Source of the DNA: Candidatus Nanopelagicales bacterium
GTDB lineage: Bacteria > Actinomycetota > Actinomycetes > S36-B12 > CAIYMF01
Reading direction: 5' to 3'
DNA length: 32,000 nt
NCBI GenBank assembly: GCA_050251215.1
Contig: JBFWNE010000003.1
Span: 20,704-52,703, forward strand
Translations under genes and position numbers: made by a program
Notes under the pieces: model-generated
Told to the model about the DNA's origin: nothing
The model's input: the letters and a program-made list of their open reading frames with translations, nothing else
The model's database searches: none
Shown: positions 1 to 32,000 of the stretch, piece after piece
How the letters are laid out: the number at the start of each line of letters is the position of its first letter
How positions within the stretch are numbered: position 1 is the stretch's first letter

Positions 1-714
1 GGCGGCGCCCTCATCGTGGGCGAGGGCGGCGAGCAGCAGCACGTCTCCTTCGACCGGGTGCTCGTCGCCCTGGGACGCGCACCGCGGACCGATGGTCTCG
101 GTCTGGAGCACGCCGGCATCGAGCTGGACCCCCGACGCTTCGTCATCGTCGACGCTTCGCTGCGGACCACGAACCCGCGTGTGTGGGCCGCGGGCGACCT
201 CACGGGCCATCCGCAGTTCACCCACGTCGCGGGAGTCCACGGCAGCATCGCGGCGAGCAACGCGGTCCTCGGGCTGCGTCGCAAGGTCGACGTCGTGGCG
301 GTGCCCCGGGTGACCTTCACCGACCCCGAGGTCGCGGCCGTAGGAGCGTCGACCAACCCGGACGAGGTACCTCCCGGCACAGAACTGGTCACACGCGGGC
401 ACGAGCACGTGGACCGCGCCGTGGCGGAGGGCCAGACCGCGGGGTTCGCCCGCCTCGCAGTCAGCCGCAAGGGAACGGTGCTCGGCGCGACTGTCGTCGG
501 CGCTCGCGCCGGGGAGTCCTTGGCCGAGGTCACACTGGCCGTGCGCAGAGCACTGCGTACCCGCGACCTCGCTGGCACCCTGCATCCCTACCCGACGTAC
601 ACGGACGGGGCGTGGAACGCGGCCATCGAGGACGTGCGCGGCCGACTCGCTCGCCCGGCCGCGGCCCGCGGCATCCGGGCCATCCGCCGCGCGCGGCTCT
701 GGCTGTCACGATGA
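1..714 (+). CDS. FAD-dependent pyridine nucleotide-disulfide oxidoreductase (dihydrolipoamide dehydrogenase / mercuric reductase-like class I family), C-terminal part; 5' end lies outside the window
   Basis: Frame 1 is open from nt 1. VWAAGD second FAD-binding motif, followed by the dimerisation-domain region (VPRVTFTDPEVAAVG, GFARL, HPYPTY). High GC3. Confidence 0.85.
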   Translation, partial: GGALIVGEGGEQQHVSFDRVLVALGRAPRTDGLGLEHAGIELDPRRFVIVDASLRTTNPRVWAAGDLTGHPQFTHVAGVHGSIAASNAVLGLRRKVDVVAVPRVTFTDPEVAAVGASTNPDEVPPGTELVTRGHEHVDRAVAEGQTAGFARLAVSRKGTVLGATVVGARAGESLAEVTLAVRRALRTRDLAGTLHPYPTYTDGAWNAAIEDVRGRLARPAAARGIRAIRRARLWLSR

Positions 715-748
715 TCCCCGACCCGCCGCGATCCGGAGGAGGTGGCTC

Positions 749-1057
749 ATGCAGATCGTGGTCATGACCGTCCCCGAGTGCGCTAGCCAGGAGGCCGCTC
801 TCGCGGCGGCCCGTGCAGTGGTCGATCGTGCCGATGTGCCCGGGGCGGAGGTCCGCCACCTCGTCGTGTCCACCGACGAGCAGGCCCGCCTGCTGGACTT
901 CCGAGGGTCGCCGACGTTCCTGGTCGACGGTGCAGACCCGTTCTCTGCTCAGGCGCCGCCTGTCGGGCTCTCGTGCCGCGTGTACCGGCTCGGAGGCCGG
1001 GCCGTCGGCTGCCCTTCGGCCGCGGAGCTCGCTGCGGCTATCGCGTCGAGCGCTTGA
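749..1057 (+). CDS. small thioredoxin-fold protein (family not assigned)
   Basis: GGAGGAGGTGG Shine-Dalgarno just upstream of the ATG at 749. 102 aa with FRGSPTFLVDGADPF, a motif typical of small thioredoxin/glutaredoxin-like proteins. High GC3. Confidence 0.6.
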   Translation: MQIVVMTVPECASQEAALAAARAVVDRADVPGAEVRHLVVSTDEQARLLDFRGSPTFLVDGADPFSAQAPPVGLSCRVYRLGGRAVGCPSAAELAAAIASSA

Positions 1058-1093
1058 GCTCGGAGGCGCGAGCCGAACAGCCCCTGCGGCGCG

Positions 1094-1837
1094 TCACGCG
1101 GTGCGGCTGGTGTGCCCACCCGTCGAGGCGCTCCACGACGGATCGTCGGCAAGCGCGCGCAGCACCGCGATGTCCCGCACACGGATGCGGCCGCGGCGCA
1201 GGTCCACCAGGCCGCGGTCGCGCAGGTCGCCGAGCACCTTGGTCGTGGTCTCGCGCGTGGTTCCCACGAGATCGGCCAGCTGCTCATGCGTGAGACGCAC
1301 GTCGGCCCCTCGGTCGCTGCCGGCGAGGGCGACCAGCGTCGACGCGACGCGCGAAGGGACAGTGCGGAAGACCGCCTGCTCGAGCCTCCGCTCCAGGTCC
1401 GTGACGCGATGGCCGAGGGCGGTCACGATGCGCGCCGAGACGCGGGCGTCGGCGAGCAGCAGCCGGTACACGTCGTCCTTGCTCATGATGCAGACGACGC
1501 TCGGCTCAAGGGTCTCGGCGTACGTCTCCTGCAGGCTCTGGCCGAGGAGCTGCATCTCGCCGAAGATGTCGCCCTTATCGACGATGGACAGGGTGAGCGT
1601 TCGCCCGTCGGCGGTCACCCGGTAGAGCCGCACCCGGCCCCTCTTGAGGATGAAGAGCACCTCGTTGCCCTGGCCCGGCCTCAGAAGCAGCGTCCCGGCC
1701 GGGACTTCGCGCATGGGGGCGGAGGCGGAGATGCGCTCCATGTCCTGCGGAGGGAGGTCGCAGAAGATGTCGACCTCCGACAACCGCCACTGGCCGGGGG
1801 CGAGGACGTGTGGTGAGCCGCGGTCGCGGTCTGCCAT
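1094..1837 (-). CDS. Crp/Fnr family transcriptional regulator
   Basis: cNMP-binding beta-barrel (LFILKRGRVRLY...GDIFGEMQLLG) and C-terminal HTH (VGTTRETTTKVLGDLRDRGLV). The ATG at 1837 overlaps the upstream stop (TGATG). The track ORF starts one codon earlier at a TTG (1840). Confidence 0.9.
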   Translation of the reverse strand: MADRDRGSPHVLAPGQWRLSEVDIFCDLPPQDMERISASAPMREVPAGTLLLRPGQGNEVLFILKRGRVRLYRVTADGRTLTLSIVDKGDIFGEMQLLGQSLQETYAETLEPSVVCIMSKDDVYRLLLADARVSARIVTALGHRVTDLERRLEQAVFRTVPSRVASTLVALAGSDRGADVRLTHEQLADLVGTTRETTTKVLGDLRDRGLVDLRRGRIRVRDIAVLRALADDPSWSASTGGHTSRTA

Positions 1838-2109
1838 CAACGCGCACCCGCCAGCAACGTGACCAGGTGGTCGGGTTCGGGATTCCCCATGGAGATGAGG
1901 CGGTCGTTGTAGAAGTAGGTCGGCGTCCCGAGGAAGGGAAGGCCCTCGGGCAGTTCGCCGACCTCGACGTCGATCACGTCGACGACGGCGGTGGGAAGCC
2001 GACGGACAACCTCCTCCGCGACTTCGCGAGCGCGGCCGCAGCCGCCACAGTCGGCAGCGACCACGACCACGAGGTGCTGCCGCGACTGGGCCGCGCTCGC
2101 GTGGACCAT
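1837..2109 (-). CDS. thioredoxin/glutaredoxin-like protein with CGGC redox motif
   Basis: 90 aa. CGGC dithiol motif near the N-terminus and GTPTYF, the cis-Pro-loop-like motif of the thioredoxin fold. Sits 1 nt after the upstream gene and overlaps the crp-like start. Confidence 0.75.
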   Translation of the reverse strand: MVHASAAQSRQHLVVVVAADCGGCGRAREVAEEVVRRLPTAVVDVIDVEVGELPEGLPFLGTPTYFYNDRLISMGNPEPDHLVTLLAGAR

Positions 2110-2110
2110 C

Positions 2111-2575
2111 TCAGGACGACGCGGCAGGCGAGCGGCGGAGGATGAGCGCCGTCACCAGCCCGAGGACGATGCCGAAGATCATGTGACCCATGAGCGACTT
2201 CCAGACCATGTCGTTGACCTGGAAGAGCGGCATCCCGAGCTTCGCCGGCATGAGCAGCAGCGGGCCCAGCACCCACCACACGACGCCGTAGACGAGCCCC
2301 AGCCCGGTCCAGGCGCCGATGCCGAGCGATCGGCCGGTGAGGAGCAGCCCGAACAGGCCGCCGATGAAGGCCGAGATGGCCAGGTGCACAAGCCACCCGA
2401 CCGCGATGGAGTCGCTGCCGACCAGTGCCGCGATCATCGGGATGGAGTCCATCATCTGCATCATCATCCCGAAGACGACACCGCCGGCGAGCCCGCCGAC
2501 GACTCCGGCCGAGATGCTGCGAATGGCGGTCGACGGCTGTGCTGCCGTCGACCGCGAGGTGGCTGTCGTGGTCAT
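2111..2575 (-). CDS. small integral membrane protein (about 4 TM helices), function unknown
   Basis: 154 aa with four hydrophobic Gly-rich segments. First gene of a tight three-gene minus-strand operon (membrane protein, Trx-like, Crp/Fnr). Confidence 0.7.
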   Translation of the reverse strand: MTTTATSRSTAAQPSTAIRSISAGVVGGLAGGVVFGMMMQMMDSIPMIAALVGSDSIAVGWLVHLAISAFIGGLFGLLLTGRSLGIGAWTGLGLVYGVVWWVLGPLLLMPAKLGMPLFQVNDMVWKSLMGHMIFGIVLGLVTALILRRSPAASS

Positions 2576-2674
2576 GCTGGGTCCTTCCGTCGGGGTGCGG
2601 TCGCTCGGACGTTATGGCTGGCCGTTACGGGGGTTCTGTGTCGGCGCCCACGTTGAGTCGGGTGGATCGCTGCC

Positions 2675-2715
2675 GGAACCCGACGGGAAGACGCGGCCAT
2701 TCCCGACGGGTTTCC
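2675..2715. repeat. imperfect palindrome containing two copies of CCCGACGGG, upstream of the NrtS-like gene
   Basis: GGAACCCGACGGGAA (2675-2689), a 10 nt spacer, then TTCCCGACGGGTTTCC (2700-2715). 14 pairable positions with one mismatch and one bulge. Lies in the divergent intergenic region 2576-2760. Confidence 0.35.
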
Positions 2716-2760
2716 CGATCGTGATGACGCTCCAGCGAACCTCGGGCCGACGGGCCAGCC

Positions 2761-3021
2761 ATGCGTGAGCCGGCCGAGCTGCACTGGTCGACCAGGCGTC
2801 AGGCGGCCGCGCTCGTCTGCCGTGGCGCGACTTTCGACCCGTCCGCTCGAATCGCCGCCGTCGTAGGCACGCTGCTGACGTTGGTGAACCAGGGCACGGT
2901 CATCGCCAGCGGCGCTGCCGACTGGGCGACGGTGCTGAGGGTCGTCGCGAACTACCTCATCCCCTACGTCGTCTCCAGCATCGGCTTCCTGTCCAGCTAC
3001 CGCCGCCCAGGTCCGTCATGA
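2761..3021 (+). CDS. NrtS-family (putative nitrate/nitrite transporter) small membrane protein
   Basis: 86 aa. VVGTLLTLVNQG and LIPYVVSSIGFL match my recollection of the NrtS family signature. Two hydrophobic helices. High GC3. Confidence 0.6.
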   Translation: MREPAELHWSTRRQAAALVCRGATFDPSARIAAVVGTLLTLVNQGTVIASGAADWATVLRVVANYLIPYVVSSIGFLSSYRRPGPS

Positions 3022-3462
3022 GCGCTGGGCGACGGCCGGCCGACCGAACGTGTGCCCGCCCACATCCGCTTCTGCTGAGCGCTGCGAGCGTGTTGGCATG
3101 AGGTTCGTCCTGGCCGCCCCGGTCGTCGCCGTGCCGCTCTGGCTCATCTGTGCCTCGTGGCGAGGCCGCGTGAAGATCCGCTGCTGCGGTTCCGACACCC
3201 GCTGCGATCTCCGTATGCGCCCCGCGTTCAACGACGATCCGCTGGTTCGCCCAGTACCCCGTCGACTCACGCGAGCAGGCTCCATCGTGTCCACCTCATC
3301 GCCCGACGCGCGGTGATTCGCCCGTCACGTCAACCGCCCCTGGGCTTGCCGAACGACCGTCGGCAGCCCGCGCCCAGGCCATGCGAGGCCATGGTCCGCC
3401 GTCCCGGTCGCCGAGGTCGAGGTGCGGGCAGCGCACGCCGACGGAGAACTGGTTGCCTGCCG

Positions 3463-3891
3463 CTACGGGCAGCTTCGATCTCGTGGCAGCTGAAGCGAGT
3501 CAGCCAGCGCCGCAACGGCGAGGACGGCACCCGCCGCGTTGCGCTCATCCAGGCGGTCCATCGCATCGTCGATCGAGGCGAGAGCGACGCAGATCCGGAG
3601 CGTTGCCCGCGTGCCACCGGACAGCCATCTCGTGTCGTCCAGCAGCTCCTCGGCGAACGGAAGTCGCTGCCAGTCCACCCAGCCGGGCTGACCGTCATCG
3701 AAGTCTCCAGCGATGCCGACCGTCCGCAACATCGCGTACAGGCTGCGACCGCAGAAGTCAGAGCGGCGAAGAAGAAGCCAGGCAGCATGGCGGCCCGGCT
3801 GACCGAGGTAGGGGGCGTCGAGTTCCATGACGACGACAGTGCACGGAGTGGCGCGTCGGCCAACCGGCACCAAGCCGGCGGACACCGTCAT
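3463..3891 (-). CDS. hypothetical protein (121-142 aa; start either ATG 3891 or ATG 3828)
   Basis: High GC3 through the whole frame. Globular-looking sequence (DDGQPGWVDWQRLPFAEELLDDTRWLSGG). No family recognised and no clear SD at either ATG. Confidence 0.5.
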   Translation of the reverse strand: MTVSAGLVPVGRRATPCTVVVMELDAPYLGQPGRHAAWLLLRRSDFCGRSLYAMLRTVGIAGDFDDGQPGWVDWQRLPFAEELLDDTRWLSGGTRATLRICVALASIDDAMDRLDERNAAGAVLAVAALADSLQLPRDRSCP

Positions 3892-3895
3892 GCGA

Positions 3896-3925
3896 AACGG
3901 CCACCCGAGTGCTCGGGTGGCCGTT
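3896..3925 (-). terminator. GC-rich perfect hairpin, probable terminator of the upstream minus-strand operon
   Basis: AACGGCCACCCGA / TCGGGTGGCCGTT: a 13 bp perfect stem around a short GTGC centre. On the minus strand it is followed by TTTCG. It lies about 200 nt after the stop of the 55-aa ORF and 4 nt before the ATG at 3891. Confidence 0.45.
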
Positions 3926-4125
3926 CCTGGCGTCGTGGTCTGCCGATTCACTGTCTCGGGGCAGATCCTCCGACGCGCAGGACTGTCGGGTGCCTCCACT
4001 GCCGTGCAACTGGATCCAGGCCCACCCGAGTGTGTCGTCGGTCACGTCGGCGCAAGCGATCGTGGTATCCGACTCACCGATGGCAAGGCGAAGGTCCCCT
4101 TCGAGGCCGCCAGCTCCTGCCCCCG

Positions 4126-4293
4126 TTACCGCCCGCCCAGCAACTTCTTCACGGCGGCGTCCGAGGTGGAACGGCTGACCACCGAGGGTCGACTCTTGAA
4201 CGAGTCGGAGGACCCCTCAGCCGAGCGGACACGCGTGAAGGCAACGGGCTTGCGGCCCGTCACGACGCGCGGGGTCTCGCGCTTCTCAGCCAT
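4126..4293 (-). CDS. small basic hypothetical protein (55 aa)
   Basis: GGGAGGAAG SD directly upstream. The ATG overlaps the stop of the upstream membrane-protein gene by 8 nt (ATGGCTGA). Sequence MAEKRETPRVVTGRKPVAFTRVRSAEG... is basic and probably disordered. No family recognised. Confidence 0.4.
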   Translation of the reverse strand: MAEKRETPRVVTGRKPVAFTRVRSAEGSSDSFKSRPSVVSRSTSDAAVKKLLGGR

Positions 4294-5650
4294 GACTTCC
4301 TCCCAAGACATCACTGTACGTCCAGCCCCTGACGGTGGACGCCATGCTGACCGCGTCAATGGTCACCAGTAGCTGCACAGCGAACATCAAGGCACCGACA
4401 ACGCTTGCCAAGGTCCACCCGGCACCCGTCGCCGTGAGGACCGCCGACACGAACAGGGTGCTGCTGGTGGCCAGGAGGCAGCGCCGTGCCCGCCACAGCA
4501 CAAGCCCGACGAGGGCGTGCTCCGCCGGGCGGGCGAACCAGGCCGCCAGCAGCGCTGGCGCGGCCAGAAGAATGGCGGCCACAGAACCTGAGCGTCCCCC
4601 GTCACCGATGACGCTCCCCCACCAGTCGGCGCCGGCCAACGTCACCATGAACGGCAAGGTGAGGAGGGCGAGTCCGACGAGGCTGCCGAGCGCAGCGACG
4701 CTCACGAGCCCCCTGCGGTGGGGCATGAGCTCGACCCAAGCCTGGGCGTCGCTGGACCAGGGCTGCCGCGAGTAGGTCGCGACATGGGCGAGGTGACCGG
4801 GCATGCGACCGTCCCCGCTGGGATCGACTTCGGCGTGTTCGCCGTCGTCCTCGTCTTCGACCGGGGTCCAGTACTCCAGGAGCGTGAGTCTGCTGATCTC
4901 CAGCCCTTCTGGAGCGGCGACTTCCAGGTGAACGCTCTTGGCGACGCGCATCTGCGGCATGTCCAGGTCGATCACGGCCGGCAGCTCTCCGATCCGGCTG
5001 GGCGGGTCGAACGCCATGTCGTAGCTGACCTTGACGATGGTCCTCGTATCAACCCGTTCATACGGGATCTCAACGACGAACCAGAACTTGTCGGTGAACT
5101 CCGCGATGCCCCAGGCAAGGAGCTCGAGCTGGAACCTGCGGTCGTCCTCATCGGCGGGCAGGGCGTCGTGCCATTCGGCCAAGCGGCCGACCACCTCAGA
5201 GGCGGTCACCCTCGCGTCGGCGGGCTCGCCGTTCACAACGTCGCCGATCCGCGATTTCACCCACTCCAGATCCTCACCGGGGCGTCCTTCGAGGGCCTCC
5301 TCGGCGAGGCTCTCCAGGGCGTCGACAGCGAGCCGGGCGTTCTCCCCTCGCCTGAGGACCGGGAGAGCGCCGCCGCTCGCGTCCGCCACGTCCAGACGGC
5401 GCAGCGTCCCCTTGCTGATCAACGCCAACGGCACCAGCACCCGGTCCCGGGAGCCGGGCACGGCGTCGTGGCCCCGGAGGGTGAAGTCGAAGGAGATCGA
5501 CCGTCTGCTCTCGCCGGTGGGCAGGAACCGGATGGACTCGACCCGCCGGTCGATCCACTGATCGGTCGTCAGCAGAAGCGTGGCGAGCCTCTGCCCCCGC
5601 TGCGTAGGCGTCAGCGGCGTCGGCGGCCTCGCAGATGTCGGTACGGACAC
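4286..5650 (-). CDS. uncharacterised protein: about 330-aa N-terminal soluble domain plus about 4 C-terminal TM helices
   Basis: Long ORF with high GC3. A GTG at 5650 is preceded by GAGGAGGGGAAGGGGA; the track ORF extends to a GTG at 5692. C-terminal hydrophobic segments (LVSVAALGSLVGLALLTLPFMV, SVAAILLAAPALLAAWFA, TLFVSAVLTATGAGW, VVGALMFAVQLLVTI). No family recognised. Confidence 0.75.
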   Translation of the reverse strand: MSVPTSARPPTPLTPTQRGQRLATLLLTTDQWIDRRVESIRFLPTGESRRSISFDFTLRGHDAVPGSRDRVLVPLALISKGTLRRLDVADASGGALPVLRRGENARLAVDALESLAEEALEGRPGEDLEWVKSRIGDVVNGEPADARVTASEVVGRLAEWHDALPADEDDRRFQLELLAWGIAEFTDKFWFVVEIPYERVDTRTIVKVSYDMAFDPPSRIGELPAVIDLDMPQMRVAKSVHLEVAAPEGLEISRLTLLEYWTPVEDEDDGEHAEVDPSGDGRMPGHLAHVATYSRQPWSSDAQAWVELMPHRRGLVSVAALGSLVGLALLTLPFMVTLAGADWWGSVIGDGGRSGSVAAILLAAPALLAAWFARPAEHALVGLVLWRARRCLLATSSTLFVSAVLTATGAGWTLASVVGALMFAVQLLVTIDAVSMASTVRGWTYSDVLGGSHG

Positions 5651-5792
5651 GGCTCCCCTTCCCCTCCTCGGCACGACGCTAGCGCGCAGCACGGACGCCG
5701 AGGGGTCGACGGCGGCCTGGTCCTGGTCAGCGCCGCCTGCGACGGCTCATGACCGGGCGTGGCGAGGCTGGCAAGGTCTGGCGGCCCACCGC

Positions 5793-5850
5793 TCAGCGTC
5801 AAGGACGGACCCGGAGAAGTATTCGTAGCGGCGGTCGTCCTTGACGCTGA
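5793..5850. repeat. 15-bp perfect inverted repeat with a 28-bp AT-enriched spacer in the divergent region upstream of recombinase A
   Basis: TCAGCGTCAAGGACG (5793-5807) and CGTCCTTGACGCTGA (5836-5850). The spacer contains GAGAAGTATTCGTAG, unusually AT-rich for this DNA. The right arm ends 76 nt before the ATG at 5927. Confidence 0.5.
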
Positions 5851-5926
5851 CGTGGCGCCACCTGCACCGATGCCTCCCCCGCGCACTGTCCAGGCCACAA
5901 GCCCACGACACGGGAGGCGATCGGCC

Positions 5927-7672
5927 ATGACGACCCAGCCGCGCACGCGGAAGACCCACCGCAACGGCGGGCGCGCCCAGCTCCGGACGCGGTCCGCGCT
6001 GGTGGCCCTCGAGCCGGCCACGGCCGCCAGTCTGGAGGCCGAGCTCGTCCACGGAGCCGACGCCCCGTCCTTCGCGGCCACGGCCGCCGACGCGCTCATC
6101 GACTCCTACCTCGACGAGCACGGACGGCTGGTGCCCGCCCCGTCGGAAGCCCTGCTGCACCTGCCGCCGGAGCTGACCGAGGAGCAGCGGCAACGCCGCA
6201 TCGAGCGCAGCAGGTTCGTCGACATGATCCGGGCCGACGCCTGGGCCGACAGCACCCTCACCGCGTACGGGTGGCACGTCCGGGCCTGGCGCGCGTGGGC
6301 GCGCGAGGAGGGCGTTCCGGCGCTGCCCCTCAACCCGCTGGACGTCGCCCACCACCTGGTGGACTACGCCTTCCGCTGGACCGGCGACCAGCCGGAGCTG
6401 GACGAGGACGGCGAGCCCTGCCCGGCCGTGGCCGCCAGCACCATCAGCCAGCGCATCGCGGCGCTGAACAAGCTCGCGGAGTTCGTCGGCATCCCCCGGC
6501 CGGGAGACAACGAGGGCGTGGGCCAGCTCGTGCTGGGACTGCGGCGCCGGCTGCTCGTGGCACCGGAGAACGCCAAGGCCGCCCTTGATCGCCGGTCCCT
6601 GGACCGCTGCCTGGCGGCGACGACAGGGGTGCAGCTGGCAGCCGCCCGGCTGCAGGTCATGGTGCTGCTGCGGCACGCCGCCGGTTGCACCGCCGGGCAG
6701 CTGGCGCGGCTGCACTGGGCCGACGTGGCGTTCGCCGACGACGGCTCGTGGGCTGACGTGACGTTCACGGGAAGCCGGCGCCACGATCCAGGGCGCAGCA
6801 TCCGGCTGCACAGGCGCACCGGCGCGGAGACCTGCGCCGTGCGGGCTCTGGAGGACCTGTACCGGATCTCCCCCGGTCGGGGGTGGGTGCTGGCGCACGG
6901 CAGCGGTCGGGCGCTGACGCGCCAGGCGATCCATCTGGCCGTGACGACGGCGGTGGCCGCGCCCTGGGACGAGGTCCCTCGCCTGCCTCTCGTCGAGCTG
7001 CGCCGCGCCATCCCGATGGCGACCTCATGTGGCGCGTTCATGGCGGCGCGGGACGCGGCGCTTCTCGAGGTCGGCTTCATCACCGCGCTTCGCCGCTCCA
7101 ACCTCTCCGCCCTCAACTGGAGGGACGTCGTCGACCATGGCTGCGACGGCTTCGAGCTGCGGATCCGGCGCAGCAAGACCGACCAGGAGGGCCACGGCCG
7201 GTCGAAGTGGGTGCCGCAGGCGGAGCCCGGATCGACGGGGCCATGCCCGGCGTCGGCATTCCGCCGCTACCGCGCGGAGCTCGTGAAGTCCCTCGGTCGC
7301 GAGCCGAAGGGCGAGGAGCCCGTGTTCTGCGCGGCGCTGTCGAACGGCGCGCTCCGCCGCGACGGCGAGGGCCGGCCCTGTCGGCTGACGGGCGACGGCG
7401 TCAACGAGGTGGTGCAGCGGCTGGCCACTGCAGCCGGGCTCGCCGGCACGACGGTGAACGGGCGCCACCCCTACGGCGCCCACAGCCTGAGGGCCGGGTT
7501 CATCACCGAGGCTCTCCGGGACAACAAGCTCGCCATCGAGGACGTGCAGGAGGTCAGCGACCACCGCACCATCGCGATCCTGCTCGACTATCGCCGTGAG
7601 GTGAACGCCTCGCAGCGCAACGGGAGCAGGAAGATGGTTCAGGCACTCGGGTCGTCCAGCGGCAAGGCGTAG
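5927..7672 (+). CDS. tyrosine recombinase / integrase (large, 581 aa), here recombinase A
   Basis: GGGAGG SD 9 nt before the ATG at 5927. Catalytic signature in order: ALRRSNL (Arg), RRSKTDQ (Lys), GAHSLRAGF (HxxR), SDHRT (His), LLDYRR (Tyr). N-terminal SAM-like core-binding region. Confidence 0.9.
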   Translation: MTTQPRTRKTHRNGGRAQLRTRSALVALEPATAASLEAELVHGADAPSFAATAADALIDSYLDEHGRLVPAPSEALLHLPPELTEEQRQRRIERSRFVDMIRADAWADSTLTAYGWHVRAWRAWAREEGVPALPLNPLDVAHHLVDYAFRWTGDQPELDEDGEPCPAVAASTISQRIAALNKLAEFVGIPRPGDNEGVGQLVLGLRRRLLVAPENAKAALDRRSLDRCLAATTGVQLAAARLQVMVLLRHAAGCTAGQLARLHWADVAFADDGSWADVTFTGSRRHDPGRSIRLHRRTGAETCAVRALEDLYRISPGRGWVLAHGSGRALTRQAIHLAVTTAVAAPWDEVPRLPLVELRRAIPMATSCGAFMAARDAALLEVGFITALRRSNLSALNWRDVVDHGCDGFELRIRRSKTDQEGHGRSKWVPQAEPGSTGPCPASAFRRYRAELVKSLGREPKGEEPVFCAALSNGALRRDGEGRPCRLTGDGVNEVVQRLATAAGLAGTTVNGRHPYGAHSLRAGFITEALRDNKLAIEDVQEVSDHRTIAILLDYRREVNASQRNGSRKMVQALGSSSGKA

Positions 7673-9069
7673 CGCTCGACGTCGGCCGCCCGGCCGCGGG
7701 AGCGGTCGTACTTGGCCGTCGTCGTGATGCTCTCGTGGAAGGTCAGGTCCATCGCGATCTCCAGCAGGCTCAGACCTGCCTCGGAGGCGAGCGTGACGCC
7801 TGTCGCCCGCAGAGTGCGCGTGCTGACGCTGACCTGACGGCCGTCGCCAGCCAGGGCGGGGCCACCGGCGCTGCGGTACAGCGAGCGCAGCAGCTGCGAT
7901 GCGCCCTGGAGGGTCATCGGGGCGCCCAGGTCGGTGTCGCCGGCGAACACGTAGTCGTCGTCGCTCGCGCCCTGCCAGCGTCTCACCTCCACCTGGTCCC
8001 GGAGTGCACAGGCCGGGCAGTGGCCGCCGCACCGTACTCCGCCTGCGTCGGCGTGGAGGACCGGCTTGACGTTCGGCCGGCGCTTGCGCAGCCCGGCCGA
8101 CCGCTGGATCTTGGCGCCCTTGTCGAGGCCCATGCGGCACTCGTAGCCGTCGACCGTCTCGACGATGTCGATCATGCGGAGCGCGGCCATGTCCGCGTGA
8201 CGGTTGGCGGTGACGATGCCGACGAGCAGGTAGGCGCGGTGCCGGCGGCGCCGGGCGAGCTGCGGGTCGACCATGCGGAGCCACCAGGTCCAGTCGTCAT
8301 CGGACAGCGGCCAGGACGGGCTCGCGTTCGGGTTCGGCTGAGCGCCGACCGGCCGATGCGACCTGTCCCATGCCCGCTTGAGCGCGCGGCGGTCACAGCG
8401 CCGACCTGCCACCGCGTCCCCGGAGGGGTCGGCCAGAGGCAGACGCTCCTCGGGATCAAGGTCGAGAGCAGCGCAGAGATACCGGAAGCCCTCGGGATCG
8501 CGTTCGGCGTCGACGACGCCTCTCGTTCCCTCAGCCCGGATCGCGATGCCTCGAGGGTCTCGCCGGAAGGACGACCGCGCCAGCCGCTGGGCTTGGCCGC
8601 TCAGCGGGTCCCATCCCAGGTACCGGCTCACCACCAGGACGCCGCGACGCCTGCGGACTGCGGGGAGAAGCTCGACGTCGTCGGCGACGAGCGCAGCCAT
8701 GAGCTGGGCGACGTCCGCGGTGACAGCGTCCGTCCTCGGCGCCAGGCCCGGGGGCTTGCACCGACGCTCCGCAGCGAGGTACCGCCGGATCAGCGCTCCT
8801 CGGACGGTTACCCCGACCTCTCCGAGGACCGCGGCCACGGCGCAGACGTACCCCGCCTGCGTCTCGAACGCCCAACGCTCGCGTCCGGAGAACACGAACT
8901 CGAGCACCGTTCTCTCCGCTTCCCCGTCCGGAGTGCCCGCCCCGGGTATGCGGCGGTTGTTGGCGAGGCACCACAGCTGGAACCGCGCGAACTGGCCATG
9001 CTGCGCCTCGGTGGGTCCACCGGCTCGCACCTTGGCGATGACCTGGTCACGTGCGCCATCCCTAGTCAT
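7639..9069 (-). CDS. tyrosine recombinase family protein (476 aa), here recombinase B
   Basis: The ATG at 9069 overlaps the stop of recombinase C by 8 nt (ATGACTAG). C-terminal STRTLRATG (xxxR box), FHESITTTAKYDR (His...Tyr) and an upstream ANRHADMAAL Arg box. Confidence 0.85.
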   Translation of the reverse strand: MTRDGARDQVIAKVRAGGPTEAQHGQFARFQLWCLANNRRIPGAGTPDGEAERTVLEFVFSGRERWAFETQAGYVCAVAAVLGEVGVTVRGALIRRYLAAERRCKPPGLAPRTDAVTADVAQLMAALVADDVELLPAVRRRRGVLVVSRYLGWDPLSGQAQRLARSSFRRDPRGIAIRAEGTRGVVDAERDPEGFRYLCAALDLDPEERLPLADPSGDAVAGRRCDRRALKRAWDRSHRPVGAQPNPNASPSWPLSDDDWTWWLRMVDPQLARRRRHRAYLLVGIVTANRHADMAALRMIDIVETVDGYECRMGLDKGAKIQRSAGLRKRRPNVKPVLHADAGGVRCGGHCPACALRDQVEVRRWQGASDDDYVFAGDTDLGAPMTLQGASQLLRSLYRSAGGPALAGDGRQVSVSTRTLRATGVTLASEAGLSLLEIAMDLTFHESITTTAKYDRSRGRAADVERYALPLDDPSA

Positions 9070-10543
9070 GTCCCGCTCCGTCGCCGAGGCCGCTGAGAAG
9101 GCGCACGGCAGCACTCCTGCCCGAGTGCCGACCCGTGTAGCGCAGGGTCGTCTCGGCGTAGACCTGGCGCAGGCCTGACTGGATCGTCTCGAGGTCCCAG
9201 CCGTCGCGGTCGGCCTGGTTCCCGTAGCCGCGCCGGGTGCTGTAGGCCGAGTAGGTGCAGGGAATGCCCGCGAGCCGGCACAGCCGCTCGAGGTCGTGGG
9301 CAGCGAGCTTGACCAGGTCCTTGCTCGCCTCACCCGACTGAAGCCGCGCGAGGATGAGCGGTCCGCCGCGCCCGACTCGGGCATCGCGAACGCACAGATA
9401 CTCCGCGAGGGCGTCGCAGACGATCTGGTGGTTCTCCCAGCTCAGCGCCCGCTCCACCTTCTTGTCGCCGCGCGGGTCATCCTTCGTGGAGAGGAGCCGC
9501 AGGAACCAGGCGCCTTCATCGGGCGAGAGCCAGACGCACTCGCGGGGAAGGCCGTCGAGGTCGCCGGCCATGCGCAGACCGAGGCTCCAGGCCAGGGCCA
9601 CCCAGGCGCGGGCGCGGACGATGATCAGGGCATCGCCTCGCAGGTCGGCTTCGGCCATGAGGACGAGGCCTCGCCGCAGCCCCGCCAGCTCCCATGCGGT
9701 CAAGTCGTGCCGGGCCTGCAGGACGATGGCTTGGCCGCGCGGATGCGTGGCCAAGCCGGCCCAGCCGCGGTTGCGCAGGTTGAGGAAGACCTGCTTGATG
9801 CTCGCCGGGCCCTCCGCGAACAAGACCGATGACGGGTCCAGGTTCTCGGCGACCACCTTGACCGCGCACGCGGTGCAGTCCCAGGGAACCCCTCGTGCGC
9901 GCGACTCGTGATCGCACAGAAGCACGTGGCCGGCGACGCTGACGCCGCCCTCTACAATGGCAACGTCCGCCGCCACCAACCTTCTGAGCTGCGGGACGGT
10001 GAACCCGGCATCGAGCGAGAGCAGCACAGCAGCGCGCTTGGCATCAGCCGCCGGCGTCCTCGGGACCGAGACCTCCATCAGCGTGCGCATCGCCGCGCGC
10101 GTGAGAGGCACGGCGCGACGGTCCTCCGGCTCGGCACCCGCCTGATCGTCCTGCTCGGCCAGCCGCTTCTGATACCCGCGACGCAGTCGCGTCCAGTCCG
10201 CCGCGTGCGCCCGCGACTCGATCGGCAGCGGCTCATCCCCCAGGACATGGCGCACCGCAGACAGCAGCCCCAGGACGCTGTTCCACTGGTACAGCGAACC
10301 GTCTGGCTTGCGCCGACCGAGCAGCGCGACGTAGGCCTCGTACGGTGCCGCGGCTGGGTCGTATCCCAGGGAACGACAGTGACGAATCCACGACCGGAAG
10401 CGCTCGTCGTAGTCGCTGAGCGTGCGGTCCTGCAGCCCGCGGCTGGCCAGGAAGCGCTCGAGCTCCTCGGCGAAGGCGGCTTCGTCCTCGATCTTGGGGG
10501 GCTGGAAGTAGGGCTTGCGGCCGCGGCCGCCGTTGCGTGTCAT
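9062..10543 (-). CDS. tyrosine recombinase family protein (493 aa), here recombinase C
   Basis: N-terminal SAM-like domain. C-terminal GLRMAGDL (Arg), LSTKDDP (Lys), YSTRRGYG (xxR box) and ETTLRYTG (Tyr). High GC3. Confidence 0.8.
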   Translation of the reverse strand: MTRNGGRGRKPYFQPPKIEDEAAFAEELERFLASRGLQDRTLSDYDERFRSWIRHCRSLGYDPAAAPYEAYVALLGRRKPDGSLYQWNSVLGLLSAVRHVLGDEPLPIESRAHAADWTRLRRGYQKRLAEQDDQAGAEPEDRRAVPLTRAAMRTLMEVSVPRTPAADAKRAAVLLSLDAGFTVPQLRRLVAADVAIVEGGVSVAGHVLLCDHESRARGVPWDCTACAVKVVAENLDPSSVLFAEGPASIKQVFLNLRNRGWAGLATHPRGQAIVLQARHDLTAWELAGLRRGLVLMAEADLRGDALIIVRARAWVALAWSLGLRMAGDLDGLPRECVWLSPDEGAWFLRLLSTKDDPRGDKKVERALSWENHQIVCDALAEYLCVRDARVGRGGPLILARLQSGEASKDLVKLAAHDLERLCRLAGIPCTYSAYSTRRGYGNQADRDGWDLETIQSGLRQVYAETTLRYTGRHSGRSAAVRLLSGLGDGAGHD

Positions 10544-10715
10544 GCCGAGGACCGTCCGCGCCGAGGCTCAGTCCGCAACCAGCACGACCCCGCATGGCGT
10601 GCGGCGTCCGGCATGGAACGGCAACCCCGAGTTGGCCCCCTTGTTGCGTCCCCCGGATGAGCCACAAGGGGTTCCTCACGAGCGACATGGAGTCGCCGAA
10701 ACGAGAGGAGCTCCG

Positions 10716-11135
10716 ATGAGCAACCGTCGGGCGCAGGGTGCCGAGCACCCCGACTACCCCACCGTGATCGGCCACGAGAGGCCGATCTGGACCACCGTCC
10801 AGACGGACGGGGCGTTCATCAGCATCACCGGCATGAGCGTGTTCGACCCGTGGCTCGCCGGGATCGCGGAAACCCACCGGGACGATCTGGCCGGATGGCT
10901 CTACCGGACGCTCATCCGCGGTGCGGACCTCGAGCAGCAGCGACTGCTCGTTGGCGCAGCGGAATCGGCAGCTGTCGCCGCCGTACGCCTTCGCCAGACC
11001 CTCGCCGTCATGTCGCAGTCACCGACGGCGAACCATCGCCTGCAGCAGCATGCGGAGAAGTCCCGCGACGACCTGGTGAATCGGCTGCTCCGCTTCGAGG
11101 AGCTTGCGGCAGCTCTCCGCTCAGCAGACGCCTGA
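10716..11135 (+). CDS. hypothetical protein (139 aa), divergent from recombinase C
   Basis: GAGAGGAG SD 5 nt before the ATG at 10716. High GC3. Predicted helical C-terminal half. Followed immediately by a perfect hairpin terminator. Confidence 0.6.
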   Translation: MSNRRAQGAEHPDYPTVIGHERPIWTTVQTDGAFISITGMSVFDPWLAGIAETHRDDLAGWLYRTLIRGADLEQQRLLVGAAESAAVAAVRLRQTLAVMSQSPTANHRLQQHAEKSRDDLVNRLLRFEELAAALRSADA

Positions 11136-11141
11136 GAACGC

Positions 11142-11173
11142 AACGTGGGGCCGGCTTGTGCCGGCCCCACGTT
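11142..11173 (+). terminator. perfect 14-bp GC-rich stem-loop terminator
   Basis: AACGTGGGGCCGGC, loop TTGT, GCCGGCCCCACGTT. Begins 7 nt after the TGA at 11133-11135. Confidence 0.7.
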
Positions 11174-11214
11174 GATCCTCCGAGAGGGCCGAGCCAGTTC
11201 CGCACGGGCAGGCA

Positions 11215-11598
11215 TCAAGCCGGATCGCGGTCGTCAACCGCTCCGCCGGCTCCTCGAGAAGGCCGTAGTTCGGGTGGGAACCGGAAACCAGGGACTGTCC
11301 CGCCGTTGCAGACAGCGACGACATCGCGCAGCGCCAGGTCGACGCGGCCGGACAGGAGCGCTGCCGCGTAGCCCTCGGCGTGAGACGGGATCGTGCCTTC
11401 CTCGACCCAGCGGCGCGCGAGGATCGCGCACGCCGTCGGGTGCCCGTCCACCCGCTGGCGGGGCTGTTCGGATCCCGTCTCGTCGACCATGCGGTCACCG
11501 TTGCAGCTGCCGGGGACATCTCGCGACGGAACGCGTGGTGCGCCCTGCTGGCGCCCCGCCCGGGCGAACAGTGACCCGCGCGCCACGAGGCGCTGCAT
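11215..11598 (-). pseudogene. possible short ORF or remnant of a decayed gene (127 aa frame)
   Basis: GC3 is high over most of the frame (GHPTACAILARRWVEEGTIPSHAEGYAAALLSGRVDLALRD) but falls at the 3' end. No SD. Protein-like stretches in a second minus-strand frame upstream and downstream suggest frameshifts. Confidence 0.25.
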
Positions 11599-11904
11599 CC
11601 CGGCGCGACGCCCGGGCCCGGCCAGCCACCGGGGAGACGCCCGTCAGAGGGGTTCTCGTCGACGTGCCCGATCAGTGGGCCGCGTGCACGTCGGGTCGAC
11701 GCCGAACGGTCGGGGACATGCACTTCGGGGCCCGGGTGCCGCCTGACCGCAGGGCAGGCACCGGCGGCGGTAGCCGCCCAGGGGAACGGCCGGGCCGGCG
11801 GGCCCGCCCTATGCCTCGTAGGGAAACGTCGGTCAGCGCCTCACCCGATCGCCACCACCGGCCCCTCAGGCGCGCGACGGGCGCACGTTGGCCAGGCTCG
11901 TGGA

Positions 11905-12885
11905 TCACTCGGCGGCAGGGAAGAAGCTCTCGAGATCGTCATAGGCGGCGACCACAGGACCCGGAGCTTGGAGTGCGATGTGGTCGCCTTCGACGGCCTC
12001 GCGCATACCGCCGATGTCAGGGAAGAGGACTCTGCGGCTGCGGTTGTACGTGGACTCGAGGTGGGTCCTCATCGGCTTCTTGACCGTCGTGGGGATCACG
12101 AGGACGCACATAGGCAAGCTGATGGGCTTCCCGGGCCCCTTGGCGGCGCCGAAGAGGCTCTTGATCGTGGTGGCGGTCGGCAGGCGGCCTGGAGGTCGGT
12201 GCAACCCGTCCATGCCCGGCACGGATGCGGCCAGGGGGACCACGCCGGAGAGGAACAGCCCTTCTTGCGCCTGCATGCGGGCGTCGCGGATCGTCGGCGT
12301 GACCAGGAAGGGGGCCTCGTCCCGGGCGGCGGTGTTCAACGCAACGCGTAGCGGCCAGCCCAACGGGTCTGCCAGTCCCCCGTACGTGCCGGAGCCACCG
12401 GGCTCAACGGTCTGGAACTCGGGCAGGTCGGTGACGTCGAACGCGATCAGCGCGCCTGCCGCATCGCCGGTCTTGCTCGTGCGCTGGCAGGCGAACCAGA
12501 GCGCGGTGATGGGGTTGGACGTCACGTCGAGCAGCCTTGTGGGGATGCCGTGGTGCTGAAGTTGAGCGAGCACGTGGAGATCGGATCCCCAGGGGACGTC
12601 GAGGGCCACTCCCCACTGGCGCGCGGTGCGGATGAGGGCAAGCTCGCGCTCCCTCAGTTCGAGTTCGCTCGGCGGTCGCCCCAGCTCCTCGGTCAGTGCA
12701 CGGACGAGCGAGGAGGAGATCCGGTATCGGCTGTCCGGTACGCCGCGCCAGACGTATCTGCGCCCCGCCGCGAGGGTGCCGATGCGGGACACACCACGCA
12801 TCAGCTCGTCGATGGAGGAGACCTTGTAGCCGAAACCGGTGTCGACCCAGGCCTTCGGGCCCATGCCACCGGTCAGGTCGGTCAC
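11905..12885 (-). CDS. FRG domain-containing protein (326 aa)
   Basis: YVWRGVPDSRYRISSSL ((F/Y/W)RG motif). LAQLQHHGIPTRLLDVTSNPITALWFAC (the QHxGxPTRLLD core of the FRG domain). RMQAQEGLF. The GTG start overlaps the upstream stop (GTGA, 12882-12885). Confidence 0.85.
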   Translation of the reverse strand: MTDLTGGMGPKAWVDTGFGYKVSSIDELMRGVSRIGTLAAGRRYVWRGVPDSRYRISSSLVRALTEELGRPPSELELRERELALIRTARQWGVALDVPWGSDLHVLAQLQHHGIPTRLLDVTSNPITALWFACQRTSKTGDAAGALIAFDVTDLPEFQTVEPGGSGTYGGLADPLGWPLRVALNTAARDEAPFLVTPTIRDARMQAQEGLFLSGVVPLAASVPGMDGLHRPPGRLPTATTIKSLFGAAKGPGKPISLPMCVLVIPTTVKKPMRTHLESTYNRSRRVLFPDIGGMREAVEGDHIALQAPGPVVAAYDDLESFFPAAE

Positions 12886-13787
12886 GCGGATGCTCCGCCC
12901 TCGGCCGCGATCCGGTGTCGGAGCTGGTTGAGGGTGGGTCCGTCCTCACCGACGCGCCAGGCGTACCAGCCGTCGTAGGACACGACTTCTGCGGCGGCCA
13001 TCGCGGCGCCCGAGGGGCTGGCGTGCCGGGTTCCGTCGGAGAGGGTGATGACGCCATCGGCACCCAGTTCGGCGTCGTACCTGGTGCCCTTGCGGGGGCG
13101 GCGCCAGACGAGAGGCGCGGGCGTCTGCAGTGTCGCGGCGACATCGGCGAGGGTGACTTCGAGGAAGGCGCGGTCGTCCGTGGCCGCCGCCTCCGGCGCG
13201 TCGTCGGCGGGTGCCGCCGCGTCGGTGGCCTCCGGCTCGGTCTCCCACTCCACGTTGAGCACGCGGCGGCGGGATGCGTCGACGTAGAACGCGGCGCGGA
13301 TCTTCTGGACCGGCAGGCGGTGCTGGATGAGGAAGTCCAGTGCGTTGGCGGTCCTGGCATCGAAGCTGCGCGCGACGAGGACGAGCTTGGGGTCGCGCTG
13401 GACGAGGACGGGCGTGCTGGCTCCGGTGAACTCGGCCCAGTCCTCCCAGAAGGCGGCTTCTCCACCGTGGTAGAGCGAGGCGATCTGGTCCAGGTTGGTG
13501 GTTCGGGCCCAGCCGGCGTACTCCAGGGCCTGGGCGAGTTGGGAGCGGTCGATGTCGCGCTTGACTTCGATGACCACCACGCGGCCTGCGGGGTCCAGGG
13601 CCAGGATGTCCGGGATGAGTCCGCCGGGCAGGGGTGCTTGGCGACGGACCCGGAACAGGTTCTGGCCGGTCAGTTCCTCCAGGTTGTCCCAGAGCAGCGT
13701 CTCGATCTCGGACTCGTACACGTTCGCAGGGACGTGCTGGCGGCTGAACTGGACGAGATCGTCGTCGCGCAGATCGAAGATGGGCAC
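12882..13787 (-). CDS. NucS/DUF91-like PD-(D/E)xK nuclease fused to a RAMA/DUF4357-like C-terminal domain (301 aa)
   Basis: PDILALDPAGRVVVIEVKR (D...ExK nuclease core) and SQLAQALEYAGW. An acidic low-complexity linker follows. C-terminal motifs: DGVITLSDGTRHASPSGAAMAAA...YDGWYAWRV...TLNQLR. GGGGGAG SD before the GTG at 13787. Confidence 0.85.
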   Translation of the reverse strand: MPIFDLRDDDLVQFSRQHVPANVYESEIETLLWDNLEELTGQNLFRVRRQAPLPGGLIPDILALDPAGRVVVIEVKRDIDRSQLAQALEYAGWARTTNLDQIASLYHGGEAAFWEDWAEFTGASTPVLVQRDPKLVLVARSFDARTANALDFLIQHRLPVQKIRAAFYVDASRRRVLNVEWETEPEATDAAAPADDAPEAAATDDRAFLEVTLADVAATLQTPAPLVWRRPRKGTRYDAELGADGVITLSDGTRHASPSGAAMAAAEVVSYDGWYAWRVGEDGPTLNQLRHRIAAEGGASA

Positions 13788-13875
13788 GTTCTCCCCCTGA
13801 GTGTCGGTCGTGGACCACGGTAGGGCCCTCTACCGACGCCCGTCGTCTAGAACGTCCCGGACGTCTCCATCGGGG

Positions 13876-14511
13876 TCAGCAGACGTCGTGCCGCCTGAGG
13901 CCGCGGGCCGTCTCTGCCGCGGACAACGCCAGGGAGCACACCGGGCAGACCACGGGGCGAACCGCCGCGGGGTGGCCGGGCCGCGCCGCGGGCCGCGCGT
14001 TCCGGGAGCCTCGTGCGTCAGCGGCTGCCTTCCGTGCAGGAGGCGAAGCCGGTTGGCTGGGCCGTGGCGGGGAGGCGGCAGGCAGCCCGGCGGTGTCGAG
14101 GTCGGAGATGTCCGCCCGCACCCCATGGGCGAGCAGCGCCTTCACGGGGCGGACAAGGCGCGTGGCCAAGCGCTTGTCCTCGGCGTTCCCCGTTCGTCGC
14201 AGCGCCACCACGACCGGCCGTAGGAGCGTCCATGCGAGTTGAGTCTGCTGGCGGGCTGCTCGTTTCTCCTTGGCGATGACGGCGAGCCTGGCCGATCGCA
14301 GATGCGGCATGGCCGTGGCCACTTGACCCACTCGGCCGCCCAGGCGTCGCTTGTCGGCATCGGTCAGTCGGACGGACACGGGGATCGACGGAATCGGCTG
14401 TTGTGGCGGCGACTCGGGTGCCGGCCGGCTCCCTTCCCCGGTGGTGGATCCGCTGGTCGCCACGAGCCGCTGTCGGCCGCGCTCTGCGTCCCAGTCAAGG
14501 CGTCTCGCCAC
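13876..14511 (-). CDS. hypothetical protein with RHH-like segment and C-terminal Cys cluster (211 aa)
   Basis: GAGGA SD 6 nt before the GTG at 14511. GC3 about 80%. VSVRLTDADKRRL resembles the beta-strand/helix start of ribbon-helix-helix proteins. C-terminal CPVCS...RRHDVC. Low-complexity Pro/Ala regions. Confidence 0.5.
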   Translation of the reverse strand: MARRLDWDAERGRQRLVATSGSTTGEGSRPAPESPPQQPIPSIPVSVRLTDADKRRLGGRVGQVATAMPHLRSARLAVIAKEKRAARQQTQLAWTLLRPVVVALRRTGNAEDKRLATRLVRPVKALLAHGVRADISDLDTAGLPAASPPRPSQPASPPARKAAADARGSRNARPAARPGHPAAVRPVVCPVCSLALSAAETARGLRRHDVC

Positions 14512-14567
14512 GTCAGATCCTCATCTGCGCCGTCAGCAACAGTCCGGCCCTTGCCGCTCCGAGCAGG

Positions 14568-17500
14568 TCACGCCAGTCCTGCGTAACGGTCGACGAAGGC
14601 GATGAGGCGGTCGAGGACGGTGCGCTTCTTGGTGGCGTGGCCGGCGTCGGGAGCGAACCGGGACACCGGGGGCAGGATGCGGGTGATCGCTGTCCCGGTC
14701 GTAGGGACTGCTCCATCTCGGAACGCGTCGTTGACGAACGCGCGGGTCTCCTCCGGGCGGAGGCGCTCGCTGGTGATGATGTCCTCGAGCTCCGCCGTGC
14801 GGCGCGCGGCGAGGAAGGCCTGCCACTGGTCGCGGGTGTCGCCAGTGATCGAGACCTGCTCGATGAAGGCAAGGATGAGGTCGCGCTTGTTGCGCAGCGA
14901 CGGGCTGGAGTCGATGGCGCGCGTGACTGCCTCGGAGTCGATGACGCGGTCCTCGCCGTCGCCGTGCTCGGTGCGCCAGGTGTCGATGAGGGCGAGGATG
15001 TAGTCGACGCCGACCTCGACCTGCTTGATGAGCTCGATCTCGAAGACGACGTCGTCGTTGATCGACGCCTTCTGCGCGGCGTCGACGGTGCGGAACTCGG
15101 CGTAGAGGTCGAGGTAGACCGACCGGTAGTCCTGGAACTGCCGGGGGCTCAGCGGGTCATGCCCGGTGAACTCGTCGAACGCGGTCAGGATGTTGCGCAG
15201 CCGCAGCAGCTGCCCGAACAGGGCGATGAACTCCTTCTGCGCCGCCTCCCCCACGATCACCTGCCCGAGCGGGAACCGGGCCAGCAGGTCGGTCACGACC
15301 CGGTCGTACTCGGCGTAGTAGTCGGCGTAGGGCTTGAGCAGCACGATGCCGCGGGCGTCGCGGTTGCCGAACAGGGCGAGCGCGTCGTTGGTGGCGTCCT
15401 CGAGGTCGCGGAAGGAGACGATGTTGCCGTAGGTCTTGACCGAGTTCAGGATCCGGTTGGTGCGCGAGTAGGCCTGGATGAGGCCGTGGGCGCGGAGGTT
15501 CTTGTCGACCCACAGGGTGTTCATGGTGGTGGCGTCGAACCCGGTGAGGAACATGTTGACCACGATGGCCATGTCCAGCTCGCGGGACTTCAGCCGGCCG
15601 GCGAGGTCCTTGTAGTAGCCCTGGAACCCGTCCCCGCCGGTGTCCCACGAGGTGCCGAACATGTCGTTGTAGTCCTGGATCGCGTCCTCGAGGAAGTCGC
15701 GGGAGGGCTGGTCGAGCCCGGCGGTGTCCAAGCCCTCCTCCTCGACGAAGGTTTCGGCCTCGGCCTCGTTGGCGGCGTAGGAGTAGATCAGCCCGATCCG
15801 CAGCCGCCGGTAGCCGGGGTCGGCGGCCTCGCGGGTGCGCTGCGCGGTCTCGAACGCGTTGTAGTACCGCTTCGCCGCGTCGATGGAGGCGGTCGCGAAC
15901 AAGGAGTTGAAGCCGGACAGGCGCTTGTCGCCGAGACGGTAGGTGGCGGTGCGCTTGGTCTTCTGGTCGTAGTGGTCGAGCACGTAGTCCACGACCTGGC
16001 CGAGCCGGGTGGGGTCGAGCAGGGCGCGCTCGGTGTCGATCGCGGACACCTGCGCGTCGGGAAGGGACGCCGGGGCCTTGATGGTGTTGACGTAGTCGAT
16101 GCGGAACGGCAGGACGTTCTTGTCGTTGATCGCGTCGACGATCGTGTAGGTGTGCAGCCGGTCGCCGAAGGCCTGCTCCGTGGTGCGCAGCGCGACCGTG
16201 CCGGTGGTGCCGGCGTTCTCGGCGAAGATGGGCGTGCCGGTGAACCCGAACAGGTGGTAGCGGGTGAACGCCTTCTCGATCGCGGTGTGCATCTCCCCGA
16301 ACTGGGAGCGGTGGCACTCGTCGAAGATCAGCACCACGTGCCCGGAGTAGATGGCGTGGCCGGCGTTGGTCTTCACGAACGTCGCGAGCTTCTGGATCGT
16401 GGTCACGATGATCCGTGACGACGGGTCTTCCAGCCGGCGCTTGAGGTGGGCGGTGTTCGTCGTGCCGTCAACGGCGCCCTTCTCGAACCGGTCGTACTCC
16501 CGCTGGGTCTGGTAGTCCAGGTCCTTGCGGTCGACCACGAACAGCACCTTGTCCACTCCGTCGAGGCGGGATGCCAGCTGCGCGGCCTTGAACGACGTCA
16601 GCGTCTTGCCCGACCCGGTCGTGTGCCAGACGTACCCGCCGGCGGCGACCGTGCCCAACTGCTTGTGGTTGGTGGACGTGGCGATTCGCTGGAGGATCCG
16701 CTCGGTGGCCACGATCTGGTAAGGGCGCATGACCAGCAGCTTGCGGTCGACGTCGAAGACGCAGTACCGGGTCAGGAGGTTGAGCAGCGTGTGCTTGGCG
16801 AAGAACGTGGCAGTGAACCCGGTCAGGTCCGTGATGGGCCGGTTCTCAGCATCAGCCCACCAGGAGGTGAACTCGAAGCTGTTCGACGTCGTCCGCTTCC
16901 CGCGCCGGCTTCCCGACTGCTCCGCGAGGTGCCCAGCCCGGGTGGTGTTGGAGTAGTACTTCGTCAACGTGCCGTTGCTGATCACGAACAGTTGCACGTA
17001 CTCGAACAGGCCCGAGCCAGCCCAGAACGAATCCCGCTGGTAGCGGTCGATCTGGTGGAACGCCTCCCGGATATCCACCCCGCGGCGCTTGAGCTCCACG
17101 TGCACCATCGGCAGCCCGTTGACCAGGATCGTGACGTCGTATCGGTTCGACCGGGCCGCGCCACCGGCCTGGTCGACCTCGTACTGGTTGATCACCTGGA
17201 GCCGGTTGTTGTGCACGTGCACCTTGTCCAGGAGGTACACGTTCTTGCTCGTGCCGTCGTCGCGCTTGAGGACCTGGACGTGATCGGTCTGGATGCGGGA
17301 CGTCTTCTCGACGATGCCCTCGTTGACCCCCGCGATGCACTGGGAGAAGAACCGGTCCCACTCGGCGTCGCTGAACACGAACCCGTTCAACGCTTCCAGC
17401 TGCAGACGGAGGTTCCGCACCAGGTCGGCCTCGGACGCGATCGACACGTACTCGTACGCCTGGCCTCGCAGTTGCGAGACCAGCGCCGCCTCCAGATCCG

Positions 17501-17636
17501 CCTCGGACTGGTACGCCGACGCTTCGGAAGTCGACGGGTCGAACCGCGCCACCACGGTCGACTCGTCGCTGACCGAGATCGCCTCGAACCGCGCACCCGA
17601 CCCCGGAGCTCCCAGCTCCTCGAAGCCCTCTGCCAT
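14568..17636 (-). CDS. hsdR: Type I restriction enzyme R subunit (HsdR, family IC-like)
   Basis: 1022 aa. N-terminal nuclease region RYDVTILVNGLPMVHVELKRRG. SF2 helicase motifs (HTTGSGKT, LIFDECHRSQ, FGFTGTP, QAYSRTNR). Its ATG overlaps the hsdS stop (TGATG). Confidence 0.97.
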   Translation of the reverse strand: MAEGFEELGAPGSGARFEAISVSDESTVVARFDPSTSEASAYQSEADLEAALVSQLRGQAYEYVSIASEADLVRNLRLQLEALNGFVFSDAEWDRFFSQCIAGVNEGIVEKTSRIQTDHVQVLKRDDGTSKNVYLLDKVHVHNNRLQVINQYEVDQAGGAARSNRYDVTILVNGLPMVHVELKRRGVDIREAFHQIDRYQRDSFWAGSGLFEYVQLFVISNGTLTKYYSNTTRAGHLAEQSGSRRGKRTTSNSFEFTSWWADAENRPITDLTGFTATFFAKHTLLNLLTRYCVFDVDRKLLVMRPYQIVATERILQRIATSTNHKQLGTVAAGGYVWHTTGSGKTLTSFKAAQLASRLDGVDKVLFVVDRKDLDYQTQREYDRFEKGAVDGTTNTAHLKRRLEDPSSRIIVTTIQKLATFVKTNAGHAIYSGHVVLIFDECHRSQFGEMHTAIEKAFTRYHLFGFTGTPIFAENAGTTGTVALRTTEQAFGDRLHTYTIVDAINDKNVLPFRIDYVNTIKAPASLPDAQVSAIDTERALLDPTRLGQVVDYVLDHYDQKTKRTATYRLGDKRLSGFNSLFATASIDAAKRYYNAFETAQRTREAADPGYRRLRIGLIYSYAANEAEAETFVEEEGLDTAGLDQPSRDFLEDAIQDYNDMFGTSWDTGGDGFQGYYKDLAGRLKSRELDMAIVVNMFLTGFDATTMNTLWVDKNLRAHGLIQAYSRTNRILNSVKTYGNIVSFRDLEDATNDALALFGNRDARGIVLLKPYADYYAEYDRVVTDLLARFPLGQVIVGEAAQKEFIALFGQLLRLRNILTAFDEFTGHDPLSPRQFQDYRSVYLDLYAEFRTVDAAQKASINDDVVFEIELIKQVEVGVDYILALIDTWRTEHGDGEDRVIDSEAVTRAIDSSPSLRNKRDLILAFIEQVSITGDTRDQWQAFLAARRTAELEDIITSERLRPEETRAFVNDAFRDGAVPTTGTAITRILPPVSRFAPDAGHATKKRTVLDRLIAFVDRYAGLA

Positions 17637-18865
17637 CAGGCCACCCGTTCGGGCAGAGAGAGGAGCCGATCGCGGTAGTGCTCGTACTGCGCCCGTCGAG
17701 CAGCGATCTCCGCCGGCAAGCCGGACGACAGATCGTTGACCAGCGCATCGAAGGCGTCGAGAGCGGCCGCGATGCGCGCCTGCTCGGGCAGTGGGGGGAC
17801 GGGTAGGACCAGCGAGCGAACGATGTCCGCGTTCAGGTTCTGGACCGTGCCTGCCCCTGCACGAGAGGCCATCTCGTTGTACATGGCCGTGGAACGGAGC
17901 AAGTGGTAGAGGAAGTCGGGGACGAAGCTACTCTCGAAGTCCTTGATCGCCAGCCAGCCATCGTGGATGCAGCCTTCGATGGCCACGACGTAGGGGCGCC
18001 CGAAGCTCATCGAGTTGGACAGCACGAAGTCACCGGGCTTCACCCGTCGAGACTTCTCCGCGCCAGCTTCCGTGATGCGCTCGGCCGTCTTGGTGATGAA
18101 CTTGCCGTCGGCGGGGACGTCACCGATCTTGATCCAGTTGACACCATCCTGTCGGTCGGTGATGAACGCCTGGATGGGGCGTGGCGAAGCACCTCGGACG
18201 ATCGTGGCGATGTCTCCGAAGGGACGCTTCGGCACGTCGGAGCCTCCCGAGTAGTCGAGTAGAACGTCTCGGTAGTAGACGTACTGACGACGACGAGCGG
18301 AGAGCTCACATGCAAGCTGCGCGACCAACGTCTCCATCGCCTCTAGCACGTCGACTATCTCCCGTTGTACCTCGACGGGCGGTACGGGGATCACGATGCG
18401 AGCAAGCTGGGAACCCGACACCCGCCTCACCTTCGTGCCGCTGACGAACGGTGCCTTCTGCGACTGAAACCGCCGCGACTGGAAGCAGTAGGCGACGTAC
18501 CTCGGATCCAGCGTGTGGCGATAGATGTAGGCATCGCCGCTGACTGCGATCTCGTCAGCACCGATCCAAGCGACGGCCTTGCAGACGTCCTCATCATTCT
18601 CGCTAGTCGTCGCGATCACCAGGTCACCAGGCTGGGCCCGGCGGAGGCCTGCGCCAACTACGGGGTCTACGAAGGACACAGTCTCGCTGGCCGATGTTCC
18701 ATAGGCGGTGAAGACCTGTCCGTAGTGGATAGCACCCATCCCGCTCGCCTGCAGATCCTTCTTCTGCAGTCCGTTCCCACGGATGAACTCGCCAAGATCC
18801 CCGAGCGGTCTGTAGTGGACCCCATCCGGGCAGAGCCGCGCGATCAAGTCGTCGATGTGACTCAC
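17636..18865 (-). CDS. hsdS: Type I restriction-modification specificity subunit (HsdS), two target-recognition domains
   Basis: 409 aa. Two variable domains are separated and followed by conserved helices (IPVPPVEVQREIVDVLE...RRRQYVYYRDVLL and LPVPPLPEQARIAAALD...RRAQYEHYRDRLL). ATGA overlap with hsdM. GC content is lower than the flanks. Confidence 0.95.
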   Translation of the reverse strand: MSHIDDLIARLCPDGVHYRPLGDLGEFIRGNGLQKKDLQASGMGAIHYGQVFTAYGTSASETVSFVDPVVGAGLRRAQPGDLVIATTSENDEDVCKAVAWIGADEIAVSGDAYIYRHTLDPRYVAYCFQSRRFQSQKAPFVSGTKVRRVSGSQLARIVIPVPPVEVQREIVDVLEAMETLVAQLACELSARRRQYVYYRDVLLDYSGGSDVPKRPFGDIATIVRGASPRPIQAFITDRQDGVNWIKIGDVPADGKFITKTAERITEAGAEKSRRVKPGDFVLSNSMSFGRPYVVAIEGCIHDGWLAIKDFESSFVPDFLYHLLRSTAMYNEMASRAGAGTVQNLNADIVRSLVLPVPPLPEQARIAAALDAFDALVNDLSSGLPAEIAARRAQYEHYRDRLLSLPERVA

Positions 18866-20430
18866 GCCTGGCCGCTCTCGAGATCCGCAACTACGGCGTC
18901 GACCTTGGCACGGAGCTCCGCCTGACGCGCGACGATGCGAGCGATCTCCTCGTTCAGCTCCGTGATGTCGACGGCATCGCGGGTGTCCTCGGCCTCCACG
19001 TAGGAGGAGACGGCGATGTTGTAGCCGTTCCCTGCGATGGTGGCGTGATCGACGAGTGCGGCCATGTGCGGTATGTCGGCGCGGTTGGTGAAGGCGTCAA
19101 GGATGGCCCGCTGGTGCTCATCGGTCAGCTTGTTCTTGTTGCCCTGGCGCACGAACTGACCGGACCCGTCGATGAAGAGGATCTTGTTGTCAGTCTTCGA
19201 CTTCCTGAGCACGATGATGCAGGTCGCGATCGTCGTGCCGAAGAATAGGTCGGGGGGAAGCTGGATGACCGTGTCGACGTAGTTGTTGTCGACGAGGTAC
19301 TGGCGGATCTTGGCCTCGGCGCCTCCGCGGTAGAGCACTCCGGGGAACTCGACGATCGCCGCGGTCCCGTTGACCGCGAGCCAGTGCAGGATGTGCATCG
19401 TGAACGCGAGGTCGGCCTTGCTCTTGGGCGCGAGCACGCCCGCCGGCGCGTAGCGGGGGTCGTTGATGAGCAGCGGGTTGGCGTCGCCTTCCCACTTGAT
19501 GCTGTACGGCGGGTTGGACACGATCGCCTCGAACGGCTCGTCGTCCCAGTGAGCAGGGTCGGTGAGGGTGTCGCCGTGGGCGATGTCGAACTTCTCGAAG
19601 TTGATGTCGTGCAGGAACATGTTGATGCGGCACAGGTTGTAGGTCGTGAGGTTGATCTCCTGGCCGAAGTAGCCCTGGCGCACCTTGTCATGGCCGAGGA
19701 CCTTGTCGAACTTCAGCAGCAGAGATCCCGAGCCGCAGGCAGGGTCGTAGACCTTGTTGACCTCGGTCTTGCCGACCACGGTGATGCGGGCGAGGAGCTC
19801 GGAGACCTCCTGCGGCGTGTAGTACTCCCCGCCGGACTTGCCGGCGCTAGAGGCGTACATCGCCATGAGGTACTCGTAGGCATCGCCGAACGCGTCGATG
19901 GTGTTGCCGGCGTGGCCGAGCTTGAGATCGCCGATCGCGTCGAGAAGCTTGACCAGCTTCTCGTTGCGCTTCGCGACGGTCGGGCCGAGCTTGGGCGAGT
20001 TCACGTCGAGGTCGTCGAACAGGCCCTTGAAGTCGTCCTCTGAGTCGGTGCCCACCGCGGACGCCTCGATCCGGGTGAACACCCTCGACAGGGTCTCGTT
20101 GAGGTCCTGGTCGTGACGTGCCCGGGCTCGCACGTTGACGAACAGGTCGGAGGGAAGGATGTAGAAGCCCTTCTCCTTGACCGTCTCGGCGCGGCCGAAC
20201 TCGGCCTGGTCGTCGGGCAGTGCGGCGTAGCTGAACTGCTCGTTGCCGGCGCGGTGTTCCGCGTCGTCGAGGTAGACGGTGAGGTTCTCCGAGATGAACC
20301 GGTAGAACAGGATCCCGAGCACGTAGGCCTTGAAGTCCCACCCGTCGACGCTGCCCCGCAGATCGTTGGCGATCCGCCAGATCGTCTTGTGCAGTTCGGC
20401 CCGCTCGGTCTCCTTGGTCGCCCCGTTCAC
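18862..20430 (-). CDS. hsdM: Type I restriction-modification N6-adenine DNA methyltransferase subunit (HsdM)
   Basis: HsdM N-terminal domain (IWRIANDLRGSVDGWDFKAYVLGILFYRFISE). AdoMet motif DPACGSGSLL. Catalytic NPPY (IVSNPPYSIKW). AGGAGGGG SD 8 nt before the GTG at 20430; the track ORF extends to 20577. Confidence 0.96.
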   Translation of the reverse strand: MNGATKETERAELHKTIWRIANDLRGSVDGWDFKAYVLGILFYRFISENLTVYLDDAEHRAGNEQFSYAALPDDQAEFGRAETVKEKGFYILPSDLFVNVRARARHDQDLNETLSRVFTRIEASAVGTDSEDDFKGLFDDLDVNSPKLGPTVAKRNEKLVKLLDAIGDLKLGHAGNTIDAFGDAYEYLMAMYASSAGKSGGEYYTPQEVSELLARITVVGKTEVNKVYDPACGSGSLLLKFDKVLGHDKVRQGYFGQEINLTTYNLCRINMFLHDINFEKFDIAHGDTLTDPAHWDDEPFEAIVSNPPYSIKWEGDANPLLINDPRYAPAGVLAPKSKADLAFTMHILHWLAVNGTAAIVEFPGVLYRGGAEAKIRQYLVDNNYVDTVIQLPPDLFFGTTIATCIIVLRKSKTDNKILFIDGSGQFVRQGNKNKLTDEHQRAILDAFTNRADIPHMAALVDHATIAGNGYNIAVSSYVEAEDTRDAVDITELNEEIARIVARQAELRAKVDAVVADLESGQA

Positions 20431-20648
20431 GTTTCGCTTCCCCTCCTGGCCGGCGTCACCGGCACCACTCCCTGGGCCGCTCGACCGTGATACCTCACAA
20501 GCGCGTCGCGATCGAGTGGAACTCCGGCGCGCGGTCGACGGACCCCTGGTTCCGCCGAACACCCTAGCCACGCGCAACGACAGTCCAGCGGATCACTCGC
20601 CAGCAACCCGCGGTGCACCACCGTCACGGGCGAGCGCGGGGTGAGTGA

Positions 20649-20846
20649 CTACTCGGGCCGCCTTCCACGAACAGCGCCTACGAGCGCCACGAAGCGGTCG
20701 AGGACCTCGAGGGCGTGGCGCTGCCGGGCTCGCGGCATGAACACCGAGGCCACCCCGAAGATCAGCACGACGACCACGGCCACGGCGACGGCCGTTGCGA
20801 GAATCGACACGGCGAACGTCGATGCGCTTGCGATCTCCAGCCACAT
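20649..20846 (-). CDS. small single-pass membrane protein (65 aa)
   Basis: GAGGAGG SD about 9 nt before the ATG at 20846. High GC3. One clear TM helix (FAVSILATAVAVAVVVVLIFGVASVF) followed by a basic tail. Confidence 0.55.
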   Translation of the reverse strand: MWLEIASASTFAVSILATAVAVAVVVVLIFGVASVFMPRARQRHALEVLDRFVALVGAVRGRRPE

Positions 20847-20999
20847 CCGGCACCACCTCCTCGATCACCAGCATGCGGCCAGAATCCGAGCTCCCTGGTA
20901 CAGTGCGATGACGGCTTGATCCGTCTGGTCGAAGTCCGAGATGTGAGGATGCAAGGAGTACTTCAGACAGGACAAGACGTTGCGATCAAGGAGTCACGA

Positions 21000-22004
21000 T
21001 TGGTCACGAGTCCCGCGCGGCTCGCCGATGCGCGCCAGGATCGGCTCCTGCGACTCCGCGACAAGAAGCAGTTGCCTCGCGTCCTCCACGCGTTGCACGA
21101 GGAGTGGGCTGACGGGCTCCAGCCAGAACGGGTGCTGTTCCGCCTCGGGGTGGCCAAGCTGGCCAAGCCAGCGAAGGGCCCTTACAGCGACCGGAAGCTC
21201 CCTCCGCGGGAGCAGCGTCCCCCAATCACCCGCCTGATCGCTCCGCGGAGCGCCGCGCTCGATCTCCTCACCACAGCCGTCTTCTTGGCGCAGTGCGAGG
21301 CTCATCCGGGTCGGGCACCGCGAGTTCTCCGGCCGCTGACGCCCGACGTAGCGGTGGACGAAGAGGCTCCCAGAGCCTGGTCCGACCTTCTCGCTCTGGA
21401 CGCGCGTCATGCGCCAGGGGGCAAGACGCACTACACGCCCCAGGACAACAGAATCCGCCAGCTTCGGTCCGCCGTGAAGAGGCTCGCGGACCCTGATGTG
21501 CAGCTGGTCTCGCTGCCGAACGCGGTGGCCCGTGTAGGGCGATTCGACGAGCTTCGACTGCTGTTGGAGTCTGGCCCGCAGGGTGCCAGCGAGATCCCTT
21601 ACAAGGTGCCGGTAGCCCGCGAGGCCTGCTTCTCGCTGCCCAGCACGTTCTTCCTCAACGGGTGGCACTCGGTGCTCACGAACTCCGAAGTCGCGCTCCT
21701 GTTCTGCCTCCTCGCCCATCGTGCCCAGCGAGCGCCCTGGGGTGACGAGGTGGTCGCCATCGACGGCGAGACCCGGGTGCACACGTTCGGTCTCGGTCCG
21801 GACGCGTACGCGACCCACCGCGAGTTGGCCGCGTTCGGTCTGATCGAGGTCGTTGTCGATGAGGGACGGCGCGAAGACGGGACGTACGCCGGCTTCAGCG
21901 AGGCTGAGCAGCCCAAGCTCCATCGGTTGCGCGTGGTCGAGGCCGGGTTCGAGAAGCGGGCCGACGCCGTGGTGCCGGCGACGTTGAAGGGCCTCGGTCG
22001 GTGA
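21000..22004 (+). CDS. hypothetical protein (334 aa), possible C-terminal winged-helix region
   Basis: AAGGAG SD 6 nt before a TTG at 21000, and GC3 jumps from low to high exactly there. An alternative ATG lies at 20949. No family recognised; SVLTNSEVALLFCLLAHR...ELAAFGLIEV looks HTH-like. Confidence 0.6.
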   Translation: MVTSPARLADARQDRLLRLRDKKQLPRVLHALHEEWADGLQPERVLFRLGVAKLAKPAKGPYSDRKLPPREQRPPITRLIAPRSAALDLLTTAVFLAQCEAHPGRAPRVLRPLTPDVAVDEEAPRAWSDLLALDARHAPGGKTHYTPQDNRIRQLRSAVKRLADPDVQLVSLPNAVARVGRFDELRLLLESGPQGASEIPYKVPVAREACFSLPSTFFLNGWHSVLTNSEVALLFCLLAHRAQRAPWGDEVVAIDGETRVHTFGLGPDAYATHRELAAFGLIEVVVDEGRREDGTYAGFSEAEQPKLHRLRVVEAGFEKRADAVVPATLKGLGR

Positions 22005-22234
22005 CCAGCAACGCCCCTCCCTATCCGGGCTCCAAGGCAACGCGACCGACGAGTGCCGCTTCTTTCGCACAGGATTCGCACAACTCGGTGCCTCGCGAGC
22101 GCCTATCTGGCGCCTCCTTCTGTCCTCGCCGTGTGCAACAGTGCAGGTCAGAGCCCTAGAGGGGCCGAGGATCACGGAGGTTCTGGTGGTACTACGACAT
22201 CTGAGCCGTACCCACCCGGACACCGCGTTCAGCG

Positions 22235-22269
22235 GGAAGGCCCGTCCCTCGCACGAGGGCGGGCCTTCC
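22235..22269 (+). terminator. strong stem-loop (15 bp, one bulge), terminator or 5' leader structure
   Basis: GGAAGGCCCGTCCCTC, loop GCAC, GAGGGCGGGCCTTCC. It lies 231 nt after the 334-aa gene and ends 27 nt before the ATG at 22297. No U-tract. Confidence 0.35.
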
Positions 22270-22296
22270 TGCCGACGTGGACGTGGCGGATGCAGC

Positions 22297-23217
22297 ATGG
22301 TTGAGTCGCCGACTGTGACCTCGCTGCCCTACTACGACGCCGACGCGGTGATGGCGCTCGGGTACGCCGGTGCGGCCGAGGCGATCGCACGCGCGCTGCG
22401 CGACGGTGTCGACCCGGCGGCGGGCATCGCGCGCAGCGGCGTCGACCTCGCGCATGGACGCATGCTGCTCATGCCCGCGGAGACCACGACCGGCACGGGC
22501 ATCAAGCTCGTCACGATCGCACCCGGTAACCCGGAGCGCGGCCTGCCGCTGGTGCACGCGACGTACCTCCTGCTCGACCGCGAGACCCTCGCGCCTGCAG
22601 CGGTGCTCGACGGTACGGCGCTCACCACGCTGCGCACGCCGGCCCTGTCCGTGGCAGCAGCACTCCCCCGCCTGCCCGAGCGCCCGCTCCGGCTCGCCGT
22701 GATCGGCCACGGCACGCAGGCCCGGGGGCATGCGGCCGCTTTCGCCGCGGTGCGCCCGATCGAGGCGACGACGTACCTCGTCCGCGACCCCGGCCGCGCC
22801 GCCATGCCCGCGACGCGGCTCGGCACGAGCGAGGCGCGGCAGGTCCTGCGCGGCGCGGACGTAATCGTGTGCGCGACGACCGCCCGCTCCCCCGCGCTGC
22901 AGGACGCCGACGTGCGGGACGACGCGGTCGTCGTCGCCGTCGGTGCGTACGAGCCCGACGCGCGCGAGCTCGACGGCGCGCTCCTCGCGCGGTCCTCGGT
23001 GCTGGTCGAGGACGTGGGCACCGCGCTGCGCGAGGCGGGCGATGTGGTGCTCGCCATCGCCGAGGGGCACCTCGACGAGCGCCGCCTCCTCACCCTGCGC
23101 GGGGTGCTGACGGGATCGGACGACGTCCCGGCCGACCGCCCGCTCGTGATCAAGACCGTCGGCATGGCGTGGGAGGACCTCGCCGTCGCCGAGGCCGTCG
23201 TGGCCGGCCCGGGCTGA
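22297..23217 (+). CDS. ornithine cyclodeaminase / mu-crystallin family protein
   Basis: GIKLVTIAPGNPERGLP, DGTALTTLRTPALSVAAA and the Rossmann motif AVIGHGTQARGH are typical of the OCD/mu-crystallin family. The track ORF has a 52-codon upstream extension that runs through the hairpin. Confidence 0.88.
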   Translation: MVESPTVTSLPYYDADAVMALGYAGAAEAIARALRDGVDPAAGIARSGVDLAHGRMLLMPAETTTGTGIKLVTIAPGNPERGLPLVHATYLLLDRETLAPAAVLDGTALTTLRTPALSVAAALPRLPERPLRLAVIGHGTQARGHAAAFAAVRPIEATTYLVRDPGRAAMPATRLGTSEARQVLRGADVIVCATTARSPALQDADVRDDAVVVAVGAYEPDARELDGALLARSSVLVEDVGTALREAGDVVLAIAEGHLDERRLLTLRGVLTGSDDVPADRPLVIKTVGMAWEDLAVAEAVVAGPG

Positions 23218-23296
23218 CCTGCGATTCGCCGGAATGACAACGTCAGCCTCACTAGGGTCGAGACGACGCAACCGGCGAGCAGGAGGGGGTCCTGCC

Positions 23297-24625
23297 ATGG
23301 GCAGCACCACGGATCGGGCAGAGCTCGAAGCCATCGGGATCGAGGCGTTCACCTACCTCTACCCGCTGGTCCTCATGAACCGCACGGTGCGGCAGCTCAG
23401 CAACGTCGAGCGGGTCGGCCAGGCTCCGCTGCACGCACCGATCGGCGCGTTCGTGCACGTGCCGGCGTTCCCGCCCGGCGACTTCAAGGGCGTGGTGCGG
23501 CCCAACTTCGACACCCTCTACTCCAGCGCGTTCGTGCGGCTCGACGAGCCGGTGATCCTGTCCGTGCCGGACGCCGGCGACAACTACTACCTCCTGCCGA
23601 TGTACGACATGTTCGGCGAGGTCTTCGCCTCCCCGGGCACCCGCACCACCGGCAACGGCGCCCAGCAGATCGCGATCCTCCCGCCCGGCTGGGCAGGCGA
23701 CCTGCCCGACGGCGTACGCCGGATCCGCGCGCCCCACGCCCTCATGTGGATCATCGGCCGCACCGAGGCGAGCCCGGCGACGTACGGGGCGGTCCACGCC
23801 TTCCAGGCCGGCCTGACGCTCACTCCGCTGTCCGCCTGGCCGGGCTCGGCTCCCGAGGTCGTCGGGACCGTCGACCCGGACGTCGACATGGTCACCCCGC
23901 CGCTCACCCAGGTGTTCGACCTCGACGCGCCCGCGTTCTTCGCCGAAGCGACGGGCCTGCTGGCGCAGTACCCGTCGCGGCTGTTCGACCAGACGATCCT
24001 CATGCGCCTCCAGCAGGTGGGGATCGTGGAGGGCGAGGTGCTCGACGTCGCCGCCCTCGACCCCGATGTCCAGGCGGCCCTCGCCGCCGCGGTGCCGGCC
24101 GCGCAGGCGCGCATCACCGCACGGCAGAAGTCGCTCGGCATCGAGGCCAACGGCTGGCGGATCACGTTCGAGAACATGGGCAGCTACGGCCAGGACTACC
24201 TGCAGCGCGCGACGGTCGAGCTCATCGGGCTCGGCGCCAACCTGTGCGACGACGCCATCTACCCGGTGTCGTACGTCGACGCCGACGGCCGGCCGTACTC
24301 CGGCGAGCACGCGTACGTGCTGCACTTCGAGGCCGACCAGCTCCCGCCGGCGCGCGCGTTCTGGTCGGTCACGCTGTACGACGACGAGGGGTTCCAGGTG
24401 CCGAACGCACTGAACCGCTTCGCCATCGGCGACCGCGACGCGCTGCGGTTCGGCGCGGACGGATCGCTCGACCTGCACATCCAGGCGACCGCGCCCGGCG
24501 GCGACCGCGACAGCAACTGGCTGCCGGCGCCGACGGGCTCGTTCAACCTGTGCCTGCGGATCTACTACCCGGCCCTGTCGGCGCTCGAGGGCTCCTGGTC
24601 GCCGCCCGCCGTACGCCGCGTGTGA
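23297..24625 (+). CDS. DUF1254/DUF1214 domain-containing protein
   Basis: AGGAGGGGG SD before the ATG at 23297. AFTYLYPLVLMNRT, PNFDTLYSSAF and YYLLPMYDMFGEVF (DUF1254). C-terminal FWSVTLYD...NRFAIGDRD...NWLPAP (DUF1214). Confidence 0.9.
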   Translation: MGSTTDRAELEAIGIEAFTYLYPLVLMNRTVRQLSNVERVGQAPLHAPIGAFVHVPAFPPGDFKGVVRPNFDTLYSSAFVRLDEPVILSVPDAGDNYYLLPMYDMFGEVFASPGTRTTGNGAQQIAILPPGWAGDLPDGVRRIRAPHALMWIIGRTEASPATYGAVHAFQAGLTLTPLSAWPGSAPEVVGTVDPDVDMVTPPLTQVFDLDAPAFFAEATGLLAQYPSRLFDQTILMRLQQVGIVEGEVLDVAALDPDVQAALAAAVPAAQARITARQKSLGIEANGWRITFENMGSYGQDYLQRATVELIGLGANLCDDAIYPVSYVDADGRPYSGEHAYVLHFEADQLPPARAFWSVTLYDDEGFQVPNALNRFAIGDRDALRFGADGSLDLHIQATAPGGDRDSNWLPAPTGSFNLCLRIYYPALSALEGSWSPPAVRRV

Positions 24626-24650
24626 CCCGCCCGCCTACGTCCTGACCGTT

Positions 24651-25148
24651 TCAGACGCCGAACTCGGCGAGGTCGCCGACCTCCGGCTCGCCCGCGGCGC
24701 GGGCGAAGGCCGACATCGCCTGCAGGACCAGATCGCGCTCGCCGGGGGTCAGCTCCATGACGACGCGCCCGATCTCGGCGCGCCGTCGGGCGGTCACGCG
24801 ATCGACAAGCTTGCGGCCCGACGGCGTGAGCCGGATCAAGGTCTCCCGGCGGTTCTCCGGATTCTCCGAGCGTCGCACCCACCCGGCGGACACGAGGCGG
24901 TCGGCGGTGCGGGAGAACGTCGACGCGTGCACACCGAGCGCGGCCGCCAGGTCCTGGTTGCGCAAGGGCCGGTCCGACGTGGACAGCACCACCAGTGCCC
25001 GGAACTGCGGCACGGTCACCTTGTCGAGCTCGGGCGCGATCGACCGGGCGACCACTGCCAGCAGTGCTCGCGACGCGGTGAGCAGCGCTGCTGCCGTCTC
25101 GTCGGAATCCGCCACGGCCCCATCGTGCCCTGATCGTCCGTGCCTCAT
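24651..25148 (-). CDS. MarR family transcriptional regulator
   Basis: 165 aa. Winged HTH (VTVPQFRALVVL...LRNQDLAAALGVHASTFSRTADRLVSAGWVRR...DRRETLIRLTPSGRKL). Confidence 0.92.
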   Translation of the reverse strand: MRHGRSGHDGAVADSDETAAALLTASRALLAVVARSIAPELDKVTVPQFRALVVLSTSDRPLRNQDLAAALGVHASTFSRTADRLVSAGWVRRSENPENRRETLIRLTPSGRKLVDRVTARRRAEIGRVVMELTPGERDLVLQAMSAFARAAGEPEVGDLAEFGV

Positions 25149-25206
25149 GCGCGCACGCCACGCATGCTATGGTGCATCAGTTGCTGTCATACATGAAAGC
25201 GAGCAC

Positions 25207-25695
25207 ATGGCGACGACCGACGATCCCGATCCGGCAGGGCGCGGCCCCGGCCTGTGGCGCGGGGCCGGGATCTTGGTGCTCGTGGTGCTGCTCGTCGCCG
25301 GCGTCGCCCGGTTCATGCGCCAGGACGTCGTGTCCAGCTGGCGGCTGCTCGCGTCGTGCACGGCGTCCGCGGACGTCGAGGTCCAGGCCGTGTCCACCAG
25401 CCTTTCCACCCGAGCCTGTGCGAGCCCGGCCGCGCGGACAGACGTGGCCCGCGGCTGGCCGGTCGTGACGTTCGTGCTCCCGTCCTCGGCCGGGACGCGC
25501 CCGACCATCCGCGCCGTGCGCGCGGACAGCGGCGCGCGCTCGATGTGGGTCGAGTACGAGGTCCGAGGGGACGGCCGGGCCGGCAGCGATGTGGTGCTCG
25601 CGTTCGTCGAGGTGCCGCCCAACGCGCTCCCGCCGCTGCCGTTCACCGTCCGCGGGGCCACCGGCCTGCTCACCGTCGAGACGATCCCGGGATGA
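25207..25695 (+). CDS. hypothetical membrane-anchored protein (162 aa)
   Basis: The ATG at 25207 lies 58 nt from the divergent MarR start. N-terminal TM anchor (GILVLVVLLVAGVARF). Its stop overlaps the ClC start (ATGA). Confidence 0.55.
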   Translation: MATTDDPDPAGRGPGLWRGAGILVLVVLLVAGVARFMRQDVVSSWRLLASCTASADVEVQAVSTSLSTRACASPAARTDVARGWPVVTFVLPSSAGTRPTIRAVRADSGARSMWVEYEVRGDGRAGSDVVLAFVEVPPNALPPLPFTVRGATGLLTVETIPG

Positions 25696-27083
25696 GCGCC
25701 CGCATGCGCGCCGCCGCCCGCACGCTGCACCGGTACGGCGGGCAACCGCGCCTGCTCTGGCTGTCGCTGCTCGTCGGCATCGTTGCGGGGCTGGGGGCGC
25801 TCGCGTTCTCGTGGGCGCTCGCGGCCGCCACGCAGCTCCTGCTCGTCGACCTGGGCGGCTACACGCCCGCGACGACCCTCGGCGAGGGCACCGGGGCCGC
25901 GGCGTCGTCCTTCGAGCGCCCGTGGGCCATCCCCCTCGTCGTGGGGCTCGGCGGCCTGGTCGCCGGGATCCTCGTCCAGACCTGGGCCCCCGAGGCGGAG
26001 GGGCACGGCACCGATGCCGCCATCGCGGCCGTGCACCACGACCCCACCGGAATCCGGCTCCGGGCCGTGCTCGTCAAGCTCGTGGCATCGGCCATCACGA
26101 TCGGATCGGGCGGCTCGGGCGGCCGCGAGGGCCCTACCGCGCAGATCAGCGCGGGCACGGCGTCCGCGCTCGCCCGCTGGCTCCGCCTGCCGCACAGCAC
26201 CGGGCGGCTCCTCGTCACCGCGGGCATGGCCGCGGGCATCGCGTCGATCTTCCGGGCCCCCCTCGGCGGCGCCCTGCTCGGCGTCGAGCTGCTCTACCGC
26301 GACGACCTCGAGTCGGACGCCCTGCTGCCGAGCCTCTTCGCCTCGGTCACGGGGTATCTGGTGTACGGCTCGGTCGCCGGGTTCACGCCGATCTTCGGCG
26401 ATCAGAGCGCGGTCGCCTTCAGCGGAGCCACCCAGTTCGTGTTCTTCGCCGTCCTCGGCCTTGCAGCCGGTCTGCTCGCCCGCCTGTACGCCGGCAGCTT
26501 CTACGGCGTCGCCGCGGCGGCCCGCCGGGTCGTGCTCCCCCGGTGGCTGCTGCCGGCGATCGGCGGGGTCCTCGTCGGGTTCCTCGGGCTCGCCGTGCCG
26601 GGCGTGCTGGGCACCGGGTACGGGACCGTCCAGGCGTTCTTCTCGGCAGACAACGTCCTCGCCGTGCCGCTCCTGCTCGTCCTCGTGGTCCCGGTCGCCA
26701 AGATCCTCGCCACGAGCCTGTCGATCGGGTCGGGCGGCTCCGGCGGCATCTTCGGCCCGGGGATGGTGATCGGGGGCACCCTCGGTGCCGCCGTGTGGCG
26801 GCTGCTGCACGAGATCGCTCCCGGGACCCCGTTCGATGCAGCCGTCGGCCCGTCCCCCGGCATCTACGTCGCCGTCGGCATGGTCGCGGTCTTCGGCGCC
26901 ATCTCCCACGCGCCGCTCGCCATGATCGTGATGGTGGCGGAGATGACCCAGAACCTCGCGGTCGTGCCCGGCGCCATGCTGGCCCTCGTCGTGGCGTCCC
27001 TGATCGTCGGCGAGCGCACGATCTACCGGAGCCAGCTCGCCGCCCGGAGCGACCTGCCGCGGCCCGAGCCGGTTCAGGTGTAG
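25692..27083 (+). CDS. voltage-gated chloride channel (ClC) family protein
   Basis: GSGGREGP and GGIFGPGMVIGG selectivity-filter motifs. Multiple TM segments. Confidence 0.93.
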   Translation: MSARMRAAARTLHRYGGQPRLLWLSLLVGIVAGLGALAFSWALAAATQLLLVDLGGYTPATTLGEGTGAAASSFERPWAIPLVVGLGGLVAGILVQTWAPEAEGHGTDAAIAAVHHDPTGIRLRAVLVKLVASAITIGSGGSGGREGPTAQISAGTASALARWLRLPHSTGRLLVTAGMAAGIASIFRAPLGGALLGVELLYRDDLESDALLPSLFASVTGYLVYGSVAGFTPIFGDQSAVAFSGATQFVFFAVLGLAAGLLARLYAGSFYGVAAAARRVVLPRWLLPAIGGVLVGFLGLAVPGVLGTGYGTVQAFFSADNVLAVPLLLVLVVPVAKILATSLSIGSGGSGGIFGPGMVIGGTLGAAVWRLLHEIAPGTPFDAAVGPSPGIYVAVGMVAVFGAISHAPLAMIVMVAEMTQNLAVVPGAMLALVVASLIVGERTIYRSQLAARSDLPRPEPVQV

Positions 27084-28363
27084 CGCAGCAGGAGATACGG
27101 CACGCAGATCGCGATCGACATCGCCGCCGTCGGGATGCCGTACTTCAGCCACTGCGCGAAGGAGATGTGCAGCCCGTTGCGCGCCGCGATGCCGACGATG
27201 ACCACGTTGGCGCTCGCGCCCACCAGCGTCGCGTTGCCGCCGAGGTCGGCACCGAGCGCGAGGGCCCACCAGAGCCCGCCGTCCTGCCCGAGCGCCGGGT
27301 ACGTCGTGACCAGCGAGTCCACCACCGGCGACATCGCGGCGACGTACGGGATGTTGTCGACGATCGCCGAGATCACCGCGGAGGCCACGAGGATGAGCGA
27401 CAACGTGGGCCCCGGGGCGCCGCCCGTCGCTCCCGCCACGACGTCCGCGAGCGCCTGCAGCGCACCGACGTGCACGAGCGCGCCGACCAGCACGAAGAGC
27501 CCCATGAAGAAGAGCAGGGTCTCCCACTCCACGTCCTCGACAAGGTCCTGCGGCCGCAGGGGCGAGAGCAGGATGAGCACCCCGGCACCGACGATGGCGA
27601 CCACGGACGGCGCGACGCCGGTCTGACGCTGGAGCAGGAACCCCACCAGGATGAGGGCGAGCACCGCCCCGCTGCGGCGCAGGAGGCGGTGGTCGGTGAT
27701 CGCCTCGCGCTCGTCGAGCGCCATGAGGGCCGTCGCCCGGCTCGGGTCGCCCACGAGCGCCGACCGGAAGAGCACCCGCGCGAGCAGGAGGAACGCCGCC
27801 AGGATCACGAGCACGATCGGCGCGAGGTGGACGAGGAAGTCGGTGAACGTCAGCCCCGCGCGGCTGCCGATGATGATGTTCGGCGGGTCGCCGACGAGCG
27901 TCGCCGTGCCGCCGATGTTGGAGGCCAGCGCCTCGGCGATGAGGAAGGGCACCGGGGTCAGCCCGAGCCGGTCGCACACGAGCAGGGTGACGGGGGCGAC
28001 GAGCAGGACGGTGGTCACGTTGTCGAGCAGCGCCGACGCGACCGCCGTCACGAGCACGAGCAGCACGAGGACGCGGTAGGGGCGCCCGCGCGCGAGCTTG
28101 GCCGACCGGATGGCGAGGAACTCGAACACGCCGGTGCGCCGTACGACCCCGACGACCAGCATCATCCCCAGCAGCAGGAAGATGACGTCCCAGTCGATGC
28201 CGGTCTCGTGGGAGTAGAACGCCTCTTCCGAGCGGACGATCCCGAGCGCCAGCACCAGTGCTGCGCCGCCGAGCGCGGCCGCTACCCGGTGGATGCGCTC
28301 GGTGGCGATGAGGATGTAGACGCCGACGAACAGACCGACGGCGAGCCAGGCGACCGGCGTCAT
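27074..28363 (-). CDS. ArsB/NhaD superfamily anion permease (YbiR / citrate-transporter-like)
   Basis: 429 aa with more than 10 TM segments and internal repeat architecture. Has the N-terminal pattern (VGVYILIATERIHRVAAALGGA) typical of this family. ATGA overlap with the upstream CBS gene. 10-nt convergent overlap with the ClC gene. Confidence 0.88.
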   Translation of the reverse strand: MTPVAWLAVGLFVGVYILIATERIHRVAAALGGAALVLALGIVRSEEAFYSHETGIDWDVIFLLLGMMLVVGVVRRTGVFEFLAIRSAKLARGRPYRVLVLLVLVTAVASALLDNVTTVLLVAPVTLLVCDRLGLTPVPFLIAEALASNIGGTATLVGDPPNIIIGSRAGLTFTDFLVHLAPIVLVILAAFLLLARVLFRSALVGDPSRATALMALDEREAITDHRLLRRSGAVLALILVGFLLQRQTGVAPSVVAIVGAGVLILLSPLRPQDLVEDVEWETLLFFMGLFVLVGALVHVGALQALADVVAGATGGAPGPTLSLILVASAVISAIVDNIPYVAAMSPVVDSLVTTYPALGQDGGLWWALALGADLGGNATLVGASANVVIVGIAARNGLHISFAQWLKYGIPTAAMSIAICVPYLLLRYT

Positions 28364-28806
28364 CCGACCAGCCGGTCCACGATGACGTTGACGCTCACGA
28401 CGCCGAGGAACCTGCCGTTGTCCACAACGGCGACGAGGGGTACGTGCGCGGCCGACAGGACCGCCGCGATCTCGAGGAGCGTCGCGTCGCCGTCCACGGC
28501 GGTGGTCCGCGTCCGCGAGGGGCGTTCGAGGGCGTCGACGAGGTCGGCGACCGTGAGGTGGGCGAGCGTCGAGGCGAGGTCGTCCGAGGACGCCTCGTCC
28601 CAGACCCGGGCCAGCGACGGGTCGTCGCGCACGTACGTGGGCACGGCGACGCGCAGGACCTGCGACGCCGGGACCACGACGTACTCGTGCCCGAGGTCCA
28701 CCACGAGGCCGGGCAGGCCCGCCGACACGAGCAGCCGGAGGGCATCGCTGAGCCGCTGGGACGGCTCGATCAGGGGCGCCGGCACGGCGAGGTCGCGGGC
28801 TCTCAC
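28360..28806 (-). CDS. CBS domain pair protein (148 aa)
   Basis: Two CBS-like units (PLIEPSQRLSDALRLLVSAGLPGLVV and DGDATLLEIAAVLSAAHVPLVAVVDNGRFLGVVS). The GTG at 28806 is the first start after the stop of the diguanylate cyclase gene. Confidence 0.78.
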   Translation of the reverse strand: MRARDLAVPAPLIEPSQRLSDALRLLVSAGLPGLVVDLGHEYVVVPASQVLRVAVPTYVRDDPSLARVWDEASSDDLASTLAHLTVADLVDALERPSRTRTTAVDGDATLLEIAAVLSAAHVPLVAVVDNGRFLGVVSVNVIVDRLVG

Positions 28807-28838
28807 ACGGCGAGTCTGCCCGACGGGTCGCTCCGGCG

Positions 28839-31013
28839 TCAGGACGGGGAGGTCGGCGCGGCCTCGAGCATCACGCCGCCGCCGGACTTCTTGGCCGCGT
28901 AGCAGGCCCGGTCGGCGAGGGTCACGAGCTCGTCGGCGTGCGGGGGCTCGGGCCCCACGATGGGCACGGCCCCGATGCTCGCCGCCACCGCGAGGTCGTG
29001 CTCGCCCGCGCGCACCGACACCTCCGAGATCGCGGCCAGCATCCGGCGGGCGATGTCCAGTCCGCGCTCGACGCCGCAGTCGTGCAGGATCACGGCGAAC
29101 TCGTCGCCGCCGACGCGTGCGACCACGTCGCGCTTGCGCACCTGGCGCTGCATCGCGGCGGCGACGAGCTGCAGCAGCGCGTCGCCGGCGTCGTGCCCGC
29201 CGCGGTCGTTGACGCTCTTGAACCCGTCGAGGTCGACGTACATCAGGAAGTGCTCCTGGCCCTCCTCGACCGTACGGTCGCGCGCGACCCGGAGCGCGTG
29301 CCGGAACCCGCGGCGGTTGTACAGGTCGGTGAGCGGGTCGTGCTCTGCCTCGTACGTCGAGGACTCGGCGTCGCGCCGCGCCTGCCGCTCCAGGCCCGTG
29401 ACCAGCAGCAGGAACACCTCGAGCAGGCCGACGACGAGCACCGCCCCGAGCAGGAGCGCGGGCACGTTCGAGGTGCGCACATCGTCGACCGCGTACGTCG
29501 CGGTGGTCACGTCGAGCGCCCACGTGCGGCCGTTCGCCTCGAGCGCCACCCGGCGAGGCTCGCCGGCGCCGCCGCTGAGGTCGGCGTCGTGCCGACCGAG
29601 CTCGACGGGCAGCAGCGGGTTCGTCACGTCGGTCAGCACGATGCGGCTGCCCTCCCAGACCGGGTCGGAGAACGTCTCTGCCACGAGGTCGCCGAGCCGG
29701 TAGACGCCGACGGCGAAGCCGAGCACGCGCGCGCGACGCTCCTGGGCGTTGCTGGGAGGCGGGTCGCCCGAGAACACGGGCAGGAGGACGAGCATGCCCT
29801 GCTGAGTCCCGTCGCCCTGCACGAGCTCGATCGGCGGCGTCGCCGTCGGACTGCCGGTCGCGATCGCCTCGAGCGCGGCCTGGGCCCGCTCCGGGTCGGA
29901 CAGGATGTCGAAGCCGAGGGCCGGGAGGTTGCTGGCCAGCGGCTCGATGTAGGCGACCGGCACGTACGTGCGCCGGTCCCCGGCCGGCACCAGGGCGCCG
30001 CTGGAGTCCTTCTCGGTGATCGCGTAGGACCCGAAGCCGGGCTGCTCGCGCTCAGCCGCGAGGAACGCCCCGAGGTCGCTGCGACGCAGGTAGGGGTTCC
30101 AGGACACCGCCTGCAGCGAGGAGTGCCGCTCGAGCGAGGCGCGGGTGAACGCCCGGAACTCCGAGGCCTCGACGAAGTCGGAGGCGTTGACGAACGCTCC
30201 GATGCCGCGCAGCACCTCGCCGTGCACCTCGACCGACGCCTGCAGATCGGCCGCCGCCTCCCCGGCCAGCTGCTGCTCGCGCAGGCCCACGCGGCGCTGC
30301 TCGAGATCGCGGTTGGACACGAAGGCGGTGAGCAGGATGAGCGTCACGACCAGCGACGGCGCCGCCACCTTCCAGCGGCGGTCGTGCCAGACGTCGGCCT
30401 GGTCCGGCAGCAGCATGAGCGTGAGGGGGGCGAAGACCATGACGCCCATCGAGTCGCCGGCCCACCAGGTCGCCCAGCCGACCAGCGCCTCGCTCGGCTC
30501 GATGACGCCCGTGAGCAGCTGCGCCGCGACGCCGACCGTGCTGTTGACGAGGCAGGCGAGGGGCCCGGCCAGGAGCAGGAACCAGGAGATCTGGCCCGCG
30601 CGCGACAGGCTGACGTGCCTGCCCAGCCGGCGCGTCACCAGCTCGGAGCCGAGGAGCGCCTGCAGGGCGGCGCCCGCGCCGATGAGCCCGGCGGTGAGCG
30701 CGATCGCCCCGATGCCGAAGTCCTCGCCGGCGAGGGTCGTCGCGTTGACGACGAACGAGCCGAGCAGCACGCCGACGGCGACGGCGCGGCCGCCCTGGTA
30801 GACGAGCGCGAACGCGATGCCTGCTGCGGGCCAGAGCGGCGCCGCGAGCCCCGTGTAGGCGGCGAGCCCGAGCGTGACGAGGCCGGCTGCGGCGTACAGC
30901 CCCGCCGCGGCCGCGACGGCGACCGCGCCGTACGGCCCAGCGCCGGGATCCTTGGCCAGCGGTCCACCCCCTCGACATGACGCCGGCCCGGGCCGGCGGG
31001 TTCGCCGGAGCAA
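28839..31013 (-). CDS. membrane sensor diguanylate cyclase (MASE1 - CHASE - TM - GGDEF)
   Basis: N-terminal MASE1-like helices (LWPAAGIAFALVYQGG). Periplasmic CHASE-like region (LQAVSWNPYLRRSDLGAFLAAE). GGDEF domain (DPLTDLYNRRGF, DLDGFKSVND, RVGGDEFAV). The only in-frame start is the TTG at 31013, so the start is uncertain. Confidence 0.9.
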   Translation of the reverse strand: MLRRTRRPGPASCRGGGPLAKDPGAGPYGAVAVAAAAGLYAAAGLVTLGLAAYTGLAAPLWPAAGIAFALVYQGGRAVAVGVLLGSFVVNATTLAGEDFGIGAIALTAGLIGAGAALQALLGSELVTRRLGRHVSLSRAGQISWFLLLAGPLACLVNSTVGVAAQLLTGVIEPSEALVGWATWWAGDSMGVMVFAPLTLMLLPDQADVWHDRRWKVAAPSLVVTLILLTAFVSNRDLEQRRVGLREQQLAGEAAADLQASVEVHGEVLRGIGAFVNASDFVEASEFRAFTRASLERHSSLQAVSWNPYLRRSDLGAFLAAEREQPGFGSYAITEKDSSGALVPAGDRRTYVPVAYIEPLASNLPALGFDILSDPERAQAALEAIATGSPTATPPIELVQGDGTQQGMLVLLPVFSGDPPPSNAQERRARVLGFAVGVYRLGDLVAETFSDPVWEGSRIVLTDVTNPLLPVELGRHDADLSGGAGEPRRVALEANGRTWALDVTTATYAVDDVRTSNVPALLLGAVLVVGLLEVFLLLVTGLERQARRDAESSTYEAEHDPLTDLYNRRGFRHALRVARDRTVEEGQEHFLMYVDLDGFKSVNDRGGHDAGDALLQLVAAAMQRQVRKRDVVARVGGDEFAVILHDCGVERGLDIARRMLAAISEVSVRAGEHDLAVAASIGAVPIVGPEPPHADELVTLADRACYAAKKSGGGVMLEAAPTSPS

Positions 31014-31147
31014 GTCTTTCCCTCGACCGCGTGCGGTGTCTCGACGACCACGGCATCCGCACTGCCGGGGCGGATACCCCCTGGGGTGTCGGCAAGGTCA
31101 CGCCCCATCGCCAGGACTGCGCAGGCCCCGAGTTCTAGCGTCGAGAC

Positions 31148-32000
31148 GTGACCACCGCCGACCTGCGCACCGACTCGCCCATCCGCTGGAACGCCGCGAC
31201 CGAGGAGTGGGAGACCACGCTGCGGGGCCGCGCGGTCCTCGCCGAACCGCGCCTCAACAAGGGCACGGCGTTCACCCACGAGGAGCGCGAGGCGCTCGGG
31301 CTGGTCGGGCTGCTGCCCCCGCGCGAGCTGACCCTCGAGCAGCAGGCCAGCCGCGCCTACCTGCAGTACCTCGACCAGCCGACGGACCTCGCCAAGAACG
31401 TCTTCCTCACCGCGCTCCACGACCGCAACGAGGTGCTGTTCTTCCGGATGCTCGGCCGCCACCTGCCGGAGATGCTCCCCATCGTCTACACACCGACCGT
31501 GGGCGAGGCCATCCAGCGCTACAGCCACGAGTACCGCCGCCCGCGCGGGGTGTACCTGTCGATCGAGGACCCGGACGGCATCGAGGCGGCGCTGCTCGCC
31601 TCAGGCCGGGGCCCGGACGACGTCGACCTCATCATCGCGACCGACGCCGAGGGCATCCTCGGGATCGGCGACTGGGGCGTGGGCGGCATCGAGATCGCGG
31701 TCGGCAAGCTCAACGTCTACACCGCCGCAGCCGGCATCAATCCGGCGCGCACCCTGGCCGTGATGCTCGACGTGGGCACCGACCGCGAGGAGCTGCTCGA
31801 GGATCCGCTGTACCTCGGCGTCGGCCACCCGCGGGTCGGGCGCGAGGAGTACGACGCGTTCATCGACCGCTACGTGCAAGCCGCCAGCCGGCTCTTCCCG
31901 CACGCGATCCTGCACTGGGAGGACTTCGGCACGAGCAACGCCCGCCGCATCCTCGACCGCTACCGCGAGTCCGCGCTCACCTTCAACGACGACATGCAGG
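31148..32000 (+). CDS. NAD(P)-dependent malic enzyme, N-terminal part (3' end outside window)
   Basis: Absent from the ORF track because it runs off the window. The GTG at 31148 is the first start after an in-frame TAG at 31136. [36 protein letters not shown] and [25 protein letters not shown] are classic malic enzyme motifs. Confidence 0.9.

Follow-up and report, generated by a model that had tools for sequence, protein, structure and literature searches.

A two-gene locus beside an integrase gene

The window, i.e. the whole stretch of 32,000 nucleotides that was analysed, carries on its minus strand an overlapping pair of genes, a large one and a small one downstream of it. The features of this locus are given below with their coordinates in the window, their strand and the basis of each assignment.

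5651..5926, no strand: intergenic region that separates the pair from the divergent integrase gene (gene calls in L001/L002)
5653..5669, minus: purine-rich Shine-Dalgarno tract GAGGAGGGGAAGGGGAG of the large gene (read from the sequence)
4286..5650, minus: large gene (P0001, AB7O74_06980), 454 aa (ORF translation, Shine-Dalgarno tract, deposited protein)
4715..5608, minus: soluble domain, aa 15-312 (AlphaFold2, conservation)
4325..4708, minus: four-helix transmembrane (TM) domain, aa 315-442 (hydropathy, AlphaFold)
4517..4531, minus: TM2-TM3 loop motif R-x-P-E-H (R374, E377, H378), followed by R389 (83-sequence conservation; coordinates are those of the motif)
4296..4304, minus: Shine-Dalgarno sequence GGGAGGAAG of the small gene (read from the sequence)
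4286..4293, minus: 8-nt start/stop overlap ATGGCTGA, small-gene ATG over large-gene TGA (read from the sequence)
4126..4293, minus: small gene, 55 aa, pI 11.6 (ORF list, translation)
4210..4230, minus: core motif VRSAEGS, aa 22-28 of the small protein (alignment of 13 small ORFs)
3897..3924, minus: terminator-like hairpin, perfect 12-bp GC-rich stem followed by UUU (inverted repeat and RNA fold)

The longest open reading frame of the large gene spans 4286-5692 (minus strand) and encodes 468 aa from a GTG start at 5692. A second GTG at 5650-5648 lies directly 3′ of the purine-rich tract and yields the 454-aa version, which is identical in sequence to the deposited protein. The codon-position GC of the large gene is 0.69/0.51/0.85 and the third-position GC of the small gene is 0.86; in a genome of about 70% GC, these third-position values are coding-like for both genes. 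The small protein is rich in serine, arginine, lysine and valine, and its gene was called in each of the six contigs publicly available for this strain. The original prediction had described the large gene as translationally coupled to a small basic ORF, and the 8-nt overlap of ATG and TGA, together with the separate Shine-Dalgarno sequence of the small gene, bears this out.

A pattern scan of positions 3000-6000 called no consensus promoter or terminator. The hairpin at 3897-3924, located approximately 200 nt downstream of the small gene, may nevertheless act as a terminator, and the scanner missed it because its T run is short. A promoter is presumed to lie within the divergent region 5651..5926, where the scan found no sigma-70-type consensus.

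It had also been claimed that the pair is divergent from a trio of recombinase genes. This holds for the integrase gene, which occupies 5759-7672 on the plus strand (gene-caller start at approximately 5927), but not for the two further candidate recombinase genes at 7639-9069 and 9062-10543; both are on the minus strand, and the trio is therefore not co-oriented. FRG/PDC-S15, RAMA/PDC-S11 and a type I restriction-modification (R-M) system lie 6-15 kb from the pair, with the R-M system 9 kb away and beyond the three recombinase genes. Searches for a tRNA, an Rfam family or an att-like direct repeat that would delimit the island found none, and no phage structural gene was identified in the window, although the island carries recombinases.

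An actinobacterial family with a soluble domain and four membrane helices

Word-indexed searches with the full protein, an 83-sequence profile and an N-domain profile gave 1, 5 and 11 proteins, respectively, and it was exhaustive HMMER searching that revealed the family: 1,386 homologous cluster representatives at E≤1e-3, including 491 at E≤1e-10. Family members are almost all full length at 400-500 aa, and the named ones are all actinobacterial "hypothetical proteins". The soluble and TM domains co-occur in essentially all of the top 150 HMMER hits, and the TM domain is also present in 11 of 11 matches to a profile of the N-domain only; the two domains constitute one evolutionary unit. Far from being an orphan, the large protein is part of an unnamed actinobacterial family that is large, under selection and patchily distributed.

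The original prediction knew of no named family or system with this composition, and the databases agree. None of 83 members matches Pfam, PADLOC-DB v2.0.0 or PHROGs (both window proteins likewise failed to match PADLOC-DB), NCBIfam returned nothing for the four members scanned, and the family profile gave chance-level matches only among PDB sequences. The homologues fall in no named housekeeping family, neither window protein matches a toxin or antitoxin family in Pfam or NCBIfam, and no description of such a system was found in the literature. A tblastn search with P0001 and P0008 yielded no match among 50,697 phage records and 72,556 plasmid records, and a locus search with a narrow subgroup alignment returned three genome loci, two metagenome loci and no viral-contig locus. 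The absence from phage and plasmid records speaks against a role in defence, as does the lack of a sequence tie or a confident structural tie to any proven defence protein.

The AlphaFold2 model of the large protein (83-sequence alignment) has a pLDDT of 90.3 and a pTM of 0.87, and it agrees with hydropathy that approximately 310 soluble residues are followed by four TM helices, which is the architecture that had been read from the sequence. The soluble domain consists of an N-terminal helix and a beta-sandwich with about 12 strands, into which four helices are inserted at aa 101-187. Across the 83 sequences the nearly invariant residues of this domain are W32, R35, R36, S53, D55, P74, K80, R203, K207, S239, H241, E243, P247 and H289. 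In the AlphaFold model the TM helices span residues 315-339, 353-372, 386-408 and 412-442; TM2 is the best conserved helix of the family and shows no obvious polar pore-lining stripe, which weighs against the ion-leak model proposed below. In the TM2-TM3 loop, conservation reaches 95, 95, 86 and 100% for R374, E377, H378 and R389, respectively (83 sequences), and we infer that the R-x-P-E-H loop couples the soluble domain to the membrane helices.

An N-terminal hydrophobic segment is present in none of the 83 members, and there is no signal peptide. Ahead of TM1, within the TM2-TM3 loop and at the C-terminal end there is an excess of lysine and arginine, a pattern that predicts an N-in/C-in topology. 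In P0071 and P0090, a signal peptide, PKD and GDSL domains are joined to the family domain via one TM helix, followed by RRVRR. The charge bias, the missing signal peptide and these fusions through one TM helix together place the soluble domain, which is acidic (median pI 5.5), in the cytoplasm, and the TM domain is predicted to form four helices with cytoplasmic N- and C-termini. The PKD-GDSL fusions also hint at an envelope-related role, an observation that runs against a function in defence.

The small partner gene and the neighbourhoods of homologues

A small ORF on the same strand follows the large-gene homologue in 15 of 16 independent loci, where it starts between 11 nt before and approximately 90 nt after the large-gene stop. 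The partner has a pI of 10.6-12 in 11 of 13 cases, and the candidate partners at L024, L017 and L026 are acidic. Within the Nocardioides-type group the dN/dS of the small ORF is 0.15-0.6, and in this subgroup the small ORF is under purifying selection. The conservation of the small ORF, which the original prediction had made a test, is thus seen as position at nearly all loci and as selection in one subgroup.

The small protein comprises a basic N-terminal tail, a hydrophobic strand-like segment (xVVRSAE) and a C-terminal amphipathic helix (AAVxxLL). Its 6-mer VRSAEG is also found in the Nocardioides-type group (reached by 85 of 20,000 shuffles), an [ST]AE strand motif occurs in five of nine partners from outside the group (reached by 4 of 20,000 shuffles), and in seven sequences the motif lies 30-32 residues from the C-terminus. 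Leave-one-out profiles recovered 6 of 10 small proteins at E<0.05; the window small ORF, when left out, gave a non-significant E=1.4, and the small-protein HMM did not recover the candidates at L024, L017, L026 and L021 at E<10. Judged by position and a short motif, with no significant profile score, the window small ORF is a putative homologue of the other partners. The C-terminus of P0109 ('VLAPAEPSSFPSR...DAAEVAAF') was considered as a fused small partner and rejected, since AlphaFold gave the tail a pLDDT below 50 with no strand and no docking, and the small-protein HMM had no match; it is a lead at the level of the motif only.

These data bear on two other accounts of the small gene. It is hardly credible that the window small ORF is a chance frame in GC-rich DNA and the large gene the one genuine gene of the two. 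In favour of this account, DNA of 70% GC often contains long spurious ORFs and the leave-one-out score is not significant. Against it, the frame is preceded by a separate Shine-Dalgarno sequence, begins with an ATG that overlaps the large-gene stop and has a coding-like third-position GC; gene callers predict it in all contigs, an equivalent ORF follows the homologue at nearly every locus, the distance of a common motif from the C-terminus is the same, and clear relatives are under purifying selection. A role of the small protein mainly in DNA-binding autoregulation, by a ribbon-helix-helix-like strand and helix, rather than as a structural partner, is unlikely. Such an activity would suit a very basic protein in which a basic tail is followed by a strand-like segment and then an amphipathic helix; however, no ribbon-helix-helix match of the small protein was found in Pfam or NCBIfam, even at E≤1, several candidate partners are acidic, and the strand-to-helix segment of known ribbon-helix-helix repressors is longer than that of the small protein. 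This account concerns the role of the small gene only and would be compatible with the explanation that we favour for the pair.

Genomic context was sampled at 16 loci, many of them on short contigs and not chosen at random. Known or candidate defence genes lie within approximately 6 kb at six of the 16 (approximately 5 kb at five homologue loci), and at three of these six the defence genes are in the same overlapping operon. The family gene overlaps a type I hsdR or starts 4 nt after it in L020 and L021, and in L020 an Argonaute-associated-nuclease-like gene lies downstream. In L025 an overlapping row consists of a DruE-like helicase, a UvrD/GajB-like gene, the family member and NT5C, and is flanked by ParE/Phd and VapC. 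In L011 the family gene sits between PDC-S45 and PDC-S56 with an integrase adjacent, as an integrase adjoins the pair in the window, and in L007 a type III R-M system is 4.6 kb off. A resolvase neighbours the gene in L022, as do Prim-Pol and excisionase-like genes in L026. About half of the loci (L012, L013, L015, L018, L023 and L024) have ordinary metabolic or regulatory neighbours, with ECF sigma factor genes near L018 and L024, and this proportion weighs against a defence module. The association with defence or mobile genes that had been suggested is therefore found, but at a part of the loci. No cyclase or other signal-producing enzyme is conserved beside the family at the loci examined.

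In the Nocardioides copies third-position GC is 0.67-0.72, below that of neighbouring genes, and their horizontal transfer is possible on this evidence. Taken with the patchy distribution of the family and a frameshift in the L013 copy, this codon-position GC fits a dispensable, horizontally moving gene.

Candidate functions of the pair

We propose that the two-gene unit is a candidate anti-phage or anti-mobile-element module composed of a cytoplasmic sensor and a membrane effector, a reading to which we assign a probability of roughly 0.45. The original prediction had pointed to abortive-infection membrane effectors; such an activity, or damage to the membrane, is here a proposal. The large protein is anchored by its four C-terminal helices with the beta-sandwich of some 300 residues and its helical insert facing the cytoplasm. 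Translational coupling keeps synthesis of the small, usually very basic protein in step with that of the large one, to which it probably binds or which it probably regulates. According to this model, the cytoplasmic domain, restrained or aided by the small partner, would sense an infection cue, and the signal would be relayed through the R-x-P-E-H loop that joins TM2 to TM3. An ion leak through the helix bundle, which is probably oligomeric, would follow, and the infected cell would stop.

A comparable division of labour is known from lambda RexA/RexB and from gp30/gp31 of the actinophages Sbash and Butters, in which a cytoplasmic sensing component is paired with a four-TM component whose termini are inside, and for which membrane depolarisation on infection has been proposed (PMC6426596, PMC7542560); RexA and Sbash gp30 carry DUF4747 (PMC6426596). 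The window family resembles these systems in its four-TM part, with N- and C-termini predicted to be cytoplasmic. A further likeness is that these systems lie next to genes for integration or immunity on mobile elements of Actinobacteria. The window family differs in that it would unite both functions in one polypeptide and add a 55-aa partner, and in that DUF4747 is found by Pfam in none of the 83 members. Moreover, the Rex, Sbash and Butters systems are prophage-encoded and expressed in lysogens, whereas no homologue of the window family was found in phage genomes, viral contigs or PHROGs.

Cytoplasmic ligand-binding domains fused to membrane-disrupting TM helices are also found in defence islands, in the CBASS effectors Cap14 and Cap15, Pycsar PycTM, type III CRISPR Cam1 and the SLATT or S-4TM effectors. 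The likeness lies in the joining of a sensor domain and TM helices in one protein and in the defence-island location; in contrast to these effectors, the window family has no conserved adjacent signal-producing enzyme and no PADLOC match, and according to Pfam its soluble domain is not SAVED, CARF, cNMP-binding or a Cap15 beta-barrel. Placement inside type I R-M or Druantia-like operons is typical of add-on abortive-infection genes, and the coupling to hsdR in L020 and L021 and the position after the DruE-like and UvrD/GajB-like helicases in L025 recall such accessory genes. This association is inconstant, however, as the R-M system of the window is at a distance. The family matches no Druantia component in PADLOC.

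If the pair does protect against phages, a family of approximately 1,400 sequence clusters that is absent from Pfam, PADLOC and PHROGs would join the immune repertoire of Actinobacteria, whose defences are under-explored and are relevant to antibiotic producers and to mycobacterial phage therapy. Its confident fold would then offer a tractable model of a cytoplasmic domain that gates a small helix bundle, open to comparison with ligand-gated channels, and its conserved micro-protein partner would make a case for the regulation of membrane effectors by very small proteins. If it does not, the family still points to a membrane function that is widespread in Actinobacteria and so far undescribed.

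The pair could instead serve actinobacterial physiology, the large protein being an accessory membrane signalling or channel protein, such as an ion channel gated from the cytoplasm or a transducer of envelope stress, with no role against phages and present in islands because islands gather accessory genes. The ordinary neighbours at L015, L018, L023 and L024, the nearby ECF sigma factor genes, an architecture like that of ligand-gated channels and the fusion of members with PKD and GDSL hydrolase domains that are extracellular, which suggests outside-to-inside coupling, all point this way. We nonetheless consider it somewhat unlikely, because it is hard to ascribe to chance that the start and stop of neighbouring genes directly overlap, or nearly do so, where the family gene adjoins hsdR (two lineages) or DruE/UvrD-like genes (one further lineage), and because the patchy distribution, the atypical codon-position GC in Nocardioides and the frameshifted L013 copy fit a dispensable mobile gene. 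Somewhat less probable again is a toxin-antitoxin module for the upkeep of genomic islands, with the membrane protein as toxin and the small protein as antitoxin, or with these roles exchanged. The small basic protein would neutralise its membrane partner or repress the operon, island loss would kill the cell, and any anti-phage effect would be secondary. The close translational coupling, in which the small gene comes second as it does in toxin-first pairs, the position at the edge of an integrase-bearing island, the integrase, resolvase or Prim-Pol neighbours at other loci and the toxin-antitoxin pairs flanking L025 would all be in keeping with it, and an acidic soluble domain and a basic partner would suit direct binding. 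Yet several partners are acidic, no toxin or antitoxin family is matched, no match was found among the 72,556 records of plasmids, where addiction modules are common, and a two-domain 'toxin' of 454 aa whose soluble part contains so many invariant polar residues would be unusual.

The structural matches of the large protein raise a further alternative, namely that it is a true but very divergent homologue of the pentameric ligand-gated ion channels (Cys-loop/GLIC/ELIC superfamily). Of the top 50 Foldseek matches in the PDB, 41 are channels of this kind and represent many subfamilies, including the alpha7 nAChR (9iir, E=3e-4), ELIC, GLIC, GlyR, GABA-A, GluCl and sTeLIC, and the alignments cover both domains. 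The elements of the large protein also follow in the order found in these channels: N-terminal helix, beta-sandwich, a last strand that leads directly into TM1, a short TM1-TM2 loop on the far side and a conserved TM2-TM3 loop on the side of the sandwich. We regard this homology as very improbable, because the matches are weak, with TM-scores of just 0.17-0.38 and rmsd values of 9-20 Å, and equally weak matches were obtained to beta-sandwiches of the ITIH1, ribophorin and M1-aminopeptidase type. In addition, an hhalign comparison of the family profile with GLIC (verified sequence) gave a probability of 0.18%, and none of the 83 members matches the Neur_chan families PF02931 and PF02932 in Pfam. 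The sandwich of the window family is also cytoplasmic, opposite to that of these channels, lacks a signal peptide and carries the four-helix insert of 85 residues. A bolder version of the sensor-effector module that we favour, to which we would give long odds, is that the family represents a previously unrecognised class of oligomeric channel, like a ligand-gated channel but inside out, in which a cytoplasmic beta-sandwich would gate a four-helix pore via the conserved TM2-TM3 loop, and which would act as an actinobacterial immune effector under a co-translated micro-protein.

Organisation and conservation of the gene pair

The stretch was originally predicted to encode a two-gene unit, and both reading frames were confirmed on the minus strand, together with the following features.

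4286-5692, minus: longest open reading frame (ORF) of the large gene, 468 aa
4286-5650, minus: 454-aa form of the large gene, with a GTG start at 5650 preceded by the purine-rich tract GAGGAGGGGAAGGGGAG
4293-4126, minus: small gene, a 55-aa ORF with its ATG start inside ATGGCTGA
3897-3924, minus: hairpin with a perfect 12-bp GC-rich stem, CGGCCACCCGAG-CACU-CUCGGGUGGCCG, then UUU

The 454-aa start agrees with the public annotation of the large protein (P0001, 'MAG: hypothetical protein AB7O74_06980, Candidatus Nanopelagicales bacterium'). The predicted 8-nt overlap of the small ORF's start with the large gene's stop was seen within ATGGCTGA, and the SD sequence attributed to the small ORF was located as GGGAGGAAG, five bases upstream of its ATG. 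Third-position GC was 0.85 for the large and 0.86 for the small gene, as expected for genes in a ~70% GC genome, and the small product has a computed pI of 11.6. The hairpin lies ~200 nt downstream of the pair on the same strand and probably ends the two-gene operon; a terminator scan missed it because its T run is short. Some gene callers also report an ORF of 121-142 aa downstream of the pair (3463-3891, minus), which spans the hairpin region, has third-position GC below the 0.80 cut-off and is doubtful as a real gene.

Conservation of the small ORF was checked at 16 independent loci carrying homologues of the large gene (the window, L007, L011-L015, L017, L018 and L020-L026). A same-strand ORF of 55-138 aa follows the large gene in 15 of them, starting between 11 nt before and 68 nt after its stop; this count also includes an unrelated-looking acidic 75-aa ORF at L007, 86 nt downstream, and at the single locus without a small ORF (L025) an NT5C gene occupies the partner position. 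With pI values of 10.6-12, 11 of 13 partners are strongly basic. Their shared core consists of two hydrophobic residues and then [VI]-[RK]-[SGT]-[AV]-E-[GSA], with an 'AAVxxLL' helix ~15 residues later, and in seven sequences the motif stands 30-32 residues from the C-terminus. The 6-mer VRSAEG is common to the window ORF and the Nocardioides-type partners, a match reached by only 85 of 20,000 shuffles, and [ST]AE occurs in 5/9 partners outside that group (4 of 20,000 shuffles); these statistics are modest but real. In the Nocardioides-type group, purifying selection on the partner as a protein is clear (dN/dS 0.15-0.6; held-out profile scores of E=1e-11 to 1e-18). The window's small ORF did not score significantly against the profile when held out of it (E=1.4), and the acidic partners were recognised by motif only. 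That the small ORF is spurious is extremely improbable. A fusion of the partner to the C-terminus of the family protein P0109 was also considered, and was backed neither by AlphaFold nor by HMM.

An actinobacterial family with a soluble domain and four membrane helices

A word-indexed search for homologues of the large protein returned only P0001 itself, whereas HMMER, run exhaustively over 1.84 billion cluster representatives, retrieved 1,386 proteins at E<=1e-3, of which 491 remained at E<=1e-10 and 26 at E<=1e-30. The matches are typically 400-500 aa long with 27-40% identity and align from about residue 17 to 400-440, that is, across both domains, and therefore the soluble and membrane parts travel together; a profile of the N-domain alone again retrieved only full-length proteins. 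All named members are annotated 'hypothetical protein' and come from Actinobacteria (Geodermatophilus, Actinomyces, Cryobacterium, Nocardioides and Nanopelagicales). The claim that the pair matches no named family or system held up in Pfam, PADLOC and PHROGs scans (0/83 aligned members), in NCBIfam (four members) and in a PDB sequence search with the family profile, and the protein family behind the pair appears to be undescribed.

The predicted architecture was recovered in a confident AlphaFold2 model built from the 83-sequence alignment (pLDDT 90.3, pTM 0.87), which shows both parts.

aa 15-32: N-terminal helix, then four strands
aa 101-187: four-helix insert, then eight more strands
aa 301-310: last strand, leading straight into TM1
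aa 315-339: TM1
aa 353-372: TM2
aa 379-384: short helix between TM2 and TM3
aa 386-408: TM3
aa 412-442: TM4

Near-invariant residues are W32, R35, R36, V37, S53, D55, P74, K80, R203, K207, S239, H241, E243, P247 and H289 in the soluble part, and G314, L362, P365, R374, E377, H378 and R389 in or around the membrane part.

Three independent lines place the predicted soluble domain in the cytoplasm. A hydrophobic stretch at the N-terminus is missing from all 83 members. Lys and Arg accumulate ahead of TM1, at the C-terminus and in the loop joining TM2 to TM3, the other loops showing no enrichment. Finally, two distantly related 943-944-aa fusions, P0071 and P0090 (L024 8001-10835), consist of a signal peptide, a PKD domain, a GDSL/SGNH hydrolase, one extra TM helix, RRVRR and the family domain, an order that links an extracellular hydrolase to a cytoplasmic sandwich. 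With the soluble domain cytoplasmic, the invariant R-x-P-E-H loop therefore lies on the soluble-domain side and, as a candidate coupling element between the soluble and membrane parts, is the obvious choice.

Two members depart from the common form. P0151 carries an extra ~100-residue insert in the sandwich (residues about 240-340), which by eye looks like a carboxypeptidase-regulatory-type beta domain and had no Pfam match. In Nocardioides sp. zg-1230 (L013 5677-7241) the homologue is split across two reading frames beside an intact partner ORF, pointing to either a pseudogene or an error in sequencing.

Genomic neighbourhoods

The original prediction placed the pair divergent from a 'recombinase trio'. 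One integrase is indeed divergent; the other two genes lie on the minus strand and are not co-oriented with it.

5759 or 5927 to 7672, plus: integrase (Pfam Phage_integrase)
7639-9069, minus: recombinase-like gene, 476 aa, with weak similarity (27% over 195 aa, E=5e-6) to the catalytic domain of the integrase; convergent with the integrase gene, 34-nt overlap
9062-10543, minus: recombinase-like gene, 493 aa, with no family match; overlaps the 476-aa gene by 8 nt
14568-17927: type I restriction R subunit
18862-20592: type I methyltransferase

The pair sits at the island edge, with core genes (NrtS-like, thioredoxin-like, Crp) on one side and the integrase on the other, 6-15 kb from the window's defence genes. 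The latter form a defence island at 11905-20592, comprising an FRG-domain protein (PADLOC candidate PDC-S15), a RAMA-domain protein (PDC-S11) and type I R-M genes; GC drops to 0.63-0.66 at 15-21 kb vs 0.70-0.75 elsewhere.

At L020, one of the homologous loci, the large gene and a type I hsdR gene share 4 nt, and an Argonaute-associated-nuclease-like gene comes next; at L021 the large gene starts 4 nt past a type I hsdR gene. In Actinomyces procaprae (L025) it overlaps by 4 nt a UvrD/GajB-like helicase gene, itself preceded by the gene for a 2,180-aa DruE-like helicase (DEAD/Helicase_C/MZB); the NT5C 5'-nucleotidase gene overlaps the large gene by 8 nt, and ParE/Phd and VapC flank the row. Although the loci sampled are few and non-random, chance is a difficult explanation for finding the large gene directly coupled in operons with restriction or helicase defence genes in three separate lineages. 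In Nocardioides stalactiti (L011, 239-6513) the pair lies between trypsin-like PDC-S45 and 672-aa PDC-S56 proteins, adjoined by a tyrosine integrase, in a compact island of candidate defence genes. Elsewhere we found a type III R-M system 4.6 kb away (L007), a resolvase neighbour (L022), Prim-Pol and excisionase-like genes (L026), and ordinary neighbours (L012, L013, L015, L018, L023 and L024).

The overlapping-end operon of A. procaprae (SPQV01000013.1, 929-12509), whose family member has 621 aa, is possibly an undescribed Druantia-like variant. Two very large AAA_16/guanylate-cyclase/BTAD regulators stand beside the pair at L026 (11925-21535), within an element that also carries Prim-Pol and HTH_17 genes.

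Proposed function and alternatives

Our preferred reading, given a probability of roughly 0.45, is a defence module whose membrane effector is fused to a cytoplasmic sensor. The analyses establish the parts, topology, conservation and neighbourhood; the abortive-infection-type membrane effector originally suggested goes beyond these, and every functional step that follows is a proposal. The soluble domain, which is acidic (median pI 5.5), would have the basic micro-protein, a cue derived from the phage, or both as its ligand. The invariant polar face (R35/R36, S53/D55, K80, R203/K207, S239/H241/E243 and H289) may be where this binding takes place, or it may contact the R-x-P-E-H loop. On activation the helix bundle, probably as an oligomer, would open or become disordered, and the membrane potential would collapse. 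The small protein might be mainly a DNA-binding regulator, which is unlikely and would be compatible with this defence model.

Two other readings take the pair out of defence. It is somewhat unlikely that the large protein serves signalling or acts as a channel in an accessory role, with no part in defence. That the genes form an island-stabilising toxin-antitoxin pair is a poorer prospect. True homology of the large protein to ligand-gated channels is very unlikely. In a Foldseek comparison with the PDB, pentameric ligand-gated ion channels (alpha7 nAChR, ELIC, GLIC, GlyR, GABA-A, GluCl and sTeLIC) made up 41 of the top 50 matches, with weak scores (E 3e-4 to 2e-2, TM-score 0.17-0.38, rmsd >9 Angstrom). 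Beta-sandwich proteins, among them ITIH1, ribophorin and a putative protease, also matched weakly, and the viral library gave nothing better. The resemblance to the channels lies in a layout of helix, sandwich and four TM helices, with a conserved loop between TM2 and TM3 on the near side; the family's orientation in the membrane is reversed, its profile gave no alignment with GLIC (hhalign probability 0.18%), and neither sequence, profile nor topology placed it among these channels. We treat them as the closest proteins in architecture, the resemblance being architectural and not evidence of membership.

In function, the proposed defence module comes closest by analogy to lambda RexAB and to the gp30/gp31 pairs of the actinophages Sbash and Butters, each made up of a sensor in the cytoplasm and a partner with four TM helices (PMC6426596, PMC7542560). 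In contrast to these, the family lacks their defining DUF4747 domain and no homologue was found in phage genomes, nor on plasmids or in viral contigs. No system in PADLOC v2 matches the pair, newer defence catalogues lying outside the search. We rate the pair as belonging with sensor-membrane-effector modules, a known kind, with a protein family that is apparently new to description.

Follow-up and report, generated by a model that had tools for sequence, protein, structure and literature searches.

Three adjacent tyrosine-recombinase genes, two in tandem and the third converging on them, raise the question of whether such a locus belongs to one of the known multi-recombinase elements, and whether it moves itself or other DNA. 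In the stretch of 32,000 nucleotides analysed here (the window), the answer that seems somewhat probable is a module of ~4.9 kb (5793-10680), which would represent an undescribed three-recombinase family in Actinomycetota, mobile or gene-capturing. The comparison of this family with the GInt/SE and Tn554 elements is one by description.

The preliminary description had reported three adjacent tyrosine recombinases of 581, 476 and 493 amino acids, and their coordinates and overlaps were confirmed. The open reading frame of recombinase A (581 aa) lies on the forward strand (5927-7672), with GGGAGG located 9 nt ahead of its ATG. Recombinases B (476 aa, 7639-9069) and C (493 aa, 9062-10543) are encoded in tandem on the reverse strand. 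The stop codon of C and the start codon of B form ATGACTAG, an overlap of 8 nt (9062-9069) through which the pair is predicted to be translationally coupled. A converges on B, and the 3′ ends of the two genes overlap by 34 nt (7639-7672). The third-position GC content is high in all three frames (0.83-0.91). The same layout is found at 99.96-100% identity in two NCBI assemblies and one Logan assembly of the window lineage; since independent assemblies agree, the arrangement is real, and an assembly artefact in the orientation is ruled out.

The identity of the proteins is less obvious than the "recognisable" catalytic boxes ascribed to all three would imply. In the Pfam search, A alone matches PF00589 above the cut-off (E 1e-9), B reaches only E 0.012, and C has no match. 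After these weak results for B and C, the identity was settled by the family profiles, which match Cre in the PDB for A (E 2e-18) and B (E 7e-8) and XerD for C (E 8e-5); IntI4 is merely a weak match in these searches. The structures predicted for A and C by AlphaFold (pLDDT 84) have Cre as their best structural match, with the TM to target of 0.71-0.77 and 0.62-0.66, respectively. Judged by profiles and modelled folds, A, B and C are all Cre-like homologues of the tyrosine recombinases, with the Cre/Xer fold.

Another part of the earlier claim that stood concerns the catalytic residues. In A, the positions R390, K417, H519, R522, H546 and Y555 are all invariant in 31 homologues. In B, R290, K317, R418 (replacing the first His), R421 and Y454 are invariant throughout the family, and the second-His position is His in the window's B and not invariant across the B family. 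The corresponding positions of C are R324, K354, Y434 (replacing the first His), R437 and Y469, and the second His is Gln in the window and His in most relatives. The nucleophilic Tyr, both Arg and the Lys are kept in all three families. The replacement of the first His in B and C, together with the Gln in the window's C, means that possibly not all three proteins cleave DNA.

The domain architecture is shared as well. In A, the core-binding domain is Cre-like and is followed by a degenerate version of the N-terminal catalytic half (residues ~222-365) and then by the full catalytic domain. The extra catalytic-like segment suspected in A is indeed a partial duplication within the protein (hhalign probability of 91%, E 1e-6), and A, B and C all have such a degenerate second copy, which covers the first half of the catalytic domain (~130-150 residues). 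A Cys/His cluster lies within the catalytic domain of B (H339, C347, C351, C354), and another is present in C (C210, H212, C223, C226; CDH..GVPWDCxAC). In the hhalign comparison, the three families align over 416-441 columns, with E 2e-24 for A-B, 2e-20 for A-C and 2e-7 for B-C; by these alignments, they are paralogous, enlarged Cre-like tyrosine recombinases. Cre of phage P1 is the closest solved structure: it is the best match of A by sequence profile and fold, and likewise that of B by sequence and of C by fold, and it shares the clamp of two domains, core-binding and catalytic, as well as the R-K-H-R-(H/W)-Y active site seen in A. Cre is, however, a single enzyme of 343 aa that acts as a homotetramer on loxP, whereas the trio is an obligate set of three. 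A, B and C differ from it further in the inserted degenerate catalytic copy, A in ~90 extra N-terminal residues, and B and C in the Cys/His clusters and the replaced first His.

A survey of genomes for the same convergent arrangement, with A facing the B and C genes of the opposite strand, found it conserved across genera, in 11 lineages of Nocardioides, Geodermatophilus, Modestobacter and metagenomes. The carriers are the window lineage, L003, the P0016 locus, L086, L087, L088/89, L090, L097/98, Modestobacter (L084 + L001), L106, L107 and L108. The co-occurrence of A, B and C in the trio loci is strict. A scan of the genome collection with the A alignment, which was swamped by shorter Cre-like relatives, returned one close locus, and a metagenome scan with the C alignment returned five loci only. 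The locus from the first scan, Blastococcus mobilis (L004), is a unidirectional relative (A, C, B on one strand) whose one difference from the window layout is the inverted C-B block. The neighbourhoods of six loci yielded no conserved fourth gene; the sole shared neighbour is an HTH_58 gene in two of the six. In Geodermatophilus, this gene has the strand of A and lies upstream of it; in Modestobacter, it has the other strand and lies downstream. Nearly all trio loci lie amid defence genes, which across the loci include Lamassu, CBASS parts, Wadjet-like, type I and ISP restriction-modification (R-M) and Gabija-like genes. In N. panacihumi, the trio forms a compact island amid metabolic genes. 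The L003 and P0016 loci occupy the same chromosomal site and their A proteins are 89% identical, and the outer-side defence genes differ on both sides.

A variable position of the trio is the junction between the convergent genes. It is empty in seven lineages, where A and B are separated by -34 to +10 nt or by a 151-nt hairpin, and filled in five, with inserts of 0.45-12.7 kb. The inserts comprise a 105-aa ORF, three small ORFs (1.5 kb), a YobI ATPase (5 kb), Mrr with UvrD/AAA_15 (7.4 kb) and ~13 genes (12.7 kb), the three largest holding defence-type genes (the YobI ATPase, Mrr and a Gabija-like pair). Since relatives hold such inserts at this position, the overlap of the A and B 3′ ends in the window (7639-7672) is an unoccupied cargo slot, and the window copy the cargo-less form of the module.

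The putative left boundary of the module is formed by an array of three short sites upstream of A (5793-5892): GCGTCAA at 5796-5802 (+), TTGACGC at 5841-5847 (-) and CTGTCCA at 5886-5892 (+). The first two lie within a perfect 15-nt inverted repeat (5793-5807 and 5836-5850). In the sequences up to 220 nt upstream of A in 10 loci, the motif SYGTCMA ([CG][CT]GTC[AC]A) occurs in 29 copies versus 2.5 expected. The order of a forward and then a reverse site at ~45 nt is kept in eight of the 10 loci, six of which have a third, forward site 45-57 nt further on; of the remaining two, one has the opposite order and one has two forward sites. The arrays of L106 and L107 include a core-like TTGAC-N8-GTCAA. 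In two related pairs, L106/L107 and L086/Modestobacter, the DNA homology starts exactly at the first array site and is absent further upstream, which places the conserved end of the module ~125-170 nt upstream of A. From this site onward, the region upstream of A contains blocks of 44 and 23 nt that are 84% and 91% identical between L106 and L107, versus 52% identity of their A proteins, so that the cis-element appears better conserved than the protein. The sites of the array are probably bound by the recombinases. An array at this position could also simply be a promoter with an operator.

The opposite end is less distinct. The region upstream of C (10544-10680) is a candidate right end of low confidence, with the conserved CGGACGGT immediately before the ATG, GCGGCGTCCGG at 10601-10611 and the inverted repeat CCCCTTGT / ACAAGGGG at 10636-10643 and 10665-10672. 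The boundary, placed from the L086/Modestobacter pair only, would lie ~90 nt ahead of the C gene. In the region upstream of C, the left-end motif occurs no more often than expected (2 copies versus 2.2), and the junctions at the 3′ ends of A and B and upstream of C taken together show a weak enrichment (~4 versus ~1.5). BLAST of the region upstream of A against that upstream of C, within and between loci, gave no match. When the surroundings of the trio were searched for repeats in the window and in five relatives, by methods that could miss short or degenerate ones, only chance-level matches and no terminal inverted repeats appeared. A 19-nt inverted match between the 5′ coding ends of A and C (5960-5978 and 10519-10537) was dismissed as chance, being absent from the other loci. 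A scan for consensus promoters and terminators found nothing, and there are no tRNA or non-coding RNA landmarks in the window.

The mobility of the module, which had been proposed from the outset, found no direct confirmation: neither terminal inverted repeats nor a second copy, an empty site or positional polymorphism among near-identical strains was seen. In each named genome, one A homologue was seen, and no second copy. Every contig with the window's proteins, down to 98% identity, has the same surroundings, searches for identical proteins, made with C and with the left neighbour, gave this context only and no empty site, and no circular junction was seen. On plasmids, no relative of C was found, the B matches are marginal, and A and B have partial matches at most; viral contigs hold no trio relatives. 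The metagenome contig ends at 3848, 3889, 7578/7586 and 10783 were considered as element junctions and set aside as uninformative, since they may reflect mixed strains and possibly the same reads. Two related Nocardioides loci carry the trio at the same chromosomal site, so a stable resident fits as well as a mobile element. For the FRG, RAMA and type I R-M genes next to the module, the idea of their carriage by it is not supported as first worded: by analogy with the related locus pairs, these genes would lie outside the conserved module, and the cargo of the relatives is located between A and B.

The known multi-recombinase modules offer several points of comparison. GInts (ginABCD) and SE elements (intA-tfp-intB-srap) delimit islands with adaptive cargo, and their large recombinases, like those of the trio, are modelled on Cre/Xer (PMC5385486, PMC10214605). 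Each is an operon of four genes in one direction, the fourth being small, whereas the six trio loci lack a conserved fourth gene; their third protein (GinC or Tfp) has no catalytic residues, whereas the trio keeps the Tyr in all three; their cargo lies downstream of the operon, not between convergent genes; and their hosts in the confirmed surveys are Gamma- and Betaproteobacteria, not Actinomycetota. Members of the Tn554 family, which are also present in Actinobacteria, are site-specific transposons dependent on more than a single tyrosine recombinase, and some of their recombinases are abnormally long (PMC3414803). The actinobacterial Tn554-like pairs combine one recombinase of 611-828 aa with one of roughly 350 aa. 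In contrast to the trio, Tn554 has two recombinases (tnpA, tnpB) together with TnpC in a unidirectional arrangement, and no TnpC-like gene accompanies the three convergent genes. The long Tn554-like protein has an N-terminal extension of more than 400 aa instead of an internal duplication, and the family is common on plasmids, where the trio has no homologue of C and only partial ones of A and B. The trio is set apart from GInt/SE and Tn554 by their descriptions. Another resemblance concerns the array. In the integron attI and in the Tn4430 resolution site, several recombinase-type motifs lie directly upstream of the recombinase gene, and the array of the trio recalls them in lying directly upstream of A with variable genes beyond. 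Integrons and Tn4430-type systems have one recombinase, and integron cassettes bear attC sites. An integron is recognised by a single IntI-type integrase, attI and attC cassettes; the trio has three Cre-like enzymes, and no attC-like repeated sites were seen to bound the A-B inserts.

The closest comparison is that with the recombinase-in-trio (RIT) elements, examples of which are those of Cupriavidus necator pHG1 and C. metallidurans CH34, and a rearranged or degenerate canonical RIT (ritA-ritB-ritC) with one gene inverted has to be weighed as an explanation. Both sets consist of three adjacent tyrosine-recombinase paralogues, always together and with no other conserved gene, in which neighbouring genes overlap by their start and stop (C and B in the trio), and both have a compact cargo-less form; moreover, the unidirectional Blastococcus locus is a single inversion away. 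RIT transposition likewise has not been reproduced experimentally (PMC10214605). The genes of RIT elements are unidirectional with overlaps of 4-8 bp, and the elements have terminal inverted repeats and are often present in many copies (PMC3414803, PMC10214605). In the trio, on the contrary, A converges on B, the proteins measure 476-581 aa and include an extra subdomain, compared with 303-420 aa in pHG1, the relatives hold DNA between A and B, and neither extra copies nor terminal inverted repeats were seen. The A, B and C profiles score pHG1 RitA/B/C at 29 bits at most with no one-to-one correspondence. In hhalign, with Rit profiles of 3-4 pHG1 sequences only, A-RitA gives E 5e-10 versus 2e-24 for A-B and 1e-21 for RitA-RitC, so the members of each set are far closer to one another than across the sets. 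Canonical RIT membership was rejected on this grouping and on the non-discriminating profile scores. The convergent layout in 11 lineages means that it is not a one-off rearrangement, and very little credence can be given to a RIT origin of this kind. The distinction from the described RIT elements made in the preliminary description holds for orientation, protein size and protein families.

The same inversion could point to a DNA-inversion (phase-variation) switch that flips A, the C-B block or a neighbouring defence gene, e.g., a type I R-M specificity gene. The position and strand of HTH_58 in Geodermatophilus and Modestobacter fit an inverted A, the first two array sites form an inverted repeat, and three loci have type I R-M genes close to C. 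Such a switch is nevertheless quite unlikely: the window has one hsdS only and no spare half-genes were seen, many trio loci have no type I R-M, no long inverted repeats bracket any segment, all window-lineage assemblies show a single orientation, and three large recombinases are excessive for a simple switch. The proteins could also be domesticated, keeping the recombinase fold in a role that does not move DNA, e.g., defence against invading DNA or regulation, for which they would be kept in defence islands. The defence setting of nearly all loci, the stable position in related Nocardioides, and the Cys/His clusters and atypical active-site residues of B and C would suit such a role. However, no PADLOC model is matched by A, B or C, the Tyr and the two Arg have been kept, as they would be in functional recombinases, and variable inserts inside discrete boundaries characterise mobile or recombination platforms, which makes domestication unlikely. 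A minor share of probability falls to a chromosomally fixed, integron-like capture platform, in which an immobile trio would insert and excise circular DNA at adjacent sites and so build the defence island around itself; these sites would be the array ahead of A, the A-B junction and possibly the DNA preceding C. The shared site of the L003 and P0016 loci with their differing outer genes, the variable A-B content, the attI-like position of the array, the core-like element of L106 and L107, and the apparently single-copy trio, absent from plasmids and viral contigs, are all consistent with it. Against it stand the inserts bounded by no attC-like cassette-end repeats, the weak motif enrichment at the junctions, and the compact island of N. 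panacihumi, which looks more like an inserted element.

In the preferred reading, that of a new mobile or gene-capturing module, A is transcribed towards the coupled C-B operon, and the three short sites just upstream of A would be the recombinase-bound, discrete left end. The most likely mechanism is a site-specific recombination carried out by a hetero-oligomer of A, B and C. Their joint action, we infer, moves the module, or captures and releases DNA segments, within defence islands. The mode of action would resemble that of RIT, GInt or Tn554-type multi-recombinase elements, yet the module would be a member of none of them. A bolder version, which is possible rather than probable, sees in it a new class of recombination platform of actinobacteria, an integron- or transposon-like shuttle that would take up, keep and exchange cassettes of anti-phage genes. 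Its three co-evolving Cre-like paralogues would act at an asymmetric multi-site end upstream of A, its cassette slot would lie between convergent recombinase genes, and its origin would be independent of that of integrons, RITs, GInts and Tn554.

Such a module bears on the assembly and turnover of defence islands, an open question especially outside Proteobacteria. To our knowledge, RIT, GInt, SE and Tn554 elements are poorly understood and the need for three recombinases is unexplained. The trio family provides a clean comparative system, with an obligate paralogue set, a shared domain duplication, a defined cis-element, and empty and loaded forms. If active, it would be the fifth or sixth kind of tyrosine-recombinase mobile platform, a marker for new defence genes of Actinomycetota and a source of Cre-like enzymes with unusual architecture; if immobile, it is still a conserved, unannotated protein trio. 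Where the sources give the trio proteins a name, it is only "hypothetical protein" or the generic "integrase", and in at least one assembly B is not called as a full gene.

The window is GC-rich actinobacterial DNA (~70% GC) and contains three overlapping open reading frames, A (5927-7672, plus strand, 581 aa), B (7639-9069, minus strand, 476 aa) and C (9062-10543, minus strand, 493 aa), all with pronounced GC bias at the third codon position. Gene A, with the Shine-Dalgarno sequence GGGAGG, converges on B with a 34-nt overlap of the 3′ ends, and the stop of C overlaps the start of B by 8 nt (ATGACTAG). The reading frames, their overlaps and the family profiles confirm the preliminary description of three such recombinase genes at these positions. 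The window is 99.995% identical to contig JBFWXV010000014.1 of GCA_050187095.1, the whole trio is covered by a second NCBI assembly and one Logan assembly at 99.96-100% identity, and ENA contigs and further Logan contigs carry parts of the same DNA. Since independent assemblies reproduce the orientation, an assembly artefact is excluded. In the GCA_050187095.1 locus, the region 11482-12905 corresponds to window 7639-9069 and is essentially identical in DNA, but just a 211-aa fragment of B is annotated there; as the 476-aa product is called in other assemblies, this is an annotation gap in a fast-evolving recombinase. Next to the codon for the catalytic Tyr555 of A (7589-7591), contigs of ERZ27283023 and SRR6837584 terminate at 7578 or begin exactly at 7586 (window coordinates), which probably reflects a strain mixture or one read set assembled twice.

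Only A passes the Pfam threshold for PF00589 (E 1e-9); B remains below it (E 0.012), C has no Pfam match, and NCBIfam and PADLOC add nothing further on the identity of the three. The family profiles settle the question: in the PDB, those of A and B match Cre (E 2e-18 and 7e-8, respectively) and that of C matches XerD (E 8e-5). An alignment of 31 A-family sequences contains invariant R390, K417, H519, R522, H546 and Y555. Residue-by-residue alignment gives R290, K317, R418 (at the position of Cre His289), R421 and Y454 as invariant in B, where the Cre Trp315 position is His in the window and varies across the family. In C, the active-site positions are R324, K354, Y434 (replacing the first His), R437 and Y469, and the second His, present in most relatives, is Gln in the window. 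For A and C, AlphaFold predictions (pLDDT 84, pTM 0.68-0.69) have Cre as their best structural match. From these alignments, profile matches and models, A, B and C are recombinase-fold proteins, all retaining the nucleophile and both arginines, with cleavage by B and C putative. The catalytic boxes reported for all three are thus upheld, for B and C through family profiles rather than Pfam.

The extra degenerate catalytic-like segment noticed earlier in A (LLRHAAGCTAGQLARLHWADV...) is conserved throughout the family. It aligns with Cre box I, Thr occupying the position of Arg173, and the profile of the N-terminal half of the real catalytic domain (366-470) matches residues 222-365 with an hhalign probability of 91% (E 1e-6). 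In the model of A, the segment forms a second helix-helix-three-strand-helix unit; C has an equivalent unit in both model and profile, and B has an equivalent conserved stretch between the core-binding and catalytic domains. Comparisons between the families (hhalign A-B E 2e-24, A-C E 2e-20, B-C E 2e-7) show A, B and C to be, at profile level, paralogues across nearly their entire length. Invariant Cys/His clusters in B (H339, C347, C351, C354) and C (C210, H212, C223, C226) could be metal-binding sites.

About 60 full-length homologues of A were found at 32-52% identity, the named hosts being Modestobacter, Nocardioides and Geodermatophilus, and a search of 1.84 billion proteins gave 69 clusters of C (50%-identity representatives) at E <= 1e-30; B diverges the fastest. 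Plasmid matches are absent for C and only partial for A and B, and viral contigs contain no homologues. The survey for the same convergent arrangement showed that it recurs: A-> <-B <-C is present in every sufficiently sequenced locus of the family, namely two Nocardioides loci (L003 and P0016), Geodermatophilus (L086), Modestobacter, L087, L088/89, L090, L097/98, L106, L107 and N. panacihumi (L108). In a sister lineage, Blastococcus mobilis (L004, 9455-14575), the genes for three large recombinases (~514-606 aa stop to stop, all matching PF00589) run in one direction, A->C->B->. This trio differs from the convergent family solely by inversion of the C-B block; the site array typical of that family is absent upstream of its A.

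The recombinase-in-trio (RIT) reference set consisted of four copies from plasmid pHG1, which are unidirectional and encode proteins of 303-420 aa, whereas the window trio has A converging on B and proteins of 476-581 aa. Against the pHG1 Rit proteins, none of the three family profiles exceeds 29 bits or shows a one-to-one pattern, and the best cross-set hhalign match is A-RitA (E 5e-10), while RitA/B/C match among themselves at E 1e-14 to 1e-21. Canonical RIT membership was rejected on these scores, orientation and sizes, in agreement with the preliminary description, and the two trios look like separate paralogue sets. Five groups of tyrosine-recombinase transposons are recognised: ICE/IME, SE, GInt, RIT and Tn554 (PMC10214605, PMC3414803, PMC5385486, PMC8138268). 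Judged by their published descriptions, none has the A-> <-B <-C layout; literature text searches found no description of it.

The motif [CG][CT]GTC[AC]A occurs upstream of A in nearly all loci, with 29 observed against 2.5 expected in 10 loci, a post hoc statistic because the motif was derived from the loci in which it was counted. Upstream of C there is no enrichment (2 observed, 2.2 expected). In eight loci a + site is followed 45-47 nt later by a - site, and in six of these by a third + site 45-57 nt further; the exceptions are L097, with reversed order, and L089, with two + sites only. The window sites lie at 5796, 5841 and 5886, the first two within a perfect 15-nt inverted repeat. Such regular geometry beside A proteins down to 32% identity is hard to explain by chance. 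Within the array of L106 (9922-9945) and L107 (9921-9944) lies a compact inverted repeat TTGAC-N8-GTCAA (L106 arms GCGTTGAC / GCATTGAC), resembling a lox/dif-type core site in geometry; in Geodermatophilus, Modestobacter and N. panacihumi, 22 nt separate these arms.

The array also marks a boundary. In the L106/L107 and Geodermatophilus/Modestobacter pairs, DNA similarity begins at site 1, with none further upstream. From site 1 to the start codon, L106 and L107 share blocks of 44 nt (84% identical) and 23 nt (91%), despite an identity of only 52% between their A proteins. On the C side of the Geodermatophilus/Modestobacter pair, similarity begins at an inverted repeat lying ~90 nt upstream of C. 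With these limits the conserved unit is discrete; by analogy, the window module would extend from ~5793 to 10680.

The slot between A and B is variable. It ranges from the 34-nt overlap in the window (-34 nt) through +1 nt in L003 and the P0016 locus, +5 nt in L088/89, +8 nt in L087 and +10 nt in L097 to 151 nt with a hairpin in L090, 454 nt with a 105-aa ORF in Geodermatophilus and 1.5 kb with three small ORFs in N. panacihumi. The longest junctions contain a YobI-type ATPase (L107, 5 kb), Mrr, Gabija-like UvrD-helicase and AAA_15, and HTH genes (L106, 7.4 kb), and ~13 genes including DUF4238, DUF2442 and HTH_58 (Modestobacter, 12.7 kb). For L106 and L107, HMM searches confirmed which genes are B and C. 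The inserts showed no repeated sites at their borders. HTH_58 homologues with 58% identity occur in Modestobacter (L001, 11997-12335), downstream of A on the opposite strand, and in Geodermatophilus (9476-9742), upstream of A on the same strand, the pattern expected if A had been inverted relative to HTH_58.

Defence genes adjoin nearly all loci, including Lamassu and Cap4 parts, type ISP and type I R-M, Wadjet-like JetABC, CBASS SMODS/E1 and DISARM/Druantia-type helicases. N. panacihumi departs from this in one respect: metabolic genes surround its trio, which forms a compact island adjoining an ImmA/IrrE-type regulator gene (HTH_3 and Peptidase_M78 domains). In the window, FRG- and RAMA-domain genes overlapping by 4 nt (11905-13787; PADLOC candidates PDC-S15 and PDC-S11/S14, respectively) precede a type I R-M operon with its full hsdR-S-M set (14568-20577; 1022, 409 and 571 aa), which lies in a GC trough (0.63-0.66 vs 0.70-0.75); together they look like a recently acquired defence block beside the trio. 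By analogy with the related pairs, these genes would fall outside the conserved unit, which argues against the earlier suggestion that the module carries them. On the A side, a divergent gene (4286-5692, minus strand) encodes a 454-468-aa protein with a hydrophobic C-terminal part, without Pfam, NCBIfam or PADLOC match and not kept beside the trio elsewhere. On the C side is a poorly coding 1.36-kb stretch with small ORFs (10544-11904). It includes a 139-aa ORF (10716-11135) divergent from C, with a strong ribosome-binding site (GAGGAG) and no family match, followed by a hairpin with a perfect 14-bp stem and no T tract (11139-11173, AACGTGGGGCCGGC ttgt GCCGGCCCCACGTT); neither is conserved beside C in other loci.

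Taken together, these findings support a new family of modules with three recombinases, characterised by one defined, asymmetric end, a variable slot inside the unit and a habitat in defence islands. Mechanistically, the most economical proposal is that an A/B/C complex carries out site-specific recombination, which would move the unit or capture and release DNA. Of the mobile module first proposed, the distinct and conserved module stands, but mobility is putative: no terminal inverted repeats, multiple copies, empty sites, or plasmid or phage carriage of the trio were found. There are also signs that the trio has resided at one site for a long time. L003 and the P0016 locus have A proteins 89% identical and occupy the same chromosomal site, with different genes immediately outside both trio ends. 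Rival explanations regard the trio as a platform for capture that is itself fixed, as an inversion switch or as having a domesticated function.

Other recombinase arrangements were encountered among the loci. Beside the RIT copies of pHG1 lie two adjoining 626-aa genes (L099, 27443-31200), annotated 'integrase' and 'hypothetical' and unlike A, B or C, which may represent a further pair of large recombinases. Many Rhodococcus, Gordonia, Mycobacterium and Pseudonocardia loci (L005, L006, L012, L014, L020, L053, L067 and others; match at ~10001 in each) contain a tandem pair that may be another uncharacterised multi-recombinase module. Its first gene encodes a Cre-like recombinase of 400-450 aa with motifs HSLRAGF and RSKTDQEG, and the second a ~340-aa protein missed by Pfam and recombinase-like by iterated profile only.

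Follow-up and report, generated by a model that had tools for sequence, protein, structure and literature searches.

The closest described relatives of the locus analysed here are PDC-S11, PDC-S14 and PDC-S15, which are separate single-gene phage defence candidates in PADLOC. They were proposed on the basis of guilt-by-embedding in type I restriction-modification (R-M), BREX and DISARM systems, and the preprint text presents them as untested candidates (Payne et al., bioRxiv 10.1101/2024.01.29.577857). A comparable arrangement in Escherichia coli is that of Mrr, in which a winged-helix domain is combined with an Mrr-cat nuclease; according to a review, the "immigration control region" (ICR) holds hsdRMS, mrr and mcrBC.

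The RAMA domain was named for its association with adenine-methylating restriction systems, and discrimination of m6A is its predicted function. For fusions of a nuclease with RAMA, a role as restriction nucleases that read methylation was predicted in 2016; in 2024, the prokaryotic ones were still uncharacterised. The sole RAMA domain tested in vitro is that of MPND, in which S113, S115 and W135 are required for dsDNA binding. Because this domain bound DNA in vitro without 6mA or sequence preference, methylation reading by RAMA is a prediction only. The Frg clade was placed in the ADP-ribosyltransferase (ART) superfamily by the Aravind group as a predicted NADase antiviral effector (Burroughs and Aravind 2020, as cited in PMC9503650). 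In the accessible literature, we found no activity or phage-protection test of the NucS-like nuclease-RAMA family or of the FRG family.

We analysed a stretch of 32,000 nucleotides from a Candidatus Nanopelagicales bacterium (hereafter, the window), in which a gene for a NucS-like nuclease fused to RAMA (A) is followed by a gene for an FRG-domain protein (B). The features of the locus are listed in Table 1.

Table 1. Features of the locus, in order of their position in the window
Feature	Position	Strand	Details and basis
Tyrosine recombinase (phage-integrase family)	5759..7672	+	Pfam Phage_integrase 38.4 bits vs 27.1; PHROG integrase families
Second integrase-like gene	7639..9069	-	476 aa; PHROG integrase families, E 2e-9; called on L156 and L157
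Gene B	11905..12885	-	326 aa, GTG start; FRG-domain protein; ORF/translation
B conserved core, second half	12241..12471	-	residues 139-215; invariant R203, A206-Q207-E208-G209 and F211; alignment and model
B Pfam FRG domain	12472..12759	-	residues 43-138; W46-R47-G48, S58-S59, HHG-PTRLLDVT-NP; alignment and Pfam
A stop/B start overlap, GTGA	12882..12885	-	read from sequence: TGA 12884-12882, GTG 12885-12883
Gene A	12882..13787	-	301 aa, GTG start; NucS-like PD-(D/E)xK nuclease, acidic linker and RAMA; ORF/translation
A RAMA domain	12888..13178	-	residues 204-300; Pfam PF18755, Foldseek
Shine-Dalgarno-like GGCGGAG	12893..12899	-	within 3' end of A, 7 nt 5' of B GTG
A acidic disordered linker	13179..13238	-	residues 184-203, EPEATDAAAPADDAPEAAAT; pLDDT <50
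A nuclease domain	13239..13787	-	residues 1-183; alignment, Foldseek, PADLOC PDC-S11
Doubtful ORF between hsdR and A	13876..14511	-	211 aa; R/A/P-rich, low-complexity translation
hsdR	14568..17636	-	1022 aa, type I restriction subunit; Pfam HSDR_N, SWI2_SNF2, T1R_D3-like, EcoR124_C; PADLOC REase_I
hsdS	17636..18865	-	409 aa, specificity subunit; Pfam Methylase_S; PADLOC Specificity_I, E 6e-130
hsdM	18862..20577	-	N6-adenine methyltransferase; longest ORF 571 aa; Pfam N6_Mtase (E 5e-110), HsdM_N

Both reading frames reported in the first-pass annotation were present in the sequence together with the motifs quoted there (DILALDPAGRVVVIEVKR at A residues 60-77 and SPSGAAMAAAEVVSYDGWYAWRV...LNQLR at A residues 257-290 of the translation), as was the GTGA overlap between the stop of A and the GTG of B. 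GC3 was higher than GC2 in each gene (0.88 vs 0.48 in A, and 0.85 vs 0.52 in B), which is a coding signal. Homology searches returned hundreds of homologs of A and of B at 40-67% identity, and the 301-aa and 326-aa products were reproduced by independent gene callers. A start of B at the codon-8 ATG (12864-12862) was considered less likely; the sequence GGTGG ends only 1 nt before this ATG, whereas GGCGGAG is spaced 7 nt from the GTG, and all pipelines give a product of 326 aa. Whichever start is taken, the spacing between A and B is at most 17 nt. The GGCGGAG sequence before B is a putative ribosome-binding site, and its position inside A together with the 4-nt overlap implies that A and B would be co-expressed in this lineage. 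A scan for promoters and terminators gave nothing usable around A and B. An overlap of this kind is not peculiar to A and B: hsdM and hsdS are also joined by GTGA, and hsdS and hsdR overlap by 1 nt.

The genes hsdM, hsdS and hsdR were identified by Pfam upstream of A and B on the common strand, in agreement with the earlier assignment of the pair to a position behind a type I R-M operon and with its probable role in defence. The product of hsdM was 522 aa according to other gene callers (contig L155), compared with 571 aa for the longest ORF. The pair had also been described as lying two genes downstream of hsdR. The downstream position was correct, but the only ORF in between is doubtful: its GC2 of 0.63 is atypical of coding sequence here, it was called in Logan and ENA contigs and is absent from the NCBI record, and profile searches with Pfam, PADLOC and NCBIfam gave no family match for it.

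Because a tyrosine recombinase is present, the region is a probable integrative element. The second integrase-like gene shares its strand with A and B and lies downstream of both. No tRNA integration site was found in the window. The GC content was 0.63-0.66 in the hsd genes, 0.68-0.70 in A and B, and 0.70-0.75 in the flanks. The island is regarded as mosaic because GC differs among these three parts and because two integrase-like genes lie nearby. Overall, the locus is a mosaic defence island of an ordinary kind, on an element that carries integrase genes.

The homologs of A formed 395 clusters in the homology search, and the family alignment contained invariant residues at E25, E29, P59-D60 and E74-x-K76-R77 as well as the stretch QLAQxLEYAGW. 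The D...ExK motif, in which D60, E74 and K76 are invariant, aligned with that of NucS (2vld) in a profile search with an E-value of 0.016. Using the AlphaFold model of A (pLDDT 88.2), Foldseek gave NucS/EndoMS (2vld, 5gke and 5gkj) as the best structural match of residues 1-183 (E 1.6e-4, probability 1.00) and also matched the nuclease fold to Shedu SduA (8ps5; E 7.5e-3, probability 0.97). A thus contains an intact PD-(D/E)xK catalytic core (D60, E74 and K76) with a NucS/Shedu-like fold. The NucS-like core of the first-pass annotation was thus borne out at the level of the predicted fold, although the sequence scores were below threshold, and its statement that A does not have the Shedu architecture was also correct: neither Pfam nor PADLOC gave a DUF4263/SduA profile match for A, even though the fold resembles 8ps5. 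The nuclease half matched PADLOC PDC-S11 (E 4e-23, residues 24-194). Elsewhere, the same nuclease module was found with DUF4268 in place of RAMA, and A is therefore modular.

The acidic linker that had been proposed between the two halves is predicted to be disordered, and the proposed RAMA domain at the C-terminus exceeded the Pfam gathering threshold (PF18755 on A residues 196-295, 56.4 bits vs 35.2). Foldseek matched this domain to the MPND RAMA-DNA complex (7ydw; E 2.2e-3, target-normalised TM-score 0.71, rmsd 3.1), and a profile match to MPND RAMA was obtained with an E-value of 0.056. The DNA-contact residues S113, S115 and W135 of MPND align with S257, S259 and W274 of A, which are conserved across the A family. 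PADLOC PDC-S14 was matched by the RAMA half (E 9e-12, residues 191-296). A has the architecture of a type IV restriction enzyme, namely a nuclease with a modification reader and without a methyltransferase domain of its own, the reader role being predicted.

The FRG assignment of B was supported by Pfam (PF08867 on residues 43-138, 66.9 bits vs a gathering threshold of 25) and by matches to 14 PADLOC PDC-S15 profiles (best E 1.2e-24). B is 100% identical to an "FRG domain-containing protein" of a Candidatus Nanopelagicales MAG (P0121). With the AlphaFold model of B (pLDDT 89.3), 38 of the 50 top-ranked PDB structures were proteins of the ADP-ribosyltransferase fold, but no match was significant (best E 0.18). 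Searches of PDB sequences with B as a single sequence and as a profile returned only designed helical repeat proteins and PLK1 (E >0.05). R47, S58-S59 and E208 are invariant or nearly so, and are located at or beside strands 44-49, 56-57 and 209-213 of the model; R47, S58/S59 and E208 could be the equivalents of the ART catalytic triad. The fold search agrees weakly with the literature and suggests an ADP-ribosyltransferase-like fold for the core of B. The earlier description of FRG domains as functionally uncharacterised was incomplete in view of the NADase prediction cited above, and the statement that the pair matches no named defence system was not supported in view of the PADLOC matches to PDC-S11, PDC-S14 and PDC-S15.

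We conclude, with a probability of roughly 0.7, that A and B are independent single-gene defence modules and do not form a dedicated two-component system. On this reading, they have been stacked, and are transcribed together, at the 3' end of a type I R-M operon that was acquired horizontally and lies on an island with integrase genes. We favour this reading because the two families do not co-occur in the other loci sampled, because they correspond to separate PADLOC entries, and because each has its own association with R-M systems.

Each family separately tends to sit just after adenine-methylating restriction systems. In 7 of 68 loci, B followed a type I operon or lay within one; in about 5 loci it came directly behind MmeI/Eco57I-type enzymes, and elsewhere it followed KAP NTPase or AbiH genes; the contexts of B relatives were those of defence or mobile genes (R-M, CBASS, KAP NTPase and AbiH). 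A was usually the last gene, with a gap of -4 to 18 nt to the preceding gene. An hsd-like gene was located within five genes of A in 22 of 55 loci, the tight upstream neighbours of A were HsdR- or HsdM-like in 8 of 11 cases, and the gene of the closest A homolog (P0009) shares 1 nt with hsdM. These neighbourhoods of A, and the name of RAMA, which derives from exactly such an association, would fit a role of A as an accessory to the type I R-M complex, in which it would read the methylation state and act as a nuclease together with HsdM, HsdS and HsdR; it might, for instance, label self DNA or contribute additional cleavage capacity. B would then be an unrelated passenger. However, hsd-like genes were absent from the vicinity of A in over half of its loci, and the neighbours of A also included Eco57I-type, AspBHI-type and type III-like enzymes. 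In the window, approximately 780 nt lie between hsdR and A, whose GC content is also unlike that of the hsd genes. We regard the accessory role as possible, though unlikely.

Co-occurrence of A and B was examined in an A-seeded sample of 74 loci from representative genomes (65 with at least 1.1 kb downstream of A) and in a B-seeded sample of 80 metagenome loci (49 with at least 1.1 kb upstream of B), neither of which is a full census. The partner was searched for among six-frame ORFs within about 8 kb (E≤0.01), so that the result is independent of gene calling. An FRG match was found in 0/74 A-seeded loci and an A match in 0/80 B-seeded loci, and the partner was seen in 0/8 look-ups at close homologs (the closest non-identical A, 63-66% identity; six B, 49-53%). 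No A-B fusion was present in the precomputed domains of the homologs listed. The pair was confined to six contigs of one lineage in a single context, and these contigs amount to one observation because they are near-identical and share that context.

The first-pass annotation had proposed an undescribed defence pair. As a true two-gene system, the RAMA nuclease would sense or cut DNA and the coupled FRG protein would act in fixed stoichiometry. Such a system is suggested by the GTGA overlap with its upstream Shine-Dalgarno-like motif, by the retention of the pair on 6/6 contigs of the lineage, and by the defence associations of both families. Adjacency conserved across lineages was nevertheless not found for A and B, the partner being absent from the 154 seeded loci as well as from the eight look-ups; the homologs listed lacked a fusion, the pair-bearing contigs constitute a single observation, and an overlap of the same type joins hsdM to hsdS. 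Moreover, A is normally terminal and has no recurrent downstream partner: a tight downstream neighbour was present in 4 of 55 loci, with no family repeated there. In one of the A loci (L162), an Exo_endo_phos gene overlaps the A stop by 4 nt. The annotation itself had named the lack of co-occurrence elsewhere as evidence against its proposal, and since no co-occurrence was seen in the loci sampled elsewhere, the claim of a new pair has to be dropped; we consider a two-gene system improbable.

A functional link between A and B may be specific to this lineage. They could form a sensor-effector module here, in which A would sense DNA or its methylation and license an NAD+-directed FRG protein. 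More broadly, the NucS-RAMA protein would be a fourth, methylation-reading partner of type I R-M, with a downstream slot for interchangeable effectors (FRG here and Exo_endo_phos in L162). We hold this scheme to be a long shot.

NucS/EndoMS was the best fold match of A and its sole weak sequence match, as would be expected of a housekeeping DNA-repair NucS/EndoMS paralogue, that is, a mismatch endonuclease found in a defence context by coincidence. Such an origin is highly improbable. The scores of A were below the thresholds for NucS_C (PF01939; 15.5 bits vs 24, E 0.018) and far under the equivalog cut-offs of NCBIfam NF003270 and NF002876 (17.5 vs 216 and 13.5 vs 252, respectively). The two-domain architecture of NucS, in which an N-terminal DNA-binding domain precedes the C-terminal nuclease, was not found in A: its nuclease motif begins at residue 25 and its C-terminus is RAMA instead of the NucS tail. 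Furthermore, the gene for A follows an R-M operon on a mobile island, its homologs occur in variable, R-M-rich contexts, and PADLOC places it in defence-candidate families.

In other loci, FRG genes had no A-like neighbour in 86 of 86 cases, and A had no FRG neighbour in all 77. A toxin-antitoxin-like pair, consisting of an FRG toxin neutralised by A or the reverse, would fit the overlapping genes, the mobile element and the predicted NAD+-targeting toxin-type domain of FRG, but it was rejected because such a pair should co-occur and the two families are found apart in these loci.

As independent modules, A and B would contribute to defence in different ways. The flexible acidic linker of A would tether the nuclease core to a dsDNA-binding RAMA domain, and the adenine-methylation state of the DNA would determine where RAMA positions the nuclease. 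A would then provide a second restriction layer beside the m6A-writing type I system, as Mrr does beside hsdRMS in E. coli. If A were m6A-dependent, its specificity would have to leave host sites intact, because an m6A methyltransferase is encoded beside it. B might consume NAD+ or ADP-ribosylate a target upon infection, and would thereby serve as an abortive-infection-type backstop. Under this scheme, A or B would be predicted to have an anti-phage phenotype. On this reading, the locus contains two known defence candidates that are adjacent but separate, and not a new two-gene system. The A family provides a convenient test case for m6A reading by prokaryotic RAMA domains, because its ties to restriction systems that methylate adenine are strong and in many cases operonic.

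Compared with known single-protein systems, the nuclease fold and the D...ExK motif of A are shared with NucS/EndoMS (2vld and 5gke), from which A differs by its sub-threshold scores, its RAMA C-terminus and its mobile defence context, so that A is not a NucS orthologue. Shedu SduA (8ps5) is similar to A in its nuclease fold, and both are single-gene nucleases with variable accessory domains, the defence role of A being putative; the order of domains differs, A carries RAMA, and the DUF4263 profile is unmatched. Eukaryotic MPND (7ydt and 7ydw) shares the RAMA fold with A, but joins it to a JAB/MPN domain. E. coli Mrr resembles A in that a nuclease of the PD-(D/E)xK type is joined to a domain that binds or reads DNA, and in that its gene lies next to hsdRMS within a variable defence island. 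The reader of Mrr is a winged helix, whereas that of A is a C-terminal RAMA domain, and the Mrr-cat nuclease is of the PD-QxK type, whereas the nuclease of A is NucS/Shedu-like with an ExK motif and a predicted dependence on modification.

The PADLOC candidates resemble the two genes most directly. A and B are embedded downstream of hsdMSR in the window, and A adjoins a type I R-M system as PDC-S11 and PDC-S14 do, a feature shared by many A homologs. Of the PDC-S11 profile (358 positions), A matches no more than the N-terminal half, and of the PDC-S14 profile (280 positions), the C-terminal part alone; because each match is partial, A combines one module from each of these candidates. B retains the W-R-G, S-S and Q-E-G motifs of the PDC-S15/FRG/Frg clade, and nothing but its coupling to a RAMA nuclease sets it apart from that family.

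The genes A (nuclease-RAMA) and B (FRG-domain protein) lie behind a type I restriction-modification operon in a window of 70% GC. The first-pass annotation had described them as overlapping in a GTGA behind hsdMSR, and this was borne out: both are open reading frames with a clear coding signal (GC3 = 0.88 for A and 0.85 for B), each has homologs numbering in the hundreds, and the A-B arrangement was found on six near-identical contigs. The TGA stop codon of A overlaps the GTG start codon of B, GGCGGAG is located 7 nt upstream of this GTG, and a protein 100% identical to B is annotated as "FRG domain-containing protein" in a Candidatus Nanopelagicales MAG. Because a GTGA overlap also joins hsdM and hsdS, and hsdS and hsdR overlap by 1 nt, the 4-nt A/B overlap is not special to that junction. 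The 211-aa ORF between hsdR and A was called by the Logan and ENA pipelines and left uncalled in the NCBI record. It has an unusually high GC2 (0.63), is present in this lineage only, matched no family in profile searches including Pfam and PADLOC, and may not be a real gene.

Features of the restriction-modification locus and the adjoining recombinase region (positions in the window)
Feature	Position	Strand	Remarks
hsdM	18862-20577	-	Strong Pfam and PADLOC type I R-M matches
hsdS	17636-18865	-	Strong Pfam and PADLOC type I R-M matches
hsdR	14568-17636	-	Strong Pfam and PADLOC type I R-M matches
Doubtful ORF, 211 aa	13876-14511	-	Low-complexity, R/A/P-rich; between hsdR and A
Gene A, 301 aa	12882-13787	-	ORF and translation
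Gene B, 326 aa	11905-12885	-	ORF and translation
ORF, 493 aa	9062-10543	-	No family match; 8-nt overlap with recombinase-like gene 7639-9069
Tyrosine-recombinase-like gene	7639-9069	-	Downstream of A/B; converges on and slightly overlaps the plus-strand one
Tyrosine-recombinase-like gene	5759-7672	+	Downstream of A/B

The proposal that A and B form a defence pair was not supported. A profile search with A in one-genome-per-species contigs and one with B in metagenome contigs listed 74 and 80 loci, respectively, and all six-frame ORFs of these loci were searched with both profiles (E ≤ 0.01). A lack of co-occurrence had been named beforehand as a refutation, and this was the outcome: an FRG match was found in 0 of the 74 listed A-seeded loci, and an A match in 0 of the 80 listed B-seeded loci. 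In the lineage of the window itself the profiles did recover A and B, and most loci had space for a partner, with at least 1.1 kb downstream of A in 65/74 loci and at least 1.1 kb upstream of B in 49/80. There was no FRG neighbour beside the closest non-identical A homologs listed, P0004 (66% identity) and P0009 (63%), and no RAMA neighbour beside six B homologs of 49–53% identity, five of which had at least 3 kb on each side. Among the listed homologs, none of either family bore the Pfam domain of the other. Among the loci covered, the A-B pairing is limited to one lineage and one context, and the overlap is accounted for by co-transcription at the same operon end; a physical or functional partnership is not required.

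Each family keeps its own genomic company. An hsd-like gene was located within five genes of A in 22/55 loci, and A was typically the last gene; hsdM or hsdR came directly before it, at a distance of -4 to 18 nt. Full R-S-M sets adjoined A in at least six loci, and also adjoined P0009; other neighbours were Eco57I-type, AspBHI-type and type III-like enzymes. A tightly following gene was present in just 4/55 A loci, with no family repeated among them. In the P0009 locus (L162, 6001-8351), the homolog sits behind hsdR-hsdS-hsdM and its stop codon is overlapped by 4 nt by an Exo_endo_phos (EEP nuclease/phosphatase) gene, a coupled gene different from the window's FRG. The A-type NucS-like nuclease module was also joined to DUF4268 in place of RAMA (L057, 361-1446; L064, 7962-9026), so that A represents one member of a modular family in which a nuclease is combined with accessory domains. 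Three further loci (L061, L062 and L065) carried other, unassigned C-terminal extensions. These architectures point to a nuclease family with swappable accessory domains.

In 7/68 loci, the FRG gene was situated within a type I operon or behind one (e.g., hsdM-hsdS-FRG-hsdR in L153; L149 is another locus so tied). In the closest metagenomic relatives of B, FRG directly follows MmeI/Eco57I-type methyltransferase-restriction enzymes (L077, L079, L087, L100 and L115); the MmeI-like genes could be of the BREX PglX type. FRG also occurs after KAP NTPase or AbiH genes, or beside a TrwC relaxase. In L168 (1-4716), an FRG homolog and a serine recombinase are directly preceded by a full CBASS-like cassette (SMODS, ThiF/E1, JAB and SAVED), a further case in which FRG belongs to a mobile island of defence genes.

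The domain reading of A as a NucS-like nuclease plus RAMA was right. Pfam placed RAMA at residues 196-295 (56.4 bits; cut-off, 35.2), and the N-terminal 183 residues matched no family above threshold in family profile searches, with only weak NucS matches. An alignment of 34 relatives showed invariant E25, E29, P59-D60, E74-x-K76-R77 and a QLAQxLEYAGW motif, indicating that the predicted PD-(D/E)xK site is intact; a profile aligns this site onto the NucS catalytic motif. The AlphaFold model (pLDDT 88.2; linker 184-203 disordered) matched NucS/EndoMS in Foldseek (E = 1.6e-4, probability 1.00) and the RAMA-DNA complex of the eukaryotic protein MPND (E = 2.2e-3, target-normalised TM-score 0.71). 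Mutation of S113, S115 or W135 abolishes dsDNA binding by MPND, and their aligned counterparts in A are S257, S259 and W274, all three conserved family-wide.

FRG occupies residues 43-138 of B (Pfam, 66.9 bits). Among 34 relatives, W46-R47-G48, S58-S59 and HHG-PTRLLDVT-NP (112-125) were conserved, as were R203, A206-Q207-E208-G209-x-F211 and P289-D290. FRG had been taken as functionally uncharacterised; however, as cited in PMC9503650, Burroughs and Aravind (2020) already assigned Frg to the ADP-ribosyltransferase (ART) superfamily and proposed an NADase-type antiviral effector, and an independent survey included FRG among ART-like families. The AlphaFold model of B (pLDDT 89.3) had no significant structural neighbour in the PDB (best E = 0.18). 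ART-fold proteins made up 38 of its 50 best PDB matches, none individually significant, including an Rhs ART toxin, pertussis-like, diphtheria and cholera toxins, PARPs, Arr and Scabin; a viral library gave weak PolyVal-ART and PARP-like matches. In the model, the conserved R, S-S and E are positioned on core strands or next to them, and may equate to the R-S-E type ART residues. The core is compatible with an NAD+-using ART fold, and the ART assignment is plausible, short of proof.

Regarding the island, GC was 0.63–0.66 in the hsd genes, as against 0.70 in A, 0.68 in B and 0.70–0.75 in the flanks. This difference is in keeping with a mosaic built from modules of separate acquisition, and suggests that the hsdMSR block (14568-20577) arrived independently of A, B and the flanks. 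Several ORFs in the recombinase region are restricted to this lineage, and no tRNA or element ends were found within the window. Taken as a whole, the block resembles an integrative mobile island with stacked defences. Elsewhere in the window (25000-29000), AT skew is about -0.30 at 26-27 kb and swings to +0.25 at 27-28 kb. This region contains very long overlapping ORFs (25167-27977, minus strand; 25589-29212, plus strand), the former of which (936 aa) had no Pfam match.

Judged from its sequence and model, A combines a restriction-type nuclease site, a flexible acidic linker and a RAMA domain retaining putative dsDNA-contact residues. It would most likely act as a restriction nuclease targeted by adenine-methylation state, forming a second layer beside the m6A-writing type I system, and would either attack foreign m6A patterns or use host methylation as a self mark. 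The MPND RAMA domain showed no 6mA preference in vitro, and prokaryotic RAMA-nuclease fusions were still named as future work in 2024. B would deplete NAD+ or ADP-ribosylate a target upon infection, providing an abortive-infection-type backstop.

The view that the genes match no named defence system was not sustained, since PADLOC has matching entries: PDC-S11 for the nuclease half of A, PDC-S14 for its RAMA half and PDC-S15 for B. RAMA-REase fusions had been described by Iyer et al. (2016), and both genes are members of catalogued families (RAMA-REase fusions, Frg ART, PDC-S11/S14/S15); the sole unusual element is their lineage-specific coupling. A preprint about the silencing of immunity loci by H-NS names PDC-S11 six times (bioRxiv 10.64898/2026.09.05.749240) and might include experimental data for a member of that family. 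Residual interest lies in the fact that experimental characterisation of either family was not found in the accessible literature, and in the A family, which is strongly and often operonically linked to restriction systems that methylate adenine, so that the RAMA m6A-reader hypothesis is directly testable there.

Among known systems, NucS/EndoMS shares the predicted nuclease fold of A, but A is not a NucS orthologue; the NucS sequence matches were below threshold. The A model also resembles the fold of the Shedu nuclease SduA (Foldseek, E = 7.5e-3). The PADLOC candidates, as presented in the accessible text of Payne et al. (bioRxiv 10.1101/2024.01.29.577857), are genes that lie embedded within systems of the BREX, DISARM or type I R-M kind and were entered untested, and the R-M-linked context of both families fits this definition. 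By analogy, the position of A beside a type I system may be comparable to that of E. coli Mrr beside hsdRMS in the immigration control region.
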